Position numbers and translations under genes: made by a program. Positions 1 through 64,000 of a DNA stretch of 64,000 nt are shown piece after piece. Source of the stretch: Haliotis cracherodii (lineage: Eukaryota); the NCBI RefSeq assembly GCF_022045235.1, contig NW_027266308.1, forward strand, positions 58,590,001 to 58,654,000. Direction: 5' to 3'. How positions within the stretch are numbered: position 1 is the stretch's first letter; each line of letters starts with the position of its first letter. The notes beneath the pieces are model-generated. The model was not told the origin of the DNA and ran no database searches. It saw only the letters and a list, made by a program, of their open reading frames with translations.

Positions 1-706
1 TCACTAGTAATAAGCCAGCGATGAAACCCATTGCCATGTTTGTCTCACTAGTAATAAGCCAGCGATCGAACCCATTGCCATGTTTGTCTCACTAATAATA
101 AGCCATCGATGGAACACATTGCCATGTTTGTCTCACTAGTAAAACGCCAGCGATCAGACACATTGCCATGTTAGTCTCACTAGTAATAAGCCAGCGATGG
201 AACACATTGCCATGTTTGTCTCACTAGTAAAACGCCAGCGATCAAACACATTGCCATGTTTGTCTCACTAGTAATAAGCCAGCGATGGAACACATTGCCA
301 TGTTTGTCTCACTAGTAATAAGCCAGCGATCGAACCCATTGCCATGTTTGTCTCACTAATAATAAGCCATCGATGGAACACATTGCCATGTTTGTCTCAC
401 TAGTAAAACGCCAGCGATCAGACACATTGCCATGTTAGTCTCACTAGTAATAAGCCAGCGATGGAACACATTGCCATGTTTGTCTCACTAGTAAAACGCC
501 AGCGATCGAACACATTGCCATGTTTGTCTCACTAGTAATAAGCCAGCGATGGAACACATTGCCATGTTTGTCTCACTAGTAATAAGCCAGCGATGAAACC
601 CATTGCCATGTTTGTCTCACTAGTAATAAGCCAGCTATGGAACACATTGCCATGTTAGTCTCACAAGTAATAAACCAGCGATGGAACACATTGCCATGTT
701 TGTCTT
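1..706. repeat. 44-bp minisatellite (TCACTAGTAATAAGCCAGCGATGGAACACATTGCCATGTTTGTC), ~16 copies, runs off the left edge
   Basis: Direct head-to-tail 44-nt periodicity; variant units recur in a 6-unit (264-bp) order. Confidence 0.95.
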
Positions 707-1554
707 ATTAGTATGGGGGGAGGAATAGGTGGAATAACCAATGTTTGTCATAAGAGCCGACTAAAGGTCATCGTGTGGTCAAGCTCTGCGAATTGCGATG
801 TCATGGGTTGTTGCTCATGCATTTTCAATCACTGGTTTGCCTGGTCCAGACTCTCAGTTGACAGCGGCGTAAAACAACTTTCACTGTTTGTTAAACTTTG
901 TATACAATGGCTGTTATATAATTGTCGTCGGCTGTCCAAATATGAGTAACGGATGTTGTGTACACGCACTGTGCGTGTTACTGCTAGACTTAGTGCTGTG
1001 CATAGTATATTAATATTATAGACTTATTGTAATAAGAACACATAAGTTAATAACATAAGTCAATTGAATAGCAGTTTTATCTTTATTGCTCATAATGCCT
1101 TGGTATAGGCATTCAGTCCTCAGTTCTGTACAGCAATGTACGTTCGTATAATCGTCGTTAGGCTACCAAGATAATGTAAATCCTCTGAAGTTCCAAATAT
1201 ATAATGCACGCTTTATGCAGAACGAAGCAATATGGTCGCTCCGTGACACAAAATCTACATCATGCCCATAGGCTAACACGTTATTCAGATGTCAATGCCT
1301 TAAACAAATCCACCCAAAAAACATTTTAGAGGTGACAATGCCAATCTGATAAAACATTTCACAATATGTCTTGTTATTAAACATTAGCTATAATGAAATC
1401 GTCGAAGACTTGAAACGCTTTGGCATTGAATGAAATACATCCTTCATTGTTTGTACAGCATATATGTAACCTTAACATCTTGTGAACAATTCCTATCCCC
1501 CAGACAAACAGCATTATGTGCAACATAAATACAATGACATCCACTACTTCAGCA

Positions 1555-4500
1555 CTACGCCGGCGATGTTCCTTTCCCCTTCTTGTTGTCCACCAGCATC
1601 AGCACCCCGGCCACACCCTCCAGTAACAGAGCCACGATGGCCAGGCCGAAGCTGAACGCGAGCTCTCCGGCCTTGTAATTAACACCTTTTGGTATCGGTC
1701 TACCGTAATCTCCGTCGTTAAACTCCGCTCCAAACACGATCACCGCTATAAGGTAACATATTGCTGCAAAATGTAAAGAAGAAAAATATGTAAATGTAGG
1801 TATGCGCTTATTGTATGAAATTCGCAATTTGTATGCTTAATCTCTATGAGTGAGTGAGTGAGTGAGTTGGGTTTAACGCCGCTTTTAACACTATTCCAGT
1901 TATATCGCGGCGTGTCAGCTTAATGTGGGAGGAAAGCCCGAAGTGATGCAGGTCTCAGACGTTTACCACTTCGGTGAAACCCACGAGCACTCTGACAAAC
2001 CTAGAATCATAATCGGGGCGAACCAATTTTCATAGGTTTCTGGTGTGCCCAAGGGACGCAACTCTGCACAGCGAATCGCGGCGCCTTAGACGACTAGGTC
2101 ACCCGTGCCCCCCTTAATCTCTATGAAAGATAATACAGCTATTTGAAATCTGATCATATACTATTTACATGCAAATTGACAGAAGAAAAAAAATATACAC
2201 GTTAGTAGACGAAATGTTTTATATATCCAAATTTAATGAGATTATCGTTGATAAATCGTGAAGAAAACATATGTTCGTAAGAGATTATCTTCTGAAGAGC
2301 ACGATTCTCATGTGTAATTCTGTGAATGATCAACATGCGGAATTCTAAAAACAGATTATTTTATTTACGTGGCAATCACCGGCCCAAAAATGTCTTAAGC
2401 ACGTCACAGTGGTTGATTTACATATCGAAATTAATTTTGATAAATCTTTACCATTGATGCGATGAAAAGGCATAAATGTTAACGTGTGAATATTCATTAA
2501 TAATATCTGATCCTAACTGATTTGAGACTTTCAAATGAAAGCAAAAGATATAGCATCGGTGAATTTATGATAACAAGGACAAAAACGTCATTGAATCAGG
2601 TACGTCACCTGTGACAATACTCTGTACGGCATTCCAAAACCCGATGTCGGTGACGTCGTCACACTTGGACGTGAAAACCTGCAGCATCACGATGATGAAG
2701 GCGATGTTGATACCGACGAAGCCAAAAATAGAGAAAGCCTGAACAGCTACGAACCAGTCTGTGGAGAAGACGATAAAAATAGTATCAAGGCATATGTACA
2801 TCGAATGTATTAATTTGAGAACATGAAACGTTTATTGATGACGACGTCTTAATTGCTTGTACTGAGTAAGCGTATTGATTTAATATCATATATAATAATA
2901 TATATAACATATACATGCTGATATGTTTACACAATGAACGATTAATGTACAAAGTCTGTTTGTTTGTTGTTTAACGCCGCACTCAGCAATATTTCAGCTC
3001 GAGGACGCGGTCTGTATATAATCGTTGGGACCAGACTATCCACTGATTGACATCATGAGCATCGATCCGCGCAATTGAGATACGATGAAATAATGCATCA
3101 ACCAAGTCAGCGAACCTGACCACCCGATCCCGTTAGTCTCCTCATACGACAAGCGTAATCGTCTTTTACGGCACGCATGGGTTGCTGAAGACCTATTGTA
3201 CCCCGGATCTTCACGGGTACAATGTACAAAGATAAAAAGAGGAATGGGGCTAACGGGAGGGAAGCGAATTCAGTTCAATAAAAGTGGATTTTGGTGTTAT
3301 TCCGAAAAACTGACTGGTGTAACGATATAAAAATAAGACAATCACGTGTCCATGTGCTTGTAGCACAGTAGAATACCCGCTGGTAGGTAGATGCCTTGGT
3401 CTCTGTTAATGGCCGGTCTGTTTCATTCTGTAGTTTCTCGTAGTTTCCTCTTTTTCCAGCGTTTAAAGTAAATATGGAGAATTTTGGTGTATTGCCAATA
3501 AATACATTCCAAACATCCAGTGAAGTAAACATTCGGAAACTCAGGAAACCCAGCAGAAAGACACCGATCACATGCCCAGTCCAGCCCCATCACCTATCCT
3601 TGTCAGCATCCCATACCAAGGGGGTCGGTCGGGTAGCATAAAGGTTAAAGCGTTGTCTCGTTACGCCGAAGACCCGGGTACGATTTCCCACATGGATACA
3701 ATGTGTGAAGCCCATTTTCCGGTGTCCCCCGCCGTGATATTGCTGGAATATTGTTAACAGCGGCATAAAACCATACTCACAACATACCAATGGGCTAATG
3801 GTAACGGTTCCGGCTATTCCACACTCAGGATTACAGAAATACAAAGAGGTCTCGAGTGATGATAATGTATGGATATCAAAAAAGGAAGGATTTGGTGGAA
3901 CTATACAATCAGCAGAACATGTTGGTGGTGGTTTGTAAGGTGCAAACAGTCAAAAAAAACACAGGGGTGTGTAGTAAAAAGGTGATCGTTTCTGATGATT
4001 TGATCAATAATGGACCATGCCCCCACGATTGGTAAAACATTCGTTACGGCGTAGCATGGTCCGAATCAATCTCCAAATTTAAGCGAGTCTTGTCCACTCC
4101 TTTTGCAGCGCCTTGCTCAGTTCGGCTAAGGTAGCTGGTGGTCTTTGACGTCGGCGTGCGTGCTTCCTGATCATTTCCCTTACGTGTTTTAAGGTTTGAA
4201 AGGTCAGGCCTAATGACTATTGCATGTGATGTTTTGCTGCTGGAGGTATTCAGTTACATACGTGCACAGTGCACGAGCCTTAACGTCTGGAAAGACAAAA
4301 CGTGGACCACCATGGCGCGCAAACTATTGGGATCAGCATGTTGTCTCGGTAGTACTGTCCAGTGACCGTCCATGGATAATATGCAGAGGGGTTCCCACAG
4401 TCATGGCGATCACGCGCCATATCATTACATTCCCACCCCCACATTTGTCACGTTACGTTGACCTTCGCATGACGTTCGTTAGGACACTCCAGACACATCT

Positions 4501-5703
4501 ACGCCTATCCAGTAAGTTCAGACTGAATCAGGACTCATCTGAAAACATTGCATGCGATCATCGGCGAATCCCCCAGTTTCTACGCTATAAACGCCATCTG
4601 CGCCAGATCACAATCACAATAGCAGGTGATTTAAGATGACTGGGTGATTTTAGGTGAGAGAGGTAGTGAGTTTGGTTAACACCGCTTTGAACAGTATTTC
4701 AGTTATATCATATTGTGTGTGAAGAAAACATTAGCGGATTACAAACTGGACCATTCAACCATTCAAACTACAATTCGTAGACTCTAAGTTCGATCCTCTG
4801 CATTGACATTGCAATTGTATATTTCCTACGTTCACAATACTACTGGTACAAGTGGAACAAAGCTATTTATTAATCGCCATATTCCTGCCCATGTAAAGCT
4901 ACCCTTAATTTGTGACACCAAATATTTAAGACATGTATACTAGTATGTAAATAAACACACACATATAACTTTATAATCATCAAACATAACATCATTATAT
5001 CGATACGTTATCATACTTTTACCATATATCTATCCCCCAAAATACATTACCAGCGTAAAGTATGTGTCAATGTGCTCCCGATTCGCCCATAGTCCCGTGT
5101 AACTTGTAGAAAGTGGTACTTTGTTATCGCTTCCGCCATTCTGGCACACAAAAGGCAGGTACACACCTGATTCGACAACAGTAATCGTTGCACCAAACTC
5201 ACTCACTCACTCACATCTGACATTCTGTGGTACTGAATTGTTTGATAGGCATTACTTAGAAGTTGACGGATGACAAGATAGACACAATTTTATGGATAAC
5301 AACTTCTTTAATACTGTGAAAAGCGACGTTTCGGTATAGATCCTTATACCGTTTTCAAGCATTTTATCCAAAACATTGTGTCTATCCTATGGTACTGGTA
5401 CTGGTACTGGTAAAACTCATTATCACATAATAATGACATAACATAGCACTGACCTAACACTGCGCCATCCAAAGTAATACAGTTCGAAGGGCCTGTGTAC
5501 GACGTGGAGGCACCGTTGGAACACCTCCTCCACAGACCAAGTCCCGTGTATCCACCATCAGTGCCCAACAATGGATCAGTGTACGTCCTCCCCCACTCAG
5601 GAACAGTAAAAGCAATCCAACTGCAGATCTGGGCCAGCAACAGTAGAATCAGGCAGACTTTAGTCAGAGTCGGACTCTTCATGAAACTGTCCTTCAAACC
5701 CAT
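1555..5703 (-). CDS. Claudin/PMP22/EMP-superfamily tetraspan membrane protein, paralogue 1 (~202 aa)
   Basis: Exons 5703-5454, 2758-2609, 1763-1555 with GT-AG sites and phase-1 introns give an open 609-nt frame. MGLKDSF...PEWG...GLGLWRRC-x13-C claudin signature; four hydrophobic segments; ends KGTSPA*. Confidence 0.9.
1850..2112 (-). mobile_element. tRNA-derived SINE, family B
   Basis: Matches other copies (13034, 14611, 19287); (ACTC)n tail; 14-bp TSD CTTAATCTCTATGA at 1836-1849 and 2113-2126. Confidence 0.9.
2955..3220 (-). mobile_element. Short retroposon family C (no tRNA head, (AAAC)n tail)
   Basis: Starts ACCCGTGAAGATCCGGGG on the minus strand; TSD AATGTACAAAG at 2944-2954 and 3221-3231; about a dozen related copies in the window. 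Confidence 0.88.
3620..3782 (+). mobile_element. tRNA(Asp-like)-derived SINE, family A
   Basis: Box A/box B-like head, conserved body, ACTCAC tail, TSD CATACCAA; homologous to the 50650 copy. Confidence 0.88.
4004..4620 (-). mobile_element. Decayed Tc1/mariner transposase remnant in intron 1 of paralogue 1
   Basis: Frameshifted minus-strand translation gives MFSDES*FSL..., GGGNVMIW, YRDNMLIP, PDLSNLKHV, ELSKALQKEW, NRGGMVHY*, matching the Tc1 DDE-domain motif order (FSDES / GGGSVMVW / PDLNPIEH / RGGHTHY). Confidence 0.8.
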
Positions 5704-6454
5704 GTTGATACACGTACAGATGCAGTGGAACAAGCCGAATGTGTTGATGCATCTTAATGTGTTTTGCCTTTATATGTGTATCTGGTTACCACAACAAATG
5801 TACCAAAGTTTACATCGAGGTTACGCTCGTAGATAAGTCCCAAATTTACCCTCTTCACAAGGAACCCGTTGTTCAGGTTCTGGAGGGGTGTGGTGTCTTT
5901 AGATATCTCCAGCTCTAACGTTAACATGGCTCTGATATCGCCCCAACATAAATTTGCGGGTGATAGTGTTTTTACACAACTGACTGAGATATCTGCCGAT
6001 ACGAATTTCTGATGACCGAAGTCCGACTCTGATAACTGACAGCCTGTTATTAACGACGACGAAATCTACCAAGTTTATCGCAGTTGACCACGCCACACAA
6101 AACAGACTAATAGTATGGTAATGAAAGTACTAAATGACCAGATAGGTTTAGTGAGTTTAAACTTATAGTCACGTCGGCAGCATAAACAGAAAGACCAAGG
6201 CATAACACGACGTATTACCTTAATACAATCTCTGCATGTTTTTCGCTTCATGTGTGAAAGATACTTCTACTTTATACAGAGTAACCTCGATAATCCGGAT
6301 GGTAGTCTTCCGAGTGAAGTCGTCCTGATTAGCGAAGCATTGCATCTTGGTATTATCTTTATAGTGGTGCTGGGATACCCCGCACTACGCACTTCGCTAT
6401 CCCATGGTCAAAATCGTTCCTGTCACTGCAAAGTTCTCATTGCACACACGAGGG

Positions 6455-6655
6455 AATGATTGTGGGTTCGAATCCCGGTTCGCCCTGATTATGTTTCTAG
6501 GTTTGTCAGCACCATACCCGTGCTCGTGGGTTTCACCGAAGTGGTAAAGGTCTGAGACCTGCATCACTTCGGGCTTTCGTCCCACATTAGGCTGACACGC
6601 CCTCATATAACTGGAATACTGTTAAAAGCGGCGTTAAACCAAACACACTCACACT
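6455..6655 (+). mobile_element. SINE family B, 5'-truncated
   Basis: GTGGGTTCGAATCCCGG box B plus family-B body and tail. Confidence 0.85.
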
Positions 6656-6891
6656 TCGCTGCCTAAGACCCGTTTGATTACAATATAAATCTGCCCCCAA
6701 CCGCCTTAAAGGAAACAATATAATGTTCATCAAACACCACACTACAATACTTACAAAAAGAACAACATAAATCCGAACAAACAAACTCATTTAATGGAAA
6801 TAACGTTTAACAAACCAATAACATACTGAGGTGAGAAAGTTAAATATATCTACAGTGTCCATGGTGGGATACCATCATGAGTGTGCCATCG

Positions 6892-9800
6892 TTACGACGG
6901 TGACGTCACAGTGACGCCCTTTCCATCCAGCAACATCAGAACTCCCGCCACAATCTCCAAGACAAGAGCGACAATGGCGAACCCGAAACTGAAGCCGAAC
7001 TCTCCCTCGCGAATGATCACTCCGCTGATGTAGTTGAAGAAGCCATCGTCAAAGTTCGTTCCGAAGATTATAACGGCCACCAGGTAACAAGCAGCTGTTG
7101 GATGAAACAGAATAAAGAAATGGATAAAGGATTTGAACATAACGGTTTGCTTGCTGACGGTGCGACTCATAATTAAGCTCTCGCCACCTGTCACTCAAAC
7201 AACATGACCGACCAATCAGAAAGTCCTAAGTGATAAAAGAATCCGATAAATTTTGCCCGATAACCTGTTCGACTTTTATCAAAATGATAGATGTTTTTAA
7301 GCAATATTCGATACTGTCACCCAAACATCAGTATATCCGGAAATGTAACATAATTCATTATTAGAAGTATACAGAATAAAAAAAGCCCATACATGTTAAT
7401 AACAAATTCGTCCTGCTTGTTTGGGGAGAGGTTAAATCCGCTCTGACGCTAGGTAAAATGAACATTTAACGTCGAAGGAAAATAATTTGGGGGTCTTGAA
7501 AATGAAATGGCTTCAACATTTATTCTTTGGTTGTCCGCATTTTTATAACAATGTTTAATTTTTATTTCAAAATAGGAATAATGCAATCGAATTGTTTAAA
7601 AACATCTATCAATTAATTTTACATGTAACGCGCTTGTCCAAACTTGACTATACACACAGAAGGAATGGAGCAATAATAATCTTTATATCATTAGATCATA
7701 GATCTTGATTAAGTTTGATTGTGTTTGTTTATGTCCTAAAATGCACGTGCTAGCCATTCCGAAGCCGAACCGTCCTGTCTTTATTGAACTATCTTTATAA
7801 TGTAAAATTCCATACTGTTGTGGTATTAAAGTGATGATGGAAGGATATTTGTTTCAAGAAAAGTATGTATTTGAATAGCGTTTTCCCTGAAGCCCTCAAG
7901 CACGGGAATGGCGTTGAGAGACCAGGAATCATACTTAGTACGAATCTGGGATTCGAAATTAAAACCAGGAGATCCTTGGAAATGCCCAGGAACTTCATTC
8001 CTCAAAGCGAATTGCAACACATTTGACCGCTGATCCACACGTGCATCCTTCAGTAGGCATAACGGTATAATTGTAGACGACATATGGTATAAATTAAACA
8101 TAACGGTAAACGCTATTGAAGTAACCAGTGTCAGTGTGGACGTATTTACCAGTCACAAAGCAGCAGAGGGCGTTCCAGAAGCCGAGGTCACTGACACCCT
8201 TGCATACAGAGGAGAATATCTGGAGAGTCACAACAAGGAACGCCACGTTAATTCCTACAAAGCCGAACACAGAAAGGGCTTGCACAGTGGCGTACCAGTC
8301 TGAAATAGAGAAATACATCCTGTATTTAGTTTAGTGCTTGGACAAACCTGTCGAAAATATTAGCAAATGTATGTGGTTTACAAATGAAAACATACAATGA
8401 GGTTAGCATTTGGTGAATTGTATTCTCAAATTGCAGTGAGTAAAGTAATGGTTTTCTGCCAAAATGCTTTTGGGACAGAAGACCTCGAAGACGGGACAGT
8501 GAGCATAACATGACGCTAGGTTATAATTGTCGATACCAAAAATGTTTCAAGAAAGGGGCTTTACATACTGAATATGGGTTCATAAAAGTAATCTTCTCGG
8601 GAAAGATAATTCCGTAGTACCGAGTTGCAAGTACGTTGTTTTATATATTGCCCATAAGTTCAGAAAATATTGAACAATGGTTTCCTGATCACAAGGGTGA
8701 CGTAAGCGCAGTCAATCTATTGTTGGAGGGACGTCACATAAAACCGTTTATGACGTCATGAACAATATATGACGTCATCTGCAATTGTTTTGGACAGTGC
8801 GTTGACATGACTACTCCATGAAACGGGTCACGTCTCTAAAACCCCAAATAACGGAACAATTGACGTGAAGTACCCAATCATCATGGCAGATAATTGCACC
8901 GATATCCGTGCCCCTGTGGGTAAAAGAGGACAGTGAAGTATGAGAGTGGGTGATTTGACGTCGCTTCATAATTAGCGATGTTCCAAATGCCTTGGTCGCC
9001 GTGAATAGCTGTAAGAATGCTGATGCAGCGTTAAACACTAATCACTCACTCACTCACTAAATCTAAATGTCGTGAGAATGGGTTTCATATACATGTATTG
9101 CATCCTCTTGCATAACAGGCTAACCGAGGGAGCGGCGTTGTGCACCATCGTCCAAGAATAGACTTCTGTTTGGAATTAAATCCGGGTCTAAGATGAATGA
9201 AGCCTTCGGTCACAATCTCCCCGCCCCCTAACATGGAAACAATCCACATTTCGCATAACCGTGCCATGTCACATATATTTATATCTACTGGGTGGATCGG
9301 GATGGATATATGGTGATGTTCATATAATGATGTTTTCAATAGGTTATAAAAAAGTTGCCTTTTTCAATTACGGCTTTGATTTCTATTCCTTATCATCGAT
9401 CAAATGTATTGTTACTGCTAAAAAACTGTTACCGCTGACCTCAATGCGAACCCTTCGACCCTAAAAAACATGCTGATTTTGAAAAATGCTCTAGCTTTAT
9501 ATCCATTTGAAATGACAACGTAAGCTGTATCCCTATTAGCAAAACCATAAGGCTATTGACAGTCAGATTATATATCTTATACATATTTACTTTTTTCGAC
9601 CCTTAGTTTAACACATATTAAAAAATCCCTATCGACATACCAGTGAATGAGTGATTCTGGTTTTACGCCGCTTTTAGCAATATTCTAGCAATATCACGGC
9701 ACCAGAAATGGGCTCCACGAATTGTACCGATGTGGGGAACGAACCCGAGCCTTTGGCGTAACGAACGAACGCTTTAACCACTAGGCTAACCCATCGCCCC

Positions 9801-10050
9801 TATCGACATAGCAGAAAGACCTACCTAGTCTGGTTCCATCCAACTGACCACACGCCGAGGGCACTTCGGAGTTGCTGCAGATCCTCCACAAACCGTACCC
9901 AAGAAAAAAGTCTCCAACTGGAGCCGTGTATCTCTTCCCCCACTGTGGAATGGTGAAGGCGATGTAATTACACACCTGAGCCACAAGCAGTACCAGGAAA
10001 CACACCTTCATCAGCAGAGATGCTCCCATGAAGCTGTCCTTGATGCCCAT
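6892..10050 (-). CDS. Claudin/PMP22-superfamily tetraspan protein, paralogue 2 (~192 aa)
   Basis: Exons 10050-9825, 8299-8150, 7094-6892; GT-AG; open 579-nt frame; PQWG...GYGLWRIC-x8-C; ends VTSPS*. Confidence 0.9.
9643..9800 (-). mobile_element. SINE family A
   Basis: Reverse copy of family A, TSD TATCGACATA, about 24 bp from the exon-1 donor of paralogue 2. Confidence 0.85.
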
Positions 10051-10413
10051 GGTGATTGGAATAAGATAACTTAAGCAACTTGGGATAACACAGTTCTTCT
10101 GTCACTTCTGGAACAGACTGGTCTGTAGCGGTAGGTTGGCGAATGTTTGTGTTTAGACGTTGCTACAACAACCGTCTGGATGTAATTTATTGTTTTATGG
10201 CAGCTTCATAACTGTGTGCTCCACTGTTGATCAAACATCACCGGGTTGTAAATCACGAGAACTGTGCGTGTGACTGTAGATAGGGTCAGCCAGAATATTG
10301 TATCAGTTTCTAATTTGTAATATTTGCAAACTTTATCCCTTGAATAAATGTTCTTTGGTCACAATCTCTCCGCCCCCTAACATTGCAGAGCTTTTCAACG
10401 ACTGACCCTTTTA

Positions 10414-10698
10414 GGTGAGGTGAAATGGGGATTATTACACTTATATAGCGACGTGCTTGTTTGTGTGGCTGTGTACTAGTCCGGACTGATGCCGATTTAT
10501 AGTGCTAGCTCACTGAGATACCATGTCGTAGTTTAACATGAATACCCCACTCAGACACAGTATACTAACTCCAGACGACCAGTCCTTGTTCTAGCCCCTT
10601 AATGCCGAGCGCCAGACAGGGTAACAACAAGTAAAAACTTTTAACGTCTTTTGGCGTCTCTGGGCGGACGCTCTATCACTAGACTAAGGAAGCGGTCG
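10414..10698 (-). mobile_element. SINE family D (Meta/MESC-domain-like), internally deleted
   Basis: Homologous to 35094-35446; TSD CTGACCCTTTTA at 10402-10413 and 10699-10710. Confidence 0.82.
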
Positions 10699-12585
10699 CT
10701 GACCCTTTTAACGAAAAGCTAAATTAATGCGCTGTTTGTATCAGGGGAGGTTATCACTGACCCATTACTCGGTTTCATTGGGAGATTAAGGGTTAATGTA
10801 GAATGGGTATTATCGCATGTGCAATGTAGCTGATTGAAACATGTTCACTTTACGGTGGATATGTGTGCACAGAATTGTAGGTAAAATATTCGTGAAGTGC
10901 GAGGCAATACTTCAACACGCCGACAGATTGCTGAATTCTTACTTGATTCCACATGTGTGGAACTAGTCGTCTTCCTAATGACCACTTCATGGAGAAGTGT
11001 ATCCAATATAATCATTAAGAACATCGGTTCAACAGAGGCTAAATATTTATTATTCTATGCTCCGGTGAGGCTTCATATCATCCAGACAGCCTTGAATGGG
11101 CTATTCACATTCCAATCGTAATAAAACGATTTTATTGAAGTGTTTACATTTACACACCGCGTGTTTTCTGTGTTACCCTATAGCGAGATGTAATTTAAGT
11201 GATCCGGTGATCAGAGCCTACATACCAATACATTTCCTGAAAGGCTGAAGTTATAGTGCAATTTGAGTGCATTAAATGCAACTATTCATATCTTTTCATG
11301 GGATTCCAGGGATTAATCTGTCGGACACACCTACATATGAATGAAATGAATAATTCACAATAATTTTATAATAGATGATCAAAACATCAACATCAAATAA
11401 TGTGTTTAACAAACCATGTATAATAATTGTTCTTCGATGAGAAACGGATGATCGACGGGAGTGGCTGTCGTCGTTGTGCAGTGAAGATATGATTATCCTA
11501 CCCGTTTGTTAGCCAACATTATTAACTGCTGTAACGGCACCCTTTATCTTTAACAAGTGAGCTATGTCTGCCTGTGATGGATTTCCCGGACTGTTGTTAG
11601 GGCTCAACTATGATGATTGTTTATTATCATGTATTACTGGTGTGCTAGGGCGCGGACTATCTGGACAACGTATTGCGGCGCACGTTCATGCTACCGAGGC
11701 ACCCGTGATCCCTCAACACTTTTACGTTTGTGACTCATGTAGAATCAAGATGAAACGTGGGGTGTTACAATACAGATTCATAAATATTGAATTCCATGCC
11801 ATGGTGTTCCTCGACTAAACAAAGGCTGCTAGTTAGACTCTGGCTTAAAACAGACAACGATTCACAGGCCCTGAAGATAATGCAGTCTTATAGATATAAA
11901 AAAAAATATACGAGTGTATACAATTTATTTCATACATATTATATACGTGTATTCTATATCTCATCCATAAACAGTATGGATATTAAACTTCAACTCCAGA
12001 GAATAAACAGTCTTGATTATCCGTCCAAACAGATCCCTTAAGTCAAAATAGCGACAATATGAATAGATCACTGACAATCAGTGATGACACCAGGTGTTTG
12101 CGAAAAGGGTACTGCCCTGCCGCCACTCACAAATTTGCACAGAAAAGTAGGTGTTTCTTTGTTGCCTGGCGCCGCACAGCAGTAAGCACATCACACAGCA
12201 CAGAAATAACGTTTCTATGCCAGTCTCGTATGACCTTCAGTTTAGTCCTTACTCTGGGAGTCAAAACATGTAACAGAATACGTGTATGCACTCCCGACGG
12301 AGGATCAAAACTATGTCAGGGGCATTGGATTCAATAAATTCGAGGTGGTTGGAGTCACTTTTGCGAAGAGTCTGGCGTCACAGGGCGGTAAAAGTCAAAC
12401 GTCGAGGAAGATGTACGGGACACTATTCTCTAGGCGTCTGAATCCATTTTTGTTGAGGAGGTTTTAGTCAGCAACGTCGAGGAGGTTTGAGTCACATGAG
12501 TTCAGGCGGTTAGAGTAATAGGGATCAGGGTTGGAGTCATGAGTGTTGAGCGGTTGGAGTCAGAGTGTCAAGAATTCAATTCAGA

Positions 12586-15500
12586 TCAGGCGGGTGAACC
12601 TTCGACTTTTGTCTCGGCTTGAGTTGACAAAGGGGCTGTACTATTTCCTTTTTTCTTCTTTGATTTCTTTTTCGGTTTCTCATCCTCATTTATCAGCAGA
12701 GCTGGCACTTTGCACAGTTTGCCTCCTGTTAAGAGCATCAAGACTCCCAACACAATCTGCAGGATCATTGTGAAAAAGGCGAAGACGTAGGAATAACTCA
12801 GGTCTCCTTTTCTGGACTGGTTGCCTATGGTATACGTCAGCCTCTCGCCACTGCCGTACACAGCACCATAGATGATGAGACCGATAAAGTATATTATTCC
12901 TGTAACAAAATTAAAAAGTTTTATCTCAGAGTGAATTGAGTGAATGGACAAAGAACTAAACTCATTAATTGCATTACCAAGGTCATACATTTGGGCATTG
13001 TACCCCATCGTCGATACTTCACTCATTTTATGAGGGAGTGAGTTTGGTTTAACGCCGCTTTTAACAGTATTCCAGTTATATCGCGGCGTGTCAGCTTAAT
13101 GTGGGAGGAAAGCCGGAAATGATGCAGGTCTCAGACGTTTAACACTTTCGGTGAAACCCACCAGCACGGGTATGGTGCTGACAAACCTAGAAAAATAATC
13201 GGGTCGAACCGGGATTCGAACCCACAATCATTGGTTTCTGGCGTGCCCAAGGCACGCAACTCTGTACAGCGAATCGCGGCGCCTTAGACGACTGGGCCAC
13301 CCGTGCTCCCCTCATTTTATGAACCTGTACATTCCTCCATCACCCGATTTGCAGTGTAGTGGCTATTTTTAACCAATGACGAGAGAGAAAGCAGCCCCTG
13401 CTCACACCAATAAGCGCTCAGGTTACACCACACGAAAAGTCAATATTTCTAGAGCAAGTTTTGTAATAGCCTTGAGGCTATCTTCTTCTTACATTGCTTC
13501 AATATCAGACGACTAACGGGATCGGGTGGTCAGTCTCGCTGACTTGGTTCATGCATGTCATATCCCAATTGCGTGGATCTATGCTCATTATGTCAATCAC
13601 TGGATTGTCTGGTCCAGACTCGATTATTTACAGACGGCCGTCATATAGCTGGAGTATTGTTAGTGCGGCGTCAAACAGCAAACAAACAAACAAACAAACA
13701 AACAAACAATTGTAAGGTTCGTAAAAAGGTCGTGCACATAGCCGAGATCACTTCCGTGAGTTCTAAATGGCCACATTTCATAAGCTAACTTCAAATAGAC
13801 AAGCGTCAATACTGTACATCAAATCGTCCGTATGTATTCACGGGAGATGAATGCATGTGTAATATACAAATCTGTGAACCATTGACGTTGAGTGTAAGCG
13901 ATGTTGAAAAATCAAATCCAAGTCTTCGACGTGACGAGCACACGCTTTACCCACTAACCTCCCACCTCAAGGTTTGTGTTTCGATGGTTCAACAAATCGG
14001 TGCAACATTCAGTCAGCACTGATCAACATCTCATTTGTAAACATACACTACTACAAAGCAACATTTAAAAAAAAGAAGAAGATGTACCCTCACCTGTGAC
14101 GATGGCTTGGACGGCGTTCACCTCGTTGATGTCAGTGACCTTTTTACAGGATGACGTGAACATCTGTAGCATAGTAACAAGAAAGAGGATGTTGACCCCC
14201 ATGAACCCGATAGTAGCAAACGCCTGAACTGTGCCATAGTGGGCTGAAACATACATATTTAAATACATATGCATACATTTCATGTTGTGAGTGTAAATGT
14301 TAAACAAATTAGTGGACTGTGGATAAGTGTTTCGACTACAGTAAACTACGTTTATAACGAACACTCTTATAACGGACTGACGGATATAACGTACTATTTT
14401 TGAATTTGATATTCCAACACATGATCATAGCTTTCTGGCACGCCTAAGGGACGTAATTCTGCAGCGCAAGATAAGGCGCCTTAGACGTACATGCTTGTCC
14501 CCGCATAACGTAATTATTAACTGAGCGAAACCTTTTATATTTTGTAATGAAAGAACTGTTTTCAAAGGTTTAATCTAATGAGCAAGAGCAAGTATTTGTT
14601 CTTATAAGAGTGTGTGAGTGAGTGAGTTGGGTTTTACACCGCTTGTAACACTATTCCAGTTATATGACGGCGTGTCAGCTTAAAGTGGGAGGAAAGCCCG
14701 AACTGATGCAGGTCTCAGACGTTTAACACTTTCGGTGAAACCCACGAGCACGGGTATGGTGCTGACAAACCTAGAAACATAATCGGGGCGAACCGGGATT
14801 CAAACCCACAATCATTGGTTTCTGGCGTGCCCAAGGGACGCAACTCTGCATAGCGAATCGCGGCGCCTTAGACGCCTGGGCCATACGTGCCCCCTGTTCT
14901 TATAAGAGATGAAGGTAAACACTTGATAATTATTAATTTTCTCTTAGCCATACGTTTGTATCAAAAGTACGCTATCAAGTATAAGAAAGAAAAACGATCA
15001 GTGATATGATCTTTCGCCATGAATGACGAATATGAATCAAAATGGCCTGAACGACTACCCATGAATGCAATCTTACAAACGAACTTAAGAAAATGGCAGT
15101 CTTATGCATCATGCAATATGGTTGAGCGGTACTAAGACGTAATGTCAATGGACACCTAATGCATGAATTTCAAATGCAATGTTTCAGTTTTTCAAATGTG
15201 ACTTTTCCGTACAGATGTTTAATATTATTTCAGTCACTTGCTTGATAAGGGTACCACCATCTTTACCAAACATTACATTTAAGAAATGAAACCCATCATT
15301 CAACGCTGTCTTCATTCATCATCTTAAGTCTATGAAATCATTTTAAATAATACTTTACACATGGGCCCAATGCCCAATCATAAATCAAACAACGCCGAGA
15401 GGTTAAAAGTCTCAATTTGGATGACCCATGTTTTGTCAGTACTGTAGCTCCGCCTCCACACGACACCTGTCTCTTTCAACGTGATGTATTTTAATTGAAT

Positions 15501-16615
15501 ACCCTCCCACCAACGTCACTATAGCAGGCTGTGCACACATTAATCAAGTTGTCATTAAAGAGCTCATGCCACAGTACTGCATAGTCATGGTTATTCACAA
15601 AGAGGTAAATCTTCGGTAACAACAAAAGCCATTGACAATATGCATGTCGCCATAGGGAACGTAATGCATATGGTTGATTCCAGCATCTACGTGAATGGCA
15701 TCGTTACACCCTCGCCGTCTTACTTCCGTCTTTTCAACGACGCCATTGTTGAAGCTGTTATTTGCGTGCTTAATGATTTAGGAATAGAATACCAGAATAA
15801 AGCAATATGATCTCCAATTTACATGTAAATAGATCTTACCGGTACCGTTTTATTACATTTCAATGTCAATAATGTGTATGAGCACATGCATATATAATGC
15901 ATATCGATGATGAAAATTTATTTAAGATCGATGATTTTAGGGTCAAATTCTGATCAAATTAAAACGTTATCGAATTCGTATTAAATGGTTTATGACAAGT
16001 TGAGAGGGATATTACTCCAACGTGCAAATTTAGATTCAACCGAATGATCATGTAACTGACTAGTTGTACGTAAATCTGTGATATTCTAGTTACTATACTG
16101 TCCTTCGTCGACAGAATTTTATAAAGTTTAGATATATATTGTTAATGTCAAATTTTGTCTCGTCACGACATGGCTGAAATATTGCCGATGTGACGGTAAT
16201 CTTAACTCACTCACTCATGTAACTGATTTCGAGTGTACAAGATAATACTTGTTGGAAATTACTTATATTGGGTACAAGTTTGTTGTAGGATTGAATATAA
16301 CGAGTATGCACCTAGTAATTATTTTGAGACAACTTGGAAATGTGAATGTGCATACTGGGATCACTTACCCAGATTGGCGCCATCTAATGGAAAGCAATTT
16401 GGGATCGGATTGACTGCTGTTCCCACGTTTGAACAGCTTCTCCACAAGCCGTAGCCGATGTGGTCATCACCGTTCCCGGACAGTGTCGTGAAGCGTCGGG
16501 CCCAAGCAGGGGTGGTAAAAGACAACCAGTTAAAAAACTGAGTCACAAGAACCAGAATAAAGATGATTCGTTTCAGAAGGGAAGCCGCCTTCAAACTCTC
16601 CACTACACCTGCCAT
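12586..16615 (-). CDS. Claudin/PMP22-superfamily tetraspan protein, paralogue 3 (~236 aa, lysine-rich C-tail)
   Basis: Exons 16615-16369, 14243-14094, 12899-12586; open 711-nt frame; PAWA...GYGLWRSC-x12-C; tail EDEKPKKKSKKKKG...EGSPA*. Confidence 0.9.
13034..13310 (-). mobile_element. SINE family B, full length
   Basis: TSD CTCATTTTATGA at 13022-13033 and 13311-13322. Confidence 0.9.
13510..13710 (+). mobile_element. Retroposon family C, 5'-truncated
   Basis: GACTAACGGGATCGGGTGGTC...GCGGCGTCAAAC(AAAC)n. Confidence 0.82.
14611..14894 (-). mobile_element. SINE family B, full length
   Basis: TSD TGTTCTTATAAGAG on both sides. Confidence 0.9.
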
Positions 16616-17593
16616 GGCTCACTTAGACAGCTATATCAGATAACATACCAACCCCAACTGTATCATATCAATATGAACACCTCTGTATGTCCGTCTCCAA
16701 AATATAGGGGCATTAGTTATTGTTATTGGTAATCCATTAAGGATGTGTTGAATGTCTTATTGTCCTTGACAGGAATTCAACACAAAGGTTCTATGCAGCT
16801 TTTTTTAGCCTATAACACCTGTCATATCATAATAATTGTACACAACTGCAATATTAAGATGTCAGTGCGAGTCTTTTGAGCAAATTCTTTTATGCGGGTA
16901 ACTGTTTGTATGAAAGAACCGAAAACTCGTTCTGTGCTTCAAATGCGTGACTGTTATGGGTTGCAAAGGGGTTTCTATAGAAGGAATATAATCGATTGAA
17001 ATGAATGTTTCGTGTCTTGTACTTGGGTTCATACGTCTTCGATCCAGTATGACAATGGTTGCAAGGTGTCCAAAGAACGTTCAGACACTGTGTGTTTGAC
17101 TTGAGAATATGTGTGTTGTTGTTGCATTAAGTGTTTAAGAGGTCGCCTTCTGCCAAAGCAATTTCGGCTGACCTGTCCCTCTTTGGGACTCCTGTGTGTG
17201 AGTAGGGTACACATATTTATTGTGAGTTATGTGTTCACATAATTTCTGGTTTTGTATTGATATGATTTCTATTTTCTTATATTGATATGATTTCATTTTT
17301 ATCCCTGGCTGCTCTGTTTATATAGCCGTCTATCTCTCAGAAATAGAGTCAGTTTGGCCTTCGCTATTGCATCTCTTGGCTTTAGGAGATCTATGACAGA
17401 TAGCGGATCTAACTGCAATTCTTGTTTTAACCTAGCCTAGGCTGGGGCATGGTCTTGACATTCTAGTAACAAAGATGCGTAGGATTTAATGACCTAAGTA
17501 CCATAACATGTGTGCTTAGGAAAGCGCACGTGACAATGAGGTGGTCATGGCTATAGCAACATGCTTTGCATCAACAAAATACTACATAAACAT

Positions 17594-18267
17594 TACAGCT
17601 CATTTGGCTCCGAATGAAAACGATGAATTGCAAAATAACTCAAAATCGGGAATAATCTTAAATATGTCGATACCATACATGGCAATGAATACTCTGTACA
17701 CAACAATATCTGCTGTTTGTTCTTTTTATTCCCATCACTGGAACAAGTTGTCTCAGAAACTATCATGTTGGTATGTGTTCACGTTGACATCTTGAACGGA
17801 GGGGAAAATAACGGTAAGAGGATTCTCGTACTGTACGCGCTACGCAACGGCACAGGGGTAACAGCATAAGAGGGGTCGTCTCATGATTTTTTTTATCGCA
17901 ATCTGACTCTCATGTCACAGCCATGGTCGTCGGAGTGCTGATGGTCACAAATATATAGGTGGGGCTGTTGCTTGCTGAAGTCCATCACATGACCAGTATC
18001 TTGACCCTATCTCGTTGACAGTTTCGCGACCAAGGAATTCATTTTCTAGCTTTTCAACTTCAAGTTGCCATAGCTTGTATTTTGTAACAATTAAATCATG
18101 TCCAGTTTCAAGATATTTCTTTAAGTCTTAGTGACATGTATCTATTTTCTGTATGCAGTTTAACAACTGCACGTCTGACTTGTTTTTTCTTACATTTATA
18201 GACTGTTCCTTATTTTGAGTTATTTTGCAATTCATCGTTCTCATTTGTAGCCAAACGGACTATGGTA
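17594..18267. mobile_element. Probable non-autonomous DNA transposon with ~75-bp imperfect terminal inverted repeats
   Basis: TTTGGCTCCGAATGAAAACGATGAATTGCAAAATAACTCAAAAT (~17603) is the reverse complement of ATTTTGAGTTATTTTGCAATTCATCGTTCTCATTTGTAGCCAAA (~18212-18256); no transposase inside. Confidence 0.6.
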
Positions 18268-19001
18268 AATAAGAAAGAGCCAGCTTTGCAATTTAACACC
18301 AGTCGCTCGTCGGGAAACTGTCGTTGCGGACTTTAACGAAGGATTGAAAGAATATATTTTGATTTGAAAAATATCAACACGAGTTGACAAATGTTTTAAA
18401 ACTCCGATGCTTGCCGCGGTGGTTTAAGCGTTAATCGACGAGTAAATGTCGACGGGTATAAGTGTACCCAGAGTAATCCCGTTAGGCGGTCGGTTACTGG
18501 ATTAACGTTTTTCCCAGTTCCTAAAAAATGAACTCAGTTTTTAATTATAAAAATAATAATAATATTCAATGCTGCTCTCCAGAGCTTGCTTATCAGCGAG
18601 TTCGCAGAGCTTGAATGAAGCCGTGTTGAAATACAGTTAACCGTCCAAGGAATCAATAGATATTGCATTACAAGAACCTTTACCAGGTAAAAGTTCTTCG
18701 GGTTGAAGTTTGATTTTATACTGATAATAAAGGCTTCAAAACCTTTTCAATAGACATAAGAAATTTCCCCAAAAAGCAGAGTCAACTGTAGATTCCGACT
18801 GTGTCATAAGCATGAACCACTATCAAATAGTGATGACACCAGTGTTCGCCAAAAGGTGAGCGTATCCTGCCTCACTGGTGGCATCCAACACAAACACTTT
18901 CAAAGGCAAGTCAATTTTTCACCTGAAAAAAAACCCAGGGGGACATATGGTACAAGTCAAAATAGGGAATTGAATCGGACATTTTTGTACCTGATGTACC
19001 A

Positions 19002-19166
19002 GTGAGTGAGTGAGTGAGTTTTAAGCCGCTTTTAGCAATATTCTAGCAATATCAAGGTGGGGAACATTAGAAATGGGCTTCACACTTTGTACCTATGAGG
19101 GGAATCGAACCCGAGCCTTCGGCGTGACGAGCGAACGCTTTAACCACTAGGTCAGCCCACCGCCCC
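19002..19166 (-). mobile_element. SINE family A
   Basis: TSD CTGATGTACCA at 18991-19001 and 19169-19179. Confidence 0.88.
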
Positions 19167-19286
19167 AACTGATGTACCAAAATTGGAAATGTCCTCCACA
19201 TGTCTACCATAAAAAGCTTATCGAACGCCCATGGATATTGCAACCACGATCAAATAACTTTTGAGCACGAGTCGTATGACGGTCTT

Positions 19287-19566
19287 GGGGGCACGGGTGG
19301 CCCAGTCGTCTAAGGCGCCGCGATTCGCTGTGCAGAGTTGCGTCCCTTGGGCACGCCAGAAACCTATGATTGTGGGTTCGAATCCCGGTTCGCCCCGATT
19401 ATGTTTCTAGGTTTGTCAGCACCATACCCGTGTTCGTGGGTTTCACCGAAGTGGTAAAGGTCTGAGACCTGCATCATTTCGGGCTTTCCTCCCACATTAA
19501 GCTGACACGCTTAGAGAGATAACTGGTATACTGTTAAAAGCGGCGTTAAACCAACTCACTCACTCA
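19287..19566 (+). mobile_element. SINE family B, full length
   Basis: GGGGGCACGGGTGGCCCAGTCGTCTAAGGCG...GGTTCGAATCCC head, (ACTC)n tail, TSD CGTATG(A/G)CGGTCTT. Confidence 0.9.
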
Positions 19567-20354
19567 CGTATGGCGGTCTTTGACATCTTGGTAAAAAGAG
19601 GGTACTAATATAAGTTTGAGGGGTGTCCTTGATCACACTGACACCATGCCACAGTAGATTCCAGTCTTTTGAGGTCTGCACATATGTAACTGGACGTGAA
19701 GTCGATCGATGACAAGGAAAGTTAAATGCACAATCGCGTGCAGAATCAACTGCCCCCCCCCCCCCCCCCCCCCCCCTGCCCCCACCACCACGAGAGGATG
19801 TTTGATATGATATGATCGGACAGACCGCTCCCCGCGAGATAGGACAAGGTTATGTGGCGTGTTTTGACGACCCATACCGTGGTGACTGAACGCACAATCC
19901 TGACACAGACATTCGTATGCCATTCACAATATAACTGCATATCACTGACGGCTTTTCTCAGTGGAGGAGGCTATTAAATTCTACCCAGTCTTCACGCCCT
20001 GCCTAGTTTCATTGCCAGACGCACAGACCCAGTATGAGGTAGACCAGGTGTAATACACAGGTTGAAGGTGGGGCTTGTTTCGGCTGCCATGTGTTAAGCA
20101 TTGCTGTGTTGTCATAACACATGTCGTTAAAAACATATACAAATAACGACCATATACACTTTCCGTAANNNNNNNNNNNNNNNNNNNNNNNNNNNNNNNN
20201 NNNNNNNNNNNNNNNNNNNNNNNNNNNNNNNNNNNNNNNNNNNNNNNNNNNNNNNNNNNNNNNNNNNNNNNNNNNNNNNNNNNNNNNNNNNNNNNNNNNN
20301 NNNNNNNNNNNNNNAGGAGTCGAGACAGATAATACAACGTAAGATAACTGGAGA

Positions 20355-20530
20355 GGAGTGGCGTGGCGTGGCGTGGCGTGGCGTGGCGGGGCGGGGCGCG
20401 ACGGAGCGGAGCGGTATGGAGGGGGGTGAAGTGCAGTGCAGTGCAGTGGGGTGGGGCGTGGCGGGGCGTGGCGGGGCGTGGCGTGGCGGGTAGTGGAGTG
20501 GAGGTTTAGTGTAATGTAGTGCAGTGCAGC
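20355..20530. repeat. G-rich pentanucleotide repeat (GCGTG/GTGCA variants) next to an assembly gap
   Basis: Visible 5-nt periodicity. Confidence 0.8.
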
Positions 20531-21318
20531 ACAAAACCAATACATGTTCATACCTTCAGCTTGTATTTACTTTCAAATTATGACAAACACTAAAAGAGTC
20601 TGTGAAATAAATTTCTTTATATGAACTATATTCACGGAGGTACAAATTAATATTACGTCTAAGAAACAGAAGAGACAAAACTATTTCCATAATCATAAGA
20701 AATATAGAATCAATATACGATTCCGACTATATCCAAAACATATATTTATGAACCAAATATCAAATAGTGAGGACACCAGGTGTATGTTTTGCCATGAGCT
20801 GATAAAGAGAGCAAGGATCATTTGTCAGCTATACGAACACAACATAGTACAAATATCATTACACATTTAATGACAGCCAAAGGTCTAAACAATTAAAAAT
20901 AAATTAAAATGACTTTCATTTCAAAATATTGACCCCCTTTTAAATATTTTGATGGTTTCAATTATTTTTAGATAAATAGTTAAGTTTGCATAATATTCAT
21001 CTACATTAAGCTGAGATTTGTTATGAGAAATAGTTTAAGCCTGGTTTGTATAGTTCCAGTCCTAGTAGCTGACATCTCATACAAGACATTCGACAGGGAT
21101 ATTGTATATGACAAGCATTGTTCAAGGGGATGTAAGGAAATCACCATCACAATGGTATTGTAAAGAAGGCAAGATAAGAAGTTCAAAGTGAAGCCACGTC
21201 ACAGGGTGGGAGTACTTCCTGCAGGGGAACTTGACTTGACAACATTGGTTGTGTCGACTTCATCCTTCCTCGACACAACAGAATATTCTCCCATTACCGT
21301 GACTTTATGCAGAGGTTA

Positions 21319-22818
21319 CTATTTGGCGGCCACAGATCCACCTTTGAGGCCGATCACAAGCAGAACAACGCCGACAACGATCTCCAACACCATGGCGAAC
21401 ACAGCAAAGACGAATGAGTAGCCCAGGTCGCCATCCACGGCAATGACTGCACTGTGAAGTTTGTCTCCATTGCCGTATTCCGCACCGAATATAATGATGC
21501 CGATCAAGTAGAGAACACCTGGAAATTATATAGTTTAAACATATTTTATTCAATTTTACCTGAAAGGGATCGGTAAACAGGCCTTACTGTCTTATTCAAA
21601 TTACACTCCCTGTTACATAAATACATTTGTGTAGACATAAAAACTTCAAGGTTTTAAAAAATTTAAGCTATGGTATGAAACAATAACACGTTAGTTTAGG
21701 AGTCTAAACTAGAAACAGACATTATACTCATTTCAAATTAAGTGATGTGTACACGTGCCACCTAATTATCAGCAATTGTCAGTTAACCATTCTTATAGTT
21801 TTAAAATTATTATTAACATAAATATACCTGTTACAGTGTTCATACGACCGGGACGAATATATATATATTGAAACACAAACGTAACTTCAGTCTGAGTTTC
21901 CACATAATTAAGTCAATATGTTTTGGTACTAAATACAAATTGTTATAAGCTGACAAAAATGCAGCAATGCAATTTATTGATAAATATTACCAACGGTAAA
22001 AACATAAATGATATGGGAAAGAGGGAAACACAATTTTCTTCATGTTTCTTTTACTTCTTGTTCAGGTTAAACTGAACTGAATCAATAATGTTAGTGTGAG
22101 TTGTTTGACGCCATACCTGTAACGATAGCTTGGATGCCGTTGACTTTATCGATGTCAGAGACGTCGGCACACTTGCTTGTGAACATCTTGAGGATGATAA
22201 TGAGGCACATTGCGTTGAGTCCAAGAAATCCGATTGATACCAAAGCCTGAACAGCGCCATAATACACTGAAACCCAAACCATACACCCTTACTTACTGAT
22301 CTTCGGCGTGACAGGCGACACGACTTTATCATTAATCTGCCCAAAGGGGACAATGGTTTTTGAACATATTGAAGCATCTATGGGCTTGGTTTCACGATAC
22401 ATGTATCTTTTTTTCCCGGGTTTTACTATTATAGCATAGCTATTGTCATTGTCCGAACATCTCCCCCCCCCCCCCCACCCCCCATAAAGTACCCCATAAA
22501 TAAAAAAACCTCTAATCAAATATAATATATTTCTATAATAGAATGTTGTTTGATAAAAGGACAATATTTACCGAGATTTGTTCCGTCTATCTGGGTGCAT
22601 ACAGATACAATTCTACCGGAGCCGGTATCCGAGCCTGTTCCACATATTCTCCACAGCCCGAAGCCAATGAAAGTCTCCTTATTTGTATTTGTAAATAGAC
22701 GAGCCCATGCTGCAGTAGTAAAGGCTATCCAGTTACACATGTTCCCCAAAAGAGCAAGAACAAGAACAACGATGCCAATGGCACCGGCACCCTTCAGACT
22801 CTCAAACACTCCGGCCAT
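21319..22818 (-). CDS. Claudin/PMP22-superfamily tetraspan protein, paralogue 4 (~198 aa)
   Basis: Exons 22818-22572, 22266-22117, 21518-21319; open 597-nt frame; GFGLWRIC-x14-C; ends GGSVAAK*. Confidence 0.9.
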
Positions 22819-24009
22819 ATTATGTGTAAGGAGACGAAGGTTCTGCCGTTATAAGTTTACATGAAATGACAACCGACCAGTTCTTCGACTGTTTTTAAGT
22901 CTGTTGTCTAAGCAAAAATGTCTGTTGCTACAACATTGTAACCTGATTGGTCGATAACGAAACAAAAAATGATCTTGAACACAGCGACGCATACATAAAC
23001 CTTCAAGTTATTCGAGCATATTTGTCATCATGTGACTGACAATACATATTTCAAATGGAGATGTCTCTAAATCTTGTCTCAACCTGCCAACTTGTTTTCA
23101 TACTATGTGAATGGATTTATAAATAAACATTACAAAAAGATTAATAATGGTCTTTACGATCGCATTGATATTGATTTAAAAAAAGGTAAGGTGCAGTGAA
23201 ATGGGATTAAACGTCGCGTTCCCTATTATTGTACTTATATAGGAACATTCATGAAATGATCCCGTACACAGCAACGCATACATACATCTTCAAGATATTT
23301 AGGCGTTTATCTCCATGCTACCATGACCAAAAAAAACGCTTTGGTGTTAGCAAATATATTTAGAGAAGCGGCATGGTTTGAGTCCAAAGTTTTGAGTTGG
23401 TTAAATTACGGAATTACCGACAACAGCCTGTGAACAAAATATCGCGCTGTATATGCGCAAGCAGTTTGCCTATAGTACGACGTGCCAATGCATTATGTAA
23501 TACTTCACTCGAACATATACCAGGCATTGAAAGCATATGAGCACGCAAACTTGGTCAGCTAACATAGGCTACCCATAAAGATAGCTAAGCAAGCTTTGCA
23601 AAGCTTTCGTTCTACACCGCACGTCACCAGTATGACGTCATATCACTCACTGTGACGCAAGGGATATGACGTCACAGTCGTATATAGAAAAACGCCAAAT
23701 TCCATGCTCTCTGTAGTCCCAAATGTTTAAAACATATTCTCTTTGTAGATTTCTATTGTGTTTTTTGCACGAAATGTATCGCCTAACATCCTTTGAATAT
23801 TGTAGTAAGCACAACTTTGCAACCTGCAATAGTAGATATAAGTATCTAAATATACCTACGGACAATGACTGAAAAAAGTACTATTCTATGAATATAGGCT
23901 ACCGCGGTGATGCAGGCGTGAAACTAGCTGTTTCGACTACTGACGCATTTATAGTCCTAGCCCATTGAGATACCATACTATACATGAATACTACACTCAG
24001 ACAGCTTGG

Positions 24010-24760
24010 ATGTTTTCGAATAAATTATAGTGTCCCCGAAATTCTTGAAAAGGTTTAATTACTCTTCATATTATTGGAAAAGGAAATTGTAGACAGTACT
24101 AAAATCTCTCGAATATTGATGTATGGTTTTGAAGTGTGGGGTATTAAATATCATGCCCCATTTGAAAAGATACAAGTATCCTAATGTAAACTATTTTGGG
24201 GAGTGGGTAATGATTCAGCAATCTTCAGCAAAAAGATGTTCTGGGTGAAACTGATGGTCATTGTATGTTTATCAACACGCCAATAAGGGCAAAGAAGTAC
24301 TGGATTAAGCTTCTTCGATTGAATGCAAGTCGATACCCCCTCCAAAGTTGCGTTCTGCTTAAATTATAAGAGGATAGGCCATTGCAGGAAGATGACGTTT
24401 AACAGATATTTATTTCCAAACATAGTACCAAAGTTTGGAGGTTTCTACCTTTGTAGCGAATATATAATCTTTTCTGCAACCTGAGTTTTATATAACTGTA
24501 CTCAGAGATAAACGATTTGTTGGAGCAATGTGTAAACTTCGAAAGTCTCTAAACAACTTTCGAGTCAACATTATTTTGTGAAAAACCAACATTTAACACC
24601 GTGTACAGACTCTGCATGTGAAGACAGTGACCTTCATTTAGTAGTGGATGAATGCAATGCACTTTTTGTACGTAAGAAATAGACTCTGTTGAAAAATAGC
24701 TTGCTTGTCTCATTACAGAAATATCATAAAGTTAGTATCACGTTTGCAATTGTCTTTTCT
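24010..24760 (+). mobile_element. Decayed LINE ORF2 3' part, carried inside the duplicated unit
   Basis: ILMYGFEVWG...CKLF.GV...VLGE...KYWIKLL, then a degenerate C..C...VDE...LFV zinc-knuckle region; stops and frameshifts present. Confidence 0.75.
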
Positions 24761-25494
24761 TAAGTTCTATTAATGTTCTAAGTTGGATAGGTCTATATTT
24801 AGGTAACATATCCAAAATAGGATGGGTATGTGGCATGCTGGGCATGTGACTTTAATATATGATTCATCTTTCATCTGCAGTATGGGCAATGTGGTTGATC
24901 GACTAGTACATATGATACATATTATCAAACAGCTAAAACTGGCGAGCAATAAAACGCTACCAAACTGAAAGCTTGACACGTTGGGTGAAAACCCGAATAA
25001 TGTAAGAAAATGGTTGAGAATCAATCGCCAATCAATGTTTTGTTAGGTTATTAGTGCGCAAACATTCATTTGTATCTATGGCTCATACGACTACCGTATA
25101 CATGATAACAAAAACAAATCACATTATTCAGCACAATATTTGACAGCAAGCTGTGTTTTGAAATTACATCATTGTCTGTGATGTGGCAGTATGGATACTT
25201 TAGGTATTTGGTTGAGAATAACCATCTTGACAACAAGAAGTATTTATAGTTTATATACTTCCACATTGCACATTATTCATGACAGGAACACTTACATGGG
25301 AGACTAGACAACAATACATCTCAATCAAACGTTCACGCTATGGGACATAGTATACTCTGTGTTTACGTATACGTTACCAGTCGTGAAGGTGTTCGAGGTC
25401 GAAGAGAGAGAGTGTATTGTGTCTGCTATGTTATGGTTATTACAATCTCAGAGCATTGAAAGAGCACAACTGGGTTTATATCGCTTTTGTGTGG

Positions 25495-25745
25495 TGTTTG
25501 TTTGTTTATTGTGTAACGCCGCACTCAGCAATATTTCAGTAACATGACGGTGTTCTGTAAATAATCGAGTTTGGACCAGACAATCCAGTGATTAACATCA
25601 CGAGCATCCATCCACGCTATTGGGATACGATGACATGCATCAACCAAGTGTGCGAACCTGTCCACCCGATGCCGTTGGTCGCCTTTTATGGCATGATCGC
25701 CTTTTACGGCAAGCATGGTTTGCTAGAGACAAATTCTAACCCTCT
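25495..25745 (-). mobile_element. Retroposon family C
   Basis: Reverse-complement match to the family C body and tail. Confidence 0.8.
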
Positions 25746-25749
25746 TCGC

Positions 25750-25890
25750 GGTGTGGTGTGGTGTGGTGTGGTGTGGTGTGGTGTGTATGGTGTAGCGTAG
25801 GTGTAGCGTAGGTGTGGTGTGGTGTGGTGTGGTTTGGTTTGGTGTGGTGTGGTGTGGTGTGGTGTGGTGTGGTGTGGTGTGGTGTGGTAT
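25750..25890. repeat. (GTGTG)n pentanucleotide microsatellite
   Basis: Direct; homologous tracts at 29650-29975 (inverted) and 33877-34220. Confidence 0.9.
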
Positions 25891-26339
25891 AGTCATTTAG
25901 TGATATTGTTAATATTAACGTCTAAGGAATAGAAGCGACAAAACTGTTGTAAAATTGTAAAAAAACACTTTGATTCATTTCTTTAATTTTCCGTAAATAA
26001 ACCGTTTGCATAATACCCATCTTCATTGAAGTGAGACTTCTGGTGAAAAATAGTTTAAGCCTGGTTTGTATAGTTCCAGTCATAGTAGCTGATATCTCAT
26101 ACAAGACATTCGACAGGGATATTGTATATGACAAGCATTGTTCAAGGGGATGTAAGGAAATCGCCATCACAATGGTATTGTAAAGAAGGCAAGATAAGAA
26201 GTTCAAAGTGAAGCCACGTCACAGGATGGGAGTACTTCCTGCAGGGGAACTTGACTTGACAACATTGGTTGTGTCGACTTCATCCTTCCACGACACAACA
26301 TAACATGCTCCCATTCCCCTTGACTTTATATAGTGGTTA

Positions 26340-27724
26340 CTATTTGGCGGCCACAGATCCACCTTTGAGGCCGGTCACAAGCAGAACAACGCCGACAACG
26401 ATCTCCAACACCATGGCGAACACAGCCAAGATGAATGAGTAGCCCAGGTCGCCGTCCACGATAGTGGCACCGAGGGCAACACGTAGTTTGTCTCCATTGC
26501 CGTATTCCGCACCGAATATTATGATGCCGATCAAGTAAAGAACACCTGGAAATGAAATGGATCGGTAAACAGCCCTTACTGGCTTATTCAAATTTCTCTC
26601 GTTGTTACATAATTACATTTGTGTAGACATAAAAACTCCAAGGTTTTAAATAATTTAGGCTATGGTATGAAAGATAAATACGTTAGTGTAGGAGGCTTAA
26701 CTAGAAACATGCATTATACTCATTTCAAATATAGTGATGTCTACTCGTGTCACTTAAATATCGGCAATTGTCAGTTATCAAATCGTATTGTTTTAAAATT
26801 ATTATCAACAAAAACAGACCTGTGAAGTTACAGTGTTCATACGATGTTTCCACATAATTAGGCCAACGTTTAATCATAAGGTAACACAAAAAATGCATTA
26901 ATGCAAAATATTGATGAACATTGCAAGCATGAATGATATGGGAAAGAGGACAGCACAAATTTCTTCATGTATTGTTTACTTCTTGTTCAAGTCACACTAA
27001 ACTGAATCAATAATGTTAGTGTGAGTTGTTTGACGCCATACCTGTAACAATAGCTTGAATGCCGTTAACTTTATCGATGTCGGAGACGTCGGCACACTTG
27101 CTTGTGAATATCTTGAGGATGATGATGAGGCACATTGCGTTGAGTCCCAGAAATCCAATTGATACCAAAGCCTGAACAGCGCCATAATACGCTGACACCC
27201 AAACCATACACCCTTACTTACTGATCTTCGGCATGAGAGGCGAAAGACGTTATCATTAATGTGTCCAAAGAGCCAATGGTTTTTGAATATATTGAAGCAG
27301 TTATGGTCTTGGTGCATCTTTGTTTCCCGGGTTTTACTATTATAGCATAGCTATTGTCATTGTCCGAACATATTCCCCCATAAATCACCCCATAAATAGA
27401 AAACACTCTAATCTAATAATATATATAATATATATCTATAATATAATGTTGTTTAATAAAAGGATAATATACTTTACCGAGATTTGTCCCGTCAATCTGG
27501 GTGCATACAGATACAACTTTACCGAAGCCGGTATCCGTGCCTGTTCCACATATTCTCCACAGCCCGTTGCCAGTGAAAGTCTCCTTATTTGTATTTGTAA
27601 ATTGACGAGCCCATGCTGCAGTAGTAAAGGCTATCCAGTTACACATGTTCCCTAAAAGAGCAAGAACAAGAACAACGATGCCAATGGCACCGGCACCCTT
27701 CAGACTCTCAAACACTCCTGCCAT
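26340..27724 (-). CDS. Claudin/PMP22-superfamily tetraspan protein, paralogue 5 (~200 aa)
   Basis: Exons 27724-27478, 27191-27042, 26545-26340; open 603-nt frame; GNGLWRIC-x14-C; near-identical to paralogues 4 and 6. Confidence 0.88.
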
Positions 27725-27929
27725 GTTATATATAACTAGACGATGGTTCTGTCGTTATAAGTTGACATGAAAATACAACCGACCAGTTCTTCGACTGTTT
27801 TAATTCTGTTTCCTAAGCAATTTCTCACCTTGTCATTTGAATGGCTGTTGCTACAACAGTGTAACCAAGCCCATAGCTGCTTCAATATGATCAACAACCA
27901 TTAGCTCCTTTGGGCTGATAAAAGGTGAA

Positions 27930-29543
27930 ATTGTTCGCCTGTCACGTTGACGAACAGTAAATAAGAGTTTATGGTTTGGGTTTCAGCGTAGTATGGCGCT
28001 GTTCAGGCTTTGATATATACATATATTCTTGATTCCTCAATAGAGAGAGAGAGAGATATTTGGAGATTTTACGAGCGCTTCAGCCTCTGGCTATTTCGCA
28101 CTCGGGGCTGACGGTTCTTATAAAATATGGAATAGTGGGAATAAATGTAAACGTCTAGCCCAAAAAACTGTAAGTGAAGGGGGATAAAGTAATGAGAAGA
28201 GCGGTTGGGGTTTTAGTGGCCGTAGAGAGCCGAAGAGGTATAAAAGTTCTACGTTAGCCAGGTTTATTTGGGGTATGATAACTAGGATAGATAGAGTGAT
28301 AGAAGTAATCAGTTAAGCTGATGTATGACTACTACTAATAAACGTATTAATTTATTAAGGGAAAAGATAATGGATAATGTAGGTAACCTAAGTTAAAAAC
28401 AGGGGCCTAGCGCGGGGAGAGAGTTACAGACATATAAATACAGTATTTGTAAGTGTACGAAAAGGGGCATTTTTATGTTAAGTTTATCCCTACTCACATG
28501 TCAGAACATATAATGTCTCTTCACAATGTCTATATATTTCTTCACCTGGAAGATACCTTTGACTGCAGCTTTTGTAAAGTTCTCTACAGTCTCTGGATTG
28601 TCTGGGATGGGGGGCGTACATGCCAGGAGACAGCAAACTAACTCAATTCCATGCTTTTTATGGAGAGCCACGCATACTTCCACTGGACAATTGTCCACAA
28701 TGCTACACCACCAATTGTCTCTGAGATGCTCTGTCTCCGACATCAATAAAGTCAACGACATCCAAAGAACTCACACTGACATAATTGAATCAGATCAGTT
28801 TGACCGGAACAAGGAGTAAAAGCTCCATGAATAAAATAGTGTTTCCCTCTTTCTTAAAACATTCATGTTCTGCCAGTTTGTTATGTGTTTCAAGCTGTTG
28901 CATTAATGCATTTTTTGTCACACCTTATGAAAACTTGTATTAAGCACCCTAAAAAGTTGACAATGTGGAAATCCAGACTGAAGTTACGTTTGTTTTTCAA
29001 CATATATTCGACCCTATCGTATGAACACTGTTACTTTCAGGTGTGTTTTTGTTGATAATAACTTTAATGCAATACGATTGGGTATTTGACATTTCTGATA
29101 TTCAGGCGACACGAGTATCCATCACTTTATTTGAAAAGAGTATAATGCCTGATTCTAGTTTAGTCTCCAACACTAATATATTCACGTGTCTTACCATAGC
29201 CTAAGTTATTTAAAAACTTGAAGTTTTTATATCTACACAAATGAATTTATGTAACAGTGAGCGTAATTTGAATAAGCCAGTAAGGTCTGTTTACCGATCC
29301 CTTTCAAGTAAAATGTTGAATTAGATATGTTTAAACTATATCATTTCCAGGTGTTTTTTACTTGGTGGGCATCATTATATTCGGTGCAGAATAAGGTAAT
29401 GGAGACAAACTACGTACTCCCTTCAGTATCACTGTCGTGCTACTCATTCGTCTTGGCTGTGTTCGCCATGTTGCTTGGGATTTTTTGTCGGCGTTGTTCT
29501 GCTTTTGGCTTGCCTAAGGGGCGGATCTGTGGCCGCCAAATAG
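27930..29543 (+). pseudogene. Inverted claudin-like pseudogene (end of intron 1, exon 2, intron 2, exon 3; no exon 1)
   Basis: Acceptor TTTCAG then exon 2 from 27987 with in-frame TAG (27989-27991), an insertion at ~28040-28730, then VSDINKVNDIQ. Exon 3 from 29351 reads GVFYLVGIIIFGAE* (TAA 29392-29394), has frameshifts, and ends GGSVAAK* at 29543. Confidence 0.88.
28040..28730 (-). mobile_element. Probable 5'-truncated LINE 3' end inserted in pseudogene exon 2
   Basis: Interrupts exon-2 homology. Minus strand shows an ORF end (LRDNWWCSIV...AAVKGIFQ...HYMF*), a UTR-like stretch and a (CT)n tail. Confidence 0.5.
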
Positions 29544-29649
29544 TAACCACTGTATGCAGTCAGGGGGAATGGGAGAATAGTTTTACAGTTTTACAAATAG
29601 TAGCTTCTATTCCTTTGACGTTAGTATCAAGATCAATTGATAAATGACC

Positions 29650-29975
29650 ACACCACAGAAAAACACCACACCACACTACACCACACTACACCACACCACA
29701 CCACGCCATGACACACCACACCACACCACACCACACCACACCACACCACACCACACCACACCACACCGCGCCACACCANNNNNNNNNNNNNNNNNNNNNN
29801 NNNNNNNNNNNNNNNNNNNNNNNNNNNNNNNNNNNNNNNNNNNNNNNNNNNNNNNNNNNNNNNNNNNNNNNNNNNNNNNNNNNNNNNNNNNNNNNNNNNN
29901 NNNNNNNNNNNNNNNNNNNNNNNNNNNNNNNNNNNNNNCACCACGCCATGCCACACAAAACCACACCACACCACA
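29650..29975. repeat. (CACAC)n microsatellite (inverted copy of the spacer repeat), contains a gap
   Basis: Direct. Confidence 0.85.
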
Positions 29976-30779
29976 CCTGGTTACATTTGGTCTTCAGCAA
30001 CCCATGCTTGCCGTAAAAGGCGACTATGATTGTCGTAAAAAGGAGACAAACGGCATTGGTGAGTGCGGCGTTAAACAACAAACAAACAAACAAACAAACA
30101 AACACCACACGCGACATTAAACCCAGTTGTGCTCTTTCAATGTTCTGAGATCCTAATAACCATAACATATATAGTAGACGCAATACACTCTCTCGCGACC
30201 TCGTATACCTTCACAACTGGTGAACGCTTGATTGACACATATTGTTGTCTTGTCTCCCATGTTAGTGTTCCTGTCATGAATAATGTGCAATGTGGAAGTA
30301 TATAAAATATAAATACTTCTTGTTGTCAAGATGGCTATTCTCAACCAAATACCTATGGTATTCACACTGCAACATCACAGACAATGATGTTATTTCGGAA
30401 ACACAGCTTGCAGTCAAATATTGTGCTGAATAATATAATGTGATTTGTTATAGTTATCATGTATACGGTAATTGTATGAGCCATAGATACAAATGAATGT
30501 TTGCGCACTAATGACTTAACAAACAAACATTGATTGGCGATTGATTCTCAACCATTTTCTTACACTGTTCGGGGTTTGGACCCAACGTGTCAAGCTGTCA
30601 GTTTGGGAACCGTTCATTTGCTCGTCAGTTTTAGCTGTTGGATAACATGTATCATATGTACTAGTCGATGAACTTTATATTTCAGGGTTCAGGCCACATT
30701 GCCCATACTGCAGATGAAAGATGAATCATATATTAAAGTCACATGCCCAGCGTGCCACATACCCATCCTATTTTGGATA

Positions 30780-31240
30780 TGTTACCTAAATATAGACCCA
30801 TCCAACTTAGAACATTAATAGAACTTAAGAAAAGACAATTGCAAACGTAATACTAACTTTATGATATTTCTGTAATGAGACAAGCACACAGGCATACAGG
30901 CCACACTGCACATAGTGCAGATGAAAGAAGAATCATATTAAAGTCACATGCCCAGCGTGTTACACTCTCGCCATCTCATTTTAAATATATTACATAAATT
31001 TAGACCTATAAAACTTACAACATTAATAGCGCTTACATACAAAAAGGACAACGCATTCATCCTCTACTAAACGAAGGTTACTGTCTTTACATTCAGAATT
31101 TCTATAAGGTATATTTAATGTATATTTTTCACATAATAATGTCGAAAGTTGTTCAGAGTGTTTCGAAGTTTACACATTGCTCTAACAAATCGTTTGTCTC
31201 TGAGTACAGTTATATAAAACTCAGGTTGCAGAAAAGATTA
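30780..31240 (-). mobile_element. Inverted copy of the decayed spacer LINE fragment
   Basis: Reverse complement of ~24460-24860 / 32440-32860. Confidence 0.65.
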
Positions 31241-32009
31241 TAACAAAGAATGATCTCATACATAGCGAATCATACATAAACCGTCAAGTTATTCTAGTAT
31301 ATTTGTCATCATGTTACTGACAACACATGTTTCACATAACGAGTGGAATGGAATGTTTCTATTCCAGCATTTTGATATGTTTCCACATACCAACATCGTG
31401 TACAATGTATATGTGATTGTTTAAAACGGAAGTGTAATTGATTACGTCAAGAAACATCTGCAATACTGCTTTGTAGAGCCTTCACATGCCTGCTGCATTG
31501 AACTGGACACAAAGAGATGTCTCTAAATCTTGTCACAAGCTAACTTATTTTCATACTGTGTGAATGGATTTATGAATAAACATAACAAATAGATTAGAAA
31601 ATGGTCTTTACGATCGCATTGATATTGATTTCAAATAAAGGTAAGGTCATTAGTCCGGAGTACTACAAGCANNNNNNNNNNNNNNNNNNNNNNNNNNNNN
31701 NNNNNNNNNNNNNNNNNNNNNNNNNNNNNNNNNNNNNNNNNNNNNNNNNNNNNNNNNNNNNNNNNNNNNNNNNNNNNNNNNNNNNNNNNNNNNNNNNNNN
31801 NNNNNNNNNNNNNNNNNNNNNNNNNNNNNNNNNNNNNNNNNNNNNNNNNNNNNNNNNNNNNNNNNNNNNNNNNNNNNNNNNNNNNNNNNNNNNNNNNNNN
31901 NNNNNNNNNNNNNNNNNNNNNNNNNNNNNNNNNNTAACTACGGATGTATAGAGCTTGCCCATTGAGATACCATACCGCAGTATTACATAAATACTAAACT
32001 CAGACAGCT

Positions 32010-32760
32010 GGAATTTCATCGAAAAAATAAAGTGTCCCCGAAAATTCTTGAAGCTTCATTTTATTTGGAAAAAGAAGTACTTGACGGCCTCAAATATTAA
32101 CTTGTTGCATGATTTTGCAGCTGCAGCTGCAAACATATCTGGTCTCAAATTTATGTTTTTAAATACGCCAATAAGGGTACTGAAGTACTGGATTAAGCTT
32201 TTGCGAGTGAATGCAAGTCGATACCCCTTCCCAAGTTATGTTCTGTTTAAATTATTAGAGGAGAATGTTAAAGTGAATAGGGCATCGTATGTTAGCAAAT
32301 GTTATTTAATCATGGTTTTGCGTGTGTGTGGTTGATGTTGGGGATACGAAGAGGTGTGTCTGCATTCAAAAGACGTTAAACAGATACTTTTGTTTTGAGG
32401 TTTCTCTCTTTTTAGTGCATTATGTTCATATAAAATATCTTCTTTAACCTGTGTTTTATATAACTGTACTGAGAGACAAACGATTTGATAGAGCAATGTG
32501 CAAACTTCGAAAGTCTCTAAACAACTGTCGAGTAAACATTATTTGCGAAAAGTCAGCCTTAACAATACCTTATACAGATTCTGTATGTAAAGACAGTGAC
32601 CTTCATTTAGTGGAGGATGAATGCAATGTACTTTTTGTATGTAAGAATTATAGTCTCTATCGAAATAGTTGTCTTATCTCATTCCAGAAATATGATAAAG
32701 GTAGAATTACGTTTGCAAATAAGTATAACTTAAGTGTATTAGTGTTCTATGTTTGATAGC
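32010..32760 (+). mobile_element. Decayed LINE ORF2 3' part (duplicate of 24010-24760)
   Basis: NTPIRVLKYWIKLLRVNASRYP and VCKDSDLHLVEDECNVLFVCKNYSLYR (LINE C-terminal zinc-knuckle-like). Confidence 0.75.
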
Positions 32761-33449
32761 TCCATATTTATGTAAAATATTTAAAATGAGATGGGTAGGG
32801 CGTAACACGCTTGGCATGTGACTTTCATATGATTCTTCTTTCATCTGCATTATGTGCAGTGTGGCCTGAGTTAAGAAATATAAAGTTGATTGACGAGTAC
32901 ATATGATACCTAGTATCCAACAGCTAAAACTGACGAGCAAATGAACGGTTACCAAGCTGAAATTTTGACACGTTGGTCCAAACCCGGAATAGTGTAAGAA
33001 AATGGTAGAGAATCAATCGCCAATCAATGTTTGTTAAGTCATTAGTGCGCAAACATTCATTTGTATCTATGGCTCAAACGATTACCGTATACATGATAAC
33101 TATAACAAATCACATTATATTATTCAGCACAATATTTGACTGCAAGCTGTGTTTTCGAAATTACATCATTGTCTGTGATGTTGCAGTGTGAATACCATAG
33201 GTATTTGGTTGAGAATAGCCGGCTTGACAACAAGAAGTATTTATATTTTATATACTTCCACAGGACACATTATTCATGACAGGAACACTAACATGGGAGA
33301 CTAGACAACAATACATCTCAATCAAGCGTTCACCAGTTGTGAAGGTATACGAGATCGCGAGAGAGTGTATTGTGTCTTTTATGTTATGGTTATTACAATC
33401 TCAGAACATGGAAAGAGCACAACTGGGTTTAATGTCGCTTTTGTATGAT

Positions 33450-33875
33450 GTTTGTTTGTTTGTTGTTTAACGCCGCACCCAATCCAGTGATTAACATCAT
33501 GAGCATCAATCCATTGGGATAAGATGGCATGCACAACCAAGTGAGCGAACTTGTCCACCAGATGCCGTTTGTCTCCTCTCACGACAAGCATAGTCCCTTT
33601 TATGGCAAGCAATTCTAACCAAGATCTTCACGGGTCAGTGTGGTGTGGTGTTACTATGTTAGGGTTATTACAAACCTAGAACATTGAAAGAGCACAAATG
33701 GGTTTAATGTCGCGTGTGGTGTTTGTTTGTTTGTTGTTTAACGCCGCACCACGCAAATGAGTTACGATGACATGCATCAACCAAGTAGGCTAGACTGACC
33801 ACCCAATGTCGTTTGTCTCTTCTTACGACAATCATAGTCGCCTTTTACGGCAAGCATGGGTTGCTGAAGACCAAA
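33450..33875 (-). mobile_element. Two partial retroposon family C copies (local tandem duplication)
   Basis: Family C sequence at ~33450-33635 and ~33720-33875, each preceded by the same GAAAGAGCACAA...GGGTTTAATGTCGC flank. Confidence 0.7.
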
Positions 33876-33876
33876 T

Positions 33877-34220
33877 GTGGTGTGGTGTGGTGTGGTGTGG
33901 TGTGGTGTGGCGTGGCGTGGTGTGGTGTGGTTTCGCGTGGTGTGGTGTGGTGTGGTGTGGTGTGGTGTGGTGTGGCGTGGCGTGGTGTGGTGTGGTTTCG
34001 CGTGGTGTGGTGTGGTGTGGTGTGGTATGGTGTGGTGTGGTGTGGTTTCGAGTGGTGTGGTGTGGTTTCGCGTGGTGTTGTCTTGGGTGGTGTGGTGTGG
34101 TGTGGTGTGGTGTGGTGTGGTGTGGCATAGCGTGGTGTGGTGTGGTTTCGCGTGGTGTGGTGTGGTTTCGCTTGGCGTGGTGTGGCGTGGTGTGGTGTGG
34201 TGTGGTGTGGTGTAGTGTGG
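33877..34220. repeat. (GTGTG)n microsatellite with GTTTCGC interruptions
   Basis: Direct. Confidence 0.9.
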
Positions 34221-34666
34221 TCATTTATGGATATTGTTAATATTAACGTCTAAGTAATAGAAACGACAAAACTCATTGTGAAAATGTAAAAACACTTTGA
34301 TTCATTTCTTTTATTTTCCGACGGTAAATAGTTTGCATAGTACCCATCTTCATTGAAGTGAGACGTCTGGTGAAAAATAGTTTAAGCCTGGTTTGTATAG
34401 TTCCAGTCATGGTAGCTGACATCTCATTCAAGACATTCGGCAGGGATATTGTATATGACAAGCATTGTTCAAGGGGATGTAAGGAAATCACCATCACAAT
34501 GGTATTGTAAAGAAGGCAAGATAAGAAGTTCAAAGTGAAGCCTTGTCACAGGGTTGGAGTACTTCCTGCAGGGAAACTTGACTTGACAACATCGGTTGTG
34601 TCGACTTCATCCTTCCACGATACTGCAGAATATGCTTCCATTCCCCTTGACTTTATATAGTGGTTA

Positions 34667-36387
34667 CTATTTGGCGGCCACAGATCCACCTTTGAGGCTG
34701 GTCACAAGCAGAACAACGCCGACAACGATCTCAAGCAACATGGCGAACACAGCCAAGACGAATGAGTAGCCCAGGTCGCCGTCCACGATAGTGGTACCGA
34801 CTACGGTACGAAGTTTGTCTCCATTGCCGTATTCCGCACCAAATATAATGATGCCGATCAAGTAAAGAACACCTGGAAATGATACCGTTTAAACATATTT
34901 ATTTCAACTTTACTTGAAAGGGATAGGTAAACAGGCCTTACTGGCTTATTCAAATTACGCTCCTTGTTGAATAATTACATTTGTTTAGACATAAAAGCGT
35001 CGAGGTTATAATAATTTAGGCTATGGTATGAAAGGTGATATCGTTAGTGTAGTAGTCTTAACTAGAAACAGGCATTATACTCATATCAAATAATGTGAGG
35101 TGAAATGTGGTTTAACGTCGCGTCCAAGATTATTGCACTTATATAGCGACGTACATGTACGTGTGTGTGTTTGTGTGACTGCTTGTACTAGTCCGGACTG
35201 ATGCCGATTTATAGTGCTAGCTCACTGAGATACCATGCCGCAGTTTAACATGAATACCCCACTCAGACACAGTATACTGACTCCGAGCCGACCATTCCTT
35301 GTTTTAGCCCCTTAATGCCGAGCGCCAGACAGGGTAACAACAAATACCATCTTTTAACGTCTTTTGGTATGACGCGGCAAGGGATCGAACCCCGTACCTT
35401 CCGCTCTCCGGGCGGACGCTCTACCACCATACCACGGAGGCGGTACCATATCAAATAAAGTGATGTGAACACGTGTCACCTAGTTATCAGCAATTGTCAA
35501 TTAACTATTCGAACTGTTTTTAAATTATTATTAAAAAAAAAGTTGTTATAATCTAACACAAAAATGCATTGGTACAATATATTAATAAACATTATAAATG
35601 GTAAAAAACATGAATCATATAAGAAAAAGGGAAGCACGATTTTCTTCATGTATTGTTTACTTCTTGTTCAAGTCAAACTGAACTGAATCAATAATGTTAG
35701 TGTGAGTTGTTTGACGCCATACCTGTAACGATAGCTTGGATGCCGTTGACTTTATCGATGTCAGAGACGTCGGCACACTTGCTTGTGAACATCTTGAGGA
35801 TGATGATGAGGCACATTGCGTTGAGTCCCAGAAATCCAATTGATACCAAAGCCTGAACAGCGCCATAATACGCTGAAACCCAAACCATAAACTCTTACCT
35901 ACTGATCTTCAGCGTGACAGGCGACCGAACTTATCATTAATCTGCCCAAAGGAGCCAATTTTGTTTGAATATATTGAAGCAGCTATGGTCTTGGCGCATC
36001 TTTGTTTCCCGGGTTTTACTATTAGCATAGCTATTGTCATTGTCCGAACATTTCCCCCCATAAATAAAAAAAACTCTAATCAAATATAATATCTATATCT
36101 ATAATAGAATGTTGTTTGATAAAAGGATAATATACTTTACCGAGATTGGTTCCGTCTATCTGGGTGCATACAGATACAACTTTACCGAAGCCGGTATCCG
36201 TGCCTGTTCCACATATTCTCCACAGCCCGTAGCCAGTGAAAGTCTCCTTATTTGTATTTGTAAACTCACGAGCCCATGCTGCAGTAGGAAAGGCTATCCA
36301 GTTACACATGTTCCCTAAAAGAGCAAGAATAAGAACAACGATGCCAATGGCACCGGCACCCTTCAGACTATCAAACACTCCCGCCAT
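34667..36387 (-). CDS. Claudin/PMP22-superfamily tetraspan protein, paralogue 6 (~200 aa)
   Basis: Exons 36387-36141, 35872-35723, 34872-34667; open 603-nt frame; GYGLWRIC-x14-C. Confidence 0.9.
35094..35446 (-). mobile_element. SINE family D (tRNA head + Meta/MESC-like central domain), full length, in intron 2 of paralogue 6
   Basis: Head with GGTTCGATCCC, then GTCATACCAAAAGACGTTAAAAGATGGTATTTGTTG...GGCGCTCGGCATTAAG; TSD CATATCAAATAA at 35082-35093 and 35447-35458. Confidence 0.88.
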
Positions 36388-36959
36388 GTTATGTATTACT
36401 CGACGAAGCTTCTGTTGTTATAATTTGACATGAAATGACAACCGACCAGTTCGTCGACTGTTTTAAGTCTGTTGTCTGAGCAAACAAATGTATTTCTTCC
36501 CTTGTCATTTGCATGGCTGTTGCTACAACTTTGTAACCATCATGGAATTCGTAACCTGATTGGTCGACAACGCAACAAAAAATGATCTCATACACAGCGA
36601 CGCATACACAAACCTTTAAGTTATTCGAGTATATTCGTAATTACTTATTGTCACGAGACGGACCGTGCATTTTTCAAATCTTACGTATATCCAAAGAAGT
36701 ATCTGAAAATTAATTAAATGAAATGTTTTAATATCACAAAATCGTGCATACGCGATTGTTTAAAACTACTGTTTTGTGGAACCTTAAGATGTGTGTTTAA
36801 ATGAAAATGGACATTGGTTCCCGCCCCGTGTTTTAAAACTCTATGATCGTATTAATATTGATTTCAAATAAGGTGGGGTTTGGTGAATGGAATTTCAATT
36901 CATCTTTCTTCACGTAATCGGTAACATTTGCCTTTTAAACAATCGCGTATACACGATTC

Positions 36960-39457
36960 GAGATACGTAGATGAAACAGAGCTCTTGACATATAGACGAA
37001 TGAGAACATCGACACCTAGATAAATGAGATCTCTTAGAACCAAGATGAATGAGAATTCTTTTCACCTGGATGAATCGCAAGTATTGACACTTAGATGAAA
37101 CATAGCTCTTGACACCTAGATGTATCCAAACTCTTGACACCAAGATGAATGATAATTCTTGACACAAAGATGAATCCAAACTCTTGACACCAAGCTGGAT
37201 GGACCTCTTGAGAACTCGATGAATGAGAACTCTTGACATCCAGATGAATTAGAACCTAAAGCCTTGACACCTAGATGAATGAGAACCTGAAGTCTTGACA
37301 CCTAGATGAATGAGAACCTGAAGCCTTGACACCTAGATGAATGAGAACCTGAAGCTTTGAAACCTAGATGAATGAGAACCTGAAGCTTTGACACCAAGAT
37401 GAATGAGAACCTGAAGCTTTGACACCCAGAAGAATGCGAACCTGAAGCTTTGACACCAAGATGAATGAGAACCTGAAGCTTCGACACCAAGACAAATGAG
37501 AACCTGAAGCTTTGACACCAAGATGAATGAGAACCTGAAGCTTTGACACCCAGAAGAATGAGAACCTGAAGCTTTGACACCCAGAAAAATGAGAACCTGA
37601 AGCTTTGACACCCAGATGAATGAGAACCTGAAGCTTCGACGCCTAGATGAATGAGAACCCGAAGCTTCGACACGTAGATGAATGAGAACCTGAAGCCTTG
37701 ACACCAAGATGAATGAGAACCTGAAGCTTCGACACCTAGATGAATGAGAACCTGAAGCTTTGACACCAGGATGAATGAGAACCTGAAGCTTTGAAACATA
37801 GATGAATGAGAACCTGAAGCTTTGAAACCTAGATGCATGATGACCTGAAGCTTTGACACCAAGATGAATGAGAACCTGAAGCTTTGACACCAAGATGAAT
37901 GACAACCTGAAGCCTTGACACATAGATGAATGAGAACCTGAAATTAGACACCCGGATGAATGAGAACCTGAAGCTTTGACACTCAGATAATTGAGAACCT
38001 GAAGCCTTAACACATAGATGAATGAGAACCTGAAGCTTTGACACAAAGATGAATGAGAACCTGAAGCTTTGACACCAAGATGAATGAGAACCTGAAGCTT
38101 TGAAACCTAGATGAATGTGAACCTGAAGCTTTGACAACAAGATGAATGAGGACCTGAAGCTCAGATGAATGAGAACCTGAAGCTTCGACACCAAGATGAA
38201 TGAGAACCTGAAGCTTTGACACCAGGATGAATGAGAACTTGAAGCTTTGAAACATAGATGAATGAGAACCTGAAGCCTTGACACCCAGGTGCATGATGAC
38301 CTGAAGCTTTGACACCAAGATGAATGAGAACCTGAAGCCTTGACACCCAGATGCATGATGACCTGAAGCTTTGACACCAAGATGAATGAGAACCTGAAGC
38401 TTTGACACCCAGATGAATGAGAACCTGAAGCCTTGACACATAGATGAATGAGAACCTGAAATTAGACACCCGGATGAATGAGAACCTGAAGCTTTGACAC
38501 TCAGATAATTGAGAACCTGAAGCCTTAACACATAGATGAATGAGAACCTGAAGCTTTGACACAAAGATGAATGAGAACCTGAAGCTTTGACACCTAGATG
38601 AATGAGAACCTGAAGCTTTGAAACCTAGATGAATGTGAACCTGAAGCTTTGACACCTAGATGAATGATGATCTGAAGCTTTGACACCAAGATGAATGAGA
38701 ACCTGAAGCTTTGACACCTAGATGCATGATGACCTGAAGCTTTGACACCAAGATGCATGAGAACCTGAAGCCTTGACACCTAGATGCATGATGACCTGAA
38801 GCTTTGACACCAAGATGAATGATGACCTGAAGCTTTGACACCTAGATGAATGATGACCTGAAGCTTTGACACATAGATGAATGAGAACCCGAAGCCTTGA
38901 CACCTAGATGAATGAGAACCTGAAGCTTTGACACCAAGATGAATGAGAACCTGAAGCTTTGACACCAAGATGAATGATGACCTGAAGCTTTGACACCCAG
39001 AAGAATGATGACCTGAAGCTTTGACACCTAGATGAATGATGACCTGACGCGTTGACACCTAGATGAATGAGAACCTGAAGCCTTGACACCTAGATGAATG
39101 AGAACCTGAAGCTTTGACACCAAGATGAATGAGAACTTGAAACACTGACACCAAGATGAATGAGAACCTGAAGCTTTGACACCTAGATGAATGATGACCT
39201 GAAGCTTTGACACCTAGATGAATGATGACCTGAAGCTTTGACACCAAGATGAATGAGAACCTGAAACTTTGACACCTAGATGAATGAGAACCTGACGCTT
39301 TGACACCCAGATGAATGAGAACCTGAAGCTTTGACACCCAGATGAATGAGAACCTGAAGCTTTGACACCCAGAAGAATGAGAACCTTAAGCTTTGACACC
39401 CAGATGAATGAGAACCTGACGCTTTGATACCCAGATGAATGAGAACCTGAAGCTTTG
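36960..39457. repeat. 31-bp minisatellite (GACACCTAGATGAATGAGAACCTGAAGCTTT), ~75-80 copies
   Basis: Direct periodicity, degenerate at the left end; source of the many overlapping repetitive ORFs. Confidence 0.95.
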
Positions 39458-39928
39458 TTATTGGCATATTTCGCTCGTTTCCAGAAGTCGATATCGCGAT
39501 AATGCGAACCGCGAGAATGTCCCTTACAGTATTCCATATGTTTCTGACATGTCTTGCTGTTGTTCACTTTTAAAAGACTCTCTTTTTTAATGATCATAGC
39601 CATGATATTCGAGTAATACCTTCCAACAACGACTATGATCAATAGCTTGCCTGTCGATAGTCAATTTCATGATAATAGCTGAACAACACCTTGATCGCTA
39701 GGTACGAGGTGTGGTTAGTTTTGTAACCGGTTGAGCAGGCGTGTTATAAGCTTTGTCGTACTATTGATAGAATTTACTGACGCGGAACAAACGCCTGATA
39801 ACCTGCAAGGTGAGAAGGGTTGTACCATGTACAGTACTTCAATAGTGTGTCGCCACCGGTGGGGCCGGTGGGTGGTATCGCCTGTCTATAACTCATGTCC
39901 TGGGTCAGCGTGTGAACCTTAAGCTATA

Positions 39929-40103
39929 CAGTAAACTACGATTATAACGATCTCAAAGGGACTACTAATTTGGGTTCGTTATAACCGTAGTTCGTTATAA
40001 GTACTTACAGAGCCTGACTACAGCAAGTAGTCGGGACCTAAAAGTAAGTTCGTTATATCTGTCAGTTCGTTATAAGCGTGTTCGTTATAACCGTAGTTTA
40101 CTG
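39929..40103. mobile_element. Tc1/mariner (pogo/Tigger-like) MITE
   Basis: TIR CAGTAAACTACG(A/G)TTATAACGA at both ends, flanked by TA; a related single end at ~14339-14395. Confidence 0.8.
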
Positions 40104-41299
40104 TATTTCGTTTATTTTTATGCATGGTAAGCCTCCAGGTCACACATGAAGAAATGTATCCACAAGATCACCGAATAAAATGGTTTCAGCTTTACATTGA
40201 TTAATTTTGTTTTTCAATTTCAAAGAGGGTCATACGACAACTCTTCCTCAAACGTTGTTCGATTAGAATCGTAATATTTATGGTTCCAAACGTTTTGTGG
40301 TAGACACATGGAGGACATTACAAAATTTGATCAATGCCAAAAAATGATGGTTATTCCCTATTTTGACCATATGTTCTCGTATTTTTTTCCACTTTCCATG
40401 TCTTTGCATGTGGTTGTGACGAGTGCCACCGTTTGAGCAGGATACCTGTTTGCGAACCCATGATATCATATCTATTTGATAATTGGTAACTGATAGTGAT
40501 CCACAAACACTTTCTTAAGCTATAGTCGGAATCATACAATAGACTTCACGTTTGATTTTCTTATGATTATGGAAAGTGTTTTGTAAGTTTAATTTAGCTT
40601 CACACTGTTTTAGGCCGCTTTCATTCCCAGCGATATCACGGAGTGTCATCTTAAAGGAGGGTTATCTTCCACGCCCTGGTGTTTATTTTAAAACATTGTA
40701 CTTAAAGTTGTACTACGTCAAACTGGGGCAGTGTTCCAATCGAGGTTAGTAGTCAGCCGCTTGACTGATATACATCGCATAGGTAACAATCGGGGTTTAA
40801 ATGGCTTGAATCAAATACACATTAAACGCCAGAGAATAACCAGAATTGAGGACAACGGGGATTCGAACCCACGATCAGCGGATCGTGGCATGGCATAACG
40901 GGTTGCAGCTACTTCGGCCACAAAGCCATCCCCGTTGTTGATGTTGGCTAACGTTCCACACGTCGTGAGTAAGAATAGCAAATCAAGCCGGATTTGATAC
41001 ATTATGTTTTGTTCAAATAACATCTTTTAACACTGCAAAAATAATAAAAGCTTAACAGTTTTCGTACATTTATATCTCCATTTTGACTATAAATGCTGAA
41101 TGAATTATACGAGCTATTCCTTCTTCCTTCTTCATACAGACGTGGTGAAAAATCAGTACAGACAGGAATCAATTGTCAAAACGAATCAAAGATATGTGCC
41201 ACTGATATTTAGATATATGCCAGTTTCATTACATTGTGGAAGGTTCTCACTATTAATTTTGATTATTGTTGATGTGCAAATCAGTGTGTTGGCAAACCA

Positions 41300-43600
41300 A
41301 TGATCATAACCAGTGCGAATGTATGATCACAATCCTCGACAAAGAGACATCTCCAAACATTACCTTTTGGACAAATTCCAATCACCGCAGCACGAGACGC
41401 CGTTACTGAGGGTGCTAAATGGTCTGAGATATACAGTTGATTCCGGTAATATGGCGTCACATGTCCATGGCATCTGAGCCCAGCCTTTGATAATATCGTC
41501 TTGGCAAGCTCCTCTCCACACTGAAGAATCAGACTGGAATCGAAGGAATGGCATTTGACTGCTTCATGTCCTACCTGGCTGGCATATCCCAGTCTGTTAA
41601 AGTTGAAGCGGAGACATGAGAAAGTTCTAAACCCCTTGGGGTCCCTCAGGGTTGAGTCCTCGTGCCTATTCTGTTACTAGAATATATGTGTCCCCTTGGG
41701 TATACTACCGACAAGCATAACATTAGCCTTTAATTTTACGCGGACGATACCAAGTAACTTGATCAAGTCAAACCTTCAGAGAGTTCAGTGTCTTTTACAC
41801 TGAAGTTACACACAAGAAATGACAGAATGGATGACTGCCCAAACGCTTCAGCTAAACGATGACAGGACAGAGGCTGTGGTCTTTGGGAGTAATCAGCTGC
41901 TGCTAAATAAAAGTCAGCACAGCCAGTTGACAGTAGGAGATGCACAAATTCATTTGGAGCAGCACCTTACTATCTGACTGAGCTGATCAGTGCATACATG
42001 GAGCAGCACCTGACTATCTGACTGAGCTGATCAGTGCATACATGGAGCAGCACCTGATTAACTGACTGAGCTGATCAGTGCATACATGGATCATCACCTT
42101 ACTATCTGACTGAGCTGATCTGTGCATACATGGAGCATCACCTGACTATCTGACTGAGCTGATCAGTGCATACATGGAGCAACACCTAACTATCTGACTG
42201 AGCTGATCAGTACATACATGGAGCAGCACCTGACTATCTGACTGAACTGATCAGTGCATACATGAATCATCACCTTACTATCTGACTGAGCTGATCTGTG
42301 CATACATGGAGCATCACCTGACTATCTGACTGAGCTGATCAGTGCATACATGGAGCATCACCTAACTATCTGACTGAGCTGATCAGTGCATACATGGAGC
42401 AGCACCTTACTATCTGACTGAGCTGATCTGTGCATACATGGAGCATCACCTGATTAACTGACTGAGCTGATCAGTGCATACATGGAGCAGCACCTGACTA
42501 TCTGACTGAGCTGATCAGTGCATACATGGAGCACCTGACTATCTGACTGAGCTGATCAGTGCATACATGGAGCAGTACCTGATTAACTGACTGAGCTGAT
42601 CAGTGCATACATGGAGCAGCACCTAACTATCTGACTGAGCTGATCAGTGCATACATGGATCATCACCTTACTATCTGACTGAGCTGATCTGTGCATACAT
42701 GGAGCATCACCTGACTATCTGACTGAGCTGATCAGTACATACATGGAGCAACACCTAACTATCTGACTGAGCTGATCAGTACATACATGGAGCAGCACCT
42801 GACTATCTGACTGAGCTGATCAGTGCATACATGGATCATCACCTTACTATCTGACTGAGCTGATCTGTGCATACATGGAGCACCTGATTAACTGACTGAG
42901 CTGATCAGTGCATACATGGAGCATCACCTAACTATCTGACTGAGCTGATCAGTGCATACATGGAGCAGCACCTGACTATCTGACTGAGCTGATCAGTGCA
43001 TACATGGATCATCACCTGACTATCTGACTGAGCTGATCTGTGCATACATGGAGAAGCACCTGATTAACTGACTGAGCTGATCAGTGCATACATGGAGCAG
43101 CACCTGATTATCTGACTGAGCTGATCAGTGCATACATGGAGCAGCACCTTACTATCTGACTGAGCTGATCAGTGCATACATGGAGCAGCACCTGACTATC
43201 TGACTGAGCTGATCAGTGCATACATGGAGCACCTGACTATCTGACTGAGCTGATCAGTGCATACATGGAGCAGCACCTGATTATCTGACTGAGCTGATCA
43301 GTGCATACATGGAGCATCACCTGACAATCTGACTGAGCTGATCAGTGCATACATGGAGCAGCACCTGATTATCTGACTGAGCTGATCAGTGCATACATGG
43401 AGCACCACTTGACTATCTGACTGAGCTGATCAGTGCATACATGGATCATCACCTGACAATCTGACTGAGCTGATCAGTGCATACATGGAGCATCACCTGA
43501 CAATCTGACTGAGCTGATCAGTGCATACATGGAGCGACACATGACTATCTGACTGGTCTTAAAAGCCATCTTTTCAAGCTCCTCTTTAATGAAGCTCTTG
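41300..43600 (+). mobile_element. Decayed L2/CR1-group LINE (reverse-transcriptase fragment and ORF2 terminus) enclosing a minisatellite
   Basis: Motifs in order: LLDKFQS, ETPLLRVLN, LSPAFD, GIEGMAFDCFMSYL, GVPQG*VL.PIL, FYADDT, WMTAQTLQLNDDRTEAVVFG; after the array, GLKSHLFK. Confidence 0.85.
41953..43555. repeat. 44-bp minisatellite (CATGGAGCAGCACCTGACTATCTGACTGAGCTGATCAGTGCATA), ~36 copies
   Basis: Direct periodicity with some 41-bp variants; the unit encodes HGAAPDYLTELISAY. Confidence 0.95.
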
Positions 43601-43619
43601 ACCACTATCTTTTTAATGT

Positions 43620-43649
43620 AGACAGACAGACATACATACATACATGCAT

Positions 43650-43693
<44 letters not shown>
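43620..43693. repeat. (CAGA)n/(CATA)n microsatellite
   Basis: Direct. Confidence 0.9.
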
Positions 43694-43694
<1 letters not shown>

Positions 43695-44237
43695 AGTCCT
43701 TGTAGTAGAGGCCAAAGACCCATAGTACATAAGGACATTATTATTATGAGTTTTACATATTTCAATTCGTCCCACATTTTGAATACATAAATTAGAAATT
43801 TGGCAAATTTCACAATTCGCTCTGGTTTAGATATTAAAGTAGAGAGGAGCAAGGCCAGAATACATGTCCCAATTTCGTGGAAGAAATTCATCCCTTTTGT
43901 CAGGATACAAAATTCATTCTCGGGCACCTTACATCTTTTACATAAAAACTTCTTCAGCAGTAATCTGATTACTACCCATACGCACGTTCTGTATACCTAA
44001 ATTATTACATCCACTTCTAAATTTTGTGACAATTCTTCTGTTGTCATCGAATCAAGAATGGAAGATTAGCTCTACAGGTATTACACTCACTAATAAACAA
44101 CAGTGTCATTCTCACAACAGAAATTACGTGTATTATATTTAGATGCAGTGGATAGCTACACTAAAGCTCTACACTGCTCAGTTCAATAGAATATTTTACG
44201 AACGTTTCCATCTCAAGCATGACTGTACGTTCTTCGT

Positions 44238-44508
44238 CACACTGGTGGCCCAGTCGTCTGAAGCGCACAATTCGCTGTGCAGAGTTTCGTCCCTTGGGCA
44301 CGCCAGAAACCTATGATCGAGGTTGCGAATCATGGTTCGTCACGATTATGTTTCTAGATTTGCCAGCAGCGTGCTCGTGGGTTTCACCAAAGTGGTAAAT
44401 GTCTGCGACCTGCATCACTTCAGGCTTTCCTCCCACATCAAGCTGACACGACGTGATACAACTCGAATACTGTTCAAAGTGGCGTTAAACCCAACCGATA
44501 CACCCACA
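44238..44508 (+). mobile_element. SINE family B, diverged
   Basis: Homology to the 19287 copy along its length. Confidence 0.8.
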
Positions 44509-44624
44509 TGACGTAATAATACCTCGTCATAGGAGAGATACATGTAAGCTAACAATTTACACTACAAAACGCCAATCCAATGTGCACATTGCCCGTGATT
44601 AACATCATTGCGACCAGTTTACCT

Positions 44625-44885
44625 ACCCGTGGGTGGAATAGGTCTTCAGCAACCCATGCTTGCCGTAAGAGGCGACTATGCTTGTCGTAAGAGGCGACTT
44701 ACGGGATCAGGTGGTCAGGCTCGCTGACTTGGTTGATGCATGTCATCGGTCCCAATTGCATGGATCGGTGCTCGACACTGGATTGTTTGGTCCAGACTCG
44801 ATTATTAACAGACCGCCGTCATCTAGCCGAAATATTGCTGAGTGCGGCGTTGAACAAACAAACAAACAAACAAACAAACAAATAA
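44625..44885 (+). mobile_element. Retroposon family C
   Basis: TSD ACCAGTTTACCT at 44613-44624 and 44886-44897; duplicated ATGCTTGYCGTAAGAGGCGACT unit. Confidence 0.88.
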
Positions 44886-45546
44886 ACCAGTTTACCTGTT
44901 TAATGTGCAATAAATAGCAGTACTCTTAAACTCCACCCTCATTGTCTAGATCTACATGTAGGTAGGATAGTTTTAGACGTTTTATAAAGGCGTCTGTTTA
45001 TATACCCCACAATAGGTTCGAACTATTACACATACATATTAAACAAATAATTACATGGCTGAAAGCTTAGGAAGCAGCTGGAAAGGGCTTTGTCGCTCTT
45101 ATTTAATAGCATAAATATAAAATTATATAAACCGGGGCTTTGGAGGCCGTGAGAAGGGGGTCAATAATTGCTGACTGTCGGATGTTTAGCGCCGTTGTTT
45201 AGAATGTGTGCATTGTGGCATGTGACGCCACTTATAAAGCCACAACACCCCACTGCCAGCACTCTCAACCTGTCAGGCAAGAATGGACGTAAGCACAATG
45301 CAAATTAAAGTGTTACAAGCGAATTTTGTTTACCTGTTCCAATTTTAGTTGCAATGTATAATTCTAAAATATAACATAACATTGTAGTTACGAGATGTTT
45401 GAAATTCACATGTACACCTCTTACATCCCATGCTGCTCTACTTCACTGGGAGACGTGGATAATTTCACCAACAGCAACGATAAATACTTCTGTGCTACAT
45501 TATTTATCCATTCAATCACAAAGCAAAATCATTTCAAATATATTTA

Positions 45547-46111
45547 AGTAGTACCAGTAGTAGAAGTGGTAGTAGTAGTAGTAGCAGTAGTAGTAGTAGT
45601 AAAAGCANNNNNNNNNNNNNNNNNNNNNNNNNNNNNNNNNNNNNNNNNNNNNNNNNNNNNNNNNNNNNNNNNNNNNNNNNNNNNNNNNNNNNNNNNNNNN
45701 NNNNNNNNNNNNNNNNNNNNNNNNNNNNNNNNNNNNNNNNNNNNNNNNNNNNNNNNNNNNNNNNNNNNNNNNNNNNNAGTAGCACTAGTAGTAGTAGTAG
45801 GCGGAGGAGGAGCAGTAGCAGTAGTAGCAGCAGTAGTAGTAGGAGTTGTAGTAGTAATCGTAGTAGCAGCAGCAGCAACAGCAGCAGTAGTAGTAGTATG
45901 AGGAGGTGGAGGAGCAGTAGTGGTAGTAGTAGTAGTAGCTGTAGTAGTAACAGCAGTAGTAGGAGTAGTAGCAGCAGCATTGTAGTAGTAGCAGCAGTAG
46001 TAGTAGCAGCATTGTAGTAGTAGTAGCAGCAGTAGTAGGAGTAGTAGTAACAGCAGCATTATAGTAGTAGTAGGAGAAGGGGAGGAGGGGAGGAGCAGTA
46101 ATAGTAGTGGT
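45547..46111. repeat. (TAG/CAG/GAG)n trinucleotide tract with gaps
   Basis: Direct; source of the poly-L/T/Y/V pseudo-ORFs. Confidence 0.9.
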
Positions 46112-46897
46112 NNNNNNNNNNNNNNNNNNNNNNNNNNNNNNNNNNNNNNNNNNNNNNNNNNNNNNNNNNNNNNNNNNNNNNNNNNNNNNNNNNNNNNNNN
46201 NNNNNNNNNNNNNNNNNNNNNNNNNNNNNNNNNNNNNNNNGGCGGTCATGATATAGGGGCACTATGATGCATGATATCTTTGCGTTAATAGGGACACTGG
46301 GTCATGAATAAATAGATCCATTCATAAAGCAAGTGGACTCACGTCATTGTGTGCTGGAAACTAAGACAGATAAGATAAGATAAGGCTATGTGCGTATGTG
46401 GAGGTCAAGGCTCCTCTACATACGGTTATCTGGCCTCAAATTGGGCAACCCACCTGCGCACACCAGTTTGAACAAGGTACTTCCAACGACCTTCAACAGT
46501 AACCTGTTTTTATTTTCACTTAAATCCGCATCCGACTTTCTTTTGTTGGATAATATTTTCAAAAAATATACGAGAACGCTTCCGCATCTGTAATTAGCTT
46601 ACTTACAAACTTACTTAGTTTGGGTAATAACGTGCGCTTTCCGACATATGCGTATTTCGCGCATGGGCCCGCCAGGCCATTTAGTGATGTGGTCGAGAAG
46701 GGAGAGGGTCGCTTAATTTGGGCGGATATTTCGAATTTTGAAATATGCCATGCTTTTAAGGTGGGGGAGCTAAAGGAGAATAAAACTCTACAAATCGCCT
46801 ATTCCTGTTTCACATGATATGCATTCTTCCCCTGATGTACGAGCGCTAAGCAACGTCAAAGTGTGCAAGGCTATGCATGGAATTGTCGCTATGTATA

Positions 46898-47055
46898 GGG
46901 GCGGTCGGGTAGCATAGTGGTTAAAGCGTTCGCTCGTCACGCCGAAGACCCGGGTTCGATTCGCGACATGGGTACAATGTGTGAGGCCCATTTCTGGTGT
47001 CCCCCGCCGTGATATTGCTGGAATATTTCTAAAAGCGGCGTAAAACCATACTCAC
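46898..47055 (+). mobile_element. SINE family A
   Basis: Near-identical to the 50650 copy. Confidence 0.88.
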
Positions 47056-48224
47056 GATAGAAACGATTTAAGTGGGAAACCCTCTTATGTAGATGCTGTC
47101 CTTCGGTCTCAACACGCACACTATGTAATTATTTTTTTTATGTTTGATAAGTAGAACCATGTAAGTAGAAAACCTGCTATCAAGATACATTTCCTGGGTC
47201 CCTTAGATATATATCACATTGTAAATTTGAATAGAATAACAGTCAGTGTTGTAAAGACACGACTAAGCCGTCACTACTCAATTATCAGACTATTGCTATT
47301 CCCGACCCGACACTTACTACCCTTACTACACACACACACACACACACACACGCTAACACACGCTAACACACGCTAACACACACCTACACACACACACACG
47401 CACACACACACACACACGGTAACACACGCTTATATTTCTCTTCTCTCTTCATATTAAAACTTGCTATATACATGTATGTTAAAAATGCAATTTCTCTCAG
47501 AAACAAATTGTTAAAAATTAGTATATATATATATCCAAATATGTAAAACTACTTATATATAACTTCTCTGTGTATGGATCGGAGGCCTTACATGAAATAA
47601 ATATCTTTGACCTGACACATAATTTTATATGGTATCTCTAGCGGGCTAGTGGGCTAGCACTAGAAAACTAGCATACGTCCGGACTAGCCCAAGTAGCGAC
47701 ACATACACATGCACGCGCGCGCGCGCACACACACATTCACATCACATGTTCTAAATACCCACACAAAGTAATATGTTCATAGTTGTCCAAGAACAGTATC
47801 ATGGTCATCTGCCGTGTCATGAAAAGCACACGTGGAGATAACATCCAAGGGTGTTGAATCTCAGTTAAGGTCGTCGCCGTCGTTATCTGGGATAAACACT
47901 CTATAAACGACACTTGTCCACAACTAATGCATTGTCTTTATCGCACACGCCTTCCTCCAGAACACTGTATATTGTTAGAGCGTTCGTGTTCACTCGTGAC
48001 AATTGGTGCATTTTAAAATTAACTTTAAAAAACCCCAAATATACAACATTTCAACACATAGAGGTTATCAGACAAGCGCGTTTCAGTATGATATATTATC
48101 ATATACTATTACTAAGAATAAGAAAATATGCCTTATGTGACCCTGCAAACATTGGCGAGTAATATTCCCTTTATCATAATATCATTTAAAAATAATTTTG
48201 CCTCTCTTAAATTAATCGATGTAA

Positions 48225-48460
48225 CATTAATGCCACTTTGAACAGTATTCCAGTTATATCACGGCGTGTCAGTTTGATGTGTGAGGAAAGTCCCAAGTGA
48301 CACAGGCCTTGGATTTTAACCACGTTAAATGGGTGCTGACAAACCAAGGAACATATTAGGGCGAACCGGGATTCAAACCAACAATCATAGGTTTTTGGTG
48401 TGCCCAAGGGACGCAATTTTACATAGCGAATGGCTGCGCATTGGACGACTGGGCCACCCC
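48225..48460 (-). mobile_element. SINE family B, diverged
   Basis: Reverse-complement homology to family B. Confidence 0.75.
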
Positions 48461-49692
48461 GATGTTTAAGACGTATTTCCAGTTACTGAAGTAAGTTTTG
48501 TGTACGATGTTTAAGAGAACAGCTTTTGTATCAATGAGAGGTAAATGATTTGTATACATGTTTGCCCGAAAAAGCANNNNNNNNNNNNNNNNNNNNNNNN
48601 NNNNNNNNNNNNNNNNNNNNNNNNNNNNNNNNNNNNNNNNNNNNNNNNNNNNNNNNNNNNNNNNNNNNNNNNNNNNNNNNNNNNNNNNNNNNNNNNNNNN
48701 NNNNNNNNNNNNNNNNNNNNNNTAATGTTGCCATGTTCATGTACGTTTACAATGTTCCCATGTTCACCTGTATGCTTNNNNNNNNNNNNNNNNNNNNNNN
48801 NNNNNNNNNNNNNNNNNNNNNNNNNNNNNNNNNNNNNNNNNNNNNNNNNNNNNNNNNNNNNNNNNNNNNNNNNNNNNNNNNNNNNNNNNNNNNNNNNNNN
48901 NNNNNNNNNNNNNNNNNNNNNNNNNNNNNNNNNNNATCCATCAAGGTATATTTAGATAACATTGCCAAGAAATCATTAAGAGTAGTTCCCGCTGTGACCT
49001 CATTTGCATATTTACTTGTTCGGTATATCGCAAAGATAACACTGTCCATTATATGATAAACGGATCTATCTTCTATCTCATGTTCATTTGAGTTAGACAC
49101 ATTTAAACTACAACATTCAAGTTTGCATTAAATATTATGAGTGCTCCAAGTGAAACTAACTACACTGTTGATATTGTCATGGAACTGATAATATATTTTC
49201 AACTTTATTTCAAGTTAGAATAAACAAATGTACACAAGTACATAGATGAGCGCGATAACAGTTCTTCAGTTATACCACGATGAACGATGTCCATTGGTAT
49301 GAATTCAGAGTAACTTTTTCAGAAATAAGAACATAAAATCTACACGACCTAATTTATATTTCTCAATGGTGAAAGGCCAGCGTACACTGTCTTGACCTTG
49401 GCTCAATCTGCTGTGCGAAATTCATACTTTATACTATAGCGACACATAGGTAAATCACTTTTTAGTTTTGCATAAATGGAAAATTAGTAGTATTTAACGT
49501 CATGAAAAAAATAACCACCTAATGATAAAACATTCAGGTATAAGGAAACATCACCATTTCTCTTTTATTTTGTATCAAACGGATAAAAACATGCAGCGAG
49601 ATGCCATTGATGATGCCATACAGAGCTATGACGTCACGAAACGAGATAACAATGCAGTCACATCATCACAGTTACAAAGGATTAAATACCAG

Positions 49693-49915
49693 TGTAGATC
49701 TGGGTTGGAATAGGTATTCAGCAACCCATGCTCGCCGTAAAAGGCGACTAACAGGATCGGGTGGTCCGGCTCGCTGACCTGTTTGATGCATGCCATCGTA
49801 TCTCAATTGCGTAGATCGATGATCATGTTGTCAATCACTGGGTTGTTTGACCCAGATTCCCGTCGTATAGCTGGAATATTGCTCAGTGCAGCGTTAAACA
49901 AGAAACAAGCAAATA
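49693..49915 (+). mobile_element. Retroposon family C (single-hairpin variant)
   Basis: AATAGGTATTCAGCAACCCATGCTCGCCGTAAAAGGCGACTAACAGGATCGGG... Confidence 0.8.
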
Positions 49916-50449
49916 AAGCTTACAGAGGGATGCGGCGCTACTCTCACCGTAAGCAATAAGCGACTTGTAAAATTGGAAATAATTCACGTTTTCTTTGATA
50001 TATATATTAGTACCTCTTTCTGATGACAGGGCGTTAGAATCTGATTCATTTTGGCGATATTATTTGAAAATGTCGTATGTCGAGTTTCGCGGTGAACACA
50101 ATTATGTGGTGCAGATACATAGCAGTAGGCAATCTTCATACGGGAGGACCTTCCAAATTGACACAGATGGGAGACGGTTTCCACTGTGAACCATGGTGAA
50201 CGTGAATGGATATAGTGCTGACAAACCAAGTGTAATAACCAGTCCGAATCCACGAATCTAGGACACTGACACGACACAACACGACATTGTATGTTAGCCA
50301 CTACATGGCCCGGTCAATTATACTTTCAAAATTTGATTCAAACGCTTTTTGAGAAAAGAATAATGATTATCTTTTGATGCTCGTTCAAGGGAGGCGGCAT
50401 TGGTAAATAATTTTATAAAACAGTTTAAATAATCAGGAATATTAATATT

Positions 50450-50580
50450 TATTATTTAACAATAATTATTGAAATAGACAAGTAATAGGAACGGACCAAG
50501 AACTGAGCCTTGTGGAACGCTCACGTTCAAATACAGTGTTTTCAGAGTCATTTACCAACACTGTTAGGTGTCGGCTTGTT
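50450..50580 (-). mobile_element. Small LINE RT fragment
   Basis: Minus strand VPQGSVLGPFLLLVYFNN. Confidence 0.65.
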
Positions 50581-50649
50581 TTTCCATTTATATATGCCAC
50601 AGCGTTCTTTGTTTTCTATGGCTTCACACATGTAACTCAATTAACTGAT

Positions 50650-50812
50650 GGGGCGGTCGGGTAGCCTAGTGGTTAAAGCGTTCGCTCGTCACGCCGAAGA
50701 CCCGGGTTCGATTCCCGACATGGGTACAAAGTGTGAAGCCCATTTCTGGTGTCCCCCGCCGTGATATTCCTAAATATTGCTAAAAGCGGCGTAATACCAT
50801 ACTCACTCACTC
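50650..50812 (+). mobile_element. SINE family A, full length (tRNA-Asp-like head)
   Basis: TAGCCTAGTGGTTAAAGCG...GTCACGCCGAAGACCCGGGTTCGATTCCCG; 15-bp TSD ACTCAATTAACTGAT at 50635-50649 and 50813-50827. Confidence 0.92.
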
Positions 50813-52028
50813 ACTCAATTAACTGATATACAGAAGCTTCTGAGTTTCCAGTTTCTGAACAAAATACAACTACACCTGTTTCAAATATTTACCAACAAAA
50901 CTCTACCTCGATAATTGTCATCATTTTATATATAATGGCATAATGTTAATATGTACTATTTGAGATAAGTAAAAGGTCGTCCTGAGATATTAAACGATAA
51001 GTATAACACTTTGCTTATAAAATTCACTGTTTCTTTCATCAGTCTGTGGCAGGGGAAGGCATTTTATGATATCTAATTTGTTGCATAATTATGTTTTCAA
51101 CTTGTCAAATTGTGAATTGTCCGATTTGAAAAATTAGTAAGTTTCGGATGTGAGTATTTCTTTTTATCATATAATGGGTAGGTTTCTCGGCAGGATAAAG
51201 CCAACGGATAAAAACGATATCCGTTGTGGTTATATGCGGATAGAGATGCAAAGATCAAAGGTCAAGTAGGACTACTTTCACTGTTTATAAACAAACATGG
51301 CGTCAGAATTAACCATTCGGAATCTGGATAAACTACAGGGATAATTGCTATCATTATCAAAAGAACAGTCTGATATACTGAAAATCAGTGTCTAACTGTG
51401 ACGTAGCTAAGGCATTTTATAAGTTTTGGCACCTTTGGAGATATAAATTTCGAAACAATATTTTGTGAGGGCACGAGGCCTAGCCAAGCGGGATCTGTAG
51501 CCATATCTGCGCTTGTAGACCAGCCATATCTGCGCTTGTAGACCTCTGCGGCTTGAAACCTACTCCACAAATCAAAATAGTTAGATTTGGCCGAAATATG
51601 TTTGAACTGTTACCTTGTTTCGTTTTGTCGCTGTGTGTACATCTGACTACACTTCTTAACGTTATGACAGGACAGACCGACTGTCAACAACGTCTGACCG
51701 TGGCCGTGACGTCTCATAGACTAGGGTTAGAGTAGCTTCCCTTTGACAAAGGGCAATTACTCTAGCGGACAGACCGGTGGAGTGCCACGAAAGGCAATTA
51801 AAAACAATTGTTGTTTTGCGTATATGTTGCTTCGCCACTGTATAAGAAACAGATTTCAGTTGGAACTATATTGGCTATTGTCACTGTCCGACTGACACAT
51901 CACTTACCCTGTGACGTAATAAATATTAATGCGCGCATTCCAGGAAAACTCGCAATGTTTCGGTAATGTTTGTGAGAGAGGGAAAGCGATTTTCAAGCAC
52001 AGAATTAAAGAATGACATTATATGATAA

Positions 52029-52180
52029 AGAGGTTATCACACTTGTGTGTTTGGGGATGGTAAATATCCTGCATTAGGAATAAACACTATGTATTTAGCT
52101 CGCCAAGGCTCGCTAAATACAATGTTTATTCCTAATGCAGGATATTTACCATCCCCAAACACACTCGCGTGATAACTTCT
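52029..52180. repeat. Long near-perfect palindrome (~65-70-bp arms); foldback/MITE-like
   Basis: GTGTGTTTGGGGATGGTAAATATCCTGCATTAGGAATAAACA pairs with TGTTTATTCCTAATGCAGGATATTTACCATCCCCAAACACAC. Confidence 0.9.
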
Positions 52181-52229
52181 ATATATCTAAGATAAATTCG
52201 AAATATGTATTAAATCTATTTTCATTGTC

Positions 52230-52495
52230 AATACCAAAAGACGTTAAAGATGGTACTTGTTGTTTTCCTGCCTGGCGTTCGGTATCAAGGGGCTAAAACA
52301 AGGACTGGTCGGCTCGGAGTCAGTAAATTGTGTCTGAGTTCGGCATTCATGTTAAACTGGGCCAGCACCATACAATCGGCAATATTCCGGACTGGTAAGA
52401 ACAGACAGACAGACACACACACACACACACATGCACGTCTCTATATCAGTGAAATAATCTTAGACATGACCTTAAACACCATTCACCATTCTGCT
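52230..52495 (+). mobile_element. SINE family D, 5'-truncated (partial duplicate at 60140-60238)
   Basis: ATACCAAAAGACGTTAAAGATGGTACTTG Meta-like domain. Confidence 0.75.
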
Positions 52496-53412
52496 TTTGT
52501 GTGAAGCTCTGAAATTAATCATACAAATTTGATAAAAAACCCATTTCTTTTGCGCATCATTTTATAAGTTTATCTTTGTTTCTTATAAACTACATGTATA
52601 ACTAATGGGTGGTTTTGCTTTTCCTGGCAATGTTGTGTCATGTCTGCCTATTCGTGCACTCCCGACTATGTTCTGAATTGAACCATTGTTTTATGATTTG
52701 TGCGAACTCCGACCGTTTTCCCTGGAATATATCACTTGATATACTCCCAACTTCAAACAAACAAAACGTCACAAGACTTATCGACATGCATACAGTCAGA
52801 AAAATCCCTTTAGTTATGGGTTGCTGTGAATGCATTCAGTTTACCAGAGCCTCTACCACGGCACCACACGTCATCGGTAAATGATGACTGCTGAGAAATG
52901 CATTCCACTGTGTTTATACATAGCTCTGTGATAACTTATAGAGGCTTTGACATCAACAGCACTCTCTAAAACATCCACGTCCTCACATCGAATAATGTGG
53001 TGCTGCTACTGATTTCGAATGAGTATGTTTTTACGCCCCTTTTAGCAATATTCAAGCAATATCACGACTGGGGGAGATGCTACTGGTGAATTGATTTAGT
53101 TAATTAAATAAATTACTAGTAAGCAACAGTTTCGTCATATTAACACATCAAGGTTTTAAAGACATGACCAACACGGATCTTTGAACTTGAAATAGGGGGT
53201 TGAGGGTAGGGGTTGGGGGGGGGGGGGGAGGGGGGGGGGGGGGGGGGGCGCAGATGTATATTTTCAAGGGAACGTAACAAGTGGTCCGGCTGTGAGATAA
53301 TGGAGAAATGCGTGCGAGGGTAGAGTGATCATAAAAAAACTAGGGTATCATTAGTGTAAAAAGTAGGTTACCTCCCTAACGCTTTGTCACGCACGTACGC
53401 GACATTCACGAG

Positions 53413-53421
53413 TATATAAAA
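53413..53421 (+). promoter_or_regulatory. Candidate TATA box of dioxygenase copy 1 (also at 61119-61127 in copy 2)
   Basis: TATATAAAA about 330 bp upstream of the ATG, retained in both duplicates; no transcript data. Confidence 0.35.
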
Positions 53422-53744
53422 CATGTTGATATAACAAGAACTCTTTATACCATCTTGGTTAATTCAGACGCAAATGTCTTCATCATTGAAGTAATAAATA
53501 TTCTCTACTCCACATCAGCAACTAGTTGGGCTTTTCGCAACGGCTTCGTCAAGGAACATTCACACAAAGCGAGCAGTGTCTAAAAGTAGCTATCGTGGTA
53601 CTTGAGGAATGTGATTCGTTCAAGGTCATAGAATTAGTGATAAACTATAAACACACAGCCTATCACCTGCCTTCCTGTCACTCGGTTATTACTTGTTACA
53701 ACGTCGTATCACGGTATTTACCTTGTGGTGGCTGAGGAACAATC

Positions 53745-56700
53745 ATGTCTACGACGGCAAAGCGCTACCCTGGGGATTGTGACGAAGCTTACCCCGAAGT
53801 TTTCACCGTTCCTCCACCCCAGCCAACTGAAGCAAAGCCAGGACAACTCACAAAGGCTCAAGTTGATCATTTCTTTGACAAGGTGAATGTTTTGTATAGT
53901 ATGTAAAATGTTTGAAGATAAAATGATTCTGCCTTTATTTAGTGTGTAAAGTAATAACTTTTTATTTTTTTCATCTTAACGAAGTAATGCACATTCAAAA
54001 AGGCTGTGTTTGATTGAAAAGATAATTAGCTACATAATTTTGTTTGTATTAAGTGGTTTCTGATTAGAAAATGAGCCTTACTCACTCACATTATCTTCAT
54101 GTTTTTTTTCCGTTCTTCGAAGAGTTCTGTATATACTGAATACAAAAAGGTAGGATCATGAATACTTGCTGGGATATCTTTTGGTAGTAAAGACTGAGCA
54201 TACAATTACATAAAAATATCCCCTCGAAATATGCACGATCCCCAAAATTTACTTGACAATGGAGGCGAAATAGAATAATAAAAGCGATGATCTGTTCTAA
54301 AAGATATTGATATGCTCCAGGGTTATCTGATAGTGGAGAAGTTCTTCTCCAAGGAGGAACTGGATCCTTGCAGAGAAGCCATAGAGAAACAAGTTGAAGA
54401 TCTCGCTCAGAAGTTGTACAAAGGAGGAAAGATTAAAAGTATGTTATTTCTACAGAGGATTTCTACAGTTGTATTTTAAAAATGTTCCAATTCACTATGC
54501 TTTTTTCGCTATCTAGATTGACAAATTCATGTTCAACAATGATATAAAATCCGTTCATCTATGCTTTATGTCTGATCCCATAACAAATTAATTCGAGCCG
54601 TGAAGATCCGGGAAAGAATAGGTCTTCAGCAACCCATGACTGTCATAAACAGGCGACTATGCTTGTAATAGGCGACTAACATGATCGGGTGGTCTGGCTC
54701 GCTGACTTGGTTGATGCATTTCATCGTATCCCAATTGCGTGGATCGATGCTCATGACACCAATCACTGGATTGTATCATCCAGACTCGATTATTTACAGA
54801 CTACCGTCATATAGCTGGAATATTGCTGAGTGTGGCGTTAAACAAACAAACAAACAAAATGACAAACAATTTAATACATGTATGTATCTTTTCAGATTTA
54901 TACGAGGACAAAGGGTTGTTTGAGCGCTTGTCGTGTATTGAGAAAGAGTTTCCCGGTGCCAATATACTCTTACATAAAGCAGGGAAACTACCTCCGGTGC
55001 GTGGATATTAAAAGTCGATTAAAACCATTCTTGGACAATGGTTATTTTCAGTATTACGATTATAATTAACAATGTGTTCATTACGAATTGGGAGCACCGG
55101 TGGCCTAGTCGTCTAAGGCGCCGCAGGGTTGCGTTCCTTGGGCACGCCAGAAACCTATGATTGTGGCTTAGAATCCCGGTTCGCCCCGATTATGTTTCTA
55201 GGTTTGTGAGCACATTACCCGTGCTTGTGGGTTTCATCAAAGTGCTGAACGTCTGACACATTCATCACTTCGGGCTTTCCTCCCACATTAAGTTGACACG
55301 CTGTGTATGACTGGAATACTGTTCAAAGCGGCGTCAAATCCAACGCACTCCCTCATGACTACTTTTCTTTTGAATGATAGGCCTTCCGTGCAGTTTGGAG
55401 CAATGACCGACTCTTGAATTTGGTTGAACAACTGATTGGACCCAAAATAGCCGGACATCCAGTTTGGAACCTGCGGACAAAAACACCAAAGAACAACGCC
55501 ACTACTGTGCCGTGGCATCAAGGTGAATAGAGGTTGCATCTCATCAAGAATTCACTTATTGCTTTATTTAACAAATATTTCTTTCAGATCGTCCCAGCAA
55601 TGCTGATGTTGATAACGATATAAGACGATTTGTTTTCATTTAAGATTCTGGTTACCTTGACAACGAGTCTTACAAAGTCCTGCAACCAACGGCTTGGGTT
55701 CCGCTTCTGGATGCCAATGCACAAAATGGATGCATGGAGGTTAGCAACGATACATAGCTTTAAATATCATGTATGTAGCTAGACTGTATACTATGTCCAA
55801 ATCGACCCAATCCCATTGTCCATTCGGCACGCCAGAAATTTATGAAATTCCCATCCCGGTTCGCCCTAATTATATATTTCTAGGTTAGTCAGCACCATAC
55901 CCGTGCTCGTGGTTTCATCAAAGTGGTAAACGTCCGAGATCTGCATCACTTCGGGCTTTACTCCCACATTAAGCTGACACGTCGTGATATGCTAGGATAC
56001 TACTCAAAGCTTAAACCCAAGTCACCTACTCATTCATTTCAACAAAGATATTCGGGAAAAGCCAATGCACTACACATGTCATTCACTGTCTGGTGTAATT
56101 CAAAGCTCCTTGGTTCCCAGGTCGTATCCGGCGGTCACCGACCAGGTCGCATCTGTCGTCACACGTGCTGCTGGGCGGACACGTGGTATGTGGAACTTGC
56201 AGAGGACGAGATGGTGAAGACTCTGGGTAAGATGTGAATCCCATTCTTATTGCACTGCATTAAATAAGTATATTAGGCAAGACATATGTTTAACTGTCGT
56301 TACGTATTGTATTATCTTTACAAACACACATCCATATGCGATACCCATTCATTGGTGAATATTGTATGTGAATATTGTATGCATTCAACAGGGCATGGGC
56401 GGTACTACATTCATCAATGCACCTAAGTAATATCCCGTTCTTAGGTAAATGGGAACTTAGTATCATAGAAACACGTTTTCACTCCATGGCAATTGTAAAA
56501 TGTAATTAGTAGGGACAAATATACAAAAGTTAAATACCTCTACTTCCTCCTTAAAAAAGGTTTCTCATTTATCAAAACGGTTTAAGATTACCCCGTAGGT
56601 AAACGCTTCTTGATAATTGCCAGTGCTATCTGTGTAGAGGAGTAACGGAAACAAATACTATTGACACATGTAACGCTTGTGACAGCAGCCTTCTTGATGA

Positions 56701-57440
56701 CTATAAACACAACATTACATGAACAGAACTTGTGCAAGGACCACGTCGATATACCAAAGTTATATCAGGCGAGTTAAATTTGTGTAATACCGAATTGTGA
56801 ATCATGTTACACCGACACAACATCAAAATGTTGGGTTTTGTCATGACCGATCGTCAGCTGAGTGCCAAGGTGAGTGCCAGTGAGTTGATATCAGACACTG
56901 CTGTATTGTTCCAGGTGTGGACCTGGAAAAAGACATCAAACTGTGCCCAATTCCCTACGGCGGGATGCTTTTGATCAACAACATGATCCCCCATAGAAGG
57001 TAACGCAGTACTTAATACGGTAACGCATTGTATTGTAATATTGATATACCTAAATGCACATACATAAGACAAACGTTTAACCATATAACTCAATTGAAAT
57101 ATTCGCTTAATTTTGGAAATAACGGTATAAATATTTACTTTATGCAGTCTGCCGAATGTTTCCAACGAGATCCGGTGGAGCATGGACCTGCGTTGGCAGG
57201 ATCCCGCTAAACCTTACGGCTTTTATGGCCTGAAGGAGGGGATTCTGATGAGAGATCCATCCAAGCCTGACCACAAGATTGACTGGTCGCCATTTGAGTC
57301 TGTGGACAGACACGAAACCGCCAAAGAAGTGTTGAACGAAGTGAAAGAGGTATTGTTTGTTTAGTCTGCTTTGAATAATACGAAGAAGGAAATAGTGAAT
57401 ATTACTTATAAAGGTATCGATAGTAATTGTTCAATCGAAG

Positions 57441-57510
<70 letters not shown>

Positions 57511-58654
57511 ATGAACATGGAAACATTGTAAACATACAGGTGAACAAGGAAACATTGTAAACGTACATGAACATGGCAACATTGTAAACCTACATGAACA
57601 TGGAAACAGTGTAGACATACAAATGAACATGGAGACAGTGCAAACACACAGCTGAACTTGGAAACATTGTAAACATGCAGGTGAACATGGAAACATTGTA
57701 AACGTACATGAACATGGCAACATTGTAAACGTACAGGTGAACATGGAAACATAGTAAACATAGTAAACATGAACATGCCGATACAGTAAACATACTTGGG
57801 GTCCCATTGAAACAAAATATGGTGTCATGAAAAGGTGAAACATACGTGCCAAATTGATGTGCAGCTTACAGAGCCAAGGATAAAAGTATTTTGAGAGAGA
57901 CCATACGAGCACAGTAAAAAAATATCGCAAACAAGGAACATATATTTGTGTTTAATGCCACAACTCGAAAAACAAAACTGATTGAACAAAACTGATTGTG
58001 CCGTGGCCGTAGACAGCCTTTTTTCAATTAGGCACCATTATAAAAATCCAATTCGAACATCTTTTCAATATTTCCCCAATTACACATTAGAATAATGATT
58101 TTTGTGTGAATGATTTATATTTCCACATAACCTCATCAAATAATCATCCTTGTAATGTATTGTCCATCTTCAAATCTGCTTTTTAACAATTGCTTATTGT
58201 GTAGTCCATGACAGGTTGTATGATCAGATAGCTTACGTCAAGCTGACGAGTACCCATATGACTCATGAGTCCCATTGGAAACGGTGATAAGACTTATTCG
58301 TTCAGTAAATCTAAGTACTTTACAAAAACCGCTTGTAGACCTATAATGAACCGTAACAAATGTTATAATTGGGATAACGCTTCCTTTGTGAAGTGGGGCG
58401 GTCGGGTAACCTAGTGGTAAATAGACAAATGGCGTAACGAACAACTTCTCAGGCCAAACTAGGTTTGGTGGTAATGGTAGATGACCCGGCATTGGAAAAG
58501 TGTCGTAGTATATTAACCCTATGTGTTGTAGGACGATGCCTTCGAAACCACGATTCAGGGCCCCCATATGGAGAAGTGGGAAATGACGCACGAGAACCGA
58601 CACACAGCCAAACTCGTGAAGGGAAAGTCTTACAGCAGCTGGCACAAGGCATGA
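53745..58654 (+). CDS. PhyH-family (phytanoyl-CoA dioxygenase-like) Fe(II)/2-oxoglutarate dioxygenase, copy 1 (369 aa)
   Basis: Exons 53745-53882, 54321-54438, 54896-54996, 55381-55522, 55645-55739, 56121-56226, 56915-56999, 57148-57349, 58532-58654; all GT-AG; 1110-nt open frame. Motifs GYLIVEKFF, PWHQD, AWVPLLDANAQNGCM, GGH, PHRSLPN, RWSMDLR (HxD...H triad plus 2OG-binding Arg). Confidence 0.92.
54597..54857 (+). mobile_element. Retroposon family C in intron 2 (shared with copy 2 at 62297-62552)
   Basis: Family C head, body and tail. Confidence 0.85.
55090..55355 (+). mobile_element. SINE family B in intron 3 (shared with copy 2 at 62778-63022)
   Basis: Family B homology. Confidence 0.85.
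55825..56035 (+). mobile_element. SINE family B fragment in intron 5 (shared with copy 2 at 63845-64000)
   Basis: Family B homology. Confidence 0.75.
57443..57790. repeat. (TG)n followed by a ~27-29-bp minisatellite (CATGAACATGGAAACATTGTAAAC...)
   Basis: Direct; the same minisatellite occurs in reverse orientation between gaps at 48540-48780. Confidence 0.85.
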
Positions 58655-59332
58655 CACGGAGGCTGACTTTATCATGACGTCATGCTGATGAATATTTTTG
58701 CATATTAATTCTTGATGAGAAAGTTTAGTATTAATGTTGGACCAAGTACATATACATAAGCACAGAAGTGTGACTGTCATAATAGTTTCACGAAACACGA
58801 GTCCGAAAAATAATTTCTGTCATCCACACTGTGATATTAGCAGCCCTGAAAGAAATAGTTTCTGTATTGAATACGTGCAAGCTAACATTGCAACAAGACT
58901 TCAACAATGACAGTATAAACTGTGTCGTCATGGCAAATGGCGTAGCCAATCCTGTGTGTGTCATATGTCAACAATGCCGCCTGCATTACGTCATCAAGGT
59001 TGCAGGGTTTCTGGACTAATTCGGCCATGTAAGCTTGGTCTGGATTCACATTAGTTCGCTCTTCTTGAAACATATAGGTAATAAACATATATTATTTACT
59101 TCATGTTGGTTATTTATGTCAATTGGAGTTGAACTTGGTCACATTCATATTTAGACACGTTACCTCTCCTCGATTTTTAATACTTAACGCAGGCATACTA
59201 TAGCTGTAGCGCCAGACACTGTCCAGGAATATCCAGCATATATCACCTTTAACGCTAATCTCTCTGACTCTCGTTGCTCTTTTTTTAAATGTTTGTTTTA
59301 AGTTCGGTGGTCGATACACCTCTCCTGTTTTT

Positions 59333-59577
59333 GTCGTCTAAAGCGCCGCAATTCGCTGTTCCAATGCAGCTTTCCTTAGGATTGCTAGAAAGTTATGATC
59401 GTTGGTTCGAATCCCTATTATCCCTGATTATGTTTCTAGGTTTGTCAGCACCATGCCCGTAATTACGGGTTAACGTCTAAGACCTGCATAATTTCGGGCT
59501 TTCCTCCCACAAGGCTGACAGGCGGTGACATAACTGGAATACTGTCCAAAGCTAAACCAAACGCGCTCACTCACTCT
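59333..59577 (+). mobile_element. SINE family B, diverged
   Basis: GGTTCGAATCCC box B and family B body and tail. Confidence 0.75.
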
Positions 59578-61501
59578 TTCAGTACAAGTGTAGGGTTCAC
59601 AACAATTCCGTCTCTGACGTTCCTACTTAGATCATTCTTGTTAATAATATGTTTACTTTTAATTACTGACGTGAATACGTCACAGAGAACGTAGTAACTT
59701 TCCCGCATGGGATACGAGAAACGAACCATCTGGCAACATTATGCTGTCTCGTTAATGTTTTACTCCGATGCAATACCTCTCTGCTCGAGGATCTGAGGAT
59801 CAGCGCCAACGAAAGTCCCGTCAGGTAAATGAACCAATCAGCGTCGATGTTGCTAAATTCTTAGTAAAAATGATCGAAACATTCGGACCATCATATCTGA
59901 TTTCAGCACCTCGAAAAGAACTTAAACGACAAATTCCTAAAGTAGAAAGTATAGCGGCGCCATTATATTGTTACGCCCCCCCCCCCCCCCCCCCACACAC
60001 ACACTTCACGAGATGATATATTTATTATATACTTTTTGTGTAGTTTCCCCCCGGACAATTATAGTGTAAAGTGTAAGTTTCGGATGTTAGTATCTTTTTT
60101 ATATCTAAGATAAATATGTTTAAAATCTATTTTCTTTGTCAATACCAAGAGACGTTAAAAGATGGTACTTGTTGTTATCCTGCCTGGCTTTCGGTATTAA
60201 GGGGCTAAAACAAGGACTAGTCGGCTCGGAGTCAGTATTGTTATAAGGTTAAAATGCGTCTCAAAAACATTAGAAAATGGTAACAAATAAAACCGTTATA
60301 GCTGCAATGAGGAGTTGCATTAGAGATACAAAGTGACAGAGAACCTTTAGTTCGAAAGGAATTAATAGATAAAAGACATTTCACATTTAACACAAGTGTA
60401 TTCTTGACATTTCATATTTATCATTGGATTGGTTCCATTGTATCGTCAATTAGTTAATGAAACAAGCAGAGATGCAAGTTATGTTTCATTTTTAGCAGTC
60501 GGAGTGATGAGCAATCTGGCACGTAGGCTTGGTATTTTTTCGATTACGACACCCATGAGTTCATGGTCAGATCTAACTTTTATCTAATCAAAATGAGGTA
60601 TTGTGACATGTGATAAAGACAGGCCAGGCCCGAACACTGTAACATGATACCCTAACATTAGGAGAGGAGAGCGCGGTTTGCAATCGATCGAGTTTTCCCG
60701 ATTGACGAGTCTGGCCAGTCAGATGCTGTCCTGTATTGATAGATGGACTGAGTAAGTAAAACTATGTGAGTATAAAGCTGGTGTTGCGTTTCTTTATTAT
60801 GCGCTTGTGAATGCTGATAAAGTCAACTTGGAGTAAGCGTCGTTAAACCAATCACTCCTTGACGGAGCCGAGCCGATGCTGACAAGTCGAGTTGCAAAGT
60901 CATGGCTTAACTTACTATGATGACCATGGGTTGGTGAGGGGTTGGGGGGTGGCGTAGCAGATGTATGTTTTCAAGGGAACGTAACAAGTGGTCCGGCTGT
61001 GAGATAGTGGAGAAATACATGTGAGGGTAAAGTGATCATAAAAAAATAGGGTACCATTAGTGTAATAAGTGGGATACCGCCCGAACGCTTTGTCACACAC
61101 ATAGGCAACATTCACGAGTATATAAAACATGTTGATATAACATGAACTCTTTATACCATCTTGGTTAATTCAGACGCAAATGTCTTCATCTCTTCATCTA
61201 TGAAGTAACAAATCTTCTCTACTCAGCATCAGCAACTAGTTGGGCTTTTCGCAACGGTATCGTCTGGGAACATTCACACAGAGCGAGCAGTGTCTAAAAG
61301 TAACTATCGAGGTACTTGAGGAATGTGATTCGTTCAAAGTCATAGAATTAGTGATAAACTATAAACACCCAGCCTGTCACCTGCCTTCCTGTCACTCTGT
61401 TATTGCTTGTTACAACGTCGTATCACGGTATTTACCCTGTGGCGGCTGAGGTATTACTGGTATAGGCATTATTGGTCACACATTGTAGAAGAGGAACAAT
61501 C

Positions 61502-63423
61502 ATGTCGACGACGGCAAAGCGCTACCCCGGAGATTGTGACGAAGCTTACCCCGAAGTTTTCACCGTTGCTCCACCCCAGCCAACGGAAGCAAAGCCAGGA
61601 CAACTCACAAAGGCTCAGGTTGATCATTTCTTTGACAAGGTGAATGTTTGAGGATAAAATGATTCTACCTTTATTTAGTGTGTAAAGTAATCATTTATCA
61701 TTTTTTTCATCTTAACGAAGTAATGCACATTCAAAAAGGCTGTGTTTGATTGAAAAGACAATTTGTATTAAGTGGTTTCTGAGTAGAAAATGAGCCTTAC
61801 TCACTCACATGTTTTACGTTCTTTCTGTATATACTGAATACAAAAAGGTAGGATCAGGAAATACTTGCTGGGATATCGTTTGATAGTGAAGACTGAGCAT
61901 ACAATTACATAAAAATATCCCCCCGAAATATGCATGATCCCCAACACTTACTTGACAATGGAGACGAAATAGAATCATTATAGCGATGATCTGTTGTAAA
62001 AGATATTGATATGCTCCAGGGTTATCTGATAGTGGAGAAGTTCTTCTCCAAGGAGGAACTGGATCCTTGCAGAGAAGCCATAGAGAAACAAGTTGAAGAT
62101 CTCGATCAGAAATTGTACAAAGGAGGAAAGATTAAAAGTATGTTATTTCAACAGGGGAAACACGTGGTTATACTTTTAAAATGTTCCAATTCACAGTGCT
62201 TTTTTGGCTATCTAGATTGACAAATTCATGTTCAACAATGATATAAAATCCGTTCACCAACGCTCTCTGTCTGATCCCATAACAAATTAATTCGAGCCGT
62301 GAAGATCCGGGCGAGAATAGATCTTCAGCAACCCATGACTGCCATAACAGGCGACTATGCTTGTAATAGGCGACTAACAGGATCGGGTGGTCAGGCTCGC
62401 TGACTTGGTTGATGCATTTCATCGTATCCCAATTGCGTGGATCGATGCTGATGACGCCAATCACTGGATTATATTATCCAGACTCGATTATTTACAGACC
62501 ACCATCATATAGCTGGAATATTGCTGAGTGTGGCGTAAAACAAACAAGACAAACAATTTAATACATGTATGTATCTTTTCAGATTTATACGAGGACAAAG
62601 GGTTGTTTGAGCGCTTGTCGTTTATTGAGAAAGAGTTTCCCGATGCCAATATACTCTCACATAAAGCAAGGAAATTTCCTCCGGTACGTGGATATCAAAG
62701 GTCGATTAAAACCATTCTTGGACAATGGTTCTTTTCAGTATTACGATTATAATTAACAATGTGTTCATTACGAATTGGGAGCACCGGTGGCCTAGTCGTC
62801 TAAGGCGCCGCAGAGTTGCGTTCCTTGGGCACGCCAGAAACCCGTGATTGTGGTTATAATCCCGATTCGCCCCGATTATTTTTCTAGGTTTGTGAGCACA
62901 TTACCCGTGCTTGTGGGTTTCATCAAAGTGCTAAACGTCTGACAGATTCATCGCTTCGGGCTTTCCTCCCACATTAAGCTGGAATACTGTTAAAAGCGGC
63001 GTCAAATCCAACGCACTCCCTCATGACTACTTTTCTTTTGAATGATAGGCCTTCCGTGCAGTTTGGAGCAATGACCGACTCCTGAATTTGGTTGAACAAC
63101 TAATTGGACCCCAAATAGCCGAACATCCAGTTTGGAACCTGCGGACAAAAACACCAAAGAACAACGCAACTACTGTGCCGTGGCATCAAGGTGAATAGAG
63201 GCTGCATCTCATCATATAGTAACCTTACAACGAACTGACTTTTTGCTTTATTTAATACACATTTCTTTCAGATCGTTCCAACAATGCTGATGTTGATAAC
63301 GATATAAGACGATTTGTTTTCATTTAAGATTCTGGTTACCTTGACAACGAGTCTTACAAAGTCCTGCAACCAGCGGCCTGGGTTCTGCTTCTAGATGCCA
63401 ATGCTCAAAATGGATGCATGGAG
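61502..63423 (+). CDS. PhyH-family dioxygenase, copy 2 (exons 1-5; continues beyond the window)
   Basis: Exons 61502-61639, 62020-62137, 62583-62683, 63049-63190, 63329-63423; same sizes as copy 1, open frame, PWHQD kept; 11 amino-acid differences in 198 codons. Confidence 0.8.
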
Positions 63424-63484
63424 GTTAGTAACGATACATAGATTTAAATATCATGTATGTAGACTATATGTTATGTATTAATCG

Positions 63485-63660
63485 ACCCGTGAAGATCAAG
63501 GTAGAGAATATGTTTTCAGCAATCCATACTTGTCGTAAGAGGCAACTAACGGGATCGAGTGGTGAGGGACGCTGACTTGGTTGATGCATGTCATCGTATC
63601 CAAAATGCTGACATTGATACTCATGATGTCAATCACTGGATTGTCTCAACAAACAAACTG
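63485..63660 (+). mobile_element. Retroposon family C in intron 5 of copy 2 only
   Basis: ACCCGTGAAGATC... present after ATCGACCC in copy 2, absent at the same site in copy 1 (55801). Confidence 0.7.
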
Positions 63661-64000
63661 GGTCCGCTTGTCATTTGCCCAAATCCTTCAGTAACGACCC
63701 TTAGCCAATAACAAACAGTCCGTGATCATGGGCTTCACTAAAACAGAATCATTGGCCTTTCCTCATGCATTAGTTTGACACGCCAAAGTATGACTGTATA
63801 AATACTGTACTGTATAAAGCGTCAATAAATCCCACTGTCAATTCGGCAGGCCAGACATTTATGAAATTCCCATCCCGGTTAGGCCTGATTTTATTTCTAG
63901 GTTTGTTAGCACCATACCCGTGCTCGTGGTTTCACCAAAGTGGTAAACGTCCGAGACCTGCATCACTTCGGCCTTTACTCCCACATTAAGCTGACACGTC

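What the first reader, a model, noticed from the sequence alone, without database searches (positions are those of the whole stretch)
21319..36387. Recent triplet (paralogues 4/5/6): amino-acid changes pile up in the extracellular loops
Introns and flanks are highly similar and exon 2 differs at only ~2 residues. In contrast, one loop-1 site has three states (AWAR-L/Q/E), so does the residue before GLW (F/N/Y), and the loop-2 tip differs in every copy (HSAVIAV / RVALGATIV / RTVVGTTIV; RTPFSITV in the pseudogene). This pattern suggests diversifying selection on an exposed surface, as in a host-pathogen or self/non-self interface (inference).
Basis: partly seen in the sequence, partly recalled or inferred. 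Interest (0 to 1): 0.7.

Follow-up and report, generated by a model that had tools for sequence, protein, structure and literature searches.

The report
Abalone claudin-like triplet with fast loops
Three neighbouring abalone genes for claudin-like membrane proteins differ mostly in their predicted outside loops, but those loops change no faster than the genes' introns, so this is likely ordinary loose constraint, with only a weak hint of selection at one short loop tip.

Summary
The three genes are real: intact three-exon PMP22/claudin-superfamily (PF00822) paralogues in a six-gene abalone array, with an inverted pseudogene. They are not alleles: introns differ by 12-14%, and H. rufescens has three matching proteins. 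But loop omega is not above 1 (p=0.72-0.89), loop dN (0.05-0.10) is below intron divergence (0.13-0.16), the variable sites are those variable in 43 distant homologues, and three three-state sites arise under neutrality with P=0.10-0.57. A residual signal remains: site models are borderline (p=0.008-0.36 by model, alignment, calibration), and the eight-codon loop-2 tip carries 14 changes at codon positions 1-2 against 3 at position 3 (p about 0.004 against homogeneous neutrality, but no hotter than the hottest intron patches). Two species-shared residues hint at gene conversion. Verdict: mostly relaxed constraint; local adaptive divergence about 0.3; pathogen arms race about 0.1.

The parts
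21319..22818 (-). g4: intact PF00822 gene, exons 22572-22818, 22117-22266, 21319-21518; 198 aa
   Evidence: equals P0002; PF00822 49.8 bits, cut-off 26.7
26340..27724 (-). g5: intact gene, exons 27478-27724, 27042-27191, 26340-26545; 200 aa
   Evidence: equals P0004; intron-2 splice joint in contigs of 3 of 4 runs laid
34667..36387 (-). g6: intact gene, exons 36141-36387, 35723-35872, 34667-34872; 200 aa; about 330-nt repeat insertion in intron 2
   Evidence: (equals P0006)
27877..29543 (+). Inverted pseudogene: split exon-2 remnants (about 27877-28016 and 28733-28765), intron 2, exon 3 from 29350 with an in-frame stop, a 14-nt deletion and a further frameshift; no exon 1 found
26460..26483 (-). 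Loop-2 tip of g5 (codons 154-161); counterparts at 21439-21456 (g4, two codons shorter), 34787-34810 (g6), 29413-29436 (pseudogene, + strand)
   Evidence: pLDDT below 50 at residues 156-158
27602..27604 (-). Codon 41 of g5 (Q); L in g4 at 22696-22698, E in g6 at 36265-36267; predicted strand 39-42
27566..27568 (-). Codon 53 of g5 (N), directly before GLW; F in g4 at 22660-22662, Y in g6 at 36229-36231; predicted strand 50-53
12586..16615 (-). g3: older paralogue, 47-49% identical to g4-g6, lysine-rich longer tail
6892..10050 (-). g2: older paralogue, 40-41% identical to g4-g6
1555..5703 (-). g1: older paralogue, 41-43% identical to g4-g6

Best explanation
These are three intact tandem copies of a claudin/PMP22-superfamily gene whose predicted membrane core is held by purifying selection while the predicted outer loops change at about the neutral rate, most likely because those loop positions are loosely constrained in the whole family. 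Shown: gene structure, family, omega about 0.24 in the core and about 1 in the loops, intron divergence above loop dN. Inferred: the triplication is older than the split from H. rufescens, occasional gene conversion homogenised parts of the coding sequence and so lowers dS a little, and the proteins work like other four-pass members of the fold, as surface proteins making cis/trans contacts through the beta-sheet and loop 2 (junction, adhesion or channel-partner role; untested). A few sites (41, 53, tip 154-161) may carry an adaptive component, but the data do not require one.
For: Loop omega 0.89-1.12, 95% range about 0.55-2.0, omega=1 not rejected; intron-calibrated 0.54 and 0.70-1.15. Loop pN never exceeds the intron rate in any of 3 pairs (p=0.84-1.0). 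The 25 variable columns fall on columns poorly conserved in 43 distant homologues (0.25 vs 0.46, p=2e-5); loop sites chosen a priori as 'free' give omega 1.0-1.44, p=0.28-0.98. Three three-state sites expected 1.1-3.0 under neutral loops, P(>=3)=0.10-0.57. Variable stretches 61-70 and 151-160 are the low-confidence loops of the model; PMC6028499 (passages) calls the claudin beta1-beta2 segment highly variable among claudins. Intron windows of 24 nt reach 16-22 changes against 17 in the tip. Residues 27 and 73 group by species across all three copies, the conversion hint; dS 0.09-0.12 is below intron d 0.13-0.16, though not significantly (p=0.05-0.31).
Against: M8a vs M8 p=0.008-0.044 and M1a vs M2a p=0.028-0.13 with free branch lengths, sites 41 and 155 at posterior above 0.9 in most fits. 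Tip codons 154-161 with the pseudogene show 7/7/3 changes at codon positions 1/2/3 and more amino-acid states than omega=1 gives (p=0.004 intron-2 calibrated, 0.029 without the pseudogene). A g5-type contig of run X16 differs from g5 at 5 places in exon 3, all in loop 2, 4 non-synonymous. Whole-loop omega near 1 despite invariant W, G, W, C, C residues leaves room for some sites above 1. N53 of g5 is a polar residue at a column hydrophobic in 39 of 43 distant homologues and is kept in H. rufescens. The in-window conversion test is weak (longest run p=0.025-0.03 for one of three pairs, uncorrected).
Confidence: 0.55

Rival explanations
1. After duplication a few exposed sites (41, 53, the loop-2 tip) were driven apart by positive selection, giving each copy its own binding or permeability specificity, then largely kept; conversion homogenised the core but not these sites.
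For: Borderline site models; tip excess at codon positions 1-2; copy-specific states Q41/N53 (g5), E41 (g6) and the short g4 tip are shared with H. rufescens; site 41 spans L/Q/E/K, a charge series; loop-1 charge sets selectivity in claudins (PMC3879130, passages).
Against: Signal falls to p=0.055-0.36 with intron calibration and to p=0.20 without the tip; the position-3 deficit alone has p=0.13; the window was chosen after looking; net loop charges differ little between copies; shared states are also expected from plain orthology.
Confidence: 0.28
2. The loops are a pathogen, toxin or self/non-self interface under continuing diversifying selection.
For: The tip keeps changing between species in each copy: 10 loop-2 replacements over three orthologue pairs, further states in runs X7, X13, X14, X16. 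Site 53 is at the motif position of claudin-1 residue 48 (directly before GLW), one of two residues that decide hepatitis C virus entry (PMC10373534, passages). A SNP between two oyster PMP22 genes had the largest frequency shift after herpesvirus mortality (PMC9437489, one passage; orthology to these genes untested).
Against: No ligand, tissue or polymorphism data. The orthologue loop-2 count gives omega>=2.1 only if neutral divergence is 0.035, and 0.8-1.0 at 0.07-0.09, the range listed for non-reproductive nuclear loci in another abalone pair (PMC2704960, table passage). Sites 41 and 53 are static between species in g5 and g6. No mention of claudin or PMP22 in the black-abalone disease-selection paper's text or its 2 readable supplements. 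The receptor analogies are to distant vertebrate proteins.
Confidence: 0.12
3. The tip is a local mutational hot patch or an older, conversion-resistant island next to indels, so its excess is not due to selection of any kind.
For: Indels in g4 and in the pseudogene lie in or beside the tip; pS in loop 2 is 0.17-0.26 against 0.08-0.11 elsewhere; intron patches are as hot.
Against: Third positions in the tip change at about the neutral rate (3 in 8 sites on a tree of length about 0.4), first and second positions at about twice that; allowing double-nucleotide changes does not remove the site-model signal (p=0.048). This overlaps with the best explanation and is scored as the pure form.
Confidence: 0.04
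4. The three copies are uncollapsed alleles or an assembly artefact.
For: Assembly gaps or masked stretches lie between g5 and g6.
Against: Intron divergence 12-14% against about 1.2% heterozygosity reported for black abalone (PMC13229213, passage); three counterparts in H. rufescens; a contig of run X7 matches g5 intron 2 with 17 differences and 6 gaps over 481 bases; three copies cannot be alleles of one diploid locus.
Confidence: 0.01

Closest known systems
PMP22/EMP/MP20/claudin superfamily (Pfam PF00822, PF13903)
   Same: Above gathering score; W...GLW..C...C motif; four helices with a five-strand extracellular sheet; loops are the variable part.
   Different: Mollusc-specific branch (closest non-abalone hits 34-44% in limpets and bivalves); 14 residues between the cysteines; the W after loop 1 seen in most homologues is Y in g4-g6; function unknown.
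Vertebrate classic claudins (claudin-3, -4, -9, -15, -18, -19)
   Same: Same fold (Foldseek TM-score 0.56-0.69); site 53 is at the motif position of claudin-1 residue 48.
   Different: 14-19% identity; tail ends VAAK with no evident PDZ ligand; tight-junction strand formation untested, and molluscs have septate rather than tight junctions (recalled).
TARP/CACNG and LHFPL4 (GARLH4) channel auxiliary subunits
   Same: Best profile hits (E 4e-14 for TARP gamma-2) and best fold hits (LHFPL4, TM-score 0.71); some mussel homologues carry automatic CACNG-like names.
   Different: About 14-24% identity, no clear lead over claudins, only a 7-10 residue tail; no channel partner shown.
Abalone gamete-recognition proteins lysin and VERL
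   Same: Same genus; the model case of adaptive surface divergence and concerted evolution.
   Different: Lysin shows whole-gene dN/dS about 3 and significant McDonald-Kreitman tests (PMC2704960, passages); here whole-gene omega is about 0.5 and loop omega about 1.

Membership tests
PF00822 PMP22/claudin superfamily | Whole-protein score above the Pfam gathering cut-off | tested here: met
   P0002 (g4) 49.8 bits vs 26.7; P0001 and P0003 also pass. Full-length g5 and g6 proteins were not scanned separately; they are 90-94% identical.
PF00822 PMP22/claudin superfamily | Loop-1 motif W-x(>8)-GLW-xx-C-x(8-10)-C (PMC3879130) | tested here: met
   W38, G54-L55-W56, C59, C74 in all three; cysteine spacing is 14, longer than the quoted 8-10.
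PF00822 PMP22/claudin superfamily | Four membrane helices and extracellular beta-sheet | tested here: met
   Model of P0004, mean pLDDT 84.7: H4-34, H83-111, H119-148, H168-193; strands 39-42, 50-53, 57-60, 74-76, 162-166; fold hits. Predicted, not solved.
Classic (tight-junction) claudins | C-terminal PDZ-binding motif | tested here: not met
   All six abalone proteins end VAAK; judged by eye against simple PDZ class rules.
Classic (tight-junction) claudins | Forms junctional strands and a paracellular barrier or pore | not testable with these tools
   Needs localisation and expression in cells.
TARP/CACNG auxiliary subunits | Closer to TARPs than to other members of the fold; binds an ion channel | tested here: inconclusive
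   Profile hits favour TARPs (4e-14 vs 2e-10 for claudin-18); fold hits mix LHFPL4, TARPs and claudins; binding untested.
Surface genes under diversifying selection | Loop dN/dS significantly above 1 or above the intron rate | tested here: not met
Surface genes under diversifying selection | A class of sites with omega>1 (M2a, M8) | tested here: inconclusive
   p=0.008-0.36 over models, three alignments and two calibrations, on three sequences.
Surface genes under diversifying selection | Excess loop polymorphism or copy-number variation within the species | not tested
   No same-species run was laid; the one answered lay call went to four other-organism runs.
Surface genes under diversifying selection | A foreign or allo-specific ligand | not testable with these tools
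   None known or found in the literature searches.

The most novel reading that the evidence does not exclude
A mollusc claudin-like triplet in which an eight-residue loop-2 tip and two sheet positions (one at the motif position of a viral-entry determinant of claudin-1) evolve adaptively and resist gene conversion, marking them as a recognition surface for a pathogen, toxin or partner cell in abalone.
Probability: 0.2. Interest if true: 0.65.

Novelty: new member of a known kind. Interest (0 to 1): 0.3.

Why it matters
As it stands it is an undescribed but ordinary tandem expansion of a known tetraspan family. If the local signal at the loop-2 tip held up, it would give a small, cleanly mapped candidate recognition surface in a disease-hit, farmed genus and one of few cases of adaptive evolution in an invertebrate claudin-like gene (my searches, listed none). 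The three copies with 1:1 counterparts across species make the test cheap.

Tried and rejected
Pfam on single exons gave nothing above cut-off; full-length database proteins were needed. Single-sequence search of solved structures gave only E>=0.24. No RNA holder was listed on record for the stretch; three runs guessed to be RNA show the splice joint, so expression in the window's own species was not examined. One search covers only exons 2-3 and intron 2 of g5 and shows 40 of 110 difference rows, so loop 1 has no cross-species DNA and counts for X13 and X14 are incomplete (14 of 16 differences seen each). The in-window runs test for conversion was weak. The localpair intron alignment probably over-aligns unrelated stretches and inflates the hot-patch control; the genafpair version gives 0 of the four-lineage windows at 17 or more (maximum 16) and 3-4% of three-lineage windows at the tip's level; both are reported. 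The pseudogene tip is not evidence of selection by itself, since part of its branch was neutral. Earlier scan notes: nothing by place, sequence or words. Supplements of the abalone copy-number paper PMC9936805 could not be read and may bear on copy number. No complex prediction was run: no partner is claimed. PMC5737536 and PMC13616518 (passages) gave general cautions on paralogues, alignment and conversion in tandem arrays, but no passage stating that conversion causes false positives in site models; that point is recalled.
Full report
What is there. The window holds six minus-strand, three-exon genes of one family and an inverted, broken fourth copy of the youngest group. A search of the own genome with exon 1 gave 6 matches of 9 candidates, all in the window; exon 3 gave 8 of 10, seven in the window and one distant 37% match elsewhere on the contig. 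The spliced products of g4, g5 and g6 equal P0002, P0004 and P0006, which NCBI labels uncharacterized Haliotis cracherodii proteins. P0002 passes the PF00822 and PF13903 cut-offs. An AlphaFold model of g5 on a 49-row alignment (pLDDT 84.7) has four helices and a five-strand outer sheet and matches LHFPL4, TARPs and claudins about equally. I set loop 1 as residues 35-84 and loop 2 as 146-167 from hydropathy and family layout before seeing the model, which agrees within a few residues.

The observation. Every quoted residue is present. Of 200 columns 25 vary: 16 of 72 in loops and 9 of 128 elsewhere (p=0.002). A three-sequence codon model of my own gives omega 0.89-1.12 in loops and 0.24 elsewhere (p<=0.0013 in three alignments of the g4 gap). 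The contrast comes mainly from g4; g5 against g6 shows none (p=0.27).

Not alleles, and not very recent. Introns differ at 75-88 of 619 gap-free columns per pair, ten times the heterozygosity of about 1.2% reported for black abalone (PMC13229213, passages). H. rufescens has three counterparts; 10 copy-specific states are shared across the two species (three depend on the g4 gap placement) against 2 columns, 27 and 73, that group by species. A contig of run X7 follows g5 intron 2 with 17 differences and 6 gaps over 481 bases. So the triplication predates these splits, and the two species-grouped columns likely reflect gene conversion. Contigs of 3 of the 4 runs laid (guessed RNA, other organisms) skip exactly the 496-base intron 2, which supports the gene model.

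Is it selection? For the loops as a whole, no. Omega=1 is not rejected (p=0.72-0.89; range about 0.55-2.0); with branch lengths fixed from introns, loop 1 is 0.54 and loop 2 is 0.70-1.15. Loop dN (0.045-0.103) lies below intron divergence (0.13-0.16) in 3 of 3 pairs. The variable columns are those poorly conserved in 43 distant homologues (p=2e-5), and loop sites picked on that outside criterion give omega 1.0-1.44, never significantly above 1. The three three-state sites (41, 53, 155) arise with P=0.10-0.57 under neutral loops.

What speaks for selection. Site models are borderline: M1a vs M2a p=0.054, 0.028 and 0.13 for the three alignments, 0.048 with double mutations, 0.20 without the tip; M7 vs M8 p=0.026-0.13 and M8a vs M8 p=0.008-0.044, weakening to 0.11-0.30 and 0.055-0.15 under intron calibration. 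Codons 154-161, with the pseudogene as a fourth lineage, carry 7, 7 and 3 changes at codon positions 1, 2 and 3 and exceed a scan-corrected omega=1 simulation within loop 2 (p=0.004; 0.029 for three lineages); this is not corrected for choosing the loop and the window width afterwards. Against it, 24-nt intron windows reach 16-22 changes against 17 in the tip, and the position-3 deficit has p=0.13. Across species, the three orthologue pairs have 25 loop and 17 non-loop replacements (p=0.0008), but loop-2 omega is 2.1 or 0.8 depending on a neutral distance I could not measure. One complete exon-3 contig (X16) differs from g5 at five places, all in loop 2, four of them replacements.

How it likely works. 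The proteins are predicted four-pass surface proteins. In claudins loop 1 sets charge selectivity, both loops mediate contacts, and the loops are targets of viruses (PMC3879130 and PMC6028499, passages). Site 53 sits where claudin-1 residue 48 sits, directly before GLW, as read from a primer in PMC10373534 (passages); site 41 is three residues after the conserved W where claudin-1 residue 32 is two after, so that match is looser. Sites 41, 51 and 53 lie on the first two predicted strands and may share a face (inferred from alternation; side chains not inspected). These analogies make a recognition role plausible but test nothing. The tail ends VAAK without an evident PDZ ligand, so I file the genes under the superfamily, not under classic claudins or TARPs. 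I put relaxed constraint with some conversion at 0.55, one-off adaptive divergence between copies at 0.28, a continuing pathogen or self/non-self race at 0.12.

Novelty. Searches for claudin with Haliotis (20 of 69 listed), claudin with positive selection and mollusc or abalone PMP22/claudin listed nothing on these genes; I saw listings and abstract starts only for these. The nearest item is one passage on a SNP between two oyster PMP22 genes after herpesvirus mortality (PMC9437489). The black-abalone disease-selection paper does not mention claudin or PMP22 in its text or two readable supplements, which may not hold its full gene lists. The library lacks most subscription papers. Earlier scan notes held nothing. 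Verdict: new members of a known family, real loop contrast, selection unproven; interest 0.3.

Noticed in passing
window 22572-22818 (g4 exon 1): g4 carries a run of private loop-1 residues (I51, S63, I70, V83; also H154, I190) where the H. rufescens counterpart P0003 has the g5/g6 state: either a burst on the g4 branch or conversion of P0003. P0003 also lacks four residues between the cysteines.
   Followed up: partly
window 26040-26250 and counterparts behind g4 and g6: The 3' flank is more alike among the copies (4.5-7%) than the introns, with about 200 nt nearly identical: a constrained 3' UTR or a conversion tract.
   Followed up: no
window 26290-26335: At 26331 all four other-organism runs carry the g4-type base while g5 and g6 share another, a further hint of g5-g6 conversion in this lineage.
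   Followed up: partly
window 27049-27109 (g5 exon 2 and start of intron 2): Seven consecutive variable sites are private to g5 while g4 equals g6, after four private to g4: a possible conversion tract (p=0.025-0.03 uncorrected).
   Followed up: partly
P0005 residues 113-114; runs X14, X16 at 27099-27101: A three-base change gives KQ for SK in the inner loop of g5-type copies in other organisms.
   Followed up: no
P0003 loop 2: The H. rufescens g4 counterpart has an N-T-S glycosylation sequon in the loop-2 tip that the window's copies lack (seen by eye).
   Followed up: no
window 27860-31240: An inverted duplication between g5 and g6 carries the pseudogene and the downstream spacer sequence of the repeat unit.
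   Followed up: partly
window 12586-12899: g3 has a longer tail with a lysine run (KPKKKSKKKK), unlike the other five.
   Followed up: no
window 1-713, 36956-39457, 41955-43555, 53231-55808 with 60938-63488: 88-nt tandem arrays at 1-713 and 41955-43555, a roughly 31-nt array at 36956-39457, a 2.6-kb direct duplication at 88% identity, and several dispersed 150-290 nt repeats.
   Followed up: no
G000:C45:33576180-33576359 (+): A distant exon-3-like match (37%) about 25 Mb away on the same contig, probably another family member.
   Followed up: no
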